From: Nitrospirota bacterium
GTDB taxonomy: Bacteria; Nitrospirota; Nitrospiria; Nitrospirales; Nitrospiraceae
Direction: 5' to 3'
Length of the DNA stretch: 64,000 nucleotides
Assembly: GCA_963701855.1 (NCBI GenBank)
Contig: CAVPBK010000009.1
Span: 416,001-480,000, forward strand
In this document: piece after piece, positions 1 to 64,000 of the stretch
Layout: every line of letters begins with the position of its first letter
Position numbering within the stretch: position 1 is the stretch's first letter
Notes under the pieces: model-generated
The model's input: the letters and a program-made list of their open reading frames with translations, nothing else
The model's database searches: none
What the model was told of the DNA's origin: nothing
Translations under genes and position numbers: made by a program

Positions 1-123
1 ATCCAGATCCGGCACGACCGAACAGAGCGCACCCAAGACCAGCTCACGCCAACTCAGTTCCTTGCTCTCAAAGGCCTTCCCCATCGCCAGCGCCACAATG
101 GCATGGGAAAATGCAGACGCCAT
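1..123 (-). CDS. Metal-dependent hydrolase, YdjM/YbcI-like inner membrane protein (5' part; runs off window)
   Basis: Manual translation from ATG 123: MASAFSHAIVALAMGKAF...LGALCSVVPDLD (N-terminal SH and PDLD motifs); AAGAGGT RBS upstream. Not in ORF track. Confidence 0.7.
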   Translation of the reverse strand, partial: MASAFSHAIVALAMGKAFESKELSWRELVLGALCSVVPDLD

Positions 124-394
124 TCGACACCTCTTACTGCGATTCTGGAACCGTGAGACCCTACGCCTGGAAAGCCGGCGCGTCAAGAACAGGGTGATGG
201 AGAGGGAGGAACGGGTGAGAGCAAGAGAGCAGAGACTGTGGTTTATAGGTGATGGCTCGGATAGACCACTGTCTGTCTGGAACAGGCATTAGCCATGGTT
301 TCAAAAACTCCATCTCTGACTCCTGACATTTGCGATACGCGCATCGCTGCATGCGCGAGGCGAACAACGTTCACCAAAAACGAGAACCGGACAC

Positions 395-775
395 CTAACT
401 TCCAAGATTGAGCAATGCGGGAGATGCGCGTTTACCAGAACGGGTCTTCAGCAGTTGAATAAGCTCAATTCGCAGCGTGCGATTCAGACGTTGCCGTGCC
501 TCAAGCGGCAGGCGAAGAAACTCTACCCCGAACTGATTGCCCTGGACCCATTTGATCGTGCCGAGGTCAATAGACAGCGCCGGCGTCTGATTGGGGAGCA
601 GAACACTCACGCGCACGTCACTGCCGCAAAGAACCTCGCGATCGCACATGACGGAGCAACCCATCAGCGATAGGTTGCTCAAGGTACCTTCGCCGACAAA
701 TGGAGCTCCACCGAAGATGACAGGACAGAAAAGCGGGAATCGATGATAGGTTCGAGAATAACGAAGTGGCGCCAT
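395..775 (-). CDS. PilZ domain protein
   Basis: RxxxR (SRTYHRF) and NLSxxG (NLSLMGC) motifs, FGVEF; GGAGG RBS before ATG 775. Confidence 0.85.
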   Translation of the reverse strand: MAPLRYSRTYHRFPLFCPVIFGGAPFVGEGTLSNLSLMGCSVMCDREVLCGSDVRVSVLLPNQTPALSIDLGTIKWVQGNQFGVEFLRLPLEARQRLNRTLRIELIQLLKTRSGKRASPALLNLGS

Positions 776-1059
776 CACAGCCTCCGTGACGCAGGATTGT
801 ACCGAGGGAGGCACTGTGAACGGTATCCTACCTTAGGAGGGGAAGTCCTAACCGGTTGCTTTTGTTTGGTTGAACCAGAGAGACCACAAACGACGAGAAT
901 CGGACGCGAGTGACCTGAGGCATTCGAACAGTAGAGTATTCCCCTTTATCCACACCGTATGCAGCTTAGGACTCCTCTATCCTACATGAATCATGCGGGT
1001 GAACTATCCCATAAATAATAATTCTCTTTCGATGGACCAAGTCATGTCCTACACTGACT

Positions 1060-2187
1060 ATGCAAGAAGGACATCGTGTCATCAGAGGAGCGCCCATGAC
1101 GAGCCAAGAGAAGCAAGCCCATACCATAAAAGTATTGGTCATTTTCGTCTTGAGCCTCTGGTTTTTCGTGTCGGCAGAGTCTCTTGGCATCTTAGAGGCC
1201 GCTATTGGAAAGGACGAACCTCCGACATTTGTGGCCTGGCCTGAGAAGGGGTTAGGGCTTTCGATCGACTTAGCCGGTTTCAAAAAAGACATCGACCAGG
1301 TCAAACCGGACGGTCGCCGCTATCTCACCGCCTCACATCCCAAGACTGGACTCAACGTGGCAGTCACCCTTGAGAAAGTACCGACCCAGGTTTCAGCACA
1401 AGGATGCAGGGAACAACTCCAACTGATACGGAACGGCCCGTTAGTCACCCATGGGCAAGACATCAAACTCAACGCCGCCGGTAAAACACCGACTCTTGAA
1501 TATACCCTGCGCAAGTTCCGGGGAGTCCGGCTGGATCAGAAAAATATGTATGCCTGCATGGCACAAGACAACGTCTACGCCGACATCCAACTTTCGAAGA
1601 TGCACTACACCGCAGCCGATGCGCCACTCTTTCAATCAATTCTCGAAACCGCCCGCTTGCAGCCAGAACCCTCACAGATCATACAGTCCCAGCTGCCAAC
1701 ACTGCCAAAGATCATACAGCCCCAGCCACCAGCACCGCCCAACAGCAGGGAATTACTCGATATAGGAACCGCACTCTACCGGCAGAACAACTACGCCCAA
1801 GCCATTCCACCCTATCAAAAAGCATTCGATCTTGAAAAAGTAGAGCCGCAACTCGACCGGAATCTTTGGCGCGTCCTAATCGACAATTTAGGCATGGCCT
1901 ATGAAATGACCGGCCGCCTCAAGGAAGCAAAAGCCACGTTTCAACAGGGAATACAAGCCGACCCCACCTATCCGATGTTCCACTATAATCTGGCCTGCAC
2001 GTTTGCAGAAATGAACGACCTCGATCATGCCATGCAGTCGCTCACCATAGCGTTTCGCCATCGCAAGAATCAGAATCCTGCCGACAAGGGAATGCCCGAC
2101 CCACGCCAGAACTCATCCTTTCAGCGCTTCATGAAGAATGAGACCTTCCGTAACCTGGTCAACGATCTAACCCCATCAAAGAGCTAG
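1060..2187 (+). CDS. Exported TPR-repeat protein
   Basis: N-terminal hydrophobic segment; C-terminal TPRs (NLGMAYEMTG, YNLACTFA); start could be the later ATG (MTSQ). Confidence 0.75.
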   Translation: MQEGHRVIRGAPMTSQEKQAHTIKVLVIFVLSLWFFVSAESLGILEAAIGKDEPPTFVAWPEKGLGLSIDLAGFKKDIDQVKPDGRRYLTASHPKTGLNVAVTLEKVPTQVSAQGCREQLQLIRNGPLVTHGQDIKLNAAGKTPTLEYTLRKFRGVRLDQKNMYACMAQDNVYADIQLSKMHYTAADAPLFQSILETARLQPEPSQIIQSQLPTLPKIIQPQPPAPPNSRELLDIGTALYRQNNYAQAIPPYQKAFDLEKVEPQLDRNLWRVLIDNLGMAYEMTGRLKEAKATFQQGIQADPTYPMFHYNLACTFAEMNDLDHAMQSLTIAFRHRKNQNPADKGMPDPRQNSSFQRFMKNETFRNLVNDLTPSKS

Positions 2188-2415
2188 CCCACTGATTCAT
2201 GAACGTGTCTGCTGCAATCTCAGATTCGCCGCTAGATTCTCCATCACTCGTCGTTTGTGAAGCGTATCTCGAATAGGCCGCCTCCCGTGAAGCATCCATC
2301 GTGACACGTTTTTGGGATTTAACGAGAGACGGACGAAGAGATCCGAGCGACAAAGACCGGACGCGGTGGGAGACCGGCCGGCTAAGCCTTAAGATCTGGC
2401 AAGTCCCTGCTTCGA

Positions 2416-2916
2416 TCAGGCAACTGAGTCATGTCTTGGGAGCTTTGTCCCTGCTCGGAAGGTATGCCGCTTCAATTGACTGATGAGATAGAGCACAATG
2501 ACCAGATTCAACAGCAGCAAGCCGACCCGAAGCATCGATACCCGTTCAATGACCTCGTAGAGTTCGAACGGAAGCAGCAGGCTCGTCGAGACCACCGTCA
2601 GATACGCAGCCCAGGTGAGCTCCAGCCACAATCCGATGCCCTCCACCAACAACATCCCCGCATAGCCCAAACTGACGAGCCCCGCCAGCAGCACACTTTG
2701 AGACTGAAGCGCATCCACCTTCAGAACTAGCGCATGAATGAGGCGAGAGTCGGCATTCAAATGCAGCGCTTCGATCAAAAGCGAGAACAGCGTGGCAATC
2801 TCAGCATGCATTAATTTGAGGAGGCCCAACCCGAGGACGAGTAAGAGCAGCCCCTTCACCACCTTGAACACCGCAATTACGGCCAGGCCTGGATGGTGTG
2901 CGCGTGCCGTCATCAA
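2416..2916 (-). CDS. DUF2127-like membrane protein
   Basis: GLAVIAVFKVVKG, EGIGLW, LPFELYE motifs; 4 hydrophobic helices. Confidence 0.8.
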   Translation of the reverse strand: MMTARAHHPGLAVIAVFKVVKGLLLLVLGLGLLKLMHAEIATLFSLLIEALHLNADSRLIHALVLKVDALQSQSVLLAGLVSLGYAGMLLVEGIGLWLELTWAAYLTVVSTSLLLPFELYEVIERVSMLRVGLLLLNLVIVLYLISQLKRHTFRAGTKLPRHDSVA

Positions 2917-3032
2917 TTCGACAGACTATCACAAAGGACAAGGTGCGGACACCGTAGACAGGCGGGGCTCAGGAAACGGACAGGTTGGATCGTAGCGGCC
3001 GTTCGGGCGGTTCGGTCACAACCGTAGCGGCT

Positions 3033-6000
3033 TCACACACGAAGCTGCTCAAGAAGGGCTCTTGCCTCTATCAATTCACGATTGTCGACGCCTTCATGAA
3101 ACTTGACGCACACAGCATTCAACGTCCGTATGGCCTCATCGACCTTATGGCGTGTCTTCCAGAATCTCGCTAGGCTCATGGCCGTTCGAAGCTCCAGCAT
3201 AGTTGCATGCTGATCCTGCGCAATCCTCAGAGCGTCGCACAAACATTGTTCTGCCGCATGGACTGATTCGTCGGATTGATCGGATTGCCCGAGCAGCAGT
3301 TCGCCTTTCAGTCGCAGCAGTTCAGCTTGCCAAAACAGTTCTCCCCCAGGTACGGCGAGCTTCCGCGCTTCCTCAATAGCACTCAAGCCTTCGTCAATGC
3401 GGTTCTTTCGTAAATAGAGTTCTGCAAGCAACGCCAATGACAATGTGTTGTTGATATTTGCACCTGTGACCCGAGTAGCGGAAAGGCCGTTGATTAACAT
3501 GCCGAGACCATCCTCTCGCCCCAGTTCGGCCAACGCCCAACCGTGAAAGGTCGTCGACCATGCCAACCCCAATTCAAATCCGTATTGTGTGGAAAGCGCA
3601 ATGGCTTCGCTAGTGAGATCCAGCGTTCTCTGTGCATTGCGAATAGTGGAATAGAGCCAGGAAAGCAGACATAACGTATACACCCGATTGAATGGGTGTT
3701 CCAACTCCCTCGCCCTACCGATGGCCTCAAGCGCCAGCGGTTCAACTTGCTCAACCTCACCTAGAAACCATAATGTCCTGGCCAGATGAAGCCTCGCGGC
3801 TATGCCGGGATCTTGGCCATAGAGAAAGGCATGTGAACGGTGTTGAGTCGGATCATAAAGAGATGTCGTAGTGAGCAGGTGGGTTTTTGCTTCATTGAAC
3901 AGGCCAAGGGGTAAATAGGTCGTACCTAAACTCCGGTGAGCTTCAATCAGTAGGTCCGAGCTTTGTTCGCGGACAGCCAGAGCGAGGAGATGTTCGGCTA
4001 GGTCGCGAGCCGTGGCGAGTTGCCCTCTGACCAGATGGAATACCCATAACCCCCAATTGGCACGAAACTCATGGATACAATCGACGATCCCCCGTGACAA
4101 ATCCTTCGCCCGGCTATAATTGTGTTCCATATCGTCGGATGCATAGCCTTTGACCGACAGCAGAGGGGCTCCGCGTGCGATGAGCAACTCCAACTCCATG
4201 GCATCGCGCTCCCGGCCTTGCGGCAGATCCTTGAGCACGTCGAGCGCCCGATTAAAGTGGTGGAGCGCTTCGATAGTGGCTGATCGTTCCGCATCTCTCC
4301 GGGCCGCACGAAACCAATATTCAACCGCGGGCCCTGCGAGCCCTGCCTGTTCATAATGAAATGCCAGGAGTTCCGGTTCCCGTGTGACACGCTCGGCAAA
4401 ACGACTCTCCAATGCCTTGGCGATTCGAGCATGGAGTAATCGGCGAGGCTTCTTGGGGAGTGTACTGTAGGCCGCCTCTTGGACGAGCGCATGCTTGAAG
4501 TGGTAGGTCGCATTCGGGATCTCACCCTCTTGAAAGATCAGCCCGGACGCGACGAACACGTCGAGGGCATGCTTCAACTGGTTGTCTGTCGCGTCGACCG
4601 TTGCCTGCAGCAATTCGTAGGTAAACTCCCGTCCTATCGCAGCTCCGGTTTGGACAATGTCTTTGGCCGGTCCCAATCGGTCCACCCGTTCCATGAGCAA
4701 CGCGTGCAGACTGTCCGGAATAGGCAGTTCCTGTAATGGACCCTTCAACGTAAACGCATGGCTCCCCTCAGCCAGCAGTCCGGATTCAACCACATTTTCC
4801 GTCAGCGCTTCGATATAGAGAGGCACGCCGTCGGTTTTCGCCAAAATCGCCTGCTGCACTTCGGGAGGCAGCACCTTTCCTCCTGTCAGCGCCGCCACGA
4901 GTTCGGCGCTCTGTCGACGTGGAAGACGGCTAAGCGTCAGGAACGTCACGTGACTATAGTCCGCCCACACCGGCTTGAAGTCGGGACGAAAAGCGATCAC
5001 CAACAACACGCGCATCTGCCGGATGCGGTCAATGATGCGTGTCATGAGGTCCTGCGTGGTGGGATCGAGCCAATGGGCATCTTCCACGATAAACAACAGG
5101 GGGGAACGATCGGCCAGTCCTTGTAGATGACGCACGACGGCTTCCAACGTCATATTTTTGCGTTTTTCAGCCGACACATTGAGCGGCGGGTATCGGTGAT
5201 CTCCCGGGATCGAGAGCAGATCCTCCAGCAAAGAAATGGCTTCCTCGTTATCGATGCCGCTCTCGCTCGCCATGACGTCGAGCTTCCGCCGTTGCACCTC
5301 GGCACTGTCCTGACTCGTGAGTCCTGCGATCTCCCGCAGAAAGTTGATCGCGGGATAGAGCGCAGTATTGGTATGGTAGGGCGAACATTGAAATTGCACC
5401 CTCTGATACTGCTCATTGGAGAGACGGTCACAGAAACGACGGATCATTCTCGACTTTCCAATACCGGCCTCACCACAAAGAAGCACCACCTGCCCTTCGC
5501 CGCCGATCGTTTCACGCCAGCGACCCAAGAGGAGAGCGACCTCATCTTCTCTGCCGACGAAATTGGTGAGTTGAATGGCTTGATAGGATTCAAACCGGCT
5601 GGTCGACGACTTACTGCTCAGCACCTGCCAGGCTTGGACTGAACTGTCGAATCCCTTCAGAGAAAAGGCGCCAAGATCCACGACATCGAACGCATTGCCG
5701 ACATGACGTTTCGTCACCGGGTCGATGATCAGCTGATTGGGTTGTGCCAGGGCCTGAAGGCGGGCGGCAAGATTCGGGGTTTCGCCGAATACCGACCGTT
5801 CCTTGGCGGTGTCCTGCCCCATGACTTCACCGACAACGACCGGACCGGTCGCAATTCCAATACGTGCAGCAATACCAAACTCCGGATGGGGATTTTCTTG
5901 AGTGAGTCTCTTCACCGTATCCAGAATAGCCAATCCGGCATAGACGGCTCGTTCCGCATCGGTTTCGTACGCATGGGGATATCCAAAATAGACCAACATC

Positions 6001-6437
6001 CCGTCACCCATGTACTTGGCGATGTAGCCGTTGAACCGGCCGACCGCTTGGGTGCAGCCGTCTAAAAAACGTCGGATAATATCCTGGAGGTCTTCAGGGT
6101 CCACACGGCGAGACAGAACGGTCGAATCCACCAGATCACAAAACATCACCGTCAACTGACGACGTTCGGCTTGATCTCGTTCGGGAGGGGATGGTGACGG
6201 GCTCGGACTGACGGCGCTGGGGAGAGATCCCGGGCCCACCACGTCAGCGCGCGATGGCAATTGCGCAATCGCGCGCAAGAGAATTTTCCGATGTCCCAGT
6301 AACACACCCAGCGATTCCAGGTCGCCCTGATTCAGCTCGGGGAGGATATCCCACGTAATCGCATTTTTTTCAAATGCCTCACGGTAGCTCCCGAGACCCA
6401 GATTCTCCAGCCACGCTGAGAGACGATCAGGCATCAT
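3033..6437 (-). CDS. SAM + class III adenylate/guanylate cyclase + STAND-type ATPase + TPR protein
   Basis: SAM (WLENLGL...LGHRK); cyclase motifs TVMFCDLVDST, KYMGDG, GETPNLAARLQ; Walker A GEAGIGKS; Walker B IVEDAHW; helical repeat C-terminus. Confidence 0.92.
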   Translation of the reverse strand: MMPDRLSAWLENLGLGSYREAFEKNAITWDILPELNQGDLESLGVLLGHRKILLRAIAQLPSRADVVGPGSLPSAVSPSPSPSPPERDQAERRQLTVMFCDLVDSTVLSRRVDPEDLQDIIRRFLDGCTQAVGRFNGYIAKYMGDGMLVYFGYPHAYETDAERAVYAGLAILDTVKRLTQENPHPEFGIAARIGIATGPVVVGEVMGQDTAKERSVFGETPNLAARLQALAQPNQLIIDPVTKRHVGNAFDVVDLGAFSLKGFDSSVQAWQVLSSKSSTSRFESYQAIQLTNFVGREDEVALLLGRWRETIGGEGQVVLLCGEAGIGKSRMIRRFCDRLSNEQYQRVQFQCSPYHTNTALYPAINFLREIAGLTSQDSAEVQRRKLDVMASESGIDNEEAISLLEDLLSIPGDHRYPPLNVSAEKRKNMTLEAVVRHLQGLADRSPLLFIVEDAHWLDPTTQDLMTRIIDRIRQMRVLLVIAFRPDFKPVWADYSHVTFLTLSRLPRRQSAELVAALTGGKVLPPEVQQAILAKTDGVPLYIEALTENVVESGLLAEGSHAFTLKGPLQELPIPDSLHALLMERVDRLGPAKDIVQTGAAIGREFTYELLQATVDATDNQLKHALDVFVASGLIFQEGEIPNATYHFKHALVQEAAYSTLPKKPRRLLHARIAKALESRFAERVTREPELLAFHYEQAGLAGPAVEYWFRAARRDAERSATIEALHHFNRALDVLKDLPQGRERDAMELELLIARGAPLLSVKGYASDDMEHNYSRAKDLSRGIVDCIHEFRANWGLWVFHLVRGQLATARDLAEHLLALAVREQSSDLLIEAHRSLGTTYLPLGLFNEAKTHLLTTTSLYDPTQHRSHAFLYGQDPGIAARLHLARTLWFLGEVEQVEPLALEAIGRARELEHPFNRVYTLCLLSWLYSTIRNAQRTLDLTSEAIALSTQYGFELGLAWSTTFHGWALAELGREDGLGMLINGLSATRVTGANINNTLSLALLAELYLRKNRIDEGLSAIEEARKLAVPGGELFWQAELLRLKGELLLGQSDQSDESVHAAEQCLCDALRIAQDQHATMLELRTAMSLARFWKTRHKVDEAIRTLNAVCVKFHEGVDNRELIEARALLEQLRV

Positions 6438-6491
6438 GAGTCACATCGTGATTGGACATTTCTGCCTCAGTTGGGATACGGTCGTTCACCT

Positions 6492-6647
6492 ATGAAGAAC
6501 AGCGCGTCTACGGACACAATCGATACAAGGCCTGCCAAGCGGCACGTCGAGCGCTGGCTGGTTGGCATGGCAATGACCGTCCTGGCCTATTTGATGGAAA
6601 AAGCCATGTTGCGTTCGATCAAGCGCAGCGGCACGAAATCTTCGTAA
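6492..6647 (+). CDS. Small hypothetical protein (51 aa)
   Basis: Manual ORF MKNSASTDT...VERWLVGMAMTVLAYLMEKAMLRSIKR; below the track cutoff. Confidence 0.35.
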   Translation: MKNSASTDTIDTRPAKRHVERWLVGMAMTVLAYLMEKAMLRSIKRSGTKSS

Positions 6648-6681
6648 CGGAATCGACCTGCCTCATCACCCACTCTCATCT

Positions 6682-7752
6682 TCACCGCCCTCGCAGCAGA
6701 TCGATCACCAGGCCGATGGTCAAGAGACCGGCCACGATCCCGAACGTGATCGGAGCCCAATCCGCAACTCCCGCCGCCGTGACCGTGAGTCCGCCGGCCA
6801 AAATACTCGCCGCAGCGGTCAGACCGAGCACGAGACGCCGTCCCGTGCGGTGGACCATATCCTCAGGGTATTCGCCCGGAAATTCACCACAAGCTTTTCA
6901 CCGGAGCGAGCCCCGACGAGGGTTTCGACCGCTTCGATGACGCGCACGGTACACCCAATTCCTGCTCCGAGACCCGGACAACCTCACTCTCGGGCATCGG
7001 CGGCACGCGGCTCTGCAACAGGGCCAGTTCTTCAATGTACTCGACCGGAAAGAGATCCGGTCTGGTCGACAACACTTGGCCACATTTCGAAAATGTCGGA
7101 CCCAATTCCTCCAGGGCTTCTCGGAGACGCTTAGCCTGTCGGCGGCGGATGGTCACGTCCCGTTCGCCGGATTGACCGAACAGTTCTTTGAGACCGTGCT
7201 TCGCCATCACACTGGCGATCCTCGCCGCTCGAGCCAGCAGCCGGGGCTCAAGAGGCGGGACTTCAACTTTCAACAGATGAACGTCCTGGCCGGAGCCCAA
7301 TGCAGTCTGACCGCCAGACGGGAAGGTGTTCACGATGATCACAGTGCAGCGGGCATTGTGACTGATGCGGTTCGGTACGTTGCCGAGCAAAAGCTCCTTC
7401 CGTCCCGCCATGCCGGAATTACCGACCACGAGAACATCGACAGCTTCCTGCTCGACGGCGCGGACGATCGCGGAAGCCGGATCGGCATCCATCACGACTA
7501 AGGCACGGCCACGCTCCCCGGCGACCTGCCGCACTTAGACCGCCAGCTCATCGTCAGCGGCAGCAGAGCGTGTCCGTTCGGCTGCGCTGAATTTTGTGGC
7601 AGCCGGATAGTGCGGAACCTGCACCTGTACCACGAACAGCTCTGCGTTAGCCGGCGAATCGGCAGCCAGCGGACGGAGCGGTCGGCGCTTTCAGAACGGT
7701 CGGTGCCAACCATCACACGCCGTATGGCGCTATTTTCAGCAAGACCCGTCAT
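6682..7752 (-). pseudogene. Universal stress protein-ABC1/AarF (UbiB) kinase fusion, frameshifted and internally deleted
   Basis: USP motifs VMVGTDRSESA and LVVGNSG...[18 protein letters not shown]1 motif [20 protein letters not shown]; jumps to C-terminal TM hairpin (RLVLGL...LVIDLLRGR*) with the kinase core missing; several frame changes. Confidence 0.8.
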
Positions 7753-8148
7753 ACACTTCGATCGCCCTTTATGAAGATCTGCATCGGTATCGACAAAGTC
7801 ACGTTGTCCCGTAACCCGTCTCAGAAATTCCGTTCATTACCCCAATACTAAACCGTTGAAGTATACGCCTCACCTCACAGAAAGGACACTTGCCGGCGGC
7901 CACACCCGCGCGAGGCCTGTATCGAAAAGCTCTAATTCCATGACGACGCTGATGGCAATACCTGCTCGATGCCCGCTACGGTCACGAGAGAGGAACGACG
8001 ATTCACAAACCAATGAGGATCACACCGGAGGGCCGCTGGCAGGACTGAAACAACCTGGTTGAGATCATCTAGATATTGCTACAAGGCCGGACCCTCAAAT
8101 CTTGTCCATGTGTGGAACTGACAATTGCACGCCGGGTTGTGGAAACCC

Positions 8149-8535
8149 TTACTTCTCGATCTCGAACCCGTCGCTTTTCCACCAGCGCCAGCCTCCGTCC
8201 AACTCCATCACCGGGTAGCCCTTCTTCGTAAATTCCACTGCCGCCGATGCCGCAAGATGACACACGTGTGAATAACAATAGAGGACATTGATCTTATCCT
8301 TGCGTAGGATGGCTTTGAGCTGCTTGGCGTTACCCCATTGGTCTTTCGGCAAATTGGCCGCTGCCGGGATATGGCCCTCGGCATAATCTTCTGCGGCCCG
8401 CACGTCTACGACATTCACAGGTTGGCCCTGCTTCATCCACCGCTCCAACTCAACAGGACCGGTCGTGAAGGACAGCTTGTCCCGAAAGTACTTTTTGGCT
8501 TTCGCTGCGCTGGGAATCTTCATCTTTGCGGCCAT
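8149..8535 (-). CDS. Rhodanese-like domain protein
   Basis: VVDVR...GHIPAA, LYCY, ELDGGWRWW. Confidence 0.9.
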   Translation of the reverse strand: MAAKMKIPSAAKAKKYFRDKLSFTTGPVELERWMKQGQPVNVVDVRAAEDYAEGHIPAAANLPKDQWGNAKQLKAILRKDKINVLYCYSHVCHLAASAAVEFTKKGYPVMELDGGWRWWKSDGFEIEK

Positions 8536-8738
8536 GCTCTTCCTCCTCTATGTTTCAACACAATGTCGCTCACCCTTCGAAGCTGTATCTTCACCCAACC
8601 GCTTGCTCCATCCTCTTTTGTCCCACACACCGGGGTACCCTGTCGACGGCCACAAACGGGTGACCTCTCCGGTCGACACGGTTGCGCCATCATCCATGTC
8701 GACCGGTGAAAAGCCGGTTCTCTGCTCACATCAACCCG

Positions 8739-8993
8739 CTACTGCGCATAGTTCTCGACGACGACCGGCGGACGAACCTGAGCCATGCCTGGATCCTGAC
8801 CGGCGTCACGCAGGCCTCGGCGCTGCCGCAACAGATCCCAGCATTGATCCAATTCAACTTGGATTTTCGCGAGCTGCTCCCGGTCGGCGCCGGGCGACGC
8901 CCCTCCCGTCCCTTGCGCGTATAGTCGATGCTCTTCTGTCACCAGCTTCTGGATTTGATTCAAGACCGTTTGATCTTCGTCATAATCGCTCAT
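8739..8993 (-). CDS. DUF2630 family protein
   Basis: ELDQCWDLLRQRR and VVENY motifs. Confidence 0.85.
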   Translation of the reverse strand: MSDYDEDQTVLNQIQKLVTEEHRLYAQGTGGASPGADREQLAKIQVELDQCWDLLRQRRGLRDAGQDPGMAQVRPPVVVENYAQ

Positions 8994-9016
8994 AGATGCC
9001 TCCTTTCTACATCATC

Positions 9017-9700
9017 TTACGATGGTCCGACAGGAATCAATGCGCCGTTGATCGCAGCCGTGTCATCAGACATGAGCCACACGAGCAGCTGCGCGATCGA
9101 CTCCGGTTTTACCCAGGTGGATCGGTCGGCATTGGGCATACTCCCCCGGTTTGCCGGCGTGTCGATCGTTCCAGGAAGAATGCCGTTCACCGTAACCCCG
9201 GCTCCTTCCAACTCCAGCGCCAGGACTCGTATCAACGAGACGAGCGCCGACTTCGCCACGAGATAGGCCGCCGCTCCGGGAAACGGTTCCAGCGCCACAC
9301 GCGCCGCGATATGCACAAGACGGCCCCTCCGCCTGGCCGTCATATGTGGGATCACTGCCCGAGACAACAAAAACGCCAACGTCACATTCAGCGAGAGCAT
9401 CTTCTCCCACTGCGCCGCATCAGTGTCGACGGCCGTTCCCGACACAAACCCTCCCACAAGATTGATCACACCATCGATTCGCCCGGCCTGTTTCACCGTG
9501 TCCGCCACCGCCCGCATCACCTCGGCCTCATTCGTGACATCGGCCGCGAATCCTCCTCGCCGCTCAATGACGTCCTGAGGCAGCACCCGATCCACGATCA
9601 TGATCGTCGCTCCCGCTCCGGAGAGAATCGGCATGACGACAGAACCCAGTCCGCCTCTAGCCCCGGTGAGAAGAATGACTTTTCCATCCAGCCGCATCAT
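9017..9700 (-). CDS. SDR family oxidoreductase
   Basis: TGARGGLG, YLVAK (YxxxK), ILPGTIDT. Confidence 0.9.
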   Translation of the reverse strand: MMRLDGKVILLTGARGGLGSVVMPILSGAGATIMIVDRVLPQDVIERRGGFAADVTNEAEVMRAVADTVKQAGRIDGVINLVGGFVSGTAVDTDAAQWEKMLSLNVTLAFLLSRAVIPHMTARRRGRLVHIAARVALEPFPGAAAYLVAKSALVSLIRVLALELEGAGVTVNGILPGTIDTPANRGSMPNADRSTWVKPESIAQLLVWLMSDDTAAINGALIPVGPS

Positions 9701-9719
9701 CCGCTCTTGCGTTCTTTCT

Positions 9720-10466
9720 TTAGACTTCCAGGTCTTGATTGGTTTCCCATATGAGCACCTCCGCTCCCCTGCCGGCGTCAGCCGTCAGTCGCCGCGCGCC
9801 GGCTGCCACGAGACGGACGGCATCGCCGTGGTGAAGCACATCAGCACCCTCGAGTTCGGCACCCCCCTTGGCAATGAAGAGATGCACATACGGAGCATCG
9901 GGGATCTGCACCGACTCCCCGGGCTTGAGTCGCCCACCCCATAGCACCGCACCTCGCTGTTTGATGGAGATGGCGGCCTCATGGCCGCGCCCTGAAGCGA
10001 TGGGGATCAAGCCGCCCCGGTCCAGCGCTCCGTTAATGTCCAGTTGCTCATAACTCGGATTGATATGTTCCGTATCCGGCGGCACCCACATCTGGATAAA
10101 GTGTACGTCCTTGTCATCCATCGAGTTCATTTCCGAGTGCCGAATCCCGGTACCGGCACTCATGCGCTGGGCCAACCCGGGATAGAGAATGCCGATATTG
10201 CCCTCCGAATCTTTATGCTCAAGTTCGCCGTCGAGCACCCAGGTCACAATTTCCATATCGTGATGAGGATGCGTACGGAACCCCATCTCGGGCTTCACCA
10301 CATCATCATTACTCACCAGAAGCAGTCCATGATGGGTGTTCAGAGGATCATAGTGGTCTGCAAAACTGAAGCTATGATGGGAATCGAGCCAACTGATCTG
10401 TGTGTGAAACCGCTGATAACTGCGGCGAATATCGATGTGGGATTGAATAGCCTCTCGTGTGCTCAT
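9720..10466 (-). CDS. Pirin family protein (YhhW-like)
   Basis: HSFSFA, FRTHPHHDMEI, HKDS, MSAGTGIRHSE, FIQMW. Confidence 0.92.
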   Translation of the reverse strand: MSTREAIQSHIDIRRSYQRFHTQISWLDSHHSFSFADHYDPLNTHHGLLLVSNDDVVKPEMGFRTHPHHDMEIVTWVLDGELEHKDSEGNIGILYPGLAQRMSAGTGIRHSEMNSMDDKDVHFIQMWVPPDTEHINPSYEQLDINGALDRGGLIPIASGRGHEAAISIKQRGAVLWGGRLKPGESVQIPDAPYVHLFIAKGGAELEGADVLHHGDAVRLVAAGARRLTADAGRGAEVLIWETNQDLEV

Positions 10467-10509
10467 GATGTGTTCCTCCCCTGATCACGCCGATCCGAGC
10501 GAGGAAGAC

Positions 10510-10536
10510 GATGGGCAGGGAGAACCCCTGCCCATC
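10510..10536. terminator. GC-rich hairpin between catalase and pirin genes
   Basis: GATGGGCAGGG-N5-CCCTGCCCATC, 11-bp stem; no clear U-tract. Confidence 0.4.
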
Positions 10537-10551
10537 CTGCTTCCGGCCTGA

Positions 10552-11559
10552 TTACTGTGTCTTCGCCCGCCGAGATAACGACACGATATACGCCGCCGAA
10601 CGATCGGCAATCATCGGGTCGGCGGCTTCAATGCCTGGAACCAGCGCTCCCGGCATGAAGAGCAACTGCTTCTCTGCGGCCTGACTGTCTTTCACCGCTT
10701 TGGTAATCACAAGGCTGCCCAATTCGATTTTCTTACGGGAATCCGGCCAGGCAATCGTGGGATCGTCGATCTTGTCGTCCGGTTCGGCCACTTGCAGAAG
10801 TACTTTGAACTTGACCGGACCGTGATGAACCCGATCGCGAATCTCCTCGGCCAGATAATCAGGACCCTTCTTCGAGAGCTGCCCGCTGGTGAGAACCTTA
10901 ACTCCAGCCACAGGTTGAAGCTGATAGCGCCCGAAGGTGGCTGTCCCCTTCGCATTCGTGAACTTAAATGAATTCACACCGAAATAGGCCAGGGTCCCAA
11001 AGCTCACAGGGGGCGGCTTCGGGGATTCTACGAAGGCCTTCGTGGCAGGATGAGTGCTCAAGAACGTGTCGAGCGCCGTCGGTTTGGGACTGTCGGGTTT
11101 GCTCGCAGCGATCGCCAGAAATAAGTCTCTCACCTCAGCGCCCGTCGCGACGGGGAATCCATTGAACGAATGGGCCACAATGTCTGTGACCGACTTGTCG
11201 GGGAGATGAAACTTTACTGCCATACCGCGAGGACCTGCCCCCGGTTCGGTGTCCGGAATCGTCGGCACTCCCGGGCCATCGGAGAACCGAACGGTCACGG
11301 GAATTGCGGCCTTTTTCTTTTGAAGATGTGCGGCCTTGCTCACAGCCGCGGCCGAAGCGCTTGGAGTGAACGATCCTTCCAGGACGATGCCCTTCGCATG
11401 CGCAGCGCGGGCTCCAGGATGCACACCGAACACCCCGTTCATGGCGTCCACGGTCTGTTCAGCTTGCGATTTCTCTCCGGCAGGCGTTTCTTGAGCGACT
11501 GCGACTGCGGGAATGGCGAGAGAGAAGACTATCGGCATTGCTGCGAGTGATTTCCACAC
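10552..11559 (-). CDS. Periplasmic catalase-related peroxidase (SrpA-like)
   Basis: Signal peptide; RAAHAKG distal His motif, VRFS, RGMAVKF, RSAAY proximal Tyr; short (335 aa). Confidence 0.9.
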   Translation of the reverse strand: MWKSLAAMPIVFSLAIPAVAVAQETPAGEKSQAEQTVDAMNGVFGVHPGARAAHAKGIVLEGSFTPSASAAAVSKAAHLQKKKAAIPVTVRFSDGPGVPTIPDTEPGAGPRGMAVKFHLPDKSVTDIVAHSFNGFPVATGAEVRDLFLAIAASKPDSPKPTALDTFLSTHPATKAFVESPKPPPVSFGTLAYFGVNSFKFTNAKGTATFGRYQLQPVAGVKVLTSGQLSKKGPDYLAEEIRDRVHHGPVKFKVLLQVAEPDDKIDDPTIAWPDSRKKIELGSLVITKAVKDSQAAEKQLLFMPGALVPGIEAADPMIADRSAAYIVSLSRRAKTQ

Positions 11560-11641
11560 GGAGTGCTCCTTTTGTTAAAGTGGCTCCCTTCAAAGAGGGC
11601 AGAGAAACAAGAGACTACGCCTTTGCAGCCCCCCTGGTGTA

Positions 11642-11969
11642 TCAAGCGGAGAATCCGCCGTCAATCGACAGACTCGCACCGGTGATAAAACCGGCCTCAG
11701 GACCGGCGAGATAGGAGACCAAGTCTGCGATCTCGCCTCCCTTGCTATAGCGCTTGAGGGCCATGAAGCTCTTCTGCGTCTCGGCAAATGGTCCGCTCGA
11801 TGGCACGCAGCACTTCACCGGCCTTCGTCTGATCGCCGGCATAGGTAATCGCAACGGCCGCGCCGTCCTGCGCCAATCGTTTCGCAATCGCCGCCCCGAT
11901 CCCACACGATCCACCCGTGACCATGGCAACCTTGCCCGCGAGTTTCTTTGTCGATGTCTCGGTTGTCAT
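11642..11969 (-). pseudogene. SDR oxidoreductase remnant with central deletion
   Basis: N-terminus KVAMVTGGSCGIGAAIAKRLA joined out of frame to C-terminus EIADLVSYLAGPEAGFITGASLSIDGG; catalytic YxxxK region absent. Confidence 0.85.
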
Positions 11970-12191
11970 GGCAGTGCTCCGTTGTTGAAGTCTTCCACTG
12001 TTCGGCACTACCACAGCGACTACGGACTGGCCGTAAGGGGAAATTCTGAACTTGCGAATAGGGCAATTGCAAGCAGGAGGAACAGGATCAACGGTCAGGG
12101 GGGAATTCAGAAGGAGCAAGTGGCCTGCAAAGCTGAGGCCTCATTCGCACGACACACCGTCACGACTCATACTGACTCCAATCTGTCGCTC

Positions 12192-12930
12192 TTAATGGGT
12201 CCAGATCTTTACGGGAGTCGATTCGAAGGGGTACACATGAATCATCCACCCGCCGGCTTGCTGACACTCTGATTCCGTGGCAACCGTCCCCTTGCCCCCA
12301 AGTTGTTTCCGGGTCATGCGGCGTCCACTGCCATCGTGGTGTGAAACAGATATTGATGTGGGCATGCCACTGCGCAACGCTCAAAGGAACACGCTCGTTC
12401 AACTGGTCTTCGCTCATGCCTCTCGGCGCGGTATACATCGCTCCCTCGAGTTCATATCCATCCCCGGCCTTCTTATATAACAGCGCGGTCGGTTCGGCGG
12501 GATCAAAGCGAATCTTTGCCAGGAATCGGCGCTGCTTATTGGCGAAATGATAATGCTTAGGCGTTCGCTCTGGATGAAGGGGAACATATCCGCCGTCCCT
12601 GGCTGCCCAGTAATCTTTGTACTTGGCAAGGGTCTGTCGCAGAGTCTGCACGATCTGACCGGCACGCTTGGCGTCGTCTGCATTCGCCGTTCGCAACTCC
12701 GTCCATCTCATGTGGGGGCCGAGATGTTTTTGATGAGGGGTCATCATGTCGACAGCGCCATCGGCATGATCATGCTGATCCATCGACGCGTCCTATCCCT
12801 GTGCTGACTCTCCCGCCTGAGCCGGGAGCCCACCATCCATAAAAGCGACCACATTCCCTGACAAAGCCAACACACAGCCTAGAACAAATCTAAGACAGCG
12901 CGCTGAATATCGAGCAGTTTAGTCAGTCAT
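12192..12930 (-). pseudogene. Exported His-rich hypothetical protein, disrupted
   Basis: In-frame TAA and TAG in the signal-peptide region; frameshift after WHAHINIC; C-terminus GWMIHVYPF in another frame. Confidence 0.65.
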
Positions 12931-12987
12931 CGTGGCACTCATGGTCATAAGAATTACCCTCTCGGCATGGCGCATCGCACCTCCGGT

Positions 12988-13914
12988 TTAATCGCATACC
13001 TTAAACTTGGACTGCTGACAGCGCCGCGTCATCTCCTGCGCCTTCACAATCTGCGCGGCCGTCATCTGTGAGGCCGCAAGGTCCCGATTCTTCTCGGCTT
13101 CCCTTCCATCAACGCCGCCCAACGCCTCAGAAGCGACGCTGTGCCACATGTACGCGCGAGCAAAGTCCTGTGGGACACCCCGCCCCTTGGCATACATCAA
13201 ACCGAGATTGCTCTGTGCATTGGCTTGCCCCTGCTCGGCCGCCCGACGAATCCACTTGAACGCTTCCCGATCGTTCTGCGGTACAACATGCCCCGCGTAA
13301 TACATGACGCCCAGATTGCTTTGTGCATGTGCATGTCCCTGGTCAGCCGCAAGACGGTACCACTTTGCGGCTTCCTGAGCGTTCTGTGGGATGCCCTGTC
13401 CCTTGCTATACATCAAGCCCAAATTGAACTGCGCCGATGCGTAGCCCTGTTCCGCCGCTTTGCGGTACCAATAGACGGCTTCTCAAGCGTCTTGCGGGAC
13501 ACCCTGTCCCTTGGCATACATCACACCCAGATTGAACTGCAGTGAGGCGTCGCCCTGCTTCGCCGCAAGCCGAAACCACTTCTCGGCTTCCTGAGCATTC
13601 TGCGGGACACCCTGCCCATTGAAATACAGCATACCCAGATTGAACTGCGCCGACGCGTGTCCCTGTTCTGCCGCCTTCCGGTACCACTGCACAGCTTCCG
13701 TGTCGAACTGGGGAACGCCCTGTCCCATCTCATACATCACACCCAAACTGAACTGCGCTCTGGCGTTGCCCTGGTCAGCGAGGGGACGCAAGAGCCGCGC
13801 CGCCCTTGTATAATCGCCACGATTGTACGCCGCCTCCGCATCCTCAATGGCATCCGCTGCCGCGACTGTCGCACAGGCCACTACCAAGAAGACTGCAAAG
13901 AGAAAACGTCGCAT
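12988..13914 (-). pseudogene. Sel1-like repeat protein with one in-frame TGA (13483-13485)
   Basis: ORFs 13483-13914 and 12988-13422 share a frame; sequence reads GVPQDA*EAVYWYRKAAEQG; repeated AQFNLGxMYxxGQGVPQ; signal peptide. Confidence 0.85.
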
Positions 13915-14050
13915 CGCTCACCTATCTTTCCACTGAGAGACAAGAATCGATTAAAAGCGCTTCATAGCTAAACGCTGGTTCCTGATAGCTTCAGTCCCGA
14001 GCCGAATGGTGCAATGCGAGCCGGCATACAGCTGGCCTGCACCCTCCTTC

Positions 14051-14584
14051 CTACCGTCGGCTCCCACCTTTGACGCAACGAGGGCGAAATGAGGAACTGA
14101 CTGTCCAGCGGTTTCGCTTCCAGAGTAAGAGCGCAAGCGCGAGGGTCAACGCGGTTCGAGCCGGAAGTGTCGGTTCAAATGTCATTTCAAACCCCTCTTC
14201 GATCCTGCTGTTCTGAACCTCATTGCCTACATTGTCAGAATCGAGCAGGATCGTTGGAACAGGGCTCATCTCGGCTTCGACGTAGCGGAGGCAGACATAG
14301 ATTCGCTTTCCCGAAGGTGGCAGCGCACAGATCATCACGTCACGCACACAGATCTCGTTACCGGTGGGATCGATCGCAAGACCAGGACTGAGCACCACCC
14401 GCTGACTGCTCCCTTCCTTCCCGACAGCCACGGACAAACCTGACACAATCCCATCACCAAAGACGAGCTGATTTCTCAGCCGCTGTTTTTCCAAGAAGTA
14501 GATGTGCTCCGCCGTAAGATCGTCGACGCTCAATATCTTCCCAAAGAAATAGCGAGGCCGAGAAAACACCATTCGACGAACCAT
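14051..14584 (-). CDS. Hypothetical protein with the RPRYFxG...DLxxE...GIVxGL domain seen in contractile tail/eCIS loci
   Basis: RPRYFFGKILSVDDLTAEHIYF...NQLVFGDGIVSGLSV...PGLAIDPTGNEI. Confidence 0.6.
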   Translation of the reverse strand: MVRRMVFSRPRYFFGKILSVDDLTAEHIYFLEKQRLRNQLVFGDGIVSGLSVAVGKEGSSQRVVLSPGLAIDPTGNEICVRDVMICALPPSGKRIYVCLRYVEAEMSPVPTILLDSDNVGNEVQNSRIEEGFEMTFEPTLPARTALTLALALLLWKRNRWTVSSSFRPRCVKGGSRR

Positions 14585-15188
14585 ACAATACCTTCTTATT
14601 ATGCGAACGGAGAAATAGTGCCAGGCTACTTTGCGGAAAGCAGAGTGTCAACGGATGGATTGGTAACATGCATACATTTCAGAAAGCAGGTAGGATCGGC
14701 TCGAACACGACTCAGACACGGTGGGCGACTGGCGGGGCAGATGCGACAGAAATCGAGAATGCTCTCATCTCTCCTCTCCTTTCAAACTTTTTGATCATCC
14801 TGGTTCAGAATAGGCCAGTCGATAGGTCACGATCAAAGGATACTTGGAATAGTCCCAGTATGCGCGCGTCGGACAAAGTATAAATGCTCCCTCCAAGCTC
14901 GTTCGTTTTCCCCTCTCCTCTAGGGCGAGATAGTTCTTCTTGGGGTGGTGTTGACCTGAGCGCCCAGCCGCTCTTGCAGCGGGGTCTTTACACCGGGTGG
15001 GGTGCGAAGCCGGCTGGGCTGGTCAGCGATAGGACACGCTCTCGTGGCATTCTAGAATTTTCCCATTCTTCTCTGGAATTTCCCTCATTTCCCCTATCCT
15101 CTGTTACATGATTAATTACATCACCTTTCATGTCACAACTTGCTATTATTACTTGCTATTAAATCATTCATATATTCATTTTCCATCA

Positions 15189-15204
15189 CGGCACATTCCC
15201 TGCT
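15189..15204 (+). promoter_or_regulatory. Putative sigma54 (-24/-12) promoter
   Basis: CGGCAC-ATTCC-CTGC matches TGGCAC-N5-TTGC spacing; preceded by an AT-rich tract at about 15105-15185. Confidence 0.55.
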
Positions 15205-15222
15205 GACCTCCTCCATATAATA

Positions 15223-15297
15223 ATGGTGACGCACTCCTCCATCCTCTTGATCCAAGACAGCCCCGGCGAATGCAAACTCCTTCGCCAGGCGCTAGCC
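15223..15297 (+). pseudogene. Truncated response-regulator receiver domain
   Basis: MVTHSSILLIQDSPGECKLLRQALA (beta1-acidic pocket-alpha1 of a receiver), cut by repeat elements. Confidence 0.5.
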
Positions 15298-15327
15298 AAT
15301 GACTGCGCGCGTCCCATCGGAAGACCA

Positions 15328-15406
15328 AGGTTAAGGTCGAGGTTGAGGATCGAAAAAATACCGAGACGGATTGATTGGTGCTCAGCCTGAGCCTCAACCT
15401 GAACCT
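15328..15406. repeat. Hexamer-repeat hairpin (AGGTTA/AGGTCG...CCTCAACCT), family D
   Basis: Near-identical arms also at 40054-40128. Confidence 0.7.
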
Positions 15407-15420
15407 ACTTCTGTAGCTAA

Positions 15421-15455
15421 GGCCGCGCGTTGCGCGAGCACAGAAGATCATCAGC
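15421..15455 (-). repeat. Family C repeat (GATGATCTTCTxTGCTCGCGCAACGCGCGGCC)
   Basis: Reverse complement matches 43760-43793; related copy at 45105-45168. Confidence 0.7.
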
Positions 15456-15527
15456 TTCCCATCCCCTCTTCTGTTCCGAGAGCACAGGAGACCAATTAGG
15501 CTTTCCTCACTCATCTAGTGTGCCGCG

Positions 15528-15744
15528 AGCCGGGAATCTGTATAATCCGGCACCGGCATCCCGATGGACAGACCGCACGACTCAACCTTGTGAAAACACT
15601 GACTTCTCGCCCCTAACAGATCCGCTGGCTCATCCTTGCCCTACTGTTTCTCATCAGCGTCATCACCTATGTCGACCGTGTCAATATCTCCGTGACCGCG
15701 CGGCAGATGATGCCGGCCTATGGGATAACCGATCAGGAAATGGG
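15528..15744 (+). pseudogene. Decayed duplicate of the MFS promoter and 5' end (copy of 17549-17765)
   Basis: 217-bp diverged direct repeat including TATAAT; codon TCA of the intact gene is TAA here. Confidence 0.9.
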
Positions 15745-15809
15745 ACAGGAAAAGGGGGCAGGCTGAGCTAGCCCAGTATGTTGATCATTAGAGCTAGCGC
15801 CAATGTTGG

Positions 15810-17249
15810 CTAGAACTGATTCCAGAGCAGTTGGTTTGTGACTTCGTGGTGAAAGAGCACTTCCGAAGCCTTCACCCTTGTCCCGAGCTCTTTAGGAGAA
15901 CGATCCGCCACCAACTGTTTGAAGCTCGCATACTTTTTCTTGCTGTCTTCGCCAAGGATCTCGGCAATAAACTTTGACGATTTGAACAGCGCAATCGCAT
16001 CATTGATGTCACTCGGAAGGAATCGCACAGGGCCTGGTGTCGTCTCGTCCTTTTCTAGGCGTTCCCCGTCGAAGCCGGTCCTGAGCATCGTGTATAGCAC
16101 GAGGTAGGGATTGGCATCGGGGGCGACTGAACGCAGCTCGATGCGCGCCGTTTTTTCGTTGGCCATCGGAATGCGGATCATAGAACCGCGATCGATCGCC
16201 GAGACCTTGACCTGGTTCGGCGCTTCAAAATGTGGATCCAGACGCCGATAGGCATTCACTGACGAATTCAGTACGAGACATATCTCGGACGCGTGATTCA
16301 GGAGTTTGAGAATGAAGTCCCAGGCCACATCGGAAAGGCCATCTTTCCCTTTCGCATCGTGGAAAATATTCTTACCGTTCTTGTTCAAGGAAAAATTGGT
16401 GTGCATGCCGGAACCATTGATCCCAACGAATGGCTTTGGAAGGAACGTCGCCGTGTGCCCCATGGATCGAGCCGCTTGGCGACAGATCAGTTTGTACAGC
16501 TGCACATGGTCTGCCGCACGCACTACATCCGCATAGGAAAAGTTCATTTCGAACTGCGAGGGCGCGACCTCTGGATGATCTTTTTCGTTTTTGAAGCCCA
16601 GTGCACGCTGTGCCTCCGCCGACTTATCAATGAACTGGCGAAGCGTGTCCATCGGAAGGGAGTGATAGTACCCGCCCGATGAGATGAGCTTAAACCCGTC
16701 CTCGCCATAGCGTTGCTCGGCGTTCTGCCCATCCACAAGGAAGCCTTCTATTTCGCAGGCCGCATACGCGGTCATACCCTGCTTTTTCTTGAGATTCTCC
16801 GTGTACGATTTCAGCACGCCACGGAAGTCGCTATGATACGGCGAACGATCACCGTTTAAAACGGACGCAAAGAAGATCACCTTCCCTGCCCCAATCACAT
16901 CGGCCGGAAAGTAACGGATGGACGGCCAGTCAACTTCAAGACGCAGGTCCGACTCATGTTGCGGCGTGAACCCACGGATGGACGACCCGTCAAACGTCAG
17001 ATTCCCCAGCGACTCTAGAAGAAACTTCTTGTCGTAATCGAGCATGTGAAGGCGGCCTTCAATATCCGAGAAACACAACGTCACGGCCTTGATATGCTTC
17101 TCTTTTTTCAACCACGCCGTATATTCCCGCTCCAGCTCTTTTGCGCCGGCCTTCTCGGCACGCTGTGCCGCCTTGAGATTCATTTCTTCAAGCTCGTCAT
17201 ACGGGATCTCAAGGAAGGACTTTAGCTCAGCGGATTTAATCTTAGCCAT
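15810..17249 (-). CDS. glnA: Glutamine synthetase (type I-related)
   Basis: TFDGSSIRGF, HPEVAPSQFE, FLPKPFVGINGSGMH, RIELRSVAPDANPYL; AAGAGG RBS. Confidence 0.9.
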   Translation of the reverse strand: MAKIKSAELKSFLEIPYDELEEMNLKAAQRAEKAGAKELEREYTAWLKKEKHIKAVTLCFSDIEGRLHMLDYDKKFLLESLGNLTFDGSSIRGFTPQHESDLRLEVDWPSIRYFPADVIGAGKVIFFASVLNGDRSPYHSDFRGVLKSYTENLKKKQGMTAYAACEIEGFLVDGQNAEQRYGEDGFKLISSGGYYHSLPMDTLRQFIDKSAEAQRALGFKNEKDHPEVAPSQFEMNFSYADVVRAADHVQLYKLICRQAARSMGHTATFLPKPFVGINGSGMHTNFSLNKNGKNIFHDAKGKDGLSDVAWDFILKLLNHASEICLVLNSSVNAYRRLDPHFEAPNQVKVSAIDRGSMIRIPMANEKTARIELRSVAPDANPYLVLYTMLRTGFDGERLEKDETTPGPVRFLPSDINDAIALFKSSKFIAEILGEDSKKKYASFKQLVADRSPKELGTRVKASEVLFHHEVTNQLLWNQF

Positions 17250-17610
17250 GGTTCCTCTTTAATGCGCTCTTGGCGCGAAAGTATAGCTCTGAATACACAC
17301 GACGCATCCAATAGCACGCCCCTTGGATTCACAATCACCCCTGATCAGAGAACCCCCCAAGGAGCGGCTACCGCGTATGGACTCAGTCTGTCATGTCTCT
17401 TCTGAGCGCGCAAGGGTTTGCGATCACGCGCATCGAGCACACACCGGAAAAACGGAAACAGCCGCTTCGGCTGCAAAGGCCGGACGTGCCCCGTAGCACG
17501 CTACGGGGCACTCGGTGATGAAGAAAATTGCGGGCTGGTAGTGACTCAAGCCGGGAGTCTGTATAATCCGGCACTGACATGCCCATGGACAGACCGCACG
17601 ATTCAACTTT

Positions 17611-18897
17611 GTGAACACACTGACGACTCGCCCCTCACGGATCCGCTGGCTCATCCTCACCCTGCTGTTTCTCATCAGCGTCGTCACCTATATCGACCGC
17701 GTCAATATTTCCGTGACCGCGCGGCAGATGATGCCGGCCTATGGGATGACCGATCAACAGATGGGCTGGGTATTCTCGGCCTTCGTCGCCGGCTACGCCC
17801 TGTTTCAAATTCCCGGTGGATGGCTGGCCGATCGCTGGGGAGTCCGTGTGGTGCTCACCATTGCACTCCTCTGGTGGTCGATCTGTACAGCCTTCACTGC
17901 CATGGTGGCTGCCACGTCGCTCGCGAGCCTCTTCGGGGTTGTCGGCGCGCTGATGCTCGTGCGGTTTTCTCTGGGTGTGGGAGAAGCCGTGGCGCTGCCT
18001 GCCTTCAATCGCGCCGTCACCAACTGGTTACCGGCTGATAGGCGCGGCCTCGGCATCGGGCTCGCGATCGGAGGCATCGGGCTAGGTTCCGCCATGACTC
18101 CGCCCATTGCCGCATGGGTGATGGTGAACTGGGGATGGCCGACCGTGTTCTATCTTGCCAGCTTGCTTGGAATCGGAATGGCTCTCGTCTGGTGGCTCCT
18201 CTCGCGCAACCACCCGCACCAACATCCATGGGTGAATGCGGGTGAACAGGCCCTGCTCAAACATGAACCGGCCACGACCACAGCCGTGCCCTGGCGAACG
18301 TTCAGTCAGACCCCCACCATCTGGTGGCTGGTGATCAGCTACAGTTGCCTCGGCTATGTCGCCTACGTCTATCTGTCCTGGTTCTACTTATATCTCGTAA
18401 ATGTTCGAGGATTCGATGTGCTTCGCGGCGGATTCTATGCCTCAGCTCCCTTTCTGGCCATGTTGGTATTTTGTCCTCTGGGCGGCTGGGTGACGGATCG
18501 ACTCGCGACCCGCTACGGTCTCACTACCGGGCGGGCTGTAGCCGGCATGGCCGGCATGGTCCTGGCCGGGCTCTCGATTGCGCTAGGTGGCGCCGTCGAC
18601 TCTCCCTTTTGGGCGATCGCCAGTCTGTCATTCGGCGCTGGCTGGCTCTATTTTACGGTCGGCGCCTACTGGGCCTCTACGACCGATCTGTCAAAAACCC
18701 ATGCAGGGACACTGTCAGGGCTCATGAATACCGGCGCCAATATCGGCGGGGCCATCTCACCGACCCTGACGCCATGGCTGGCCCATCAGTGGGGCTGGCC
18801 GGTCTCGTTAGGCGTGGCCGCAGCCGTAGCCATCGTGGGCGGAGTCTTGTGGATCAAAATCGATACAGGAAAGGGATTGGAACAAGAAAAGTGCTGA
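17611..18897 (+). CDS. MFS transporter, anion:cation symporter (glucarate/galactonate-like)
   Basis: YIDRVNIS, QIPGGWLADRWG, GVGEA, about 12 TM helices; TATAAT about 45 bp upstream. Confidence 0.9.
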   Translation: MNTLTTRPSRIRWLILTLLFLISVVTYIDRVNISVTARQMMPAYGMTDQQMGWVFSAFVAGYALFQIPGGWLADRWGVRVVLTIALLWWSICTAFTAMVAATSLASLFGVVGALMLVRFSLGVGEAVALPAFNRAVTNWLPADRRGLGIGLAIGGIGLGSAMTPPIAAWVMVNWGWPTVFYLASLLGIGMALVWWLLSRNHPHQHPWVNAGEQALLKHEPATTTAVPWRTFSQTPTIWWLVISYSCLGYVAYVYLSWFYLYLVNVRGFDVLRGGFYASAPFLAMLVFCPLGGWVTDRLATRYGLTTGRAVAGMAGMVLAGLSIALGGAVDSPFWAIASLSFGAGWLYFTVGAYWASTTDLSKTHAGTLSGLMNTGANIGGAISPTLTPWLAHQWGWPVSLGVAAAVAIVGGVLWIKIDTGKGLEQEKC

Positions 18898-18992
18898 GTT
18901 GGTAGAACATTTTACTGCGACTCCCGATCGTATACACTCAGCACTTTTCTGAGGCCTTGCCTCCCAGGCTGCGTCCTTGCTAGTTTGGTCGT

Positions 18993-19514
18993 ATGACTAT
19001 GCAATTTCAAAAAATCGATCCGCGCGTGACCATTACGACACCCTTCGGAGAAATCAAGATTCGGTTCTACCCGGACGACGCGCCACGTCATGTCGAGAAC
19101 TTTCTCAAGCTTGCCAAGATGGGGTTCTATCATGGCACCACCTTCCATCGCGTCGTTCCCGGATTCATCATTCAGGGCGGCGACCCGTTGAGCAAGGACT
19201 CCGACCGTTCCCTGCATGGGTCTGGTAGCCCCGGCTACTGGTTGGTACCGGAAACCAGTGACCGTCCGCATAAACGGGGCGCCATCGCAATGGCCAAGGT
19301 GCCACGGGAGAGCAACAGCACAAGGGACCCCAACGATAACGGCTCGCAATTCTATATCTGTGTCGCGGACTGCAGCGGACTAGACCGAACCTACACCGTC
19401 TTCGGCGAAGTCTTTCGAGGCATGGAGGTGGTGGACAAAATCGTCGCTGCCCCACGCGATGAATTTGACAATCCCCTGAAGCCGATCCCCATGACCGTGA
19501 CGGTCAAAGAGTAA
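18993..19514 (+). CDS. Cyclophilin-type peptidyl-prolyl isomerase
   Basis: FYHGTTFHRVVPGFIIQGGDP, GSQFYI, YTVFGEV. Confidence 0.95.
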   Translation: MTMQFQKIDPRVTITTPFGEIKIRFYPDDAPRHVENFLKLAKMGFYHGTTFHRVVPGFIIQGGDPLSKDSDRSLHGSGSPGYWLVPETSDRPHKRGAIAMAKVPRESNSTRDPNDNGSQFYICVADCSGLDRTYTVFGEVFRGMEVVDKIVAAPRDEFDNPLKPIPMTVTVKE

Positions 19515-19562
19515 CGCCCCCTGGCCTAGCTTTTGTTTGACTTGGCCAATTCAAGTTACGAT

Positions 19563-19601
19563 TGTTTACTTGATACAGGGTACAGGTGTGTCAAGTAAAC
19601 A
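19563..19601. terminator. AT-rich inverted repeat between convergent genes
   Basis: TGTTTACTTGATACA-N9-TGTGTCAAGTAAACA. Confidence 0.5.
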
Positions 19602-19627
19602 GTCGTGAAAATCAATCACTTGCTGGC

Positions 19628-20149
19628 TCAATCTTTGTCTGAGTTTGTGCTCTCTCGTAATTTTTGTAGTGCGTTGAGGATTTCAGCTGGCCGAGGCGGA
19701 CAGCCGGGAATACGGACATCGACAGGAATGTGTCGCGCCACTGGGCCAGTCACGGCATAGCTGCCTTTAAACATGCCGCAGTCGATCGCACAGTCGCCGA
19801 GCGCGATGACAATCTTCGGGTCCGGCGTTTGTTTATATACGTCTTTCAATGCTCTTTCCATGTTAACGGTGACCGGTCCCGTAACCACCAACGCGTCCGC
19901 ATGGCGCGGCGACGCTGCGATGTGTATGCCGAACCGCTCGATGTCATAAACCGGGTTCGCCAGCGCATTCATTTCCATCTCACACGCATTACAGGAGCCG
20001 GTATCCACCGCGCGAAACGCCAGCGAGGAACGGAACGGCTTGGCTTTGTCTCTCGCCTCCGATGTCGGCGCATCCACAGTCGGTGCGGCTGCGGGATGCT
20101 GGCCTGTTACAACTCCTGCTCTCAGGCTCTTTTTGAGGATACGAAACAT
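19628..20149 (-). CDS. hyfI: Hyf/Ehr small subunit (NuoB/HycG-like)
   Basis: DTGSCNACE, SPRHAD, GDCA, PGCPP; AGGAGG RBS before MFRILKKS. Confidence 0.88.
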   Translation of the reverse strand: MFRILKKSLRAGVVTGQHPAAAPTVDAPTSEARDKAKPFRSSLAFRAVDTGSCNACEMEMNALANPVYDIERFGIHIAASPRHADALVVTGPVTVNMERALKDVYKQTPDPKIVIALGDCAIDCGMFKGSYAVTGPVARHIPVDVRIPGCPPRPAEILNALQKLRESTNSDKD

Positions 20150-20239
20150 GGGTCCTCCTCTCTTTGCAGGCACGAGGCGAGAGGCTATGGGTTATCCTTC
20201 TCTGTCCCTGGCCTCCAGCCTCTGACCTTTTACCTTCTC

Positions 20240-21832
20240 TTACAAATCATTCCCCGCATAGGACAGATTAAAGCTTTTGTTGATGAGCGGGAAGTCCGGA
20301 ATGATATTTCCGAGCACGGTCTGTTGGATCGCAGGCCAATTCGCGAACGAGGGGTCACGGACTTTACAGCGATGAATGGTCCCGTTCTCTCCCGCCATCA
20401 CCATGTACAGAATTTCACCACGCCAGCCTTCGACGGCTGACAAGGCCCATTCACGAGCTTGTGCCCTGCGACTGGATTCGACGGCGACAGGCCCCTGCGG
20501 AATCTTCAAACGAATCTCTCTGACTAGCCGCATGGACTCATGGATCTCATCCATGCGAACCCGCATCCGCGCCCGCACATCTCCATAGCGATAGTTCACC
20601 ACCTTGACGGGAAGCTCATCGTAGGCTGCAAACGGTCGATCGCGACGGAGGTCTTGATCAAGGCCCGACGCCCGTCCGACGACTCCCACTACCGCATGAT
20701 CCCAGGCCGTGCGTTCCGTCAGGACACCGGTGGTCTCCAGCCGGTCTGTTAGGGAGGCGTTGTGGGTGATGATCAATTCCAGCTCCGAGAAGTCCTTTTC
20801 GATCCGGTCCATTTCAGCAACAATCATGGTCAATTGTGCCGCTGTGAGATCGATTGCGACTCCACCAACCCGGTTGACTCCACGAAGAAATCGTGAGCCT
20901 GTCAGCTTGTCGTTGAGCTGCATGACCTGCTCTTTCATCCGGCCACAATGGGCATGGGGTAGTGCGTAGGCTGTATCGTTACAGATCGCGCCCACGTCGC
21001 CAATATGATTGTGGAGTCGCTCCAGTTCAAGAAACAGGCTCCGTAGATATCGTCCACGGCGTGACACCTCTAAATGGAGCAGCGCTTCGACCGCCTGGCA
21101 GTAAGCAAGACTATGGCCGACCGTCGTATCGCCGGATACTCGTTCGGCTAATGGAACCGCTGCGGTCAATGTTTGCTGCTCGAACAGCTTCTCGACTCCG
21201 CGATGTGTCCAGAAATGATGCAGCTCAAGTTGCATGATGGGTTCACCAGCCACGGAAAATCGAAAATGGCCCGGCTCGATGATACCGGCGTGGATTGGGC
21301 CCACCGGTACTTCAAACACTCCTTCCCCTTCAATGCGGCGGAAATGGTGTTCGCCTTGCTGACGACCCAGGACGCGGTTCCAAGGGAAATCCTTCTTGAG
21401 GGGGTGTGTCCCTTTTGGCCAGTGTTCGTGCCGAATCAGGCGTCGCAAGTCCGGATGTCCCTGCGGAATCATTCCAAACATGTCGCGAATCTCTCGCTCG
21501 TACCACTTTGCGGCATGAATGTGCGGCGTGATGGAGGGGAACAGCCGATCTCCCTCCGCGAGCTCAGTGGACAACACCACCCAGCTTTGGGAAGCCCCCA
21601 GGGTGAACAGATAGTGCAATCCACAGGCTTCGCGAATAGGACGATTGTCGACAGCCCATAAGAGTGTCAACCGGCCATGCAAGCTCGGTTGGGTATGGAG
21701 GTGATGGGTGATCGCCGGCAAGAGATCCTTGGGGACCAGAAAATGAGAGAACTCTCCCTTCGCTGCCTCATCCTGCACGATAAGCGGGAAAGCGGCCTTA
21801 AGTTCTTTGTCATAGATCCTCGTTTCTGCCAT
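20240..21832 (-). CDS. hyfG: Hyf/Ehr large subunit (NuoCD/HycE-like) without NiFe ligands
   Basis: WYEREIRDMFG, GPIHAGIIEPGHF, HRGVEK, ELERLHNH, DFPLINKSFNLSYAGNDL; start MAETR. Confidence 0.88.
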   Translation of the reverse strand: MAETRIYDKELKAAFPLIVQDEAAKGEFSHFLVPKDLLPAITHHLHTQPSLHGRLTLLWAVDNRPIREACGLHYLFTLGASQSWVVLSTELAEGDRLFPSITPHIHAAKWYEREIRDMFGMIPQGHPDLRRLIRHEHWPKGTHPLKKDFPWNRVLGRQQGEHHFRRIEGEGVFEVPVGPIHAGIIEPGHFRFSVAGEPIMQLELHHFWTHRGVEKLFEQQTLTAAVPLAERVSGDTTVGHSLAYCQAVEALLHLEVSRRGRYLRSLFLELERLHNHIGDVGAICNDTAYALPHAHCGRMKEQVMQLNDKLTGSRFLRGVNRVGGVAIDLTAAQLTMIVAEMDRIEKDFSELELIITHNASLTDRLETTGVLTERTAWDHAVVGVVGRASGLDQDLRRDRPFAAYDELPVKVVNYRYGDVRARMRVRMDEIHESMRLVREIRLKIPQGPVAVESSRRAQAREWALSAVEGWRGEILYMVMAGENGTIHRCKVRDPSFANWPAIQQTVLGNIIPDFPLINKSFNLSYAGNDL

Positions 21833-21846
21833 AGCACTCGTCCCTC

Positions 21847-23403
21847 CTAATGAAGCAAGAGTATTTTGGTCGCCTGTTCCAGCAGTTGCCGTAAGAACTG
21901 AGGGATGAAGAAACCAAATCCCACCAGCGCCGCGGCGAAAACAATCATAGGTAGGTGACCTAACGTCAAGCTTTCTCCTCGAACGATACCTTCTGGGGGG
22001 ATCCCCCAGACCATGCCGGTGATGCGATAGAGCAAGCCGCTGGACGCTACAATCGCACAAAGCAGAAACAGCCCGGTGAGGCCCAGGCTGCTAAACTGAC
22101 CCGACGAGGCAAGAGCCACCATGCCATTGCTATTAGTCAACCATTGTCCCGGAGCCCCTTCCGCAGACAGGGCCAAGACCACTTGCATTTCGCTGACAAA
22201 TGACACGAAAGGGGGAAGGGCTGACAAGGCCAGCCCCGCAATCATCAATGCCATGGCCGTCCAGGGCTGCGCGATAGCCAGCCCCTGCACCTGACCTATC
22301 TCCACCGTGTGAAAGCGACGATGAATGTCGCCCGCGGCAAAAAACGCCATCGATTTGGCAAAGGCATGGTTCAGCAGATGCAACAGCCCGCCGAAAGTAC
22401 CCAGCGGTCCTCCAACCCCGAATCCGATCATGGCGATCCCCATATGCTCGATACTGGAGTAGGCGAACAGCCGTTTATAGTTGTGCTGGATAAGGATGAA
22501 AAACGCTGCCGTGACAAACGAGGCAAACCCGAGCAATGTCAGCAACCCACCGGTGAAGGCAGGCGAAAGGGCGTGGTCGACAATCATCCTCATGCGGAGG
22601 ATCGCATAGACCGCCACAATTTCGAGGACACCCGCGAGCATGGCCACCACCGGCGCCGGCGCCTCAGTGTAAGCATCTGGCAGCCAGCTGTGCATGGGCA
22701 CGAGCCCCACTTTGGTGCCATAGCCCACCAAAATAAAGATGAAGGCCAACTTCAGCACATGCGGATTCAACCGGTCGGCTACGGGCAGTAACTGCGTCAC
22801 GTTCAAGGCCTCGCTGGCATCACCCAGCACATGCAGCGATGAATAATAGGTAAGCACCACGCCGAAGAGTGCAAGAGAAATCCCGACCGAACACAAGATG
22901 AGATACTTCCACCCGGCCTCCAAGGATTCTCGTCGTCGCCAGAAGGCAATCAGGAAAGTCGTGGTGAGCGTCGTCGCCTCGATGGCTACCCATTGCACTC
23001 CGACACTGTTGGCAATGGTCGCAATCACCATCGCCAGCAAGAACATGTGAAAGAGAAAAAAGAACACGTTGAGTCGTCCGGGCGCGATCACGCCTCGCGC
23101 GACCTGCTCATCCATATAGGAACGCATGTAAAGCGAACAGGCCAGTCCGACTGCCCCGATGATGAAGAGGATGAAGGCCGACAAGGCGTCGAGATAGACT
23201 AACTGTCCCAAAGCCGTGAATGGACCGTCTGTCAGCACAGTCCGAGTAATCATGATTTCTGAGGCCACGAGCAGGCTTATACTCGTGAGGTTGATCGCAT
23301 GGAGCAGTGCGGACCGATGAATGATCAAGCTCAGCCCCCCCGCGAGGAGCGGGGCGATCAACAAAACAACCACTTCGATCATTGTCATGAACCCTTCACT
23401 CAT
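21847..23403 (-). CDS. hyfF: Hyf/Ehr antiporter-like membrane subunit F
   Basis: WVAIEATT, EAGWKY, GYGTKVGLVPMHSWLPDAY, KRLFAYSSIEHMG. Confidence 0.88.
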   Translation of the reverse strand: MSEGFMTMIEVVVLLIAPLLAGGLSLIIHRSALLHAINLTSISLLVASEIMITRTVLTDGPFTALGQLVYLDALSAFILFIIGAVGLACSLYMRSYMDEQVARGVIAPGRLNVFFFLFHMFLLAMVIATIANSVGVQWVAIEATTLTTTFLIAFWRRRESLEAGWKYLILCSVGISLALFGVVLTYYSSLHVLGDASEALNVTQLLPVADRLNPHVLKLAFIFILVGYGTKVGLVPMHSWLPDAYTEAPAPVVAMLAGVLEIVAVYAILRMRMIVDHALSPAFTGGLLTLLGFASFVTAAFFILIQHNYKRLFAYSSIEHMGIAMIGFGVGGPLGTFGGLLHLLNHAFAKSMAFFAAGDIHRRFHTVEIGQVQGLAIAQPWTAMALMIAGLALSALPPFVSFVSEMQVVLALSAEGAPGQWLTNSNGMVALASSGQFSSLGLTGLFLLCAIVASSGLLYRITGMVWGIPPEGIVRGESLTLGHLPMIVFAAALVGFGFFIPQFLRQLLEQATKILLLH

Positions 23404-24065
23404 TCCTTCAACACGGTGAGGTGGCTTGTATCCACGCTGTCGAACGCGTCTTGTAAGCGATTCGTATAGATCCCCGCGATCAACACCGCGATGAGCACGT
23501 CGAAGAACACCCCCAGTTCGACGATCAAGGGCATCCCGTAGGTGGCGGCCGTAGCCCCCAAGAACAAGCCGTTTTCCATGACCAGAAAGCCCACCAGCTG
23601 CGACACAGCCTTTTGTCTCGCAATCATCGTGAACAAGCCGATGAGCACGATCGCGAAGGCGATGGCCAGAGAATCACGGGTGAGCAGAAAACCAAGCGGA
23701 AGAATGGGTTGCGTAATAAAGAAGGCCAGCATGACGAGGGCGCCGCAGATCAGCAAGCCGGCCGGTACGTTGATGTTCATGACCAATTCTCGCTTGACGT
23801 TGAGACGTTCAATGACCTTTTTCAAGACCCGCGGGATGATGATCACTTTAATCAGGCAGGTCAGCCCAGCCGCAATGTAGATATGGTGGTTCCCAGTCAG
23901 AAACGCCACCAGGGCTGCCGTTAAGACGAGAAAGGCCGACTGCAGTGCAAACAAGTCGACACAGGCGGAGAGCCGCCGCTGCGCCACGATGGCGAAGCAG
24001 GTTAACAGGAGTAACGCCGAGCACAAGTCGACGAGTTGCGATCCAATATGAGAAGAAATCTGCAT
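23400..24065 (-). CDS. hyfE: Hyf/Ehr membrane subunit E
   Basis: GFLVMENG, GMPLIVELGVFFD. Confidence 0.88.
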   Translation of the reverse strand: MQISSHIGSQLVDLCSALLLLTCFAIVAQRRLSACVDLFALQSAFLVLTAALVAFLTGNHHIYIAAGLTCLIKVIIIPRVLKKVIERLNVKRELVMNINVPAGLLICGALVMLAFFITQPILPLGFLLTRDSLAIAFAIVLIGLFTMIARQKAVSQLVGFLVMENGLFLGATAATYGMPLIVELGVFFDVLIAVLIAGIYTNRLQDAFDSVDTSHLTVLKE

Positions 24066-24069
24066 CTGT

Positions 24070-25020
24070 TCAGCTCCGAAGAATATAAAAGAACAGCAGT
24101 CCGAGTAACGCCAGGATAAAGGCGACGCCCAGGAGTTCCGTCACGCGGAACAACCGCAATTTTGCGAACATAGACTCCAGGATCCCGATCAACACCGCAA
24201 GCCCTGAGACCTTCAATAGGTAAGCTAATACCCCGATCCCCATCGCGGTGGGCGCCAGCGTAGTCGCAATTCCCCAGGGTGCGAAGACGTTGGCGATCAG
24301 AGAGAGAAACACGGCCAACTTCAGGCCGGCTGCCCATTCGATTAGAGCGAGATAGCGACCCGAGTATTCCAGGACCATCGCCTCATGGATCATTGTCAGT
24401 TCAAGATGCGTCGCTGGATTATCGACCGGTACCCGCCCAGTTTCAGCCAGCGCCACGATTAAGAGAGCTGCCAATGCCATCAGATACGGCGATGGGTCCG
24501 TCGCGATCCCTTCCAACAGTGCGGTCTTATGGACAATGGTGCTCAGGTTGGTCGATCCCTTGGTCAACGCAATCGCAAAGATAGAGAGGATCATGGCTGG
24601 TTCGGTCAGGGAGGCAACGATGGCCTCGCGGCTGCTTCCCATCCCACCGAAGGCTGAACCGGCATCAAGGCCGGCCAACATCAGGAAAAATGTCCCCAGC
24701 GCCAGCAAATACACAACCGCAATAATGTTGCCGACAAAATCGAGCGGCGTAATAGACACAAAGATTGGGAGCAACAGTCCGGCGGCTAGCGTAGAAGCAA
24801 ACACAATGTATGGTGTCGCGGTGAAGATCCACGAGGTCGTGGTGGAGACGACTGGTTGTTTACGGAAGAGCTTGGCCAGGTCCGCATAGGGCTGAAAGAC
24901 ACTGGCGCCCTGCCGTAATTGCAAACGCGCCTTGACCTTCCTGATCAGTCCCACAAGGAACGGTGAGACCGTCAGCAAGACAATCGTTTGAGCAACAACG
25001 AGAATAATGGCTTGCAACAT
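24070..25020 (-). CDS. hyfC: Hyf/Ehr NuoH-like membrane subunit C
   Basis: RKVKARLQ.RQG, GMGSSRE, DNPATHLELTMIHEAMVLEYSG. Confidence 0.88.
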   Translation of the reverse strand: MLQAIILVVAQTIVLLTVSPFLVGLIRKVKARLQLRQGASVFQPYADLAKLFRKQPVVSTTTSWIFTATPYIVFASTLAAGLLLPIFVSITPLDFVGNIIAVVYLLALGTFFLMLAGLDAGSAFGGMGSSREAIVASLTEPAMILSIFAIALTKGSTNLSTIVHKTALLEGIATDPSPYLMALAALLIVALAETGRVPVDNPATHLELTMIHEAMVLEYSGRYLALIEWAAGLKLAVFLSLIANVFAPWGIATTLAPTAMGIGVLAYLLKVSGLAVLIGILESMFAKLRLFRVTELLGVAFILALLGLLFFYILRS

Positions 25021-25024
25021 CCGG

Positions 25025-27052
25025 TTACACCGCGAATAACAACAGGGCGATGAGTGTGACGAAGATATACGCCAAGTACAGGTGCAGACTTCCCCCCTGA
25101 ATGACTCTTAGCCGATCGGCCATGCCGATGAAGCATGCGACCACGGGATCGTAGAGATATTTCTGGAAGACCGGCTCAATATGGAATTCGAAGTGCCGAC
25201 GTTTGGCGAAGTACCGCGACTCTTCAAGCAACTCCGTCTCCAACTTCACCGTCGGCTGATAAATCGCGGCGAAGACTCGTTTGATCGGCTGAACAAAGCC
25301 AGTCGCGGTGTACTCCATTCGGGGCGTGAGGTTGATCCCGCAGCCCCAGGTCTTGTAATAGCGCTGTTTCACAAGACCACCGAATGCCGCTACGAGCCCA
25401 AGCCCGAGCATCGACAGCGCCACCAGCAGCAGAGCCAAGGCCGGCGTTGAGAGGCTGGAGAATTCCACATTCACCGGGGCCAGCGCCCAGCCATCCAGCG
25501 ACAGCACTTTTCCCTCGATCGACAGACCGGCAAATGGCGTGACCACACGGTCTAACATCGGAACGACGACCATGGGTGCAAGGCCGAGCAACACACAGAC
25601 CACTGCCAGCAGGCCCATCGCGATACGCATGGTAATTGGCACTTCCTCTGCCTGTCGCGCATGGGAACTCCGTGGGAGGGCTAAAAAAGAGACTCCGAAT
25701 GCCTTGGCGAAGCAGGTCAGTGCCAACACGCTGGTCAGGGCCAGCATTGCCGCAGCAAGCGGAAGCATGAATTTCAGCAAGACCGCTGGGAGGTGAAAAC
25801 TAAGGAAGAGACTTTGAAAGACCAGCCACTCGCTGACGAATCCGTTGGTGGGAGGCAAGGCAGAAATCGACACGGCTCCGATCAAAAAGAAGGCCCCGGT
25901 CCAAGGCATGCGTCGGAGCAGGCCACCATACTCCTCCATGTTGCGCGTGTGGGTGGCATAGAGCAGCGAGCCGGCGCCTAAGAACAGCAGCGCCTTGAAC
26001 ATGGCATGGTTGATCGTATGATAGAGCCCGGCCAGCAACCCCAAGGCGGCAAATTCTGTGAGGCCGTAGGTCTGAAAGATCATCCCGGCACCGATGCCCA
26101 ACAGGATGATGCCGATGTTCTCCACGCTGTGGTACGCGAGCAGACTTTTCAGATCATGCTCCATCAGCGCATACATCACGCCCAGCAAGGCTGACACCGC
26201 TCCGATAACCAGCACGATAAATCCCCACCACCAAGGGAATTGGCCCCCGAGGAAATCGAAGTACACTCGCACGAGCGCGTAGATGGCGGTTTTGATCATC
26301 ACGCCCGACATGAGGGCTGAAATATGCGACGGCGCCGAGGGGTGCGCGTAGGGCAGCCAGACGTGGAGCGGCACAATGCCTGCTTTGGTGCCGAACCCGA
26401 TCAGGGCCATCAGAAAAGCCAGGGTTCTCATCCCTTCGGGCAAAGGCTGCGCCGGATGCCGGAAGGCCTCGAACGAGAACGACCCACCTGCGTGGAAGAA
26501 GATCAAAAAGGCTAGGATGATAAACGCCGTTCCGAGATGTGTCATGACGAAGTAGAAAAACCCTGCATAACGCACCTCCGCCTTCTCGTGTTCCGTCACT
26601 ACGAGGAAATAGGACAGCAATGACATCAGTTCCCACACGATCAGGAAGAAGAACCCGTTGTCGGCAATGACCACGAGTGTCATTGAGAGAAGAAATCCGT
26701 TAAATAGCGCCCCAAGCGCTGCGATCGAGGCACGCCCATAAAATTTGGTTACGTAGCCGATCGCATAGATCGAAGCGGCCAAGCCAGCCACCGAGATGGT
26801 CAATACGAATAACGACGCTAAGGGATCGAGTCGGATTGCGAAGCTCAGAAAAGGAATGGTGGATTGTACTGAAGCGGTCCAGGGTTCCGGTGCGAAGAGG
26901 CCGGTCACTCCGAGCAAGATGCCTGCTCCACTGGCCAGACCGGCGGACCCATGCGCGAGGATGTTTTGTACTGCTGGCTTGGTGGGAAAGCACAGAGGGA
27001 GAAGCAGTCCGCCTATGTAACTTGCGAAAACTAGAAGAAACAGATTCTGCAT
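25025..27052 (-). CDS. hyfB: Hyf/Ehr antiporter-like membrane subunit B
   Basis: WELMS, KAGIVPLHVWLPYAHP, LLAYHSVENIG, WGCG...MEYTA. Confidence 0.9.
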   Translation of the reverse strand: MQNLFLLVFASYIGGLLLPLCFPTKPAVQNILAHGSAGLASGAGILLGVTGLFAPEPWTASVQSTIPFLSFAIRLDPLASLFVLTISVAGLAASIYAIGYVTKFYGRASIAALGALFNGFLLSMTLVVIADNGFFFLIVWELMSLLSYFLVVTEHEKAEVRYAGFFYFVMTHLGTAFIILAFLIFFHAGGSFSFEAFRHPAQPLPEGMRTLAFLMALIGFGTKAGIVPLHVWLPYAHPSAPSHISALMSGVMIKTAIYALVRVYFDFLGGQFPWWWGFIVLVIGAVSALLGVMYALMEHDLKSLLAYHSVENIGIILLGIGAGMIFQTYGLTEFAALGLLAGLYHTINHAMFKALLFLGAGSLLYATHTRNMEEYGGLLRRMPWTGAFFLIGAVSISALPPTNGFVSEWLVFQSLFLSFHLPAVLLKFMLPLAAAMLALTSVLALTCFAKAFGVSFLALPRSSHARQAEEVPITMRIAMGLLAVVCVLLGLAPMVVVPMLDRVVTPFAGLSIEGKVLSLDGWALAPVNVEFSSLSTPALALLLVALSMLGLGLVAAFGGLVKQRYYKTWGCGINLTPRMEYTATGFVQPIKRVFAAIYQPTVKLETELLEESRYFAKRRHFEFHIEPVFQKYLYDPVVACFIGMADRLRVIQGGSLHLYLAYIFVTLIALLLFAV

Positions 27053-27067
27053 GTGCGTGTGGCTGGG

Positions 27068-28000
27068 CTACCGCTCCTGACGAATTAAGGTCGGCACGAG
27101 GTGGCTCAGGACATCGTCGGTGATACCAAACCGAGTATAATTAGTGTCCGACTTCTCGTTGGCGTACAGGCGACCGGTGGGAGTGGGGATTTTTATGTCC
27201 ACCGTCACTTGGCTCTTCGGCTGGATGATGATGGTCTGTTCCTTCATGCCGCTGAGGTACGGATGCCAGATCAACATCTTGTACGTGCCGGGAGGGATGT
27301 CGCCGATTTCAAATCGACCATCTTGGTCGGTCATCGCATAGTAGGGATTTTCCATCGCCAGCCCCCAACTCTCCATGTAGGCATGGACGCCGCATTGCAT
27401 GACGAATACCTTGCGTCCCTTCGTCAGGTTGACGAACTGCTTCATCGGTTCGCCGGCCTGGTGCTTGTGATACATTGCCGCGTCATCGCCCCGATCCTTG
27501 AGGTCTCGCGGATGGTGCGGATTTATCGGGAGCGGCACGTTGAAGAGCATGCGTGGGCCAAGCTGAGAGGTCTCATAGGCCTGAATATCATGCATGACCG
27601 GATCCATATTCACGACGACCACGTCACTCTTCTCGCGCATCACGGTCGTGAAGGGAAGGAACCGGCAATCCTTGGCTTCGATGTGCGGTGCCTGCTCGTG
27701 CAAGAATGATTTCCCTTTCTCGACATTTTCGAGATACACCACCACGTCACGGAACTGTCCGGCTTGACTCGCGTTGAAGGGCTGGAGCAATCTCCACCCC
27801 TGGCCGTCTGAAATCCGCCCGCAGTAGACTTGATCAGGAAGCGTGATCAGGTTGTAGCCCTTCGGCCTGGGAACCTGGCCTTCGAGGAAGAGGGTTCCAC
27901 TGAGGCTTCCGCCGTCCGTCACGGCAATTTCCTCATAAGCCCAAGCCGGCACTCCGAAGCCGATAGCGGCTAATATCGCTGCTGTAATTACAAGATGCAT
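27068..28000 (-). CDS. Periplasmic carboxypeptidase-regulatory-like domain protein with cupredoxin-type motif
   Basis: Signal peptide MHLVITAA...AWA; DPVMHD and CGVHAYM; TDQDGRFEIGDIPPGTY. Confidence 0.75.
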   Translation of the reverse strand: MHLVITAAILAAIGFGVPAWAYEEIAVTDGGSLSGTLFLEGQVPRPKGYNLITLPDQVYCGRISDGQGWRLLQPFNASQAGQFRDVVVYLENVEKGKSFLHEQAPHIEAKDCRFLPFTTVMREKSDVVVVNMDPVMHDIQAYETSQLGPRMLFNVPLPINPHHPRDLKDRGDDAAMYHKHQAGEPMKQFVNLTKGRKVFVMQCGVHAYMESWGLAMENPYYAMTDQDGRFEIGDIPPGTYKMLIWHPYLSGMKEQTIIIQPKSQVTVDIKIPTPTGRLYANEKSDTNYTRFGITDDVLSHLVPTLIRQER

Positions 28001-28046
28001 TGGATCCTCCTTGTTTTCAATTAGAGCCGCGGCATGAGTTCTCTGT

Positions 28047-28361
28047 TTATGTGTTCGACTGCAGGGGGCGCCCGATCCGAAGCCGACAGCGGGCCATCCC
28101 CTCCCTCGCTTTGAGATTATTCGAGTCATCGGCTAACACAGCTTTCCAGTTGAAGAGGGCTTCTTCATATTGTCCCAGCTCTTCCAGTACCGAGGCGAGG
28201 TCACACCTGACCAGAATATCCCTCGGGCAGATAGTCAGGAGCTTCTCCAACCGTGCCGCTCGATCGACCCATGATTCAGTCAAATGGTTAGGGGACATTG
28301 AATCCGACGCTCCGGAGATCCTCTTGTTCATGTTTCTTCGACTCTTCCTTGTTTCTTTCAT
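28047..28361 (-). CDS. Small TPR protein
   Basis: DLASVLEELGQYEEALFNWKAVL...NLKAREGM. Confidence 0.7.
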   Translation of the reverse strand: MKETRKSRRNMNKRISGASDSMSPNHLTESWVDRAARLEKLLTICPRDILVRCDLASVLEELGQYEEALFNWKAVLADDSNNLKAREGMARCRLRIGRPLQSNT

Positions 28362-28464
28362 TAATGCCAGAACTCACGACTGCCCAGGTCTTGCTTTCAT
28401 ATCTTCCCAATGATGATTTCAGGATCAGATGGCGCCTGAGAACAAGATCTTAACCATGAGTCAA

Positions 28465-28480
28465 TGCAGGGAGAATGCCG
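28465..28480 (-). promoter_or_regulatory. Sigma54 (-24/-12) promoter of the TPR-cupredoxin-hyf operon
   Basis: Minus strand reads CGGCAT-TCTCC-CTGCA; lies next to a sigma54 activator gene. Confidence 0.65.
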
Positions 28481-28585
28481 TGAACGGCTCGCCATGTATC
28501 AGCGCGCGCGGGTGAACGAAATTGCAGACTTAGGGTCTTGGTGTTGACGTCCACGAGGATCGGTACGACTCGCTGTCTCGACGCA

Positions 28586-28702
28586 TGCAAGATTTGCAGA
28601 TTTCGATCCAGTATTGGTGTAAGAAGGCTGCATTTCTTGCAGAGCCGGACACGATTCCCTATCGCGTAAGGATTCGGGCATCCTGACCATGCAAGATTTG
28701 CG
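28586..28702. promoter_or_regulatory. Three TGCA-N5-TGC(A/G) palindromes, putative enhancer (UAS) sites
   Basis: TGCAAGATTTGCA 28586-28598, TGCATTTCTTGCA 28629-28641, TGCAAGATTTGCG 28690-28702. Confidence 0.6.
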
Positions 28703-28760
28703 AATCAGCAGGGGGTGGGCTATTGAAAGATGTCTGAAACCGTGGAACGGAGAGAGGAGG

Positions 28761-30119
28761 TTAATCTCGGATGCCGTACTCCTTAATCTTATATTGAAGC
28801 GCCCGTAGGCTAATCCCTAAAAGTTTGGCAGCTCTTTCCCGGTGGTTTGTCACCTCTGCCAACGTGCGCCGAATCACGTTCAGCTCGATCTCTTCGAGGG
28901 AAGTCCCTAGCGTGACAAGCATGGTTCGAGAGTCTTCCTTGCTGGCCTGAATCTCTTCCGGCAAGTGTTCCGGCTGAATCGTCTTGTCACGGACTGTTAC
29001 CACCAACCGCTGCATGAGATTCCTGAGTTGACGAATGTTTCCGGGCCACCCATACAACCGCAAAAGCCGCATCGCTTCTTCTGATATGTCTTTCGGCTCA
29101 CGGTGATGCTGGGTAGCGCACTCTGTGAGAAACCGGTCTACCAGCAGGGGAATATCATCTGATCGATCCCGGATCGGCGGGAGGTGGATGGGCACGACAT
29201 TGAGCCGGTAGTAGAGGTCTTCTCGAAAGTCTCCTTGGTTGACTGCTTCTTCAAGATTACGATTGGTGGCGGCGATAATCCTGGTATCGACTTTGAGCAG
29301 CTTCGTTCCGCCCAGACGCCTGAATTCCTTCGTCTCCAACACTCGGAGAAAATCAACTTGCGACTTGAGGGACAGCTCGCCCACCTCATCCAACAACAGC
29401 GTGCCGCCATCGGCGAGTTCGAACCGCCCCATCTTGGTCATCGCGGCGCCGGTAAACGCGCCTTTTTCGTAGCCGAACAACTCGCTTTCGAAAAGATTGT
29501 CCGGTAGGGCCCCACAATTCATCGTGATGAACGGACCGATGGCTCTGGGGCTCTTATGGTGGATCGCCCTGGAAATGAGTTCCTTGCCGGTCCCGCTTTC
29601 TCCCGTCAGCAACACCGCGACATCGCTGTCCGCCACCATCTCCACCAGATTGTAGACCCGCTGCATCGGCTCGCTCTCGCCGACCATGTGATCGAGGCAC
29701 GCCCTGGTCTCGAGGCGATCCCGGAGCTGCTTGTTCTCGGTGGTTAACGCATGTCGCTCCAGCGCCTTGGCGATGACGAGGGGGAACCGTTCGCGATCGA
29801 TGGGCTTCGTAAGATAGTCATAGGCTCCACAGCGCATCGCCTCGACTGCCGTATCGATTGACCCGTAGGCGGTCATCACCACGACTTCCGTATCCGGCCA
29901 TCTGTCTTTGAGACGCCGCAAAAACTCCATACCCCCGATACCGGACATCCGGAGGTCGGTGATCACCAACTCCGCAGAGACCGCTTCCAGGCTCGCCAAC
30001 CCTTCCTCTGCCGTGGCCACTCCGCGTACCTGGTGCCCCTTCTTCTCGAGCATCGTGACCAACGCCCCTCGGATATTGATCTCGTCATCCACAACGAGAA
30101 TATTCTCGCGTGGTTTCAT
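28761..30119 (-). CDS. Sigma54-dependent response regulator (NtrC/AtoC family)
   Basis: Receiver ILVVDDE/TDLRM, GESGTGKE, GAFTGA, WPGNIRQL, HTH AKLLGIS. Confidence 0.95.
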   Translation of the reverse strand: MKPRENILVVDDEINIRGALVTMLEKKGHQVRGVATAEEGLASLEAVSAELVITDLRMSGIGGMEFLRRLKDRWPDTEVVVMTAYGSIDTAVEAMRCGAYDYLTKPIDRERFPLVIAKALERHALTTENKQLRDRLETRACLDHMVGESEPMQRVYNLVEMVADSDVAVLLTGESGTGKELISRAIHHKSPRAIGPFITMNCGALPDNLFESELFGYEKGAFTGAAMTKMGRFELADGGTLLLDEVGELSLKSQVDFLRVLETKEFRRLGGTKLLKVDTRIIAATNRNLEEAVNQGDFREDLYYRLNVVPIHLPPIRDRSDDIPLLVDRFLTECATQHHREPKDISEEAMRLLRLYGWPGNIRQLRNLMQRLVVTVRDKTIQPEHLPEEIQASKEDSRTMLVTLGTSLEEIELNVIRRTLAEVTNHRERAAKLLGISLRALQYKIKEYGIRD

Positions 30120-31513
30120 GAGATCATCGCCAAGGACTTCGCCTTCTCGGCTGCAACAGGAAACGTCAGCACCGTGGTGGTACCGATCCCCGGGGTGCTG
30201 GATACCTGGATGGTGCCACCATGATCTTCCATGATGCGATAGGCGATGGCGAGACCCAGACCGGTTCCGCTGGACTTTGTCGTGTAGAACGGTTCAAACA
30301 CCCGCGCGAGCTCTTCTTTCTTGATGCCGATTCCTGTGTCCTTCACCGACACAACGAGCCAGCGCGTGTCGTGGGCCTGACGGGCCTCGGCCACGACGCG
30401 GCAGAGGCCGCCGTTTGGCATGGCATGAAACGCATTGACGACGACATTCACCAGGACCTGACTGATGGCCGCCTCGTCGCCCAGAACGGACGGCAACGAT
30501 CCCTCCACCGCCTGTTCGAGACGGATCTTCCGTTCCTCCGCTTCGAATTGCATCAGCGCCATGATGTGCTCGATCAGGTCAGAGATGTTCACCTCGTGGA
30601 GGCCGACCGACCCAGGGCGGGCGAACTTCATGAAGTTGTCGAGAATGACTGAGAGGCGGTGGCATTCCGCGTTCAAGACATGGAGATAACGCGCTCCCTG
30701 TTCCGGCAGGGAACGCGCCTCCTTGAGTTCTTCTTCCAAGAGGTGGAGATTCAGGTCCATGGCACTCAGGGGATTCCGCAACTCATGGGCCACTCCCGCC
30801 GACAACGTGTGTAATGCGGCCAGCTTATCTGCGACGCGGACTCGTTGCTCGAGCGCAAGCCATTCGGTGACATCCTGAGCCTGCAGGATGACGCCGGCCG
30901 GTTCTGCATCGTCCCCTGTGAGCTTGGCTGTGCTCACCCGAATCGTGTGCGGGGTCCGGTCCTGGCTCTCATAGGGCAAATCTTTCTGACTGACATGTTG
31001 GTGACGCTTGAGTGCCCCTTCAAGCACTGCTCGGATGGTCTCTCCCCTGGCAAATACGGTTTCGTACGAATTCCCGAGCAAATCCGCCGCCGATCGTTTG
31101 AGGACTGCCTCCGCCGTTGGATTGATCACCGTGATTACTCCGTTGGGATTCACCGTGAGCACGCCGGTCGGAATGCTCTCAAGGATGTTCCGCGCCAGCC
31201 CCTTCACTTCTTCGAGTGTCCGTTTGGTGCTGTCGTAGTGGAGGAAGGTGATGACCGCCGCGATTCCGATCGCACTCACCAAAAATATCAGCACGGTGAC
31301 GACGATCAGATCGTAACGCGACCGCCACAGTGCGGGGAATAATTCTGTCGGAACGGCTTTGCCCTGTGTGAGCCCCTGGAGCAGCAGTTTCTCCTGCTCC
31401 AAACTAAAGAGCAAAATCACTGAGAGCACCAGGGCCAGGATCAGGACCACAGAGGCAATGAGCCTGTATGGAATCCTGCGAGAGAAGGCGGGTGTGGGGA
31501 TAGGCCTAAACAT
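30116..31513 (-). CDS. PAS sensor histidine kinase
   Basis: 2 TMs, PAS, AHELRNPL, DTGIG, FEPFYTTK, GTGLGL; overlaps regulator start. Confidence 0.95.
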   Translation of the reverse strand: MFRPIPTPAFSRRIPYRLIASVVLILALVLSVILLFSLEQEKLLLQGLTQGKAVPTELFPALWRSRYDLIVVTVLIFLVSAIGIAAVITFLHYDSTKRTLEEVKGLARNILESIPTGVLTVNPNGVITVINPTAEAVLKRSAADLLGNSYETVFARGETIRAVLEGALKRHQHVSQKDLPYESQDRTPHTIRVSTAKLTGDDAEPAGVILQAQDVTEWLALEQRVRVADKLAALHTLSAGVAHELRNPLSAMDLNLHLLEEELKEARSLPEQGARYLHVLNAECHRLSVILDNFMKFARPGSVGLHEVNISDLIEHIMALMQFEAEERKIRLEQAVEGSLPSVLGDEAAISQVLVNVVVNAFHAMPNGGLCRVVAEARQAHDTRWLVVSVKDTGIGIKKEELARVFEPFYTTKSSGTGLGLAIAYRIMEDHGGTIQVSSTPGIGTTTVLTFPVAAEKAKSLAMIS

Positions 31514-31667
31514 CTACATCAACTAGAACGGGAAAACATACTTTTTCATGTTAACACGCATGGTACAAGCTGTATACCCTGCGGCCTGGTCCTCAGCGAT
31601 AATGCTAGATGGTGTCTTATCCTAGGAGGACGCGCCGATCAACACCATCTCGATCGTCGAATTGCTC

Positions 31668-32733
31668 CTTGGTTTCAAACTTTTAACGCAACGAGGTGAT
31701 GAATGACCTCGCTAGGTTTCTGCCAGTGTAGCACGGCACGGGGACGGTCATTCAGCTCTCGCTGGACCCGCGTAATTTCCCGAGTCGAGACCTTGTTGCA
31801 CTCCGTCCCTTTCGGAAAGTACTGGCGGAGAAGGCCATTGGTGTTTGCATTCGTGCCTCGTTCCCACGGAGCACCGGGATGCGCGAAGTAGATGGTCATT
31901 CCGGTATCAATTGTGAACTGTTTGTGTTCGCTCAGCTCCTTGCCTTGATCATAGGTCAGGGTCTTCGTGATCTCCCGAGGCAACGATCTGAGTTCTTTCG
32001 CATAGGCTTTCCGCACCAATGTCGCGTCTTTCGCTTTGAGCGGGACAAGAATGGTATCGCGCGTCGTGCGCTCCACCAAGGTGCCGAGCGCAGTGCGCTG
32101 ATGCTTGCCCAGGATGAGGTCGCCCTCCCAGTGGCCGGGAATGGCGCGGTCAGCTACTTCAGGAGGTCGTTCTTCGATCTAGAGCCTCGCCACTATTTTG
32201 CCGCGTGTTTCTTCGTGGTTCCTACTCTTCCGTTTTCTTCGGTAGGCGCGCGCTTGCCGTAACGCCTTTATGAGCGTGGCGTTCAGCGACCCGCGAGGAA
32301 GCACGTAGATAGAGCGGTAGATGGCCTCGTGTGAGATGCGCATGGTCCTATCATTAGGATACTCTGTGGCGATGCGCTTGACGATCTCACGAGGGGACCA
32401 GCGCTTCCGCAATTTCTCCATGACGTAGACTCGCAAGCGATCGTCGCGCGTCAACCGACGCTTGCCCTGGTTGCGGGAGGAGGCACGTGCGTTCGCGCGG
32501 TTCCCAGCCGAGAAGGCGCGATACCCGCTCTTCCCGCTGTTGTGCTGGACTTCGCGGGCGACGGTGCTCGGCGCCCGACCCAACCGCCGTACCATGGCCG
32601 AGAGACTTGCTCCCTGCGCAAGCCCTCGGCTGACTTCCTCGCGTTCAGCTGCTGAAAGCCGATGGTATGGTGTTGTGGGAGGCATACGGATACATCGTAC
32701 TCATATCCGTTGCGTTAAATGTCTGACTCCAAG
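31668..32733 (-). mobile_element. IS30-family element, inactive
   Basis: Imperfect terminal IRs CTTGGTTTCAAACTTTTAACGCAAC (31668-31692) and 32709-32733; transposase 31675-32685 has HTH, GHWEGD, TYDQG, an in-frame TAG at 32179, and NENTN changed to NANTN. Confidence 0.9.
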
Positions 32734-32849
32734 CTGGAATACGTTGAGGATTTTTTCGGGCCGAGTACGACGCAGATGCCAGTAGATCGTTTGCCGCAGT
32801 AGAATGGCATTACTCGGACAGGCTCCTGGAACCCTCGGTAAATCTTTAC

Positions 32850-33000
32850 ACTGTGAACGACATCAGCTGCTTGAATCGGACCTAACACGGTCTTCGGCGA
32901 GGTCTTTCGTGGCATGGAGGTGGTGGACAAGATCGTCGCCGCCGTCCGAGAAGAAGCCGACAATCCCCTGGAGCTGATGACGATAACGGTGAAGGAATAC
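32850..33000 (+). pseudogene. Decayed duplicate of the cyclophilin 3' end (copy of about 19358-19514)
   Basis: ACACGGTCTTCGGCGAGGTCTTTCGTGGCATGGAGGTGGTGGACAAGATCGTCGC...GACAATCCCCTG matches the intact gene, with indels. Confidence 0.9.
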
Positions 33001-33098
33001 CCGAAGAACAGATGGCTGTTAACCTATAGCGAATGGCTAGAAGAAAACGTCTGTCTCACGCCAACCAAAACATTACCTCGCTGATCTTTATTTCTGGC

Positions 33099-33554
33099 CT
33101 AACTTTCAACTTCCCGCAATGACTTTGGCCGAAAGCCCCGGTACAGAACCCACGCAATGAGGCCCACCAGAGCGCCCACAACGTAGTGGTGCGGTTCAGG
33201 AAACTTCTTTCCCCCTGGTTCAGAAACCTTCCCTTCGAAGAATCTCATCGGATATCCTTTGAGTTCTTCAATTTGTTGAAATGTGAAGGTTAACTCTTGT
33301 GCCGTGTGGTCGAATGAATTCTCGAATGGTTTCAATGTTACCGTTCCTTCGGAGCAGGAAAGTGACTCGATTGCAGGTGAGTCATAGGAGCGAAAAAACT
33401 CCTGCTCTTCTGAACCTAGAGTTTGAATAGTGACATTATACCCAAATGATGTCATTGCTCCACCGTTACTCCTGTAAAGCTTAATACTCGACTGAGGCCT
33501 CTCAATTTGACAACTTGCTATAAACTCATCGATGAAATTCAGGTACGTAACCAC
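33099..33554 (-). CDS. Hypothetical membrane protein (lower GC, start uncertain)
   Basis: Open frame with C-terminal TM; an upstream hydrophobic stretch lacks an ATG. Confidence 0.4.
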   Translation of the reverse strand: MVTYLNFIDEFIASCQIERPQSSIKLYRSNGGAMTSFGYNVTIQTLGSEEQEFFRSYDSPAIESLSCSEGTVTLKPFENSFDHTAQELTFTFQQIEELKGYPMRFFEGKVSEPGGKKFPEPHHYVVGALVGLIAWVLYRGFRPKSLREVES

Positions 33555-33816
33555 AGGCTGAAAGACAGAGAATCCAATGGCGAGGGCCCCGAAGAAGACT
33601 GATAAGAATTCGAGCTTCCATCTTTTAATTCTAGCATGCCTCCACCATGCGCCTTCCAGGCCGCTCAGGCGTCACCCACGGGGGCGCACGGAGCGACAAT
33701 AGGGGGCTACCACGTCTTGCGCGCCGCACGAGTCGGTGAGAGCGCGTTCCGGAGGGTCCGTTGAGGATGTTTTTCGAGGTGAGAACGCAGCTGGGAATCT
33801 GTTTCAGCAGCCGAAG

Positions 33817-35064
33817 CTAGAAGAAGGCCATGCTGGCATACGTGACCGTCGAGTTGTACTGGTCGGTGATCCCGCGGTCGTAGCGTAACACCTGCCCACT
33901 CTCCGCCTCGATCAGCCGTAGCAACGAATAGATGGGTGAGAAACCGGAGATCCGGCGCTGGTCCTGCTCTTTCCTGATGTAGTTGGCGAACTCTTCAGGC
34001 TGTCGCTCCTCCACCGGCTTCAGCATTTCCAGGTCGAACTGCATGCAGCGATGAAAGGAGAAGTCCGTCGGAGGGGCCTTGTCCCCGTAGCGCATACCCA
34101 GATGCGCCAACTCTCCCGCTGCAATCACACAGTAGTCCCTGCCCGATTGCATGAGGGCCGCTCGAAGTCCTGACAAAAACTGGTCGACCGAATGGCGAAC
34201 AGTCGGATCTCCCAGGCTCGACGCGGAGAAGGCACTCAAGATCGGAACGATGGTAAAGGACTTCTTGCTCCCCACGATGTCCTGAAGAAACGGGAGCTGA
34301 AATTCCACGGCCTGCTCCGACTGATGGCAGAGATCGTCCTCGAAGAACGTTGGGAGGCTGGCCTTGAGCTGACTCAGAATCGGTTGATCGGCAGTGACGA
34401 CCCCGAGAGGCGTTTCAAAATCCTTATCCGTCACGGCAAACACATGATCCAATCCGGCAGAGGCTGTGCCGATGATGACGAACAGATCCGGCTGTTCCGC
34501 ATCTTGCAGCTCTTTATAGGCCCAGGCATAGACCGGCCCTGCTTGCTTCAGATCATAGGTCGGCGCGACGAGGCCTTTAATTTTTTTCCCTGCATGTTCT
34601 GACGGTTTGAAGTCCGGCCCTTCTTTCGATGTAAAAAATCCATCAATCTGTTTTTTCAGTTTCGTTCCGTCTGCTTCGTAGCCCCGCCCGGCAAACGCCG
34701 CGCGGCGCAGCGGGGTCTGCCGATAGGCGTCCCGCGCCATCCGGCGAGCGTCCTCAGCACGCTGACCTTCCAAGAATAACTTTTCATTCAGGTCGGAAAC
34801 TAGCTGATCCATCTTGCTGGGAACGAGGAATTCACCGAATCGTTTGAGATACAATGCTCCGATTTCCGCCAGCGAATGCTCGCCGTCGAAATGCTGAATG
34901 ATGAAAAAATAGTTGAGCGGCAGCACGAGCTTTTCCTTGCTCAGTCCCGTGGGATCCCATAGAACCATGTACTGCTCTTCACCTTCTTTGATCGGCGAGA
35001 ATTGTAGATTACGAAGAGCGGGGCACTGTTTGGGATCGTTAGCGGTGCCGGTCGTAGTAGTCAT
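33817..35064 (-). CDS. MEMO1/AmmeMemoRadiSam protein B-like, degenerate metal site
   Basis: AFAGRGY, FETPLG, VEFQLPFL, LAHLG.RYGD, VTYASM. Confidence 0.8.
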   Translation of the reverse strand: MTTTTGTANDPKQCPALRNLQFSPIKEGEEQYMVLWDPTGLSKEKLVLPLNYFFIIQHFDGEHSLAEIGALYLKRFGEFLVPSKMDQLVSDLNEKLFLEGQRAEDARRMARDAYRQTPLRRAAFAGRGYEADGTKLKKQIDGFFTSKEGPDFKPSEHAGKKIKGLVAPTYDLKQAGPVYAWAYKELQDAEQPDLFVIIGTASAGLDHVFAVTDKDFETPLGVVTADQPILSQLKASLPTFFEDDLCHQSEQAVEFQLPFLQDIVGSKKSFTIVPILSAFSASSLGDPTVRHSVDQFLSGLRAALMQSGRDYCVIAAGELAHLGMRYGDKAPPTDFSFHRCMQFDLEMLKPVEERQPEEFANYIRKEQDQRRISGFSPIYSLLRLIEAESGQVLRYDRGITDQYNSTVTYASMAFF

Positions 35065-35148
35065 GACGCTCCTTCTTGGACCGCCATTGTAGCCAAGGAA
35101 TTACGCTTGCTGCAACCGCTGATCTGGTTCATTTGGAGAACACTCCTG

Positions 35149-35272
35149 CAGGATGCTCAAAAAGGCCGTTCAGCAAGGCCGCAGCGAGTGAGGGGCCGAG
35201 GCGTACCCTCTGAGGTACGTTGAGGGTCTGAACGATGCGAGAACAATGCTGGCGGACTTTTTCAGCATCCTG
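35149..35272 (-). repeat. Family A palindromic element (CAGGATGCTxAAAA...TTTTxAGCATCCTG)
   Basis: Terminal IRs; copies at 48765-48888, 55907-56028, 62299-62455. Confidence 0.85.
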
Positions 35273-36025
35273 CTACTCTTCTTTGGGCTGCTTGCTGCTA
35301 GATCGGCGAGCCATCACTACCAACATGAGGATGGTTAACCCTCCGAGCCAGAGGCTCGGCCTGCCATAGGAGGGGTCGGTGAACTCGATGAGGTCGGTCA
35401 ATCGCCCGATCAAGAGCGACATGCGAGCCATTACTGTATAGCCAAAGGCTGCACCGAACGCGATCATCAGGAACATGATGCCCGTGCGGGCTACGACCTT
35501 GCCTGGCCCAGTATGTTCGACGGAGAAAAAGAAGTAGAACAGCACCGAGCTGACGCCGACCAGGATGATAATGATGTTCAGGCTGCTGGACGGATTCAGG
35601 AGATTCCAGGTAAAGGTGACACCTTCTCCCGGTACCAGCGTCAATAGCGGGCGGACCGTATCCTCGATCTGTTTCAAGATAAAGGACGAGATCGTCCGTG
35701 GAATAGCGAGCCCCGATCCTACTCCCACGATAAAAGCAAACGCGTAGCGCGAGATCCAAGCGGCTTTGGGGACATAGCGCGTGAGCATGAGCGTCCCGAT
35801 GGCGACTGGAACCAACAACGTCCACTCCCCGTTCTCGACGATCGGCTTCCAGATTAGCTGCACGACCACCGTGTCATAGGTTTTGATGATCGTATAGCCG
35901 ACCGATACGCCAACGTAGAGATTCTCCGCCAGCTTAAAGAGCGGGTTGTCCTTATAGAGGAACGTGAAGATGAAGAGAGTCAACCCCGTCGCCACCCACG
36001 CCCCGACGATCAATTCAAACGCCAT
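35273..36025 (-). CDS. Conserved hypothetical multi-TM protein (GlmL-associated operon)
   Basis: FTFLYKDNPLFKLAENLYVG, FLMIAFGAAFGYTVMARMSLLIGR. Confidence 0.8.
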   Translation of the reverse strand: MAFELIVGAWVATGLTLFIFTFLYKDNPLFKLAENLYVGVSVGYTIIKTYDTVVVQLIWKPIVENGEWTLLVPVAIGTLMLTRYVPKAAWISRYAFAFIVGVGSGLAIPRTISSFILKQIEDTVRPLLTLVPGEGVTFTWNLLNPSSSLNIIIILVGVSSVLFYFFFSVEHTGPGKVVARTGIMFLMIAFGAAFGYTVMARMSLLIGRLTDLIEFTDPSYGRPSLWLGGLTILMLVVMARRSSSKQPKEE

Positions 36026-36031
36026 CGCTCG

Positions 36032-36877
36032 TTATGCCCCCGCCTGGCCCTGCTGTCGGGCTCTGTTGCGCGATGAGAAATAGAACAGGTTACACATGAT
36101 GACCAGCACAATAATGGCGAGATGCGTAGCCGACTGCGCATCCATGCCGGCGACGGCCTTGCCCTTCTGTCCGATAAGAATTTCATATTCTGCCGCACCC
36201 CGCAGGCCCCCGATCAGGCCATTGATCTGCCCACTCCGCAACAACGGATAGAGCCCCGGCGCCATGACGCCCGTACAGCCGCCGCCGAGCTCGAACTTGT
36301 ATTTATCCTTACCGAAGACATACCAAGCTTCCACACCGGGATTGCCAGCGCCCAGGCTGACGACATAGTTCACATCGCGCAGATTCGCGACACCGTGCAG
36401 TACTGGCAAGCCTTTCGTAGGTTTGCCATTGTAGTCGGCTGGGAACGCCCCATAGAGGTCTTGCCCCATGTTGATAATGACGGCGGTCCCACCTGGGCTC
36501 CAGCCGAGGAACACATAATCCTTTCCGCTTTCTTTGCCCATCTCGCGGGCGACTTGCGTGACGACCTGGTCGGCCATTCCTGTGCCGGAGACCCAGAGCG
36601 TCATCGCGATCACGCGGAGGTTCTTTCTGAAGGCATGACGCAGCAATGAAATCGATTGAGGATGCAACTCGGGCTTCGACGCCGGATCGAAGTCCAGCGA
36701 GAGCAGAAACACAGATCCCTCAGGGAGCGACTCGATATGGTCGTAGACCCCATGAACCTCCGGAGAAATCTTGATCGGCAATCCCACCGGGTAGAGCAGC
36801 GGCAAGAGCGTGCAGATGCCGATCACCAGGAAGATGATCCGCCGGTCGATCTTCAGCATGCGTTCAGCGAAGGTCAT
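36032..36877 (-). CDS. Conserved membrane-anchored protein (GlmL-associated operon)
   Basis: N- and C-terminal TMs around an alpha/beta domain; GLRGAAEYE, GMDAQS. Confidence 0.8.
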   Translation of the reverse strand: MTFAERMLKIDRRIIFLVIGICTLLPLLYPVGLPIKISPEVHGVYDHIESLPEGSVFLLSLDFDPASKPELHPQSISLLRHAFRKNLRVIAMTLWVSGTGMADQVVTQVAREMGKESGKDYVFLGWSPGGTAVIINMGQDLYGAFPADYNGKPTKGLPVLHGVANLRDVNYVVSLGAGNPGVEAWYVFGKDKYKFELGGGCTGVMAPGLYPLLRSGQINGLIGGLRGAAEYEILIGQKGKAVAGMDAQSATHLAIIVLVIMCNLFYFSSRNRARQQGQAGA

Positions 36878-36956
36878 CGTGAGACCGTTGCTCGTGAATC
36901 GTTAACCATTAATCGACTTACTTTTTCGTTTAACGAATAACGTTGAACGTATAACG

Positions 36957-37607
36957 TCATTCCTTTCCGCCTCCAAGATACGACCGTTCCATGCCGAAGA
37001 TGATCTTGATGGAGAGCGCGACAGTTCCAAGGCTGACGCCGATCAGGATCGCACGCCGCACCGACGCATTCAGCACGTTCAAGATCCACTGAGAGAGGTC
37101 GCCGCTGAGCGGGATCAAATATTCTCCGAGCGGGACGCGGCCCATCATGACAATCACCGCCGCAATGAGCAGCACCGCCGCCTCGCGGCTCCGCGCGCGG
37201 AACGACCGATAGGCTGCCGAGGCGATGAAGAACGCGAGGATGGCGAACATCGTCCCTTGCAGCGGGACCATCATGAAGTTATAGAACCACCCGAAGGCGG
37301 TCATGGTGCCGTCGACGGCTTCCTTGCCGTTCGACCAGAAACCGACCGCTATGGTGCCCAGCATGCTGACATAGAGGACAAAACTATAGCCCCAACCCGC
37401 TTCTTTGCGCCGGATCTTGGCGGCATGGACGTGGAATAGGCTGCTGACGCCCAGCACCAGCGCGAACCCCCCGATGATCTGGAGCCACTTCGTGACGGAG
37501 GTCAGCATCTGCTCCGAAGCCGGATGCGGCACATAATATTGCGCCGCCATCGCCAGCCCGGCGATGAGCGTAATCAGGAGCGGAACCTGTCGGCGCAGGA
37601 AGATCAT
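36957..37607 (-). CDS. Conserved multi-TM protein (GlmL-associated operon)
   Basis: MIFLRRQVPL; ATGA overlap with upstream stop; TMFAILAFFIASAAYRSFR. Confidence 0.8.
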   Translation of the reverse strand: MIFLRRQVPLLITLIAGLAMAAQYYVPHPASEQMLTSVTKWLQIIGGFALVLGVSSLFHVHAAKIRRKEAGWGYSFVLYVSMLGTIAVGFWSNGKEAVDGTMTAFGWFYNFMMVPLQGTMFAILAFFIASAAYRSFRARSREAAVLLIAAVIVMMGRVPLGEYLIPLSGDLSQWILNVLNASVRRAILIGVSLGTVALSIKIIFGMERSYLGGGKE

Positions 37608-38911
37608 TTCACATCCCGGAAAAAATCCAGAAATAATTTCGGCCACTGCGCGTCGAGAATCACCCCGAGAGTGGCCAGTATGGTCCCGATGCCAAGCACA
37701 CCGAGGATCAGCGCTTTGCCGATATCTTGCCCGCGCAGCGTGCCGACCTGAACCGGTTCTCTGGAGAGATAGGCGCTGGCGGCGTACAACTCCTCGCCGA
37801 TCAAGGTGTAGTCGCAAGTCGTCACAAAGAACGGAAGCTGGTGATCGGAGTCAGTCCCGGCAATCTGGATCGCGCCGGTGCTCGCGCCCGTTTCTGTCAA
37901 CAGCAACGCCTCGGCGAAATAATGCCCCATAAAGAAGTTCGCTGCGGGTTTTTTGCGCAACATGATGCCGTCCACCGCTGCGGTATAGCTGAATTGATCC
38001 GACGTAATAAAAAAATTCGAGTCGTCTTTATAGAGATCGGGTTTTCCGGCTTCCAGATACGCCTGTTTGGTAATTTCCTGGCAGACAGCCATGGTAATGG
38101 GATCGCGGTGGGGCACAAGCAAATCGGTTTCATAGGCTGCGGTGCGTTTGGCCACGCGCCCGAGAATAACCGCCGCAGCAATGGTGGAAGGGTCGCTCAT
38201 GTCGTGGGCGCCGGTTAGGTAGAGAATCGGTTTGCCCAGCTCCGTCGCGCGGCCGATGGCCTCATCCACAGCATCGAGCCCGGGTATGCGCCGGAGGAAG
38301 ATCTCCCGTTTTCTGGCTGTACTAATGGCATAGAACACGATGCCGCCGAACAGGAGCGCCAACAGAAGATTGTTCATCTGATTCCAGTTGATCCAGTTCG
38401 GTTGCGGTGTGGCCTGAACCGGTGTGGCGATGACACGATCGTCGTTCAGCACGGCAGCCACGGTGATGCTGTACGCATTCCCGTTTTTGAGCTCGACTCC
38501 CCTTCCATTCTTCAGCGTGAACTGATGCTGCTCTCCAGTCGTCGGCCTCGTCCACCAAGGCCATTTCGATTCTCGGACATAGCGCTGGTTCGCAGGGAAC
38601 TCCGCCACGACTTTCATCGCAGCCGGATCTTGCACAGTGGTTCCTTCGCTGAGTAAGACTTGATATTTGGCCACGGCACTATCGTAAGGAGCGGGCGACC
38701 AGAGCAGGGTCAGACTGCCGCCGCCATCACTGGGGGTGTCGAACGCCCGAACGTCTTGAGGTGGCGCGAGAGACATCTTCGTCTGGGCGTCGGTTTGGGC
38801 AAGCACCGGCGAAACAGACAGGCAAAGAGCAGCGACTTGCAGCAGAATGCCCGCGCATACTGAACGAGCATTCTCACGTTTCACGTTTAATGTTTCACCT
38901 CTCACGGGCAC
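37604..38911 (-). CDS. Fibronectin-III-like + DUF6754-like membrane protein
   Basis: APPQDVRAFDTPSDGGGSLTLLW; RRIPGLDAVDEAIGRATELG; QLPFFVTTCDYTLIGEELYAASAYLS. Confidence 0.75.
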   Translation of the reverse strand: MPVRGETLNVKRENARSVCAGILLQVAALCLSVSPVLAQTDAQTKMSLAPPQDVRAFDTPSDGGGSLTLLWSPAPYDSAVAKYQVLLSEGTTVQDPAAMKVVAEFPANQRYVRESKWPWWTRPTTGEQHQFTLKNGRGVELKNGNAYSITVAAVLNDDRVIATPVQATPQPNWINWNQMNNLLLALLFGGIVFYAISTARKREIFLRRIPGLDAVDEAIGRATELGKPILYLTGAHDMSDPSTIAAAVILGRVAKRTAAYETDLLVPHRDPITMAVCQEITKQAYLEAGKPDLYKDDSNFFITSDQFSYTAAVDGIMLRKKPAANFFMGHYFAEALLLTETGASTGAIQIAGTDSDHQLPFFVTTCDYTLIGEELYAASAYLSREPVQVGTLRGQDIGKALILGVLGIGTILATLGVILDAQWPKLFLDFFRDVK

Positions 38912-40044
38912 TAGGCTCCTTCAATCAATTCAATATTCGTCCGCGGAATGACGGCCTTGCTGCCGTCGGCAAAGCGAACTTCCATCACACGCACGTCACT
39001 CTCGGTCGGAATCTTCTGGAGATCGGACGGCAAACTTGCAACTTCACCGATCTTGCCGAACAACGGGTCTCGAATGATGCGAACCTGGTCGCCGATCCTG
39101 ATCCCTTCCCTCTGCGGCACGGTGGCCGCATTGTGAGCGCCCGCTGCGTCTGCCTGTTTGGGAATGATGATCTCCGGACGAATGACGCCGGCACGAATTT
39201 GCGTGGCGCCTGAAATAGACGCCTGTTGTCCTGCATGGGCTGAAAGCAGCGCGAACGTTTTGCCGGCCATGGGGATGGAGCCGAACCCTTCGGTGAGAAT
39301 CAGGGTAAAACCGACCTGTTCCGTGCCCGTGATGGCCACGCCAAGGTCGTAGCCAAGCAGCGCTCGCAAATCCTTATCGTGAATGCCGCCAATCACCAAA
39401 CCTGCAACCCCCACTTCCTTCGCGCGAGCCAGCGCGTCGGAAGAGATGAAGGAACCTCCCACGACGACCTTGCCTTTCATGTCCGCGGTGAGGTGACGAG
39501 GCGTCAGCGCTTCGTCCGGTGACGTCACCGCGATCACAATCTCGCCCCTGGTTTCACCGCCGATGCCAAAGATGCCCTGCACCAGACTGCAATCGGTTTC
39601 GACCACGACACCTTGCTGCGGAATCACCTCGACGATTCGCCCATCGACATAGCCCAGCAACTCCAACACGCGAGGCGGCTCCCGCAACAGAACCTGCCCC
39701 GTAACTGCCGACAGGGATTCCACGACGCCGGTGATCGGCGAACGTACTTCCGTTTTGAGCCACTTGATGAGTGGTTTGTTCTCGGCCAGGATCTCGTCCT
39801 TCTGCACCGAATCGCCGGCCTTTTTGATCAAATACTCGTGAATCTCATCCGGTGCTACGCCCAACTGATTGGCAAGATTCAGGGGATAGACCTTCCCTGG
39901 CAATTCCGCACGAGCCACCGCCTGACTCGCGCGCACAGCCTCTCCGGTTGCGACCAGCAAGATACCAGGCAGCGACAACATCCGCCGTCGCCGGATCGTT
40001 GTGTGCTCTGTAACGGTTAAGCCTGGGGTATAGGAATGAGCCAT
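38911..40044 (-). CDS. Conserved soluble protein with barrel-sandwich hybrid-like and KOW-like segments
   Basis: GDSVQKDEILA...RSPITGVV; GIRIGDQVRIIRDPLFGKIGEV. Confidence 0.75.
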   Translation of the reverse strand: MAHSYTPGLTVTEHTTIRRRRMLSLPGILLVATGEAVRASQAVARAELPGKVYPLNLANQLGVAPDEIHEYLIKKAGDSVQKDEILAENKPLIKWLKTEVRSPITGVVESLSAVTGQVLLREPPRVLELLGYVDGRIVEVIPQQGVVVETDCSLVQGIFGIGGETRGEIVIAVTSPDEALTPRHLTADMKGKVVVGGSFISSDALARAKEVGVAGLVIGGIHDKDLRALLGYDLGVAITGTEQVGFTLILTEGFGSIPMAGKTFALLSAHAGQQASISGATQIRAGVIRPEIIIPKQADAAGAHNAATVPQREGIRIGDQVRIIRDPLFGKIGEVASLPSDLQKIPTESDVRVMEVRFADGSKAVIPRTNIELIEGA

Positions 40045-40053
40045 CGTTAAAAT

Positions 40054-40128
40054 AGGTTAAGGTCGAGGTTTAGGTGAACAATACGCACTGCTCTCGGTCC
40101 TTCTTAGCCTCAGCCTTAACCTCAACCT
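40054..40128. repeat. Family D hexamer hairpin; supplies the TGA stop of the GlmL-like gene
   Basis: AGGTTAAGGTCGAGGTTTAGG...CTTAGCCTCAGCCTTAACCTCAACCT. Confidence 0.7.
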
Positions 40129-41960
40129 GCTTTCGGGTAAAGATCCACGGCCTGATACCATTTCGTGAGCGCTGCGACTCTGACCGCGTGATCGGTCGAT
40201 AACTGCAACGGACGCCCGCGCCCATCCAGCAAGAGTCCCACCACACCGCCTTGGACTTCTCGCGTGACCGCGACTCCCGCGCCTGCCCCAAGATTCACTT
40301 GTTTCACCGGTTGAATCGTGATCGAGGCCTTCTGATCGCCGGCCAGGGGAACCAACCGCAGGTCGCCGAACGAAAGTGTCCCCTTGTCCACTCGACCATC
40401 TGGAAAGGTGATGGCATAGTCTGCGCACCGTTCCCCATCCTTCCCCTGCCCGATCGGCGCGACACAGGTCCCTAGATAGACCATGCAATCGCGGACGAAG
40501 ACATCGGTCGCCGCCTTCTCATTGATAGTCGAGAGCACGCCGAGGTGCGGCATCATGAAAATGCTGTCCACCGAGAGCCTCGTCACCCCAAGCGGTTCAT
40601 AGGCATCTACCATCATCAACATCGATTGCACGCGGCGCGGCGCATGGGACAGGATTCCGCCGCTTCCCACGATCAAATCCAGCTTGAGCATATCGATCAG
40701 CGTCTTACCGGACTGCTGCTGTTCGAACACATCAGAAATCGTGCGTTCTTGTTGTATGCCCTTGAGGGCTGTCGCAAGGGACTTGTGATGGATTAAGGCG
40801 AGCCGGAGCGCCTCGCGGGCAATTGCATGTTCGATCTGCAGCTCGTCCAGCGTCTGCGGAATCGTCGTCGGACGGACCATCTTGTTCTTGATCCGGTTGC
40901 GGAGCGTCTGTTCGTCGATCGTGAAGGGCACCCAGCGCATGATATTGGCGAGCCCTGCTTCGGCCAGTACATTGGAGATACTGTACGACATCCCGAGGTT
41001 TGCGCTGACAGTTCGATTGAAGAGTCCCTCAAAGACCGAGAATACGTCCGTGGTCGCGCCGCCGATATCCACCCCGATCAAGTTCAGGTGCTCCCGCTTG
41101 GCAATCGTTTCCATGATGACACCGACAGCTGCCGGCGTCGGCATGATCGGCGCGCCGGCCATCTCGATCAGTTTCTTGTAGCCCGGCGCCTGCTGCATGA
41201 CATGTTCGAGAAAGAGGTCGTGAATCTTGTTCCGTGCCGGTGCGAGGTTCTCCCGTTCCAACACCGGACGAATGTTGTCAGTCAGCACAAGCGCGGCTTT
41301 CTCGCCCAGGATCTTCTTTACTTGCGGCTGCGCGTCTTTGTTGCCTGCGTAAATTAACGGGAGCTTGTAGGTCGCCCCAAACCTGGGCCGTGGCTCCGCT
41401 GCCGAAATGTACTCCGCCATCTCGACCACATGGGTCACCGCCCCCCCGTCCGTCCCGCCGGACATCAAGATCATGTCCGGCCGCATTGTCCTGATACGTT
41501 CGATCTTTTCATGCGGCAAACGGCCGTCGTTCGACGCAAGCACGTCGATGACAATGGCGCCGGCCCCCAGCGCGGCCCGTTGTGCGCTCTCCCCCGTCAT
41601 GTTCTGCACTACGCCTGTGACCATCATCTGCAACCCGCCGCCCGCACTGCTGGTGGAGATGTAGATATCGACTCCAGTCTTCGCATCGCGACAGGGCGTG
41701 ATGATCTTATCGCCATCGAGGATTTTCCGGCCGGAGAGTTCTTCAATTTCCGCAATCGCGTTCAGCACCCCGCGCGTCACATCTTCGAATGGCGCTTCCA
41801 CCGTCGTCGGCGCTTCACCTCGATAGGTTTGCCGGTATTCGTCGCCGACCTTCTCGATCAGAATGGCTTTGGTCGTGGTGCTGCCACAGTCGGTGGCTAC
41901 GATAACGTTGAGGGGGTGGGTGATCACCGGCTTGATAGCTGCTGGACTCGGCACAGTCAT
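40122..41960 (-). CDS. GlmL/MutL (glutamate mutase L)-family ASKHA ATPase
   Basis: ATDCGSTTTKA, TSSAGGGL, SGGTDGG, IMPTP, VDIGGATTDVFS, RTVSANLGMSYS, GSGGIL. Confidence 0.88.
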   Translation of the reverse strand: MTVPSPAAIKPVITHPLNVIVATDCGSTTTKAILIEKVGDEYRQTYRGEAPTTVEAPFEDVTRGVLNAIAEIEELSGRKILDGDKIITPCRDAKTGVDIYISTSSAGGGLQMMVTGVVQNMTGESAQRAALGAGAIVIDVLASNDGRLPHEKIERIRTMRPDMILMSGGTDGGAVTHVVEMAEYISAAEPRPRFGATYKLPLIYAGNKDAQPQVKKILGEKAALVLTDNIRPVLERENLAPARNKIHDLFLEHVMQQAPGYKKLIEMAGAPIMPTPAAVGVIMETIAKREHLNLIGVDIGGATTDVFSVFEGLFNRTVSANLGMSYSISNVLAEAGLANIMRWVPFTIDEQTLRNRIKNKMVRPTTIPQTLDELQIEHAIAREALRLALIHHKSLATALKGIQQERTISDVFEQQQSGKTLIDMLKLDLIVGSGGILSHAPRRVQSMLMMVDAYEPLGVTRLSVDSIFMMPHLGVLSTINEKAATDVFVRDCMVYLGTCVAPIGQGKDGERCADYAITFPDGRVDKGTLSFGDLRLVPLAGDQKASITIQPVKQVNLGAGAGVAVTREVQGGVVGLLLDGRGRPLQLSTDHAVRVAALTKWYQAVDLYPKAG

Positions 41961-42349
41961 TGAGCGGAGGCTCCTTGAGGAGCCTGGGGAGAAGCTTTGG
42001 GTGCAGACTTCGTTTCAATGATGGCAATGAGACGGGAGATCGTATCGCGTCGTTCGAGCAACCGGGCCACTTGCTCGACTTCTTTCGCCTGAAAGGCCCA
42101 TTCAACGATGGGGGTCAGGAAATACAGCGCCTGGCTTCCGAGAAAGTTCATGGGACCGAGAGATTCCAAGAACACCGTTGCAGGAGCAGCCATGCCTCGT
42201 TTCACTACCGCATCGGCTACCCGTTCAAGCAGAGTATGGTCTTCGGTCGTAAGCACCTCGGCTCCTGATTTAGTCGAAAAGGCATGGGAAATCTCCACGC
42301 GGACCTTGTCCCATGTTTCCGCCACTGATGCCTTGGAGAAAGAAGTCAT
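41957..42349 (-). CDS. Conserved hypothetical protein, first gene of the operon
   Basis: VVKRGMAAPATVFLESLGPMNFLGSQ; ATGA overlap with the GlmL-like gene. Confidence 0.75.
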   Translation of the reverse strand: MTSFSKASVAETWDKVRVEISHAFSTKSGAEVLTTEDHTLLERVADAVVKRGMAAPATVFLESLGPMNFLGSQALYFLTPIVEWAFQAKEVEQVARLLERRDTISRLIAIIETKSAPKASPQAPQGASAQ

Positions 42350-42594
42350 AACTGTCTGGAAAGGCAGTCAAAGCCGACTAGCGAGCGGCATTATATTGAG
42401 GGGTCAGAGGAGAGTCAATAAATGCGCCGCTAGTTGTGCGAGACAGACGAGACTATTGAAACAGATTGATCTGGCTGGCTTGGCTCTTCTGGTTGTTCTG
42501 GTTCAAACAATCTTACATATGTGTTGCCGAGGTAACGGATCTCGTGCAAGAAAATGAATGCAACCCTGTCTCATTTTTTCAGCCAAGGCCTAAT

Positions 42595-43167
42595 TTATTG
42601 TGATGGTTGCTTCTTCAAATTAAAGTACAGCGTCCTCATCTCAGCTCCGCCAACGAAATTATGAGCCTTCCCCACCAGGGAAAGTTTCCCTCCGCCAAAC
42701 ATCCAATTTTCCTTACATCCCGTCTTGCCGAACTCCACGGCATAGACAAGTACGGCTGTCACGGGCACTTTGTTCTCCTGGTCTGGAGTAGGCTTAGTTT
42801 CCTGCGTTTCAAGGAGGAAATTTTTGTCCTCGACCTGGCCGCCATGTTCGCAAACGTAATGGACATTGCCGCTCAGGGTGATATCTTTCACGCCGCTGTT
42901 GAGATCTTCCACGGCCAGCGTCACCACGTATTGATCGCTGGACGGCACGTCAACAGACTGGCCATCTTTCGCGATCACTCTTGTCTCCTTCGTCTGCATG
43001 TTATACGTCTGCCAGGCCATAGTCGGGGGAGACGCGTCAGAACCGGGAATCAAAACCCTGGGTATCGGCTGGGGACAGCCGACCAAGGAAAGGCCCAAGA
43101 CGACAATGAGCCCAGGAAGCCCGAGCCGAACCAGATGCACATGACATGTCTTACCGTCCATCCTCAC
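42595..43167 (-). CDS. Putative lipoprotein
   Basis: Hydrophobic leader ending in lipobox LVGC. Confidence 0.65.
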   Translation of the reverse strand: MRMDGKTCHVHLVRLGLPGLIVVLGLSLVGCPQPIPRVLIPGSDASPPTMAWQTYNMQTKETRVIAKDGQSVDVPSSDQYVVTLAVEDLNSGVKDITLSGNVHYVCEHGGQVEDKNFLLETQETKPTPDQENKVPVTAVLVYAVEFGKTGCKENWMFGGGKLSLVGKAHNFVGGAEMRTLYFNLKKQPSQ

Positions 43168-43250
43168 ACCCTCCTTAACCCTCCTTAACCCTCACTTTTC
43201 ATGAACGCTTCTGCTGCAATCGTGGATTCACCACTGTGACATAGTACAGG

Positions 43251-43658
43251 TTAATATCCCCGCCCGGTGCTTCCACCGCGTCCCATCCGATCAAGCGGGA
43301 GCGCCTCGTATCGTGCCTTTATGTCTGGATGCTCGTTGAGATAGCTCTTGACCGCCGCCTCATCGGCGAAGACCTCCGGGCTGCGTTTTCGATATTCCTC
43401 GACCGTCAGATCGTACTTTGCCAAGAGCTTGCCGAGTTTCGTGTGGATATCCGCGCCCATTTCTTTCATCTGATCAGCTGATGGCCGCTGTCCCTCTTTG
43501 AACATCCCTCCACCCTGAAAGTAATTCGACATCATCTCACCGATATCAACACGAGCCTTCACAAACTTTTCGACCTCAGCCGGCTCTGCCGCAAGGCCGG
43601 CACCTGAGAACAGCAGGACCCCCAACGAGATTCCGATGATGTTACGCGCCAGATTCAT
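43251..43658 (-). CDS. Exported hypothetical protein
   Basis: AAGGAG RBS, MNLARN signal peptide ending GLA-A. Confidence 0.7.
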   Translation of the reverse strand: MNLARNIIGISLGVLLFSGAGLAAEPAEVEKFVKARVDIGEMMSNYFQGGGMFKEGQRPSADQMKEMGADIHTKLGKLLAKYDLTVEEYRKRSPEVFADEAAVKSYLNEHPDIKARYEALPLDRMGRGGSTGRGY

Positions 43659-44049
43659 GGATATCGGCTCCTTTGAGAAATATGGATAAGCAATTCGTTT
43701 TGTGGAAGCAGCGCCTATCATATCATCCCGGGCAGACAAAAGATGGAGGGAGATGGAGCCTGATGATCTTCTTTGCTCGCGCAACGCGCGGCCTCCGAAG
43801 GCTCTCGCCCGGACTAATGGCACGTCTCGGCGTGTCTTGGAAGGATCATTTGGAGAAATGCGGGTCGCTTGATGCACGCAGTACCGGGCCACTCCTTTAT
43901 AACTTACCTCATCGATCGACCATCATGTCCACGGCACAACATAATACCGTCTGGCAGTTCTCGAATATTAGGTTTTCATGGTGCTGATTCTGCTAGGATA
44001 GCTGTGTGTCGTTTCTTGGCCTGCGAGATTGATAGAAAGGACGTGTATC

Positions 44050-45081
44050 TTGAACCCAACAAAACTCATTGCCGCGATTATCGTGATTGCTCTGATCGGA
44101 CTCCCGACCCTCTCCTTTGCGAGAGCGCGAGGCGGAGGATATGGTGGCGGATATTCCAGCGGTTCACGGAGCAGTGGCGCCCCAGGGAGCATGGGGAGCC
44201 GTGGATCTCGCACCTATGAGCAGAACGGCGCGAAGCCGATTGAACAGTCGGTCACTCCGAAGCCATCCGTGGCCACGCCACCATCAACGACCGGCGGCCA
44301 GGCTCCAACCGCCCAGCCAACGCCTACAAGGCAGCCCTCGTTTATGCAGCGAAATCCCCTGTTGGCTGGTCTCGCAGCCGGCATCGCCGGATCATATATC
44401 GGCAATATGCTGTTCGGAGCAACGAACAGCAGCGCGAGTACCACCAATACCGGAGAGCAGGCTGGTGAGGCCGCCACGACCTCCGGAGCCACCAGCTCCA
44501 CTGGAATACTCCTCATTCTCATGCTCTTGGGAGCAGGAGCGTTCTTTTATTTCATGAAAGTACGTCGACCCGTCCCTGATTTTTCTGGAATCACGCGAAA
44601 CAGCGCCATCAGCGGCAGTCTGTTATCAGAGCCTTCCGCCACGACCCTCCAAACCACGGCAGTGGTCAGCGAAGTCACCTCCGCTGACAAGGCGGCTTTT
44701 CAACAACTGCTGACCGATATTCAAACGGCATGGAGCAACCAAGACCTCGCTGGATTACGGCGATCCGTCACACCGGAAATGTTGTCGTATTTCAGTACCG
44801 CCTTGGCCGAACAGGCCAGCCTAGACATTGCAAATCATGTAGAGGACGTGGTGCTTGTACAGGCAGATGTCCGGGAAGCCTGGGTCGAAGACACGACGCG
44901 CTATGCGACGATAGGGCTTAGCTGGAGTGCCCGTGACTACACCGTATCCTTGACCAAACGGCGAGGAGATCCAGGGTATCTCGTCGAGGGCAGCGATGAG
45001 ACGCCAACCAAGTCCAATGAAGTGTGGACATTCATGCGATACCAGGATGGGAAGTGGTTGCTCTCAGCGATTCAGCAATAG
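44050..45081 (+). CDS. Tim44-like domain protein
   Basis: ARARGGG...MGSRGSRT, IQTAWS, TPEML, EVWTF, WLLSAIQQ; TTG start after AGAAAGG. Confidence 0.9.
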   Translation: MNPTKLIAAIIVIALIGLPTLSFARARGGGYGGGYSSGSRSSGAPGSMGSRGSRTYEQNGAKPIEQSVTPKPSVATPPSTTGGQAPTAQPTPTRQPSFMQRNPLLAGLAAGIAGSYIGNMLFGATNSSASTTNTGEQAGEAATTSGATSSTGILLILMLLGAGAFFYFMKVRRPVPDFSGITRNSAISGSLLSEPSATTLQTTAVVSEVTSADKAAFQQLLTDIQTAWSNQDLAGLRRSVTPEMLSYFSTALAEQASLDIANHVEDVVLVQADVREAWVEDTTRYATIGLSWSARDYTVSLTKRRGDPGYLVEGSDETPTKSNEVWTFMRYQDGKWLLSAIQQ

Positions 45082-45319
45082 GAGAGAATGGGGAGCCCTG
45101 GCCGTCCTCCTGCTCGCGGAACGCGCACGATAAGAATGTGCTCGTTTGACGCGCGCAATCGAGGATCAGCAGGCTCCCCTGACAGAAGAAAAAGAAGCGA
45201 GCTGGGGAACTATTTGATGCAATGAAGCGATGGGCTCTGACGATTCCAGTGCGAAGCAGTTTTCTGGCCAGATTCTTATTGCAACCTTCAAAGACTAGAT
45301 TACGCTAGACCGACACATG

Positions 45320-45635
45320 AACCCTCATTATTCACGAGAGTTCGTAACGAAACCGCTGAGATGCTAAGCGAGACGGGTGCGCGGAGCCGCGAGGCGGGGT
45401 AACACCACGCCTGGGAGTTCCGAAGGGGGTGTGCCCCCTTCGTGGGGATTCTACAAGGGGGCTGGCCCCCTTGTAAGAGTGGGTGAGGCAGGCTTCTGGG
45501 CCGAGCCCACGAGGAAGGGAGGCATACTTGAAACAGTCCGTTGACCGACTGAGTGGCGAGCCTGCCCGCCGTATGGCTTGTCGCAACGGCGTATCGGCGG
45601 TTGGAGTAGAAGTCTTCGTGAATAATGCGGGTTAA
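45320..45635. repeat. Family B MITE-like element
   Basis: Terminal IRs AACCCTCATTATTCACGA / TCGTGAATAATGCGGGTT with internal GC hairpins. Confidence 0.7.
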
Positions 45636-45657
45636 AGCCGCCGGAAAGCTTGTCGTC

Positions 45658-46363
45658 TTACCCTACTCGTTGCCCTCGAAATTCCAAAATTGCATTTTCA
45701 CCCCCCCGTTCATACAAATCGCACGGCCGATTATCTGTATCGACACAGTAGCAGTATGTTCGCTCTTTCAATTTCGCAATCTTCAGCCCCTTCTTGCGTG
45801 CTCGCCGAATGAAGTCAAGATCCTCCGCTAAGGGGAAATTGTGGAACCCATTCAATTTCTTGAACACAGACGTTCTGGCAAAAAATGTCCCACTTGCATA
45901 GGATTTGCTGAAATGAATCATCTTACCGGGACGCTGTGTATCAGGGACATACTACCTTTCGACAGGGCCAACATACTCAATGCCTCCGTAGATCAACGCT
46001 GGCGAAGGCTTTTTCTCCATCGCTCGGATTCGTACCGACAGATGATATTCTCGATATTCATCATCTGAATCTAAAAAAGTCACATACTCCCCTGAGGCAA
46101 GTGCAATACCGATATTCCGCGATCGTGCAAGACCTTTATTTGCGTGGTAGACATACCTGATGCGCGGGTCTGATTTCACAACCGGCATTGCAGCCTGCCC
46201 GAGATTGTCCGCACTGCCGTCGTCAATAATGATGAGCTCCCAGTTGTGGTAGGACTGTGTCAGTACCGACGCACGGGCACGGGCCACAAGGTGCGCGCGA
46301 TTGTATACAGAGGATGACCGAGACAAGGGGTACATTATTAGGCTTGGAGACTGTTGTCTTCAT
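45658..46363 (-). pseudogene. Glycosyltransferase family 2, disrupted
   Basis: PLVSVIL, frameshift, then YNRA, IIDDGS, RNIG, FLDSDD; in-frame TAG at 45952; AEDLDF downstream. Confidence 0.85.
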
Positions 46364-46840
46364 TCCCCAGAGAGCCAGCAAGCACGCCTGGACGAAACCA
46401 GGCTGTTTGGTTGATCTGATCTATTTAGTTGGTCTTGCGTATCTAGTTCATGTTGTTTACTTCGTTCGTCGGACCAAAAATACCAGAGAAACCGGGCAAA
46501 CAGTACGAGCAAGAATGAACAAACAGACGAGCGAGGACCTGACTGAGCGGCGTATTCGCCGCACTATTCGCTATCGCAGGCGCGTGTGTGGTAGAGTGTC
46601 CTGGCAATACCGAACGATGGATACGGCCATATCTTTCGCGTCTCGTTCCGTGCTGACGATGCCCCGTGGGATCGTTCTTGAATCTCGGCTGCTCCTCCGT
46701 CAACGCCGTGCCGATTCTTTTGGTTATCGATTCGAGGGCACTCGCAAGAGAAGAGCGCCTCGACGTTTCCGCAACGGCGGGATGGGCGATCAAAAACCGA
46801 TAGTTATTTTTCAATTAATAACAGAATACAGGGAGAGACC

Positions 46841-47185
46841 ATGACCATGAAGCCCGTGAAGCCCATACAGCCACGAACAACCACGGCCTGGGTCCGCATT
46901 CCTGATGGCACGAAGGTCAAGCACCGGCATGAGGGACATGTCGGATTCATCGATGGGCTCACCGAGATTGTCAGCGGACCCAACCGAAATCCGGATGGAA
47001 AGACGCAATATCGTATGAATATAGGGGCGCCGGATCGGCAACTCGTGACCGAAGGCGACTTGTCTATCTTAATCGACGATGAAGATCTCGTCATCATGCT
47101 GCGACAGAAGGCGCCCTATCGCCGTGCTGTCACACAATCGCTGCACAGCGTGCTGGCACCGGACCGCTTCGTCAAGCCAGCCTAG
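46841..47185 (+). CDS. Conserved hypothetical protein (SH3/KOW-like beta content)
   Basis: GGGAGAG RBS; RIPDGTKVKHR...GFIDGLTE. Confidence 0.7.
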   Translation: MTMKPVKPIQPRTTTAWVRIPDGTKVKHRHEGHVGFIDGLTEIVSGPNRNPDGKTQYRMNIGAPDRQLVTEGDLSILIDDEDLVIMLRQKAPYRRAVTQSLHSVLAPDRFVKPA

Positions 47186-47305
47186 CAAATTCCGCAACAC
47201 GCGAAACTGGCTGGAAAAGCGTGATCGGCAGGTTCAGAGCCGGCCTATCATGCACCTGTAAGGCTGGAGAGCTTCTTCAGCATACTGTGGGAGGGGGAGA
47301 CAACC

Positions 47306-47554
47306 ATGACAGAAACCTGCTACGCCAAAGGCCAAAAAGTTATCTTGGTTACCAGCCAGACCAAAAACGGTAACTGGTTGTGCACGTTTTCGATTTCAGG
47401 ATTCAGCCATCTTGCCGGCGGCCTGCATGGACAAGCTTCCTCGAAAGGCCACAAAACGGAATGGGAAGCGAGAACTGATGCGTTTCAGCGCGCCAAGTTG
47501 TTCCTGGATGGGCCACAAGACATAATGCAGAGACACCCTCTAGCAAAGACCTAA
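47306..47554 (+). CDS. Small hypothetical protein
   Basis: GGGGGAG RBS before ATG; 82 aa. Confidence 0.55.
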   Translation: MTETCYAKGQKVILVTSQTKNGNWLCTFSISGFSHLAGGLHGQASSKGHKTEWEARTDAFQRAKLFLDGPQDIMQRHPLAKT

Positions 47555-47688
47555 TCCGCATTATTTTGTTAACGGCTTTCGTAAAATCACAGAGAAAACG
47601 TTCTTCTGACCGCCCTAGCCTTTAACCCCGCACCTCTCGCCTGAGCATCGGCCGTTGCAGTAGAAACCTTTGTGAATGATGTGCGTTA
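47551..47688. repeat. Degenerate family B element between convergent stop codons
   Basis: CTAATCCGCATTATT ... TGTGAATGATGTGCGTTA; each end contains a TAA stop of a flanking gene. Confidence 0.55.
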
Positions 47689-48030
47689 TACCCAGGTTCT
47701 GTGGACCTCGCTGATGTGCTCTACCCCACCCACAGCGCTGATTTCCCACCGAACGTCATCCGGGATTGCGACCACCCGCAACTCTGCGCCATGGCCATTG
47801 GCAGTCCCACCGAGTTCCTCCACGACTTGGGCTAGCTTCAAATCATCGCGTGGGATGAGTTTTCCACACTGATTGAGGCTCGGCTCTCTCGTCGTCGCCG
47901 CCTCGGGCCAGTAGGCGCCTATATCTATTTCTTTGAGCGCGTCCTGCTGGCCTAGTTCACGCAATCGTAGGAAAGCCTGATGACTCACACAAAAACTGCC
48001 GTAACTCTTATTGATCACAATCTTTTTCAT
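47686..48030 (-). CDS. Hypothetical protein of a phage-associated type
   Basis: KIVINKSYGSF.VS, PRDD.KL.QVVEELG..ANG, IPDDV.W.I...G.E. Confidence 0.65.
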   Translation of the reverse strand: MKKIVINKSYGSFCVSHQAFLRLRELGQQDALKEIDIGAYWPEAATTREPSLNQCGKLIPRDDLKLAQVVEELGGTANGHGAELRVVAIPDDVRWEISAVGGVEHISEVHRTWV

Positions 48031-48131
48031 GGACCGATCCTTTCTGCTTTATCAGGGTTCTCGGTGTCGCGCTCTTCATGACCGGGCAGTGCATCAGCCC
48101 CACTTCCCTTACGATCAGCCTGCGCCATTCG

Positions 48132-48377
48132 TCAGGCTACCTTTACCGGGTCTGCATACTTACTAGTGTAGTTCCCGGACCAATGAGAGTAGCGTCGGTT
48201 CGCCCAGGTATTGACTTCGGCATTCTCAGTTGTGCCATATCGCTTTGCCAGCACAGCGGTGAACGTGCCTAGGTTCCCCTCGATCTCCAGAAGATCCTCG
48301 TCCGTAATCTTCCCCCACTTCGCTTTGAGTGGCGCCTTGAGTTGACTCCAAAACGCTTTGAATTGTTCCTGATTCAT
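48132..48377 (-). CDS. CsbD family protein
   Basis: WSQLK..LKAKWGKITDEDL.EIEG...KRYG. Confidence 0.85.
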   Translation of the reverse strand: MNQEQFKAFWSQLKAPLKAKWGKITDEDLLEIEGNLGTFTAVLAKRYGTTENAEVNTWANRRYSHWSGNYTSKYADPVKVA

Positions 48378-48764
48378 GGAGCACCCCTTTCTCGCGTGAT
48401 GAAATAGAAACGTAGACTCACAGAATGGCCGAATCATCCCATCGACTAGACGCAATCCCTGCGCTCGTCAGAGACTGCAATAGTGGGCACGCAGAACGTG
48501 CGACAACCAATGGGAACACTGGCGTAGAAGCGGCGGAGACTGGAGAATCAGACGCACGGGAACGTGGCGGGGAATGCTGTGCGAGAGATGGGACAGTCGG
48601 CGTAGCTCAGTACGTCTGTACCTAGCCTACAGTGCACAGAGGGAAAGAGTCAATGTGAGATAGATAGGAACTGGCTCTAACGACTGCCAGGCTGCGAAAA
48701 AACTTTGTGTGACACAATGAAAAGTCACTGACCAGCATGTCTTGTCTAATAGGGCGCAACTTTG

Positions 48765-48888
48765 CAGGATGCTCAAAAAGTCCGTCCAGCAAGGCCGCAG
48801 GCGAATCGAAACCGGAGGCGTACCTCAGGGATACGTTGAGGATTTCGATGAACCGAGAACGAAGCTGGCGGAATTTTTCAGCATCCTG
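48765..48888 (-). repeat. Family A palindromic element
   Basis: CAGGATGCTCAAAAAG...TTTTTCAGCATCCTG; 3 nt from the ung stop. Confidence 0.85.
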
Positions 48889-48891
48889 CCG

Positions 48892-49572
48892 CTAGATATC
48901 TGGGATCTGCCAATCAATCGGAGATAACCCGGCATCGGCAAGGTCTCGGTTGATCTGTGAGAAACAGCGGCATCCGTAAAACTTTCTGACAGCCAAGGGC
49001 GAAGGATGTGCGTTTGCGATCACGGTGTGGTGTGGTTGTGTAATTAACAGCCGTTTCTTCTGGGCTTCGCGTCCCCATAGCACGAAGACCACCCTTGCCT
49101 GCTTCGCCGTAACCAATTCGATAATACGATCGGTGAATAGTTCCCAGCCTTGTCCCTGGTGAGAATTGGCTTGGCCAGCCCGGACCGTGAGGACCGTGTT
49201 CAGCATGAGGACACCCTGTCTAGCCCAAGGTTCTAAATACCCATTATTGGGGATCCGACATCCGACATCGTTATGGAGCTCCCGATAGACGTTTCGCAAC
49301 GAGAAAGGCAACGGACGAACAGTCGGTTGCACGGAAAAACAGAGGCCATGCGCATAGCCAGGGGTAGGATAGGGATCCTGGCCGATAAGCACCACGCGGA
49401 CCTGGTCATAGGACGTTGAGGCCAATGCATTGAAGATGTCCTGGCGGGCCGGCAGGATCGTCTGCTCACTGGCCAGTTCTCTCTCAAGAAATGTATCAAG
49501 CGCGCGATAATATGGCTTGCGCGTCTCTTCTTTGAGGAAGGATCGCCAGCATAGAGGAATGGGAGGGAGCAT
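48892..49572 (-). CDS. ung: Uracil-DNA glycosylase family 1
   Basis: GQDPY, AHGLCFSV, WARQGVLMLNTVLTV, HPSPL. Confidence 0.95.
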   Translation of the reverse strand: MLPPIPLCWRSFLKEETRKPYYRALDTFLERELASEQTILPARQDIFNALASTSYDQVRVVLIGQDPYPTPGYAHGLCFSVQPTVRPLPFSLRNVYRELHNDVGCRIPNNGYLEPWARQGVLMLNTVLTVRAGQANSHQGQGWELFTDRIIELVTAKQARVVFVLWGREAQKKRLLITQPHHTVIANAHPSPLAVRKFYGCRCFSQINRDLADAGLSPIDWQIPDI

Positions 49573-49790
49573 AGGAGAAACTGATACCACACAACCAACT
49601 GTAAAGCTCCCCACAAAATATAGATGCCTGCTTGATCCCTCCCCTGTGCAGACCGTTCCGTCGGCCGACTGTTTCTAATGATTCAGACTCTCCCGCTTGG
49701 AGATATCAGAACGAGGACACATATCTGCGAGCAATCAGACCCCCTCGCTATAACTCGCGCCCTTGCTCTGGGGAGAGCCCATAGAGGCTC

Positions 49791-50975
49791 CTAGAACGCG
49801 CCGCTCACAATCTCCTGATAGTAGGATTCCAGTATGACCGCGCGGGCTGGTTCGACAATCACCAGCTGGCGTTGATCCAAGGTGTTGGCGCAATACAGAT
49901 AGACGCTCCCTTCTGCCAAACCGAGTTCGACGTGCAGCTGACGGCCGTCTGATTCCTGGCGCGTGGTCTCTTTGAGGAGGTGCTTATCGTGCAACTGTTC
50001 CCATGCGCGCTGTGCGGAAGGCCAATGGTTCTCATAGAGCGGCGCGGCAGGATCGGTTGAACCGGTCTTCAGCTGAGATCGATCGAATGGACGGCCTTCG
50101 TCTGGCTCTGGCAATTCATCCCAGACAATCTGACGCAAGGCTCCCCTCCCCAACACATAGAACGGTCCATCGTCGGCAATTTCTTCGATGATACGATATC
50201 GAACCAATTTCGGCTGCTCGATCAGGCCAAGATCCCGTGCAGCCAAGGCCCGCTGTAATGGAACTCGTCTAGCCAACTGACGGGTCTTCTCAAACACGAT
50301 CATGCGACCCGTCTGGACCAAAGATGCGCTAAGCCGATCCAGCCGCATACTGATGCCAGTTCGCCGCTCAAAGTCCGCTTGCTGTTGACTCTCTCCTGCA
50401 CGGTCAAAAGTTCTCCAACTGCGACTGGGAATGCCCGAGTCCTGTTCAGCTTGCACGAGGGCATGCGTGGAAAGGATCAGATCATAGGAGCGAGTGGGCG
50501 CCGTGTGATCGAGATCGAGACATTCGAACCGTACGTTGGTCAGGCCAAGCGCCTTCGATTGTTCTTGCGCTCGCACAATCGAGTCTGGTGAGCGATCGAT
50601 CCCGACGAAGGTCTTGTCGGTATACTGCCTCGCATAAAATGTCGTAAGGATGCCGACCCCACAGCCCACATCCAGTATGGACCGGGCTTCACCGATGCAA
50701 TCTGCTACACGCGCGCCGATAGCCAGATAATAGTCGTACTGTTGGCTATAGAGTACCGGCAGGATGTTCGAAGGTGTGGTGGCATTGTAGAACGCGACTT
50801 CGTCGGCAGAGGATCCGCCACGCTTCTGCTCCACCTGCCGATGCAATGCTGTGATCTCGGCCGGCGAGAGGATCTCCCTCTGCCACTGGAAATAGGCCTC
50901 GTCAGACGTGAACTGCCTGAGGCCCCACCAGGCCAAGTGCGAATGGAATGATTGCACCAGTGAGTCGCTGGTCAT
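49791..50975 (-). CDS. Class I SAM-dependent methyltransferase
   Basis: ILDVGCGVG, FVGIDRS, YDLIL; the longer track start lies in a repeat element. Confidence 0.8.
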   Translation of the reverse strand: MTSDSLVQSFHSHLAWWGLRQFTSDEAYFQWQREILSPAEITALHRQVEQKRGGSSADEVAFYNATTPSNILPVLYSQQYDYYLAIGARVADCIGEARSILDVGCGVGILTTFYARQYTDKTFVGIDRSPDSIVRAQEQSKALGLTNVRFECLDLDHTAPTRSYDLILSTHALVQAEQDSGIPSRSWRTFDRAGESQQQADFERRTGISMRLDRLSASLVQTGRMIVFEKTRQLARRVPLQRALAARDLGLIEQPKLVRYRIIEEIADDGPFYVLGRGALRQIVWDELPEPDEGRPFDRSQLKTGSTDPAAPLYENHWPSAQRAWEQLHDKHLLKETTRQESDGRQLHVELGLAEGSVYLYCANTLDQRQLVIVEPARAVILESYYQEIVSGAF

Positions 50976-51099
50976 TGATGAAGACTTGGCACACCTGCCA
51001 AAAACGTTTTCCAGCAAGGCCACAAGGCGTGCGCAGTACGGGTACGTCCGGTGATTCAAGCGACTGAAAACGAAGCATGAGAGCGTTTTCAGCAGGCGA

Positions 51100-52464
51100 C
51101 TACGGTCTTTTCATCATGATCGCGTCAAAGTACGCCTCCGGCACTGGATGCGGATAGCGCAGCTGTCCCGACCCGAAGCCAACATACTTTTCACAGGTTA
51201 ATTGCTCAAGGCCGATCGGGCCTTTGGCATGGAGCCGCGAGCCGCTCAGCCCAATATCGGCGCCCATTCCATAACTGTCACCGGAATTGAGCCGGGACGA
51301 CGCATTGACGAACACCGCGCTCGCATCCACTTCGCGGGTGAACCTCAAGGCTGACTCATAGCTCGTGGTCGCAATGACGGCGGTGAGACAGGGGCCATGC
51401 GCCACGATGTGTGCTAAGGCCTCATCTATGTTCGCGACCATTTTGACGGCCAACACGGCCCCCTGAAATTGGGTGGACCAATCCTCCTCCTTGGCCGGAA
51501 TGATCGAGGCATGACCGGTCATCGCCATTTGTCCCATGAGGGCCATAGTTTTGGGACAGGCCCGCACTTCGATCTTGAACTCTTCGAGCATACGGTTGAC
51601 CAACGGAGGCAAAAACTGCCGCCCGATCACCTGTTCTACGAGCAGTGTATCAAGCGAGTTCGATGCCATGGCCTTCTGCACCTTGGAATTGATCGCCACG
51701 TTCTGCGCCATCGGCATATCGGTGTCGGCATCCACGTACATATGCGTGAGTCCCCCGTCATAACACAGCACCGGCATCTTCGCCTGCTCGATGACGGCTT
51801 TCCGGAGACCGGACCCGCCACGCGGGATAACCGCGTCGAGACTTTTTCCCGCACGAATCAACTCAACCGCCACCTCTTTTTCAGGACGTTCAACGATGAC
51901 CCATGCCCCGGACGGCACTCCATTCTGTTCCGCGGCTTCGCGCAATCCTGTTCCAATAGCTTGCTGTGTCAGGCCCCACTCCGGCGCACCACGAAAGACA
52001 CACAGGTTACCCGACTTGAAACAGAGCGCGATCGACTCCACCGTAACGAGTGGGCCCAGTTCTGACACGACGCCGATTACCCCGATCGGGACACGGACAC
52101 GGCTGACTTGCAATCCGTCAGGACGTTCCCGTCGTGAGGTGACTGCGCCGACCGGATCTGGCAGATCCGCAATCATATGAAGTCGATCGACCATCTCCTT
52201 GATATCGTCTGCAGTCATGCGCAGGCGGGCCACGGCGGCTTTCATCCGGTCCTTCATGACATCAGCTTCGAAGGATTTCCCAACTGCATCCACATCCTTC
52301 TCGTTCGCCGCCAGAATTGTTTCTTCGTCAGCCGCTAATCGATCCGCCATCGCCCGCAAGGCTTTCTCTTTAACAGGACCAGATAACAGTGCGAGTGTAC
52401 GAGCTATGCTGGGACAATCTTTCAATAACTTATCAATGTAGAGCTTGACTGGAACTTCAGGCAT
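51100..52464 (-). CDS. Gamma-glutamyl phosphate reductase (ProA)-like protein, catalytic Cys absent
   Basis: LPDPVG, RVPIGVIG, IPRGG, NASSR, LHAKGPIGLEQLT; CNA motif reads SNS. Confidence 0.85.
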   Translation of the reverse strand: MPEVPVKLYIDKLLKDCPSIARTLALLSGPVKEKALRAMADRLAADEETILAANEKDVDAVGKSFEADVMKDRMKAAVARLRMTADDIKEMVDRLHMIADLPDPVGAVTSRRERPDGLQVSRVRVPIGVIGVVSELGPLVTVESIALCFKSGNLCVFRGAPEWGLTQQAIGTGLREAAEQNGVPSGAWVIVERPEKEVAVELIRAGKSLDAVIPRGGSGLRKAVIEQAKMPVLCYDGGLTHMYVDADTDMPMAQNVAINSKVQKAMASNSLDTLLVEQVIGRQFLPPLVNRMLEEFKIEVRACPKTMALMGQMAMTGHASIIPAKEEDWSTQFQGAVLAVKMVANIDEALAHIVAHGPCLTAVIATTSYESALRFTREVDASAVFVNASSRLNSGDSYGMGADIGLSGSRLHAKGPIGLEQLTCEKYVGFGSGQLRYPHPVPEAYFDAIMMKRP

Positions 52465-52735
52465 CTTCAACCTCATGAAACGTCAAACGCAAAATGTGAT
52501 TTCACACAGTGACTGCAGCATAATGAGCAGGGACTATAGCATGCGATTTTTTCGCAGGTAAAGCAGGAGGAGGGTACCTTGCCGGGCTAAGACCAATCCC
52601 TCCCATCCCCTGAGTTGCGCCAACGAGCCAGAACCCGTTACTACGTGCCATGCAGTGACCACCATTCCCAACCAAAAAGAAAATTTGCTAGAATGCGCCG
52701 GACGAAGAGACTTGTAGCCTACTCACGGATATTTA

Positions 52736-53767
52736 ATGATCGACCTACGCAGCGATACGGTCACGAAACCCTCTGAGGCCATGCGAAAAGCGATGGCACG
52801 CGCCGAAGTGGGAGACGATGTGTACGGTGAAGACCCCACCGTGAATCGCCTCCAAGAGATGGTGGCCACGATGTTCGGGAAAAAGGCTTCTCTCTTTGTG
52901 CCCTCCGGCACCATGGGTAATCAACTCGCCATTCGCCTCCACACACAACCGGGACAAGAAGTGATCGTCGAAAGCACGGCGCATATCGTCCGATATGAAC
53001 AAGGCGCCGCCGGTGCGCTGGCTGGTGTACAACTTCATTGGATCACGGGGAATCGAGGCCTCATTTCCCCTGAGCAGGTTGAGGCGGCAATCCGTCCCAA
53101 AGAGCCGAACACGGTTCAAACTGGACTGATCTGTCTGGAAAACACCCATAATAGCGGCGGCGGAACGATTTATCCGCTGGCGACGATTGAACGGATACGC
53201 GCTGTGGCTGTCACCCATAGCATCCCGATGCATTTGGACGGCGCACGACTATTCAACGCCATTGCTGCCACCACCCTACCGCCTGCCTCCTATGCTCAAC
53301 ACTTTGATACCCTGTCGGTTTGTCTCTCGAAAGGACTGGGGGCGCCAGCCGGTTCGCTCCTGATGATGAATGATCTGACCCTCCTCGACAAGGCCAAGCG
53401 GGTGCGCCGAATGTATGGTGGCGCCATGCGGCAGTCCGGCATCCTCGCCGCCGCCGGCATCTATGCGCTTGAACATCATATTGGACGATTGAAAGTGGAC
53501 CATGATCATGCCAAGCGGCTGGCGAAACAGCTGCAACAAATCCCAACGGTCAGGATTAACCCGCAAGATGTCGACACGAATATCGTCATCTTCGAGGTGA
53601 TCGGCCACCGTCTAGCTCCCCCAGCGATCGTCGCCGCCTTGAAACAGGAGGGACTCTTGATCAATGCCATCGGCGGCAATAGCTTTCGTGCCGTCACCCA
53701 TTTGGATATCTCCAGTGCCATGGCCGAGGAAGCCGGCGAAATCTTTACCCGCGTGCTGATGAACTAG
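52736..53767 (+). CDS. ltaE: Low-specificity L-threonine aldolase
   Basis: [36 protein letters not shown]. Confidence 0.95.
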
Positions 53768-53790
53768 TCCGCATGAATCATGCGGGCTAG
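53764..53790. repeat. Collapsed family B element (ends only) on the ltaE stop
   Basis: CTAGTCCGCATGAATCATGCGGGCTAG palindrome. Confidence 0.7.
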
Positions 53791-53849
53791 ACGACTGCGC
53801 ATTGACACTTCTCGCACTCAAATCTAGAATGCCTCACAAAGGAGTATCG

Positions 53850-54077
53850 ATGCCACTAGAAGTTGTCTCATTCAAACACATCAGCCGGATCCTTGAGGTC
53901 ACCGACTCGCTCGGTCTGAACCGCGAGTGGGTCGAAATCCCGTTGTCTCCAGAAAGCCCAGGTGGCGTTAGACGGTTGACCAACGGCAAGCTGGAAATCA
54001 TCGTCGATGCAGACAAACCGTTCGAAGATTGGCTGGGATTGCTCCCGAAACACATTCAGCTCGCACAGGAAGCCTGA
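53850..54077 (+). CDS. Small hypothetical protein
   Basis: AAGGAG RBS, MPLEVVSF..., 75 aa. Confidence 0.65.
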   Translation: MPLEVVSFKHISRILEVTDSLGLNREWVEIPLSPESPGGVRRLTNGKLEIIVDADKPFEDWLGLLPKHIQLAQEA

Positions 54078-54079
54078 AC

Positions 54080-54865
54080 ATGGATAGTCCCACCACCCAC
54101 CCTATCCCCACATCAGAAGAATTGAAGGCAGAACTCCTGGCGATGCCGGAGCCGCCTGAACAGCCGGACCCGATCGACGAGCCGGGATTTGAAGAACTCG
54201 TCGAGGTGGCCTTGCGCCACGTCCGTGGCCGCCGTGGGGGCGATCTCGTCAGCGTGATCCTCGTGGGGTCCAGCGTTCGGCGCGCCATCACTACTCACAG
54301 CGACATCGATCTCATTGCGCTCGTGAAAGGATTGGCCGATGGCCACGAGATCATTCGTGTTGCCGATCGTCTAGCCGACATCCGCTATCGTGGGCATCAA
54401 GAACTTGAGGAGGATCTCCCCCATTCACCACGCCTCCCATCTCTCTTACGGAAAGCCCGCATCCTTTTCGATCACGAGAACATCGGCGCCAAGCTTATTG
54501 AACGAGCCAACCAACGGTTCCGACAAGGACCGCCTCCTGTCAGTATTAATGAACAGATTCGGATGAAGGCGGATTGTTTCCATTGGCTGGGAAAAGCCCG
54601 GGATCTGGCCGACAAGCCGGCGACCGCGCAGTATCTACTCTCGATATTTTTCGACGACGCCATCAGCGCGTTCTTCCGGCTACGGGGCTTCTGGCTGACC
54701 GCGCCGGGTGACGTACCAAAGTTCATCGCCTCCCGCGATGCGGGGCTGGGTGACCTGGCTGCGCGGTTCCTGATTGCGGCTTCTTTGCCGGAACGGCTCA
54801 ACTTAGGCCGCGATCTGGCCGATACTCTCTTTAAGGACGTACCAAATCCTGCCAGAATTGACTGA
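54080..54865 (+). CDS. Pol-beta superfamily nucleotidyltransferase domain protein
   Basis: ILVGSSVR...SDIDL motif, helical C-terminal domain. Confidence 0.8.
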   Translation: MDSPTTHPIPTSEELKAELLAMPEPPEQPDPIDEPGFEELVEVALRHVRGRRGGDLVSVILVGSSVRRAITTHSDIDLIALVKGLADGHEIIRVADRLADIRYRGHQELEEDLPHSPRLPSLLRKARILFDHENIGAKLIERANQRFRQGPPPVSINEQIRMKADCFHWLGKARDLADKPATAQYLLSIFFDDAISAFFRLRGFWLTAPGDVPKFIASRDAGLGDLAARFLIAASLPERLNLGRDLADTLFKDVPNPARID

Positions 54866-55012
54866 CAGGACTTCCGGATCGATTTTTAGACTGCTGCCGT
54901 ATGAGACTTACCAGCCTTTCATTCTCGCAGGGCTGAACAGAGGACAAGCTCAGTCTAAGAATCATGATCCGTGCGATGCCATTCAGTCATGACCGTACCG
55001 GAAGGAGTCGCT

Positions 55013-55906
55013 ATGGAAATCGGATTCGTCGGGCTTGGGAAGATGGGCATGAACATGGTCACCAGGTTACAGCGTGACCGGCATCGAGTTGTCGTCTACG
55101 ACCGTTCGGCAGATCTGATCAAGCAGGCCGAAGGCGTTGGTTGTGTCGGAGCATCCTCATTAGCGAACCTCGTCGGCCACCTTAAAGTCCCGCGCGCGGT
55201 CTGGGTCATGGTCCCATCCGGGGCGCCGACTGAGGAGACCGTTCAAACCATCGCGACATTACTCCAACCGGGCGACACAGTAATCGACGGTGGTAACACC
55301 AGATATCACGACGATGTTCGGCGGGCTGTGGACCTCAAGAAAAAACAGCTTCACTATGTCGATGCCGGAACCAGCGGAGGCATCTGGGGATTAAAGATCG
55401 GGTACTGTCTGATGGTCGGTGGCGACGAAGCGCCGGTGAAACAACTTGCGCCGATCTTCACCACGCTGGCACCGGAGCATGGCTGGGCTCACGTCGGTGG
55501 AGTCGGCGCCGGGCATTACGTGAAAATGGTGCATAATGGAATCGAGTACAGCATGATGCAGGGGTATGCCGAGGGCTTCGAGCTGATGGCGAAAAGCGAT
55601 TACAAGCTCAACCTCGCCAACATCGCAAACCTCTGGATGCACGGTAGCGTCGTCCGATCCTGGCTCTTGGAGTTGGCGGCCGGCGCCTTGAAAGAAGATC
55701 CACGGCTGGAACAGTTGAAAGGCTACGTGCAGGATTCTGGCGAGGGTCGCTGGATGATCGCCGATGCCATCGAGAAGGATGTACCGGTCCCGACACTCGC
55801 AACAGCACTATTCACTCGATTCCGATCGCGACAAAGCGAGTCCTTTGCTGAAAAGATGCTGGCGGCATTGCGGAATGCCTTCGGCGGCCATGCGGTCCGC
55901 CGATAA
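55013..55906 (+). CDS. gnd: 6-phosphogluconate dehydrogenase (decarboxylating, short type)
   Basis: GLGKMG, IDGGN, DAGTSGG, KMVHNGIEY, DSGEGRW, RNAFGGH. Confidence 0.95.
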   Translation: MEIGFVGLGKMGMNMVTRLQRDRHRVVVYDRSADLIKQAEGVGCVGASSLANLVGHLKVPRAVWVMVPSGAPTEETVQTIATLLQPGDTVIDGGNTRYHDDVRRAVDLKKKQLHYVDAGTSGGIWGLKIGYCLMVGGDEAPVKQLAPIFTTLAPEHGWAHVGGVGAGHYVKMVHNGIEYSMMQGYAEGFELMAKSDYKLNLANIANLWMHGSVVRSWLLELAAGALKEDPRLEQLKGYVQDSGEGRWMIADAIEKDVPVPTLATALFTRFRSRQSESFAEKMLAALRNAFGGHAVRR

Positions 55907-56028
55907 TAGGATGCTCAAAACGTCTGCCCGCGTCGTTCTCGCTTCGCTCAGAGGGTCAACGTACAGAAGCGTACGTCTCGCCTCTTCGCTCGCTGCGGCG
56001 TTGCTGGACGGCCATTTTGAACATCCTG
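55907..56028 (+). repeat. Family A palindromic element
   Basis: TAGGATGCTCAAAA...TTTTGAACATCCTG, directly after the gnd TAA. Confidence 0.85.
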
Positions 56029-56120
56029 AAAATTTTCAGGCACCAGCGGAAAAATGAGAATTCCAACAGTCTTTCGTGTATCAATCGAGTTTTCCCGCAG
56101 CCTGATAACGTCGGAGCCCT

Positions 56121-57665
56121 ATGCCACCGAATAGCCCACGTATCGATATCAGTCCCTCACAGGAAACGATTCCCCCAGTCGATCCCTGTACCCTTGTCAT
56201 CTTTGGAGGTTCCGGCGATCTGGCGCGTCGGCGTCTGATTCCCGCCCTCTACAACTTGCTCCTCGACGGACTCCTTCCGCCGAACTATGCAGTGATCGGG
56301 CTGGGCCGCAAATCGATGACTGACGAGGAATTCCGTGCCACGCTTCGTGATGGCGTCGTGACACATTCCCGACAAGCCTTGGCAGAAGAGAAGTGGAAGG
56401 ATTTCGCGCAACGTCTTTTTTATCTATCGGGAGGAAATGATGACCCGAACACCTATGCCAGACTGAAGTCTCGAACAGTAGAAATTGAGCGGAATCTCCA
56501 ATTGCCCGGCAACCGGATTTTCTATCTGAGCATCCCTCCCAGTTCATTTGCGTCTGCGTGCGAAGGGCTTGAGCAAGCCGGATTAGCGACGAAGCCGGGG
56601 GCGCATACGCCCTATGCCCGCATCATCGTCGAGAAACCAGTCGGCCGCGATTTGGCTTCCGCCCAGGCTATCAACGGCGTGACAGGGCGCGTGTTCGACG
56701 AATCGCAGATCTTCCGCATCGATCACTATCTGGGAAAAGAAACCGTTCAGAATCTCATGGTCGTTCGATTCGCCAACAGCATCTTCGAGCCGATTTGGAA
56801 CCACAAATACATCGATCATGTGCAGATCACGGTAAGCGAAGCGGAAGGCGTCGGGAGCAGAGCCAGCTACTACGAAGAAGCCGGTGCGTTGCGCGACATG
56901 GTGCAGAACCACATGCTGCAGTTACTCTGCTTGGTGGCGATGGAGCCCCCCTACTCGCTCGATCCGGATGTGGTACGCAACGCGAAGATGGAAGTCCTCC
57001 GTTGCCTCAGGCCTATCACCGACCAAGATCTCGAGTCCGTCACCGTCCGTGCCCAATACAGTCAAGGCACAGCCCATGGCAAGTCTATCCCGGGCTATCG
57101 TCGCGAGAACGGGATTCATCCTGATTCAACGACGGAAACCTATGTCGCGCTCAAATGCTTTGTGGAAAACTGGCGATGGGACGGTGTACCCTTCTATCTG
57201 CGTACCGGGAAAGCCCTCCCCCATCGTGCCAGCGAGGTCGCAGTACAGTTTAAGGACATCCCTCACATCCTGTTCAATGCCAATGCACAGCAGCCCCAGC
57301 CACCAAATGTATTGGCACTACGCATCCAGCCGGAGGAAGGACTCTCTCTCCGCATCGTCTCGCGCGTGCCTGGCACGCGCGCACAGACACACCCGGTGGA
57401 AATGGACTTTCAATACAGCGACGTCTTCGGCCGCCCATCGCCCGAAGCCTATGAGCGGTTGCTCCTGGATGTGATGGCAGGCGATGCCTCCCGATTCATG
57501 CGTCGCGATGCCGTGGAAGCCTCCTGGGCCTGGATCACCAAGATTCTGGAAGGATGGCAGCGGCAAGGGTTGCGGTGGTTGCCTGAATACCAGGCAGGAT
57601 CCTGTGGGCCGGTCGAGGCAGATCGCCTCATTAAGAAGGATGGGCGGACCTGGCGGACCCTGTAG
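56121..57665 (+). CDS. zwf: Glucose-6-phosphate 1-dehydrogenase
   Basis: GGSGDLA, EKPVG, RIDHYLGKE, RDMVQNH, YLRTGK. Confidence 0.97.
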   Translation: MPPNSPRIDISPSQETIPPVDPCTLVIFGGSGDLARRRLIPALYNLLLDGLLPPNYAVIGLGRKSMTDEEFRATLRDGVVTHSRQALAEEKWKDFAQRLFYLSGGNDDPNTYARLKSRTVEIERNLQLPGNRIFYLSIPPSSFASACEGLEQAGLATKPGAHTPYARIIVEKPVGRDLASAQAINGVTGRVFDESQIFRIDHYLGKETVQNLMVVRFANSIFEPIWNHKYIDHVQITVSEAEGVGSRASYYEEAGALRDMVQNHMLQLLCLVAMEPPYSLDPDVVRNAKMEVLRCLRPITDQDLESVTVRAQYSQGTAHGKSIPGYRRENGIHPDSTTETYVALKCFVENWRWDGVPFYLRTGKALPHRASEVAVQFKDIPHILFNANAQQPQPPNVLALRIQPEEGLSLRIVSRVPGTRAQTHPVEMDFQYSDVFGRPSPEAYERLLLDVMAGDASRFMRRDAVEASWAWITKILEGWQRQGLRWLPEYQAGSCGPVEADRLIKKDGRTWRTL

Positions 57666-57674
57666 CATCTCCTG

Positions 57675-57986
57675 TCATGTCAGTCGCAACTGCTTACGAA
57701 TCTCCTCGCTGGTTCCCAGCCCACCAATAAATCGCTCGAACACTCCCTTGCGATAGAGAGCCAACGCCGGCAACGAACGAACGTCTAGCTCCGCTGGAAT
57801 CTGGAAGTTCTCTTCGACATTCATTTTCACGATCAGAACCTTGCCGGTCACATCAAGCTCCAGTTTCTGAAGTTCCCGCATCAGCGCTCGGCAACTCCCA
57901 CACCCTGGTTTCCAGAACTCCACCAGCACCGGCACCCCTGCCTGTTCTACAACCCAGTCAAAGTCCCGATCAGTGATCTCACGCAC
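57675..57986 (-). CDS. Thioredoxin family protein
   Basis: VLVEFWKPGCGSC, VRSLP. Confidence 0.85.
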   Translation of the reverse strand: MREITDRDFDWVVEQAGVPVLVEFWKPGCGSCRALMRELQKLELDVTGKVLIVKMNVEENFQIPAELDVRSLPALALYRKGVFERFIGGLGTSEEIRKQLRLT

Positions 57987-58001
57987 CGTGATCTCCTCTC
58001 G

Positions 58002-58640
58002 TCACGATCCTCCCGCCGACACCGCAGCAAATACCTCCTGATACAGCCGTTCAGCCATTAGCCGATACCCGGCTGTGGTCAGATGCAACCCGTCGTTGGA
58101 ATATCGTGCCGCAAGTTGTTGGGTTTTTGGTTCTGCCGTGGCGGCAAAGAGATCGAAGGCTGTCAACCGTTTCGATTCCGCGTAGCAAAGAATGAATCCG
58201 TTAAGCTCACGTCGCCGTTCAAGATGCTCTGCAAACCACCGGCGCTCCTCCTCACTGCGAAGATCGTCACCCACTCTGATCGACGGGACGGTCACCGGAA
58301 CAGGCTTGACCCCGGCCGCTACGGCCAGTTCATACATCTTGAGGAGATTACGAAATATGTCTGCCGGCGCAGCGTTCCACCCAAGATCGTTCGTTCCGCC
58401 GAGAATCACCACATACGTCGGGTGGTGTGTCAGTACAGTCGATTGAAACCGCATCGCCATTTCACCGGTTAGCTCACCGCAGATGCCGCTCACAGACACG
58501 CGCACGGCAGGCCCAGTCAGTTCTTGCAGGAACCGCCCATATGGCGTCTCAGTGCCTTGAGGATTGTCGACAGCGGGCGATTGAAACCCCGCTGTGAGGC
58601 TGTCTCCAAAACATACGATGTGGCTCTGGGCAATCGTCAT
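58002..58640 (-). CDS. SGNH/GDSL hydrolase
   Basis: FGDSLTAG, GGTND, DGLH. Confidence 0.92.
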   Translation of the reverse strand: MTIAQSHIVCFGDSLTAGFQSPAVDNPQGTETPYGRFLQELTGPAVRVSVSGICGELTGEMAMRFQSTVLTHHPTYVVILGGTNDLGWNAAPADIFRNLLKMYELAVAAGVKPVPVTVPSIRVGDDLRSEEERRWFAEHLERRRELNGFILCYAESKRLTAFDLFAATAEPKTQQLAARYSNDGLHLTTAGYRLMAERLYQEVFAAVSAGGS

Positions 58641-58797
58641 TTGAATCGGATTCTACCGACCTAGTCGGGAGGTTCACAATGCCCTCCTGTCCATGAATCA
58701 AGACTGAAGGAATCTCTCAGCAACGCCTCAGTGAGAAGCTGGTGAAGAGCGGCTATTTTCTTGACGATTCAGCACCTCCAGGGTACGACTAAGCATC

Positions 58798-60636
58798 ATG
58801 GACGAGCGCTTGACAGAAAGCGGCGCATGGCCGATCGCACCTGCAAAAGAGCCGCTTAATCCGGAACTGACCTCTGTCAAGCAAATCCTCGCGCTCTTGG
58901 ACAAGACCTCGAAGTCCAGGCGGACTTACGGGGCAACGAACCCTGTAGCACAGAAGTTCTTTCAAGAGTTATTCGAGGAACTCACAACTCACCTAGCCAC
59001 CTACTCCAAATTGGCATTTCTTGTTCAACGTTCCGAACTGTACTTCAACGGGGAAGTCGTCTGCCGATCCGAGCAAGGTTCGAATAATGAAAGTGTCGCA
59101 TTCAAACTCTATACAGATGGCATTCGAGAGCTCGCTTTTCTCGAAGGTCTTTCTACTGAAGACCTCTCCTTCTTGCTTGATTCGCTATGGGGCAGTCTCC
59201 ACCCCGACGAAGATGATGACGACATTGTGACTCGTTTATGGTCCAAGAACCTCTCTACCATCACCCTGGTCACCGCAGAAGAAATCGCCAAAGCCTCGGC
59301 CGGTGGAGATGTCTTTTCGCTGCCTGATGCCGGGATGATTGAGGCACCGGAATCAAGCTTGAGGGACCTTCTCGATCGGGAGCAAGCCCGTGCCAAAATG
59401 GGAGAGGGGTCAGGGATTGAGGGAGGAGGTGGCTCAGACACTGGTAATGGCGGGTCCCAATCCGGAGAGGCAACCGGAGGGGGAATCAGCAGACAGGCTA
59501 GCCGATTCAAGTCTGGTCACGCGGGCTACGAAGTCTCCGACAAGGAATTTGCTGAATTGGCGAAGGAGATCGAGGCTGAGAGCGCCAGAGATAACATAAC
59601 CTACCTATTGGATATGCTCACCGCGATCCTAGCGTCGGAAAAATCTCCTGCGGTCCTAACCAAATTGCTCGACCTCTGGGGAAGCGTCCTCGACTCATTG
59701 ACCGCCCAGGGCAAATGGACCGTGTTAGACACCGTACTTCAACTGTTACATGTCACCACTGAGATCAGACCGGATCTCAGCGATGATCACAAGAAACAAC
59801 TGGCGGCTCTGCTCGACAATCTTGGCAGACCTGAACGCATGAAGATGATCGAGACCTATTTGAACAAGATCCCCGACGCAGCGACAGAAGGATTGCCGGC
59901 AGTTCTGTTGTCGATGACGCCGTCAGCCGTCTCTGCCTTGTGCACCCTCTTAGGAAATCTGGAGACGCCGGCCCATCAGGCCATCGTGGCTGAAGCCCTC
60001 GAGACACTCGCGAAAGACCAACCAGATCACGTGCTTCGCGGTTTGTCCGACCGCCGCCCCCGCTATGTGAAAAACCTTCTCGCGATCCTTCTCAAATGGA
60101 ACAATCCCAGATTTGCAGACGCAGTTGAAAAGCTCGTGCGCTACCCGGACATTCAGGTACGGAAGGAAGTTGTGCGAGCGATCGGGATATTCCGTCCCAG
60201 CGGGAACGGGATGAAACTGATCGCATTTTTGAATGACACCGAGGAGTCGATCCGGTTTGCGGCACTTAAGCTGCTCATGACCGGTCAATATAAGGCTCCT
60301 TACTCCGCCTGGTCACCCCTTGTATCGACGGACACATTCATGGATCGAAGCCTCGGTGAAAAACGCGCAGTATTCCAAGCCATGCGCATCACCAGTCGTG
60401 ATGAGGGCATTCCTTTCTTCGAAAATTTGATCACGGAACGGTCCTGGACCAACCGGAAGAAAAAGGAGGAGCTCGCTGCCCTCGCCGCTGAGACATTGGG
60501 AAAATTGCCCACCCCTGCCGCCCTTACCACCCTTGAGCTGGGTCAGAAAAAAGGTGGCGCCGCCGTTAGACAAGCCTGCACCGCGGCCCTGGCCCTGGCC
60601 ATGCGGCAACAGCATCTCAAGCAGGCTGCATCATAG
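58798..60636 (+). CDS. HEAT-repeat protein
   Basis: C-terminal HEAT repeats (YVKNLL, VRKEVVRAIG, IRFAAL); Gly-rich linker. Confidence 0.8.
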   Translation: MDERLTESGAWPIAPAKEPLNPELTSVKQILALLDKTSKSRRTYGATNPVAQKFFQELFEELTTHLATYSKLAFLVQRSELYFNGEVVCRSEQGSNNESVAFKLYTDGIRELAFLEGLSTEDLSFLLDSLWGSLHPDEDDDDIVTRLWSKNLSTITLVTAEEIAKASAGGDVFSLPDAGMIEAPESSLRDLLDREQARAKMGEGSGIEGGGGSDTGNGGSQSGEATGGGISRQASRFKSGHAGYEVSDKEFAELAKEIEAESARDNITYLLDMLTAILASEKSPAVLTKLLDLWGSVLDSLTAQGKWTVLDTVLQLLHVTTEIRPDLSDDHKKQLAALLDNLGRPERMKMIETYLNKIPDAATEGLPAVLLSMTPSAVSALCTLLGNLETPAHQAIVAEALETLAKDQPDHVLRGLSDRRPRYVKNLLAILLKWNNPRFADAVEKLVRYPDIQVRKEVVRAIGIFRPSGNGMKLIAFLNDTEESIRFAALKLLMTGQYKAPYSAWSPLVSTDTFMDRSLGEKRAVFQAMRITSRDEGIPFFENLITERSWTNRKKKEELAALAAETLGKLPTPAALTTLELGQKKGGAAVRQACTAALALAMRQQHLKQAAS

Positions 60637-60651
60637 TAAGGAGCCTTTGTC

Positions 60652-62298
60652 GTGAGTGACATCAAGATCAAAGAGACCCCGGTCGAGGATGAACAGGCCC
60701 AACCGATCCTGACCCACGAAAAGTCCCTGTCTCAGAAAATCGCCCGCGGATCGGAAGCCGGGGACATCCTTGACCAACAGATGGTCATGCTGGGAATTCA
60801 GCTGGTCACACAACTGAACGTGTTGATTAAGACCTCTCGCATCTATGAGCGCACCAACTCGGCACTGGATAAACCCGTCGACGCAATTCTAACCTTGATT
60901 AAGACCATGGCACATGACCAACCGGTCACACTCCGCCTGCAAAATGATTTCTTGTTTCTCGGTGACAGTCACTTGAAAGTGACCGCACAGCAGATGGCCG
61001 TGGCCACCAGCATCATCGATGTCTTGAACACCTGGAAGATCGGCGGAATGATATTCTCATTGGCCGTGGAGTCGAAAGATCTGCGTGAGTTCGCCGCACT
61101 CTTTGTCAGCTTTGACCCTGGCAACAAATCTCTCGAAGACCTTCAGAAAGAAATCAGGACACGGGGGATCGCCGGCATTGATCTAGAAGAGCAACGGCAG
61201 CTGCAAATCCGAAAAGGATCCGGAACAGCAGAGAATACAGGACCCGGAACGGCGGGGAATACGGGGCTAGGAACAGGGGGAAATACGGGACCCGGAACGG
61301 CGGAGAACACAAAGCCAGATGGCACAGAAAGCGTCGATCCGAAAATGCAACGAAGAGCGAACGCCAGGAACGCCTATGCCAAAGTGGCTGGATCAGTCGG
61401 AACTTTGACGCAATCATCCCGGGAGGGAGGATCGATCAGTTTCAAACAGGCGAAGCGAGCCATCCAAAACATCATCGACCTCATGGTAGATGACGAAACC
61501 GCGGTCCTCGGCCTTACGACTCTTCGTTGCCACGATCAGTACACACATAACCATTCGGTCAATGTCTCGTTGCTGTCCATGGCACTCGGCAATCGAGTCG
61601 GCTATCCGAAGGTAGACCTTGCCGACCTGGGGTTGGCTTCATTGTTTCACGATGTTGGGAAATGTGCGATTTCTCTGGATATTCTCAATAAGCCCGGCGA
61701 GTTCACAAATGAAGAGTGGGAAATCATGCGGACTCACCCGACTGAAGGAGTGCTGGCCCTCATTAAGCTGCGCGGTTTCAGCGAGGTACCGGCACGCATG
61801 GCCGCCGCTTCGTTTGAGCACCATATGAACTACGACTTTTCCGGCTATCCCAAACTGGCTGCTCCATGGACACAGAGTCTCTCCAGTCGAATCGTGACGA
61901 TTGCCGATTGTTACGATGCCATGACCTCTTCTCGCGTCTACCGCCGCGAACCGATGTCCCCATCGAAAGCGTTGAACCTGATGCTCTCAAAATCAGGCAA
62001 ATCATTTGATGCGGTGCTCCTCAAGCTGTTCGTGAACTGTGTCGGCATTATCCCCATCGGCAGCCTAGTAATGATCGAGACAAGTGAACTGGCGGTCGTA
62101 CTCAAGCCAGCTATCGACAAGAAAAATGCCGAACGACCGTTCGTCAAGATCATCACTGATCCACAGGGGAACTCGGTCGATCACGGGCGTGAAATAGACC
62201 TGACCGAGAAAGATGAGACCGGAGATTTCCGCCACAACATTATTCGCTTGATCGACAACACTGAATACAAGTTCGACACCAGTAAATACTTCGTCTAA
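60652..62298 (+). CDS. HD-GYP domain (c-di-NMP phosphodiesterase-like) protein
   Basis: YTHNHSVNV, HDVGK, HP, EHH..DFSGYP, IADCYDAMTS.R.YR. Confidence 0.9.
   Translation: MSDIKIKETPVEDEQAQPILTHEKSLSQKIARGSEAGDILDQQMVMLGIQLVTQLNVLIKTSRIYERTNSALDKPVDAILTLIKTMAHDQPVTLRLQNDFLFLGDSHLKVTAQQMAVATSIIDVLNTWKIGGMIFSLAVESKDLREFAALFVSFDPGNKSLEDLQKEIRTRGIAGIDLEEQRQLQIRKGSGTAENTGPGTAGNTGLGTGGNTGPGTAENTKPDGTESVDPKMQRRANARNAYAKVAGSVGTLTQSSREGGSISFKQAKRAIQNIIDLMVDDETAVLGLTTLRCHDQYTHNHSVNVSLLSMALGNRVGYPKVDLADLGLASLFHDVGKCAISLDILNKPGEFTNEEWEIMRTHPTEGVLALIKLRGFSEVPARMAAASFEHHMNYDFSGYPKLAAPWTQSLSSRIVTIADCYDAMTSSRVYRREPMSPSKALNLMLSKSGKSFDAVLLKLFVNCVGIIPIGSLVMIETSELAVVLKPAIDKKNAERPFVKIITDPQGNSVDHGREIDLTEKDETGDFRHNIIRLIDNTEYKFDTSKYFV
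61222..61317 (+). repeat. 4 x 24-bp in-frame tandem repeat (GTAENTGP-type)
   Basis: GGAACAGCAGAGAATACAGGACCC and three variants. Confidence 0.85.
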
Positions 62299-62455
62299 CA
62301 GGATGCTGAAAAGTCAATCTTCTCACACGCCCAACCCCGGCGCGTCGAGACGCGCATTTTCCCAATGCATCGTTCAGATCCTCAACATGCTCCAGCGGAT
62401 ACACCTCGGCTCTTCACTCGTTGCGGCTCTGATGGACGACATTTTGAGCATCCTG
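62299..62455 (+). repeat. Family A palindromic element (long variant)
   Basis: CAGGATGCTGAAAAG...TTTTGAGCATCCTG, directly after TAA. Confidence 0.85.
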
Positions 62456-62633
62456 CGCAAGGGTTCTCATGTTGTGTCACACGTGCGGACCAACAAGGTT
62501 CTTGCGTGCCTTCACAGTTTTTCCGCCACCGTCTAGCCTCCGCGCAGCCCAATCCCTTGACAGAGACTGGCCTCCCAGCTATTCTCGCTACGGTTACACT
62601 GACCACACTGTTTACCAACAAGGAGCGCGAGTT

Positions 62634-63197
62634 ATGCATATATCGGGAACCCTCTTAAGGCGCATCACCCTCCCCTTGGCCGCTGCAGGCATACTGTTAC
62701 TCGTATCTCTTCCTGCTGCACAAGCTACCGAGGCCTTCAAAATGGGTGTCGTCGATCCTCAGGCCGTCTTAGAGAAATCAAAAGCGGGCAAAAAAGCCTT
62801 GGACGGGCTCAAAGAATACGTCTCCACCAGGCAGAAGTTGTTGTCCGGCGACGAAGAGGACTTGCGTAATACGGAGAAGACACTCAAGGAGCAAGTCTCG
62901 AAACTAAGCGACACCGAGAAAAAAGAAAAAGAGACACAGTTCCGCACCAGGGTCCAAGAGTTTCAGAAACGCGCGCAAGAATTTAATCAGGAACTGCAGG
63001 GCAAGCAGAAAGAATTGGTCGATGAGTACATGAAGAAAATTTCCTCGGCCACAAAGACCGTTGCAGAAAAGGGCGGATTTGCCCTTGTCGTCGATAAGGG
63101 TAGCGAACAGACGGTCAAGATTGTGATCTACAGTAAAGACACCATCGATCTAACCGACCAGGTGATCAAGGAGTTCGATCGAGTCAACAGCAAATAA
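62634..63197 (+). CDS. skp: OmpH/Skp periplasmic chaperone
   Basis: Signal peptide, KMGVVDPQAVL.KS..GK, coiled coil, IDLTDQVI. Confidence 0.88.
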   Translation: MHISGTLLRRITLPLAAAGILLLVSLPAAQATEAFKMGVVDPQAVLEKSKAGKKALDGLKEYVSTRQKLLSGDEEDLRNTEKTLKEQVSKLSDTEKKEKETQFRTRVQEFQKRAQEFNQELQGKQKELVDEYMKKISSATKTVAEKGGFALVVDKGSEQTVKIVIYSKDTIDLTDQVIKEFDRVNSK

Positions 63198-63242
63198 CCC
63201 TTCCTAAAACGTGAATGGGACCTCGGCCTCTCTGAGGTCCCA

Positions 63243-63611
63243 TCAACCCTCCATCGGATATCCAGCATCCCGCCAGCCTTTGATTCCCCCATCCATCGAG
63301 ACCACATTCGTATAGCCCATTTGCTGAAGCGCGTCCGCGGCTAACACCGACCGGTAGCCGCCTCCGCAATACAATAAAATAGCTTCCTCTTTATTGGGAA
63401 TAAGCGTTTCAACATCGCGTTCGATAACGCCTTTTCCCAGATGACGGGCGCCCTTCACATGATCTTTCTCGAACTCGTGGTCCTCACGCACATCGAGAAA
63501 GTGCAGCGCCTCACTCCGATCGAGTCGGGCCTTAGCCTGTGCCACCGTACATTCCTTAACCCGCATTCGTACCGCATCCACCAACTTGAGAAAACCAGGA
63601 TTATGTTTCAT
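63243..63611 (-). CDS. Rhodanese-like domain protein
   Basis: LDVRE, LYCGGGYRS, SMDGG. Confidence 0.9.
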   Translation of the reverse strand: MKHNPGFLKLVDAVRMRVKECTVAQAKARLDRSEALHFLDVREDHEFEKDHVKGARHLGKGVIERDVETLIPNKEEAILLYCGGGYRSVLAADALQQMGYTNVVSMDGGIKGWRDAGYPMEG

Positions 63612-63636
63612 CCCCGCTCCCTTCCCAGCTCTTGCT

Positions 63637-64000
63637 TCAAAATAAGGCAGTCTGCTCAATCCCCGGCCTGCGAAACGTGGCAGGAACCGCTTTGTCATAA
63701 AAGGCTGATAACCCTGCCTTGCGTCTGGAAACCTCGAACAATTGTTCGATCATCGCCCAGTAGGGACCTACGCCACGGTGACGTTCGAAAAAGGCCCCCT
63801 CGCTGATTGACCCACCACGCACGTCCAGAATTCGATTCGTAATCTTGGTGATTCGATCTGGAAATGCCGCCGCCATTCGCTCCATGAATACCGACTCTAC
63901 AGGGCCAGACAGACGCAACAGTGTCGCCATCGCCACAACCGCCCCGGCTTGTTTCGCTCTGGCCAACAAATCAGGCACATCTTCATCGTTGAGGCCAGGA
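63637..64000 (-). CDS. Radical SAM protein, Rv2578c/PA0069 family (3' part)
   Basis: PGLNDED.P.LL...AGA, LLRLSGPV, F..R..G.G, FRRP...Q..LF; start is outside the window. Confidence 0.8.
   Translation of the reverse strand, partial: PGLNDEDVPDLLARAKQAGAVVAMATLLRLSGPVESVFMERMAAAFPDRITKITNRILDVRGGSISEGAFFERHRGVGPYWAMIEQLFEVSRRKAGLSAFYDKAVPATFRRPGIEQTALF

Follow-up and report, generated by a model that had tools for sequence, protein, structure and literature searches.

A GlmL-type ATPase and a repeatable membrane protein quartet in Nitrospiraceae: a candidate translocator of undescribed type

The 64,000-nucleotide stretch of DNA analysed here (the window) contains seven intact, co-oriented open reading frames on the minus strand, g1 to g7, all located at the coordinates given in an earlier note made from the sequence alone. 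They encode a small soluble or amphipathic helical accessory protein of no family (g1, 41957-42349, 130 aa), for which neither a Pfam nor an NCBIfam match was found, a long GlmL/MutL-type ASKHA (actin/Hsp70-fold) ATPase (g2, 40122-41960, 612 aa), a soluble ATPase partner with barrel-sandwich hybrid repeats and a C-terminal KOW-like barrel (g3, 38911-40044, 377 aa), and a DUF6754 membrane protein (g4, 37604-38911, 435 aa from the first GTG). These are followed by a six-helix membrane protein with its N-terminus predicted inside (g5, 36957-37607, 216 aa), a protein in which two TM helices flank a Rossmann-type domain predicted to lie outside (g6, 36032-36877, 281 aa), and a second six-helix membrane protein with its N-terminus predicted outside and a seventh helix in Nitrospira (g7, 35273-36025, 250 aa). 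Family models are lacking for five of the seven proteins. Among the three overlapping junctions listed in the earlier note, the ATGA overlaps at 41957-41960 (g1/g2) and 37604-37607 (g4/g5) are real, but the one-base g3/g4 overlap at 38911 hinges on start choice, a GTG at 38884 being at least as likely for g4, and among the 12 loci examined out of 80 several relatives lack it. A near-consensus sigma-70 promoter on the minus strand (42390-42418, TTGACT-17-TATAAT), whose hexamers match 11 of 12 consensus positions, has the g1 start 41 nt downstream. Both hexamers are identical in all 54 Nitrospiraceae loci that include the region, and at least 10 of 12 matches were reached in none of 171 control windows. 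Outside the putative machine, a dispersed intergenic repeat (35137-35272, no strand given; 167 blastn matches within its own genome) separates g7 from a Memo-family gene (33817-35064, minus strand; PF01875, E 2e-36). This gene follows g7 in most Nitrospiraceae loci and in none of the 78 distant loci; a fixed downstream neighbour in Nitrospiraceae only, it is probably not a subunit and was dropped as one.

The cluster is core and single-copy in Nitrospiraceae. Genes g2 and g4 have the same distribution, both being present in 60 of 301 Nitrospirota genomes; the system is carried by 58 of 59 sampled Nitrospiraceae genomes (own genome not counted), and the single member without g4 also lacks g2. 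The full g1-g7 order is preserved in 49 of the 50 Nitrospiraceae loci long enough to contain all genes, an arrangement far beyond chance. As the earlier note had left to be checked, the membrane genes are also syntenic far outside Nitrospira: in distant metagenome loci, g5, g6 and g7 come next in 48 of the 49 cases in which 3 kb of sequence is available behind g4. Two to three g4 copies occur in 12 of the 78 distant loci and two g2 genes in none, so that repeated quartets stand beside a single g2-g3 pair. Gene g2 itself was found in 18 of these loci, many of which are short, yet several with 10 kb upstream still lack it. In all 103 long g2 homologues g3 is fused behind g2, seven of these fusions carry a DNA-binding HTH domain, and g6 and g7 are fused in 4 of 13 cases. 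The conserved set proposed in the earlier note thus holds, but not as one seven-subunit unit: the system comprises a putative motor, g2-g3, in many cases a single fused protein, and the membrane quartet g4-g7, which can be repeated, while g1 is rare among distant loci (11 of 78; immediately before g2 in all but one). The contig profile search yielded Nitrospirota-like loci only among its best 80 of 434 matches, and the taxonomy of distant carriers was taken from source names. Alignment A1 comprised 85 of 150 representatives, and alignments A3, A5 and A8 comprised 66 of 80, 77 of 88 and 54 of 70 locus matches, partial or over-long ORFs and two further rows having been dropped; the domain scan of extended or fused relatives covered 46 selected proteins. 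No carriers were found among viral contigs (g4 alignment) or plasmids (g3). The neighbourhoods of distant loci vary by lineage and contain no substrate-revealing genes; the lineage-bound neighbours are, presumably, lysine aminotransferase-like, amidophosphoribosyltransferase-like and Tol-Pal-like. A fusion to TctC, a solute-binding protein (P0189), was rejected as a substrate clue, since the domain is truncated and occurs in a single record.

Residues 20-491 of g2 match PF13941 (E 2e-130; 435.7 bits against a cut-off of 27; profile positions 1-449 of 450), with about 120 additional residues at the C-terminus. The phosphate motifs reported earlier, DCGSTTTK at 24-31 and DIGGATTD at 298-305, are intact, and the phosphate 1 and phosphate 2 patterns are kept in 100 and 101 of the 103 g2-g3 fusions; median g2 identity among distant loci is 68%. 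MutL/GlmL is described as a chaperone that reactivates glutamate mutase (PMC4682846). With GlmL/MutL (NF040745, TIGR01319) and Or-4 (NF040744), g2 shares PF13941 and both phosphate motifs, but it falls under all three NCBIfam cut-offs (NF040745, 240 vs 475; NF040744, 212 vs 600; TIGR01319, 171 vs 204) and differs in its C-terminal extension, its fixed or fused g3, the lack of a mutase and the presence of the membrane quartet. In a search that covered the glutamate mutase E model (PF06368) alone among the aminomutases, none of the 60 carrier genomes had a match, and elsewhere among the 301 genomes there were three weak matches, none above cut-off. The statement that no mutase accompanies the ATPase extends from the window to the whole genome (97% complete), from which GlmE and methylmalonyl-CoA mutase, the two B12 enzymes covered by the search, are absent. 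This genome has eight B12-binding-domain matches, of which the only short one is, judging from its motifs, presumably a radical-SAM-type fragment and not GlmS. That g2 is a normal GlmL reactivase serving a B12 enzyme, with the membrane genes as bystanders, would agree with the PF13941 match, the 'methylaspartate mutase' label of the Nitrospira moscoviensis orthologue in RefSeq and weak B12-binding-domain matches in 3 of 21 g2 sequences (best E 0.09). However, this reading is scarcely tenable, and is largely refuted by the absence of mutases, the sub-cut-off GlmL scores, the invariable fusion of g3 in long forms and a quartet that adjoins the ATPase in distant lineages. Despite its database name, g2 is not tied to a B12 mutase, and the system explains the many 'glutamate mutase L' labels in mutase-free genomes. 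The PTPAA motif of g2 has a Thr at the position that a catalytic acid occupies in actin-fold ATPases; hydantoinase-type phosphotransferases share this Thr, so that g2 may phosphorylate a substrate.

The hybrid-barrel and KOW-like character proposed earlier for g3 is borne out by weak barrel-sandwich and KOW matches in the window protein, and by profile matches at E<=1 to Biotin_lipoyl (29), RnfC_N (24) and KOW (16) among 35 members. No Pfam match to a swivel domain was found in these 35 members, and Atlas look-alikes comprised unnamed or barrel-domain clusters only. The middle domain is conserved and glycine-rich, with invariant glycine-rich motifs. Among potential phospho-accepting residues there is H3 alone (67%), with no Cys and none in invariant columns.

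Two quartet subunits contain Rossmann-type domains. The assignment of g4 as an FnIII plus DUF6754-like protein is confirmed (PF20539, E 1e-115; 385 bits against a cut-off of 27), with the FnIII domain backed by an AF2 model (pLDDT 90; Z ~10 to many FnIII domains). The predicted layout of g4 is a signal peptide, outer FnIII, TM helix, inner six-stranded Rossmann-type domain and TM helix, and its relatives (322-1276 aa) have swapped, receptor-like ectodomains of FnIII, beta-propeller and FG-GAP types. The Rossmann part matches Sir2 best (Z 11.5, rmsd 3.6, 143 aligned), and g6 (AF2 model, pLDDT 95) matches 1kjn (MT0777; Z 10.6, rmsd 3.6, 140 aligned), which matches g4 too (Z 9.8). The values of g6 to TrkA (Z 9.3), KtrA (9.1) and transhydrogenase dIII (8.3) are tied with those of unrelated Rossmann proteins. 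The two domains share a six-stranded Rossmann-type fold and structural neighbours in register (1kjn, sirtuins, 6lrf, 6zdz), and in the models the g4 core and g6 have 15 elements in the same order, helix-Rossmann-helix, with correlated helix lengths (rho 0.82, p 0.025, n 7). In sequence tests of common ancestry, hhalign gave a probability of ~1% and the in-register element score a p of 0.12. The Rossmann fold is common, and a Z of ~10 implies no function; the neighbours, including the sirtuin Rossmann domain and the RCK domains of TrkA/KtrA, lie at Z 8-11.5, rmsd 3.3-3.9 and 7-13% identity, none clear of the others. The fold search suggested earlier thus returned FnIII and Rossmann-type folds, but no match that stands out: Foldseek gave no clear match for g4 or g6, the g4 inner domain being partly covered since FnIII filled the lists, and the Atlas no usable named match for g6. 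Invariant residues of g6 are R12, Q248, H252 and N263, and its outer domain is 39% conserved with few invariant polar residues.

The topologies of g5 and g7 were derived from hydropathy and Lys/Arg alternation, and published annotations list six TM helices for g5 (Phobius column) and seven for g7. Both are predicted to be six-helix proteins of opposite orientation within a quartet of about 16 helices. Opposite orientation of the two halves is proposed because of the Lys/Arg counts, the signal peptide and FnIII domain that precede TM1 of g4, the zinc ribbons that extend the N-terminus of g6 relatives (3 of 3 scanned) and the single additional hydrophobic helix that all four g6-g7 fusions have in their linker. 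Neither the co-linear helix score of g5 and g7, no better than permutations, nor sequence tests for paralogy of g4/g6 and g5/g7 or for internal repeats gave significance. One g5 relative has an FG-GAP propeller inserted in loop 3-4. Invariant polar residues of quartet proteins lie within or at membrane helices, and those invariant in g7 are N27, E34, Q119, T197, R201 and R208. The predicted inner face is the conserved one: 60-63% in the inner domain of g4 against 27-31% in its ectodomain, 69/62/31% in inner loops of g5 against 25/25/34% in outer loops, and 83/50/65% against 24/26/57% in g7, a contrast that also holds between paralogues of one locus. A complex prediction of g4 (172-432), g5, g7 and g6, which scored 0.65, with 0.00 in partner-replaced controls and 0.76 in the g6-replaced control, was given no weight as evidence. 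The view that the membrane proteins match no characterised transporter by sequence stands: g5 of the window has no family match, TMD0_ABC matches in 20 of 78 g5 sequences (best E 2e-5) are weak and hydrophobic, no ABC ATPase was matched in g1-g7, and PDB sequence searches (g2; profiles of g2, g3, g4, g5 and g6) gave a best E of 0.29.

In the published proteome of N. moscoviensis (locus NITMOv2_3303 to 3297), g2, g3, g4 and g6 were detected with iBAQ values within ~2-fold of each other and no significant abundance change on nitrite depletion, indicating that expression is constitutive in this relative. The g5, g7 and g1 proteins fell below the 2-peptide threshold, g1 with one peptide.

Co-occurrence, operon structure, similar abundance and inner-face conservation suggest that g2-g3 may power the quartet. 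The reading that we favour, with confidence a little short of even, is a primary-active membrane translocator of undescribed type, in which one ATPase motor serves interchangeable pseudo-symmetric modules and substrate is moved probably inward. The quartet core would consist of two oppositely oriented halves, possibly of common ancestry, with the Rossmann-type domain of g4 on the cytoplasmic face and the similar one of g6 on the outer face; transporters and channels characteristically contain inverted repeats of membrane segments. A ligand would be captured or selected by the outer domain of g6 together with the variable ectodomain of g4, and carried across the membrane by the g5/g7 core. The g2-g3 motor would dock at the inner face, where the g4 domain and the inner loops are conserved, and there its putative ATP cycle would pry or reset the inner domain, much as B12-enzyme reactivases pry subunits apart, and one motor could serve several paralogous quartets. 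Diversification of the outer face makes export the less favoured direction. For a chemolithoautotroph, however, an operon that is both core and constitutive is more readily explained by a housekeeping role than by uptake of nutrients.

To our knowledge, no transporter is driven by an ATPase of the ASKHA fold. In ECF and Mce transporters, a shared energiser serves many specificity modules, and their motors are ABC P-loop ATPases. The present system likewise pairs a single ATPase module with multiple membrane modules that have diverged from one another but have a conserved inner face, but g2-g7 have no sequence match to those families and g2 belongs to PF13941. The diol/glycerol dehydratase reactivase, described as an ATPase of the ASKHA type that contains insert and swivelling domains, performs an ATP-driven subunit swap (PMC7674605); the likely client of g2-g3, in contrast, is a membrane complex and not a B12 enzyme. 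Unlike in PTS group translocation, g3 lacks a conserved phospho-accepting His or Cys.

An envelope-building enzyme or exporter is an unlikely alternative, although one of some weight. Here g2-g3 would activate a substrate with ATP, as in hydantoinase/oxoprolinase-type ASKHA subunits, the inner Rossmann domain would take it over, the core would flip it, and the outer Rossmann domain would transfer it to lipid, glycan or protein, with ectodomains positioning the complex. Hydantoinase_A matches in 20 of 21 g2 sequences, g3 glycine-rich motifs resembling half a site, fold neighbours that include GT-B and further Rossmann enzymes, and a core, single-copy, constitutive operon are consistent with it, but no fold match rises above generic Rossmann neighbours, the g6 outer domain is poor in invariant polar residues, and genes for lipids, glycans or the cell wall are not recurrent neighbours. 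Slightly more doubtful is a transmembrane sensor, whose ectodomain would bind ligand and whose quartet would relay the signal to g2-g3 as a nucleotide switch with KOW/HTH output. Receptor-like ectodomains, several paralogous quartets per motor and the KOW and HTH domains point this way; however, a receptor would not need as many as sixteen helices with an apparent inverted repeat, g2-g3 is as abundant as the membrane subunits, HTH is confined to a minority of fusions, and no kinase, response regulator or sigma factor recurs as a neighbour.

RnfA/E and NqrD/E are six-helix subunit pairs of opposite orientation, which the inverted g5/g7 pair recalls, and the RnfC_N/NQRA_N-like barrel-sandwich domain of soluble g3 and transhydrogenase dIII among the g6 neighbours add to the likeness. 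A redox-driven ion pump or transmembrane electron wire of this kind is nevertheless very improbable: no Cys is conserved at >=60% in g3, g5 (85 sequences), g6 or g7 (67) and only one in g4, FeS or flavin subunits and neighbour genes are missing, PF02508 (Rnf-Nqr) has no match in the genome and is not among the families listed for the g5/g7 alignments, and the partner is an ATPase. Counted against the translocator itself are the limited share of distant loci with g2, the HTH-bearing fusions, the lineage-varying neighbours, the lack of sequence support for common ancestry of the halves, the Thr in the PTPAA motif of g2, the better fit to housekeeping, and the sub-threshold detection of g5, g7 and g1. 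Under the rival readings, too, the system would be a widespread envelope machine that still lacks a description, none having been found, in line with the earlier note, in literature other than subscription journals and bioRxiv supplements.

A wider formulation of the translocator reading is held more tentatively still, as a class of primary-active transporters in which an actin/Hsp70-fold ATPase drives a pseudo-two-fold membrane core, flanked on both sides of the membrane by a Rossmann domain, and serves a panel of ectodomain-swapping quartets, the system being core and constitutive in Nitrospira and present in many uncultured phyla. As part of the same joint reading, the ATPase of this class may have evolved from, or been ancestral to, B12-enzyme reactivases. 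Nitrospiraceae have a key role in nitrification in soil, water and treatment plants. With four of its proteins detected in cultured N. moscoviensis, the system is amenable to purification now.

The seven minus-strand genes g1 to g7 (window 42349 to 35273) encode a real, widespread and expressed membrane machine, which is apparently new as a system and so far without description, and whose function is putative; no published description was found in the literature covered, with subscription journals and bioRxiv supplements lying outside that coverage. The source genome is 97% complete and Nitrospiraceae-type, and carries each gene in one copy only. All seven are co-oriented, as described in the earlier note; of the three overlapping junctions claimed there, the two ATGA overlaps are real, whereas the one at 38911 varies with the choice of start, and several relatives do not preserve it. 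A promoter (TTGACT-17-TATAAT), located 41 nt before g1, is present also in 54 of the 54 Nitrospiraceae loci holding this region, and none of 171 control windows within g2 reached 10 of 12 promoter matches. Among the best 80 of 434 matches, the seven-gene order is kept in 49 of the 50 sufficiently long Nitrospiraceae loci.

PMC4682846 presents GlmL/MutL as a chaperone that reactivates glutamate mutase, and supplementary table rows of PMC6606698 give the g2 orthologue of N. moscoviensis the RefSeq label 'methylaspartate mutase'. A role as mutase reactivase is hardly credible for g2, a GlmL/MutL-type ASKHA ATPase that matches PF13941 with 436 bits, scores below each of the three cut-offs that NCBIfam sets for GlmL and Or-4, and has a C-terminus extended by about 120 residues. 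Neither GlmE nor methylmalonyl-CoA mutase was found in its own 97% complete genome, where the short B12-binding match is fragmentary and shows what we take to be radical-SAM-type motifs. Across 301 genomes of the phylum, DUF6754 (PF20539, the domain of membrane protein g4) occurs in 60 and PF13941 in 61 (these 60 and a single fragment at a contig end), and the sole family member without DUF6754 is also without PF13941. GlmE was found in 0 of these 60 carrier genomes; being kin, they amount to about one gain rather than 60 separate ones. Together with the sub-threshold GlmL scores, this profiling bears out the earlier claim of an ATPase without a mutase.

The earlier note had named expression data as a check, and in N. 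moscoviensis, where mass and coordinate matching identifies the orthologues as NITMOv2_3303 to 3297, these show the system to be expressed. In the accessible proteome data of PMC8407350 (2519 proteins detected), g2, g3, g4 and g6 rank 638, 635, 972 and 1375, g4 and g6 are present in five of five membrane digests, g1 and g7 are represented by one peptide each and g5 by none, while transcripts of all seven genes are recorded at RPKM 55-256. The values seen in PMC9381531 place the iBAQ of g2, g3, g4 and g6 within about two-fold of one another and indicate no significant change in these four upon nitrite depletion (g1, g5 and g7 are unlisted), and the rows available from PMC6606698 indicate no significant change across three time points.

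Synteny of the membrane genes also extends beyond Nitrospira, a point on which the earlier claim depended. Among 78 distant metagenome loci (the best of 600, ranked by a distant query), g5, g6 and g7 come after g4 in 48 of the 49 copies that have 3 kb downstream, the four genes together forming a quartet; five loci carry two g4 copies and seven carry three. The ATPase g2, its soluble partner g3 and the small helical g1 occur in 18, 19 and 11 of the 78, respectively, and memo, a Memo-family gene downstream of g7 in the window, is absent from all 78. The g2-g3 pair can stand on either side of the quartets or run divergently from them, and it need not be adjacent, since several loci with 10 kb upstream are without g2. 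All 103 long g3 homologues are g2-g3 fusions with g2 first, from sources including Planctomycetota, Neomarinimicrobiota, Zixibacteria, Cloacimonetes, Delongbacteria, Fermentibacteria, Eisenbacteria and others; Chloroflexota and Fidelibacterota are represented in addition among the g3 clusters of the Atlas. The 13 long g6 homologues comprise four g6-g7 fusions, six proteins with long N-terminal extensions, two with a HEAT insert and one with a duplicated outer domain, and the g4 family numbers 2144 representatives at 50% clustering.

The g4 model (pLDDT 90) comprises a signal helix, FnIII, a TM helix, a six-stranded alpha/beta domain and a TM helix, and the g6 model (pLDDT 95) comprises a TM helix, a six-stranded alpha/beta domain and a TM helix. 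The two models share 15 elements in identical order, and the lengths of their seven soluble helices correlate (rho 0.82, p 0.025); common ancestry is unproven by sequence (hhalign probability about 1%, in-register score p 0.12). Both g4 and g6 match MT0777 (1kjn; Z 9.8 and 10.6), sirtuins (Z 11.5 and 8.8), 6lrf and 6zdz over equivalent ranges, all of which are generic Rossmann neighbours implying no function. Relatives of g4 span 322-1276 aa overall, with ectodomains from one FnIII up to propellers and longer arrays.

Four lines of evidence suggest the orientation of g4, g6 and g7: Lys/Arg located after TM1 in g4 (4.4 vs 2.3) and before TM1 (3.6 vs 1.4) and after TM2 (5.0 vs 1.7) in g6; the signal peptide followed by FnIII at the g4 N-terminus; the zinc ribbons opening 3 of 3 scanned g6 relatives; and one extra hydrophobic helix (peaks 1.4-2.0) in the linker of 4 of 4 g6-g7 fusions, which is required if g6 ends inside and g7 begins outside. 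In addition, g5 alternates opposite to g7, and one g5 relative holds an FG-GAP propeller in loop 3-4. These patterns together predict similar g4 and g6 domains on opposite faces of the membrane, accompanied by the six-helix proteins g5 and g7 in opposite sense, for whose homology sequence comparison gave no support. Conservation marks the predicted inner face but not the outer one, both among distant loci and among same-locus paralogues: 60-63% for the g4 inner domain vs 27-31% for its ectodomain, with 39% for the g6 outer domain; 69, 62-69 and 31% for inner g5 loops vs 24-35% for outer ones; and 75-83, 50 and 53-65% for inner g7 loops vs 21-32% for outer ones, with one outer exception at 57-64%. 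This asymmetry fits a shared inner partner combined with diversified outer specificity.

The most likely reading, held tentatively, takes the quartet as a translocation core, with g2-g3 acting as its motor. The pair would engage the inner Rossmann domain on g4, resetting it once with every ATP cycle, by analogy with the dehydratase reactivase, in which, according to the available text of PMC7674605, the ATPase, insert and swivelling domains power a subunit swap. Against a translocator stand the hydantoinase-like matches in 20 of 21 g2 proteins, the HTH domains on 7 of 103 g2-g3 fusions, the failure to find any substrate clue, and core status in an autotroph. In g2 a Thr presumably occupies the position that is usually catalytic, which weighs on the same side. 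An envelope enzyme or exporter is a less probable alternative, and a sensor is somewhat less probable again. No conserved Cys occurs in g3, g5, g6 or g7, and the g3 body has no conserved His; both absences speak against redox chains and a phosphorelay of the PTS type. A redox pump is unlikely.

Several features accompany individual components. The g3 hybrid barrel, in which no lipoyl or biotin motif was found, forms an extended hairpin at residues 88-99 (about 39780-39750 in the window), in which Lys90 is nearly invariant and the tip is aromatic (FFGLF-like in relatives); this hairpin could contact the membrane or the quartet. A DxPxDxG-like motif at the start of the g4 FnIII ectodomain (residue 61 onward), present in 83 of 150 representatives, is a possible metal or ligand site. 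A second g2-g3 fusion class (P0318, P0334, P0342-P0345, P0355) covers about 65% of g3 without the KOW end and carries an N-terminal XRE-type HTH on seven members and a zinc ribbon on several, hinting at a regulatory branch. In the g6 relatives P0381-P0386, one named Chloroflexota, the first helix is preceded by a zinc ribbon and by an acidic, proline-rich stretch of several hundred residues in which PDWL-like motifs recur. A small family-less protein (cluster c11) precedes g1 in seven distant loci (L085, L098, L118, L127, L131, L133, L138) and is possibly an eighth accessory part. In some lineages, genes for exported or lipoprotein-like products that gave no Pfam match, candidate ligand-binding partners, separate g2 from g3 or stand just ahead of g4 (L094:6945-7754, L117:1593-2336, L124:1303-2052, L137:6084-6860; upstream of g4 in L101, L108, L129 and L160).

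Operon spacer lengths differ among relatives. Upstream of the promoter, a 190-aa lipoprotein-like gene (window 42595-43167) adjoins the operon in just 1 of 80 related loci; contig C5 carries a paralogue of it with 80% identity. The intergenic repeat at window 35137-35272, presumably a small mobile or REP-like element, has 167 blastn matches within its own genome, and L057 and L073 have similar sequence between g3 and g4. Elsewhere in the window, we take two ORFs (31675-32685) to be parts of an IS30-type transposase and a gene cluster (19631-27052) to encode membrane-bound hydrogenase-4-like subunits.
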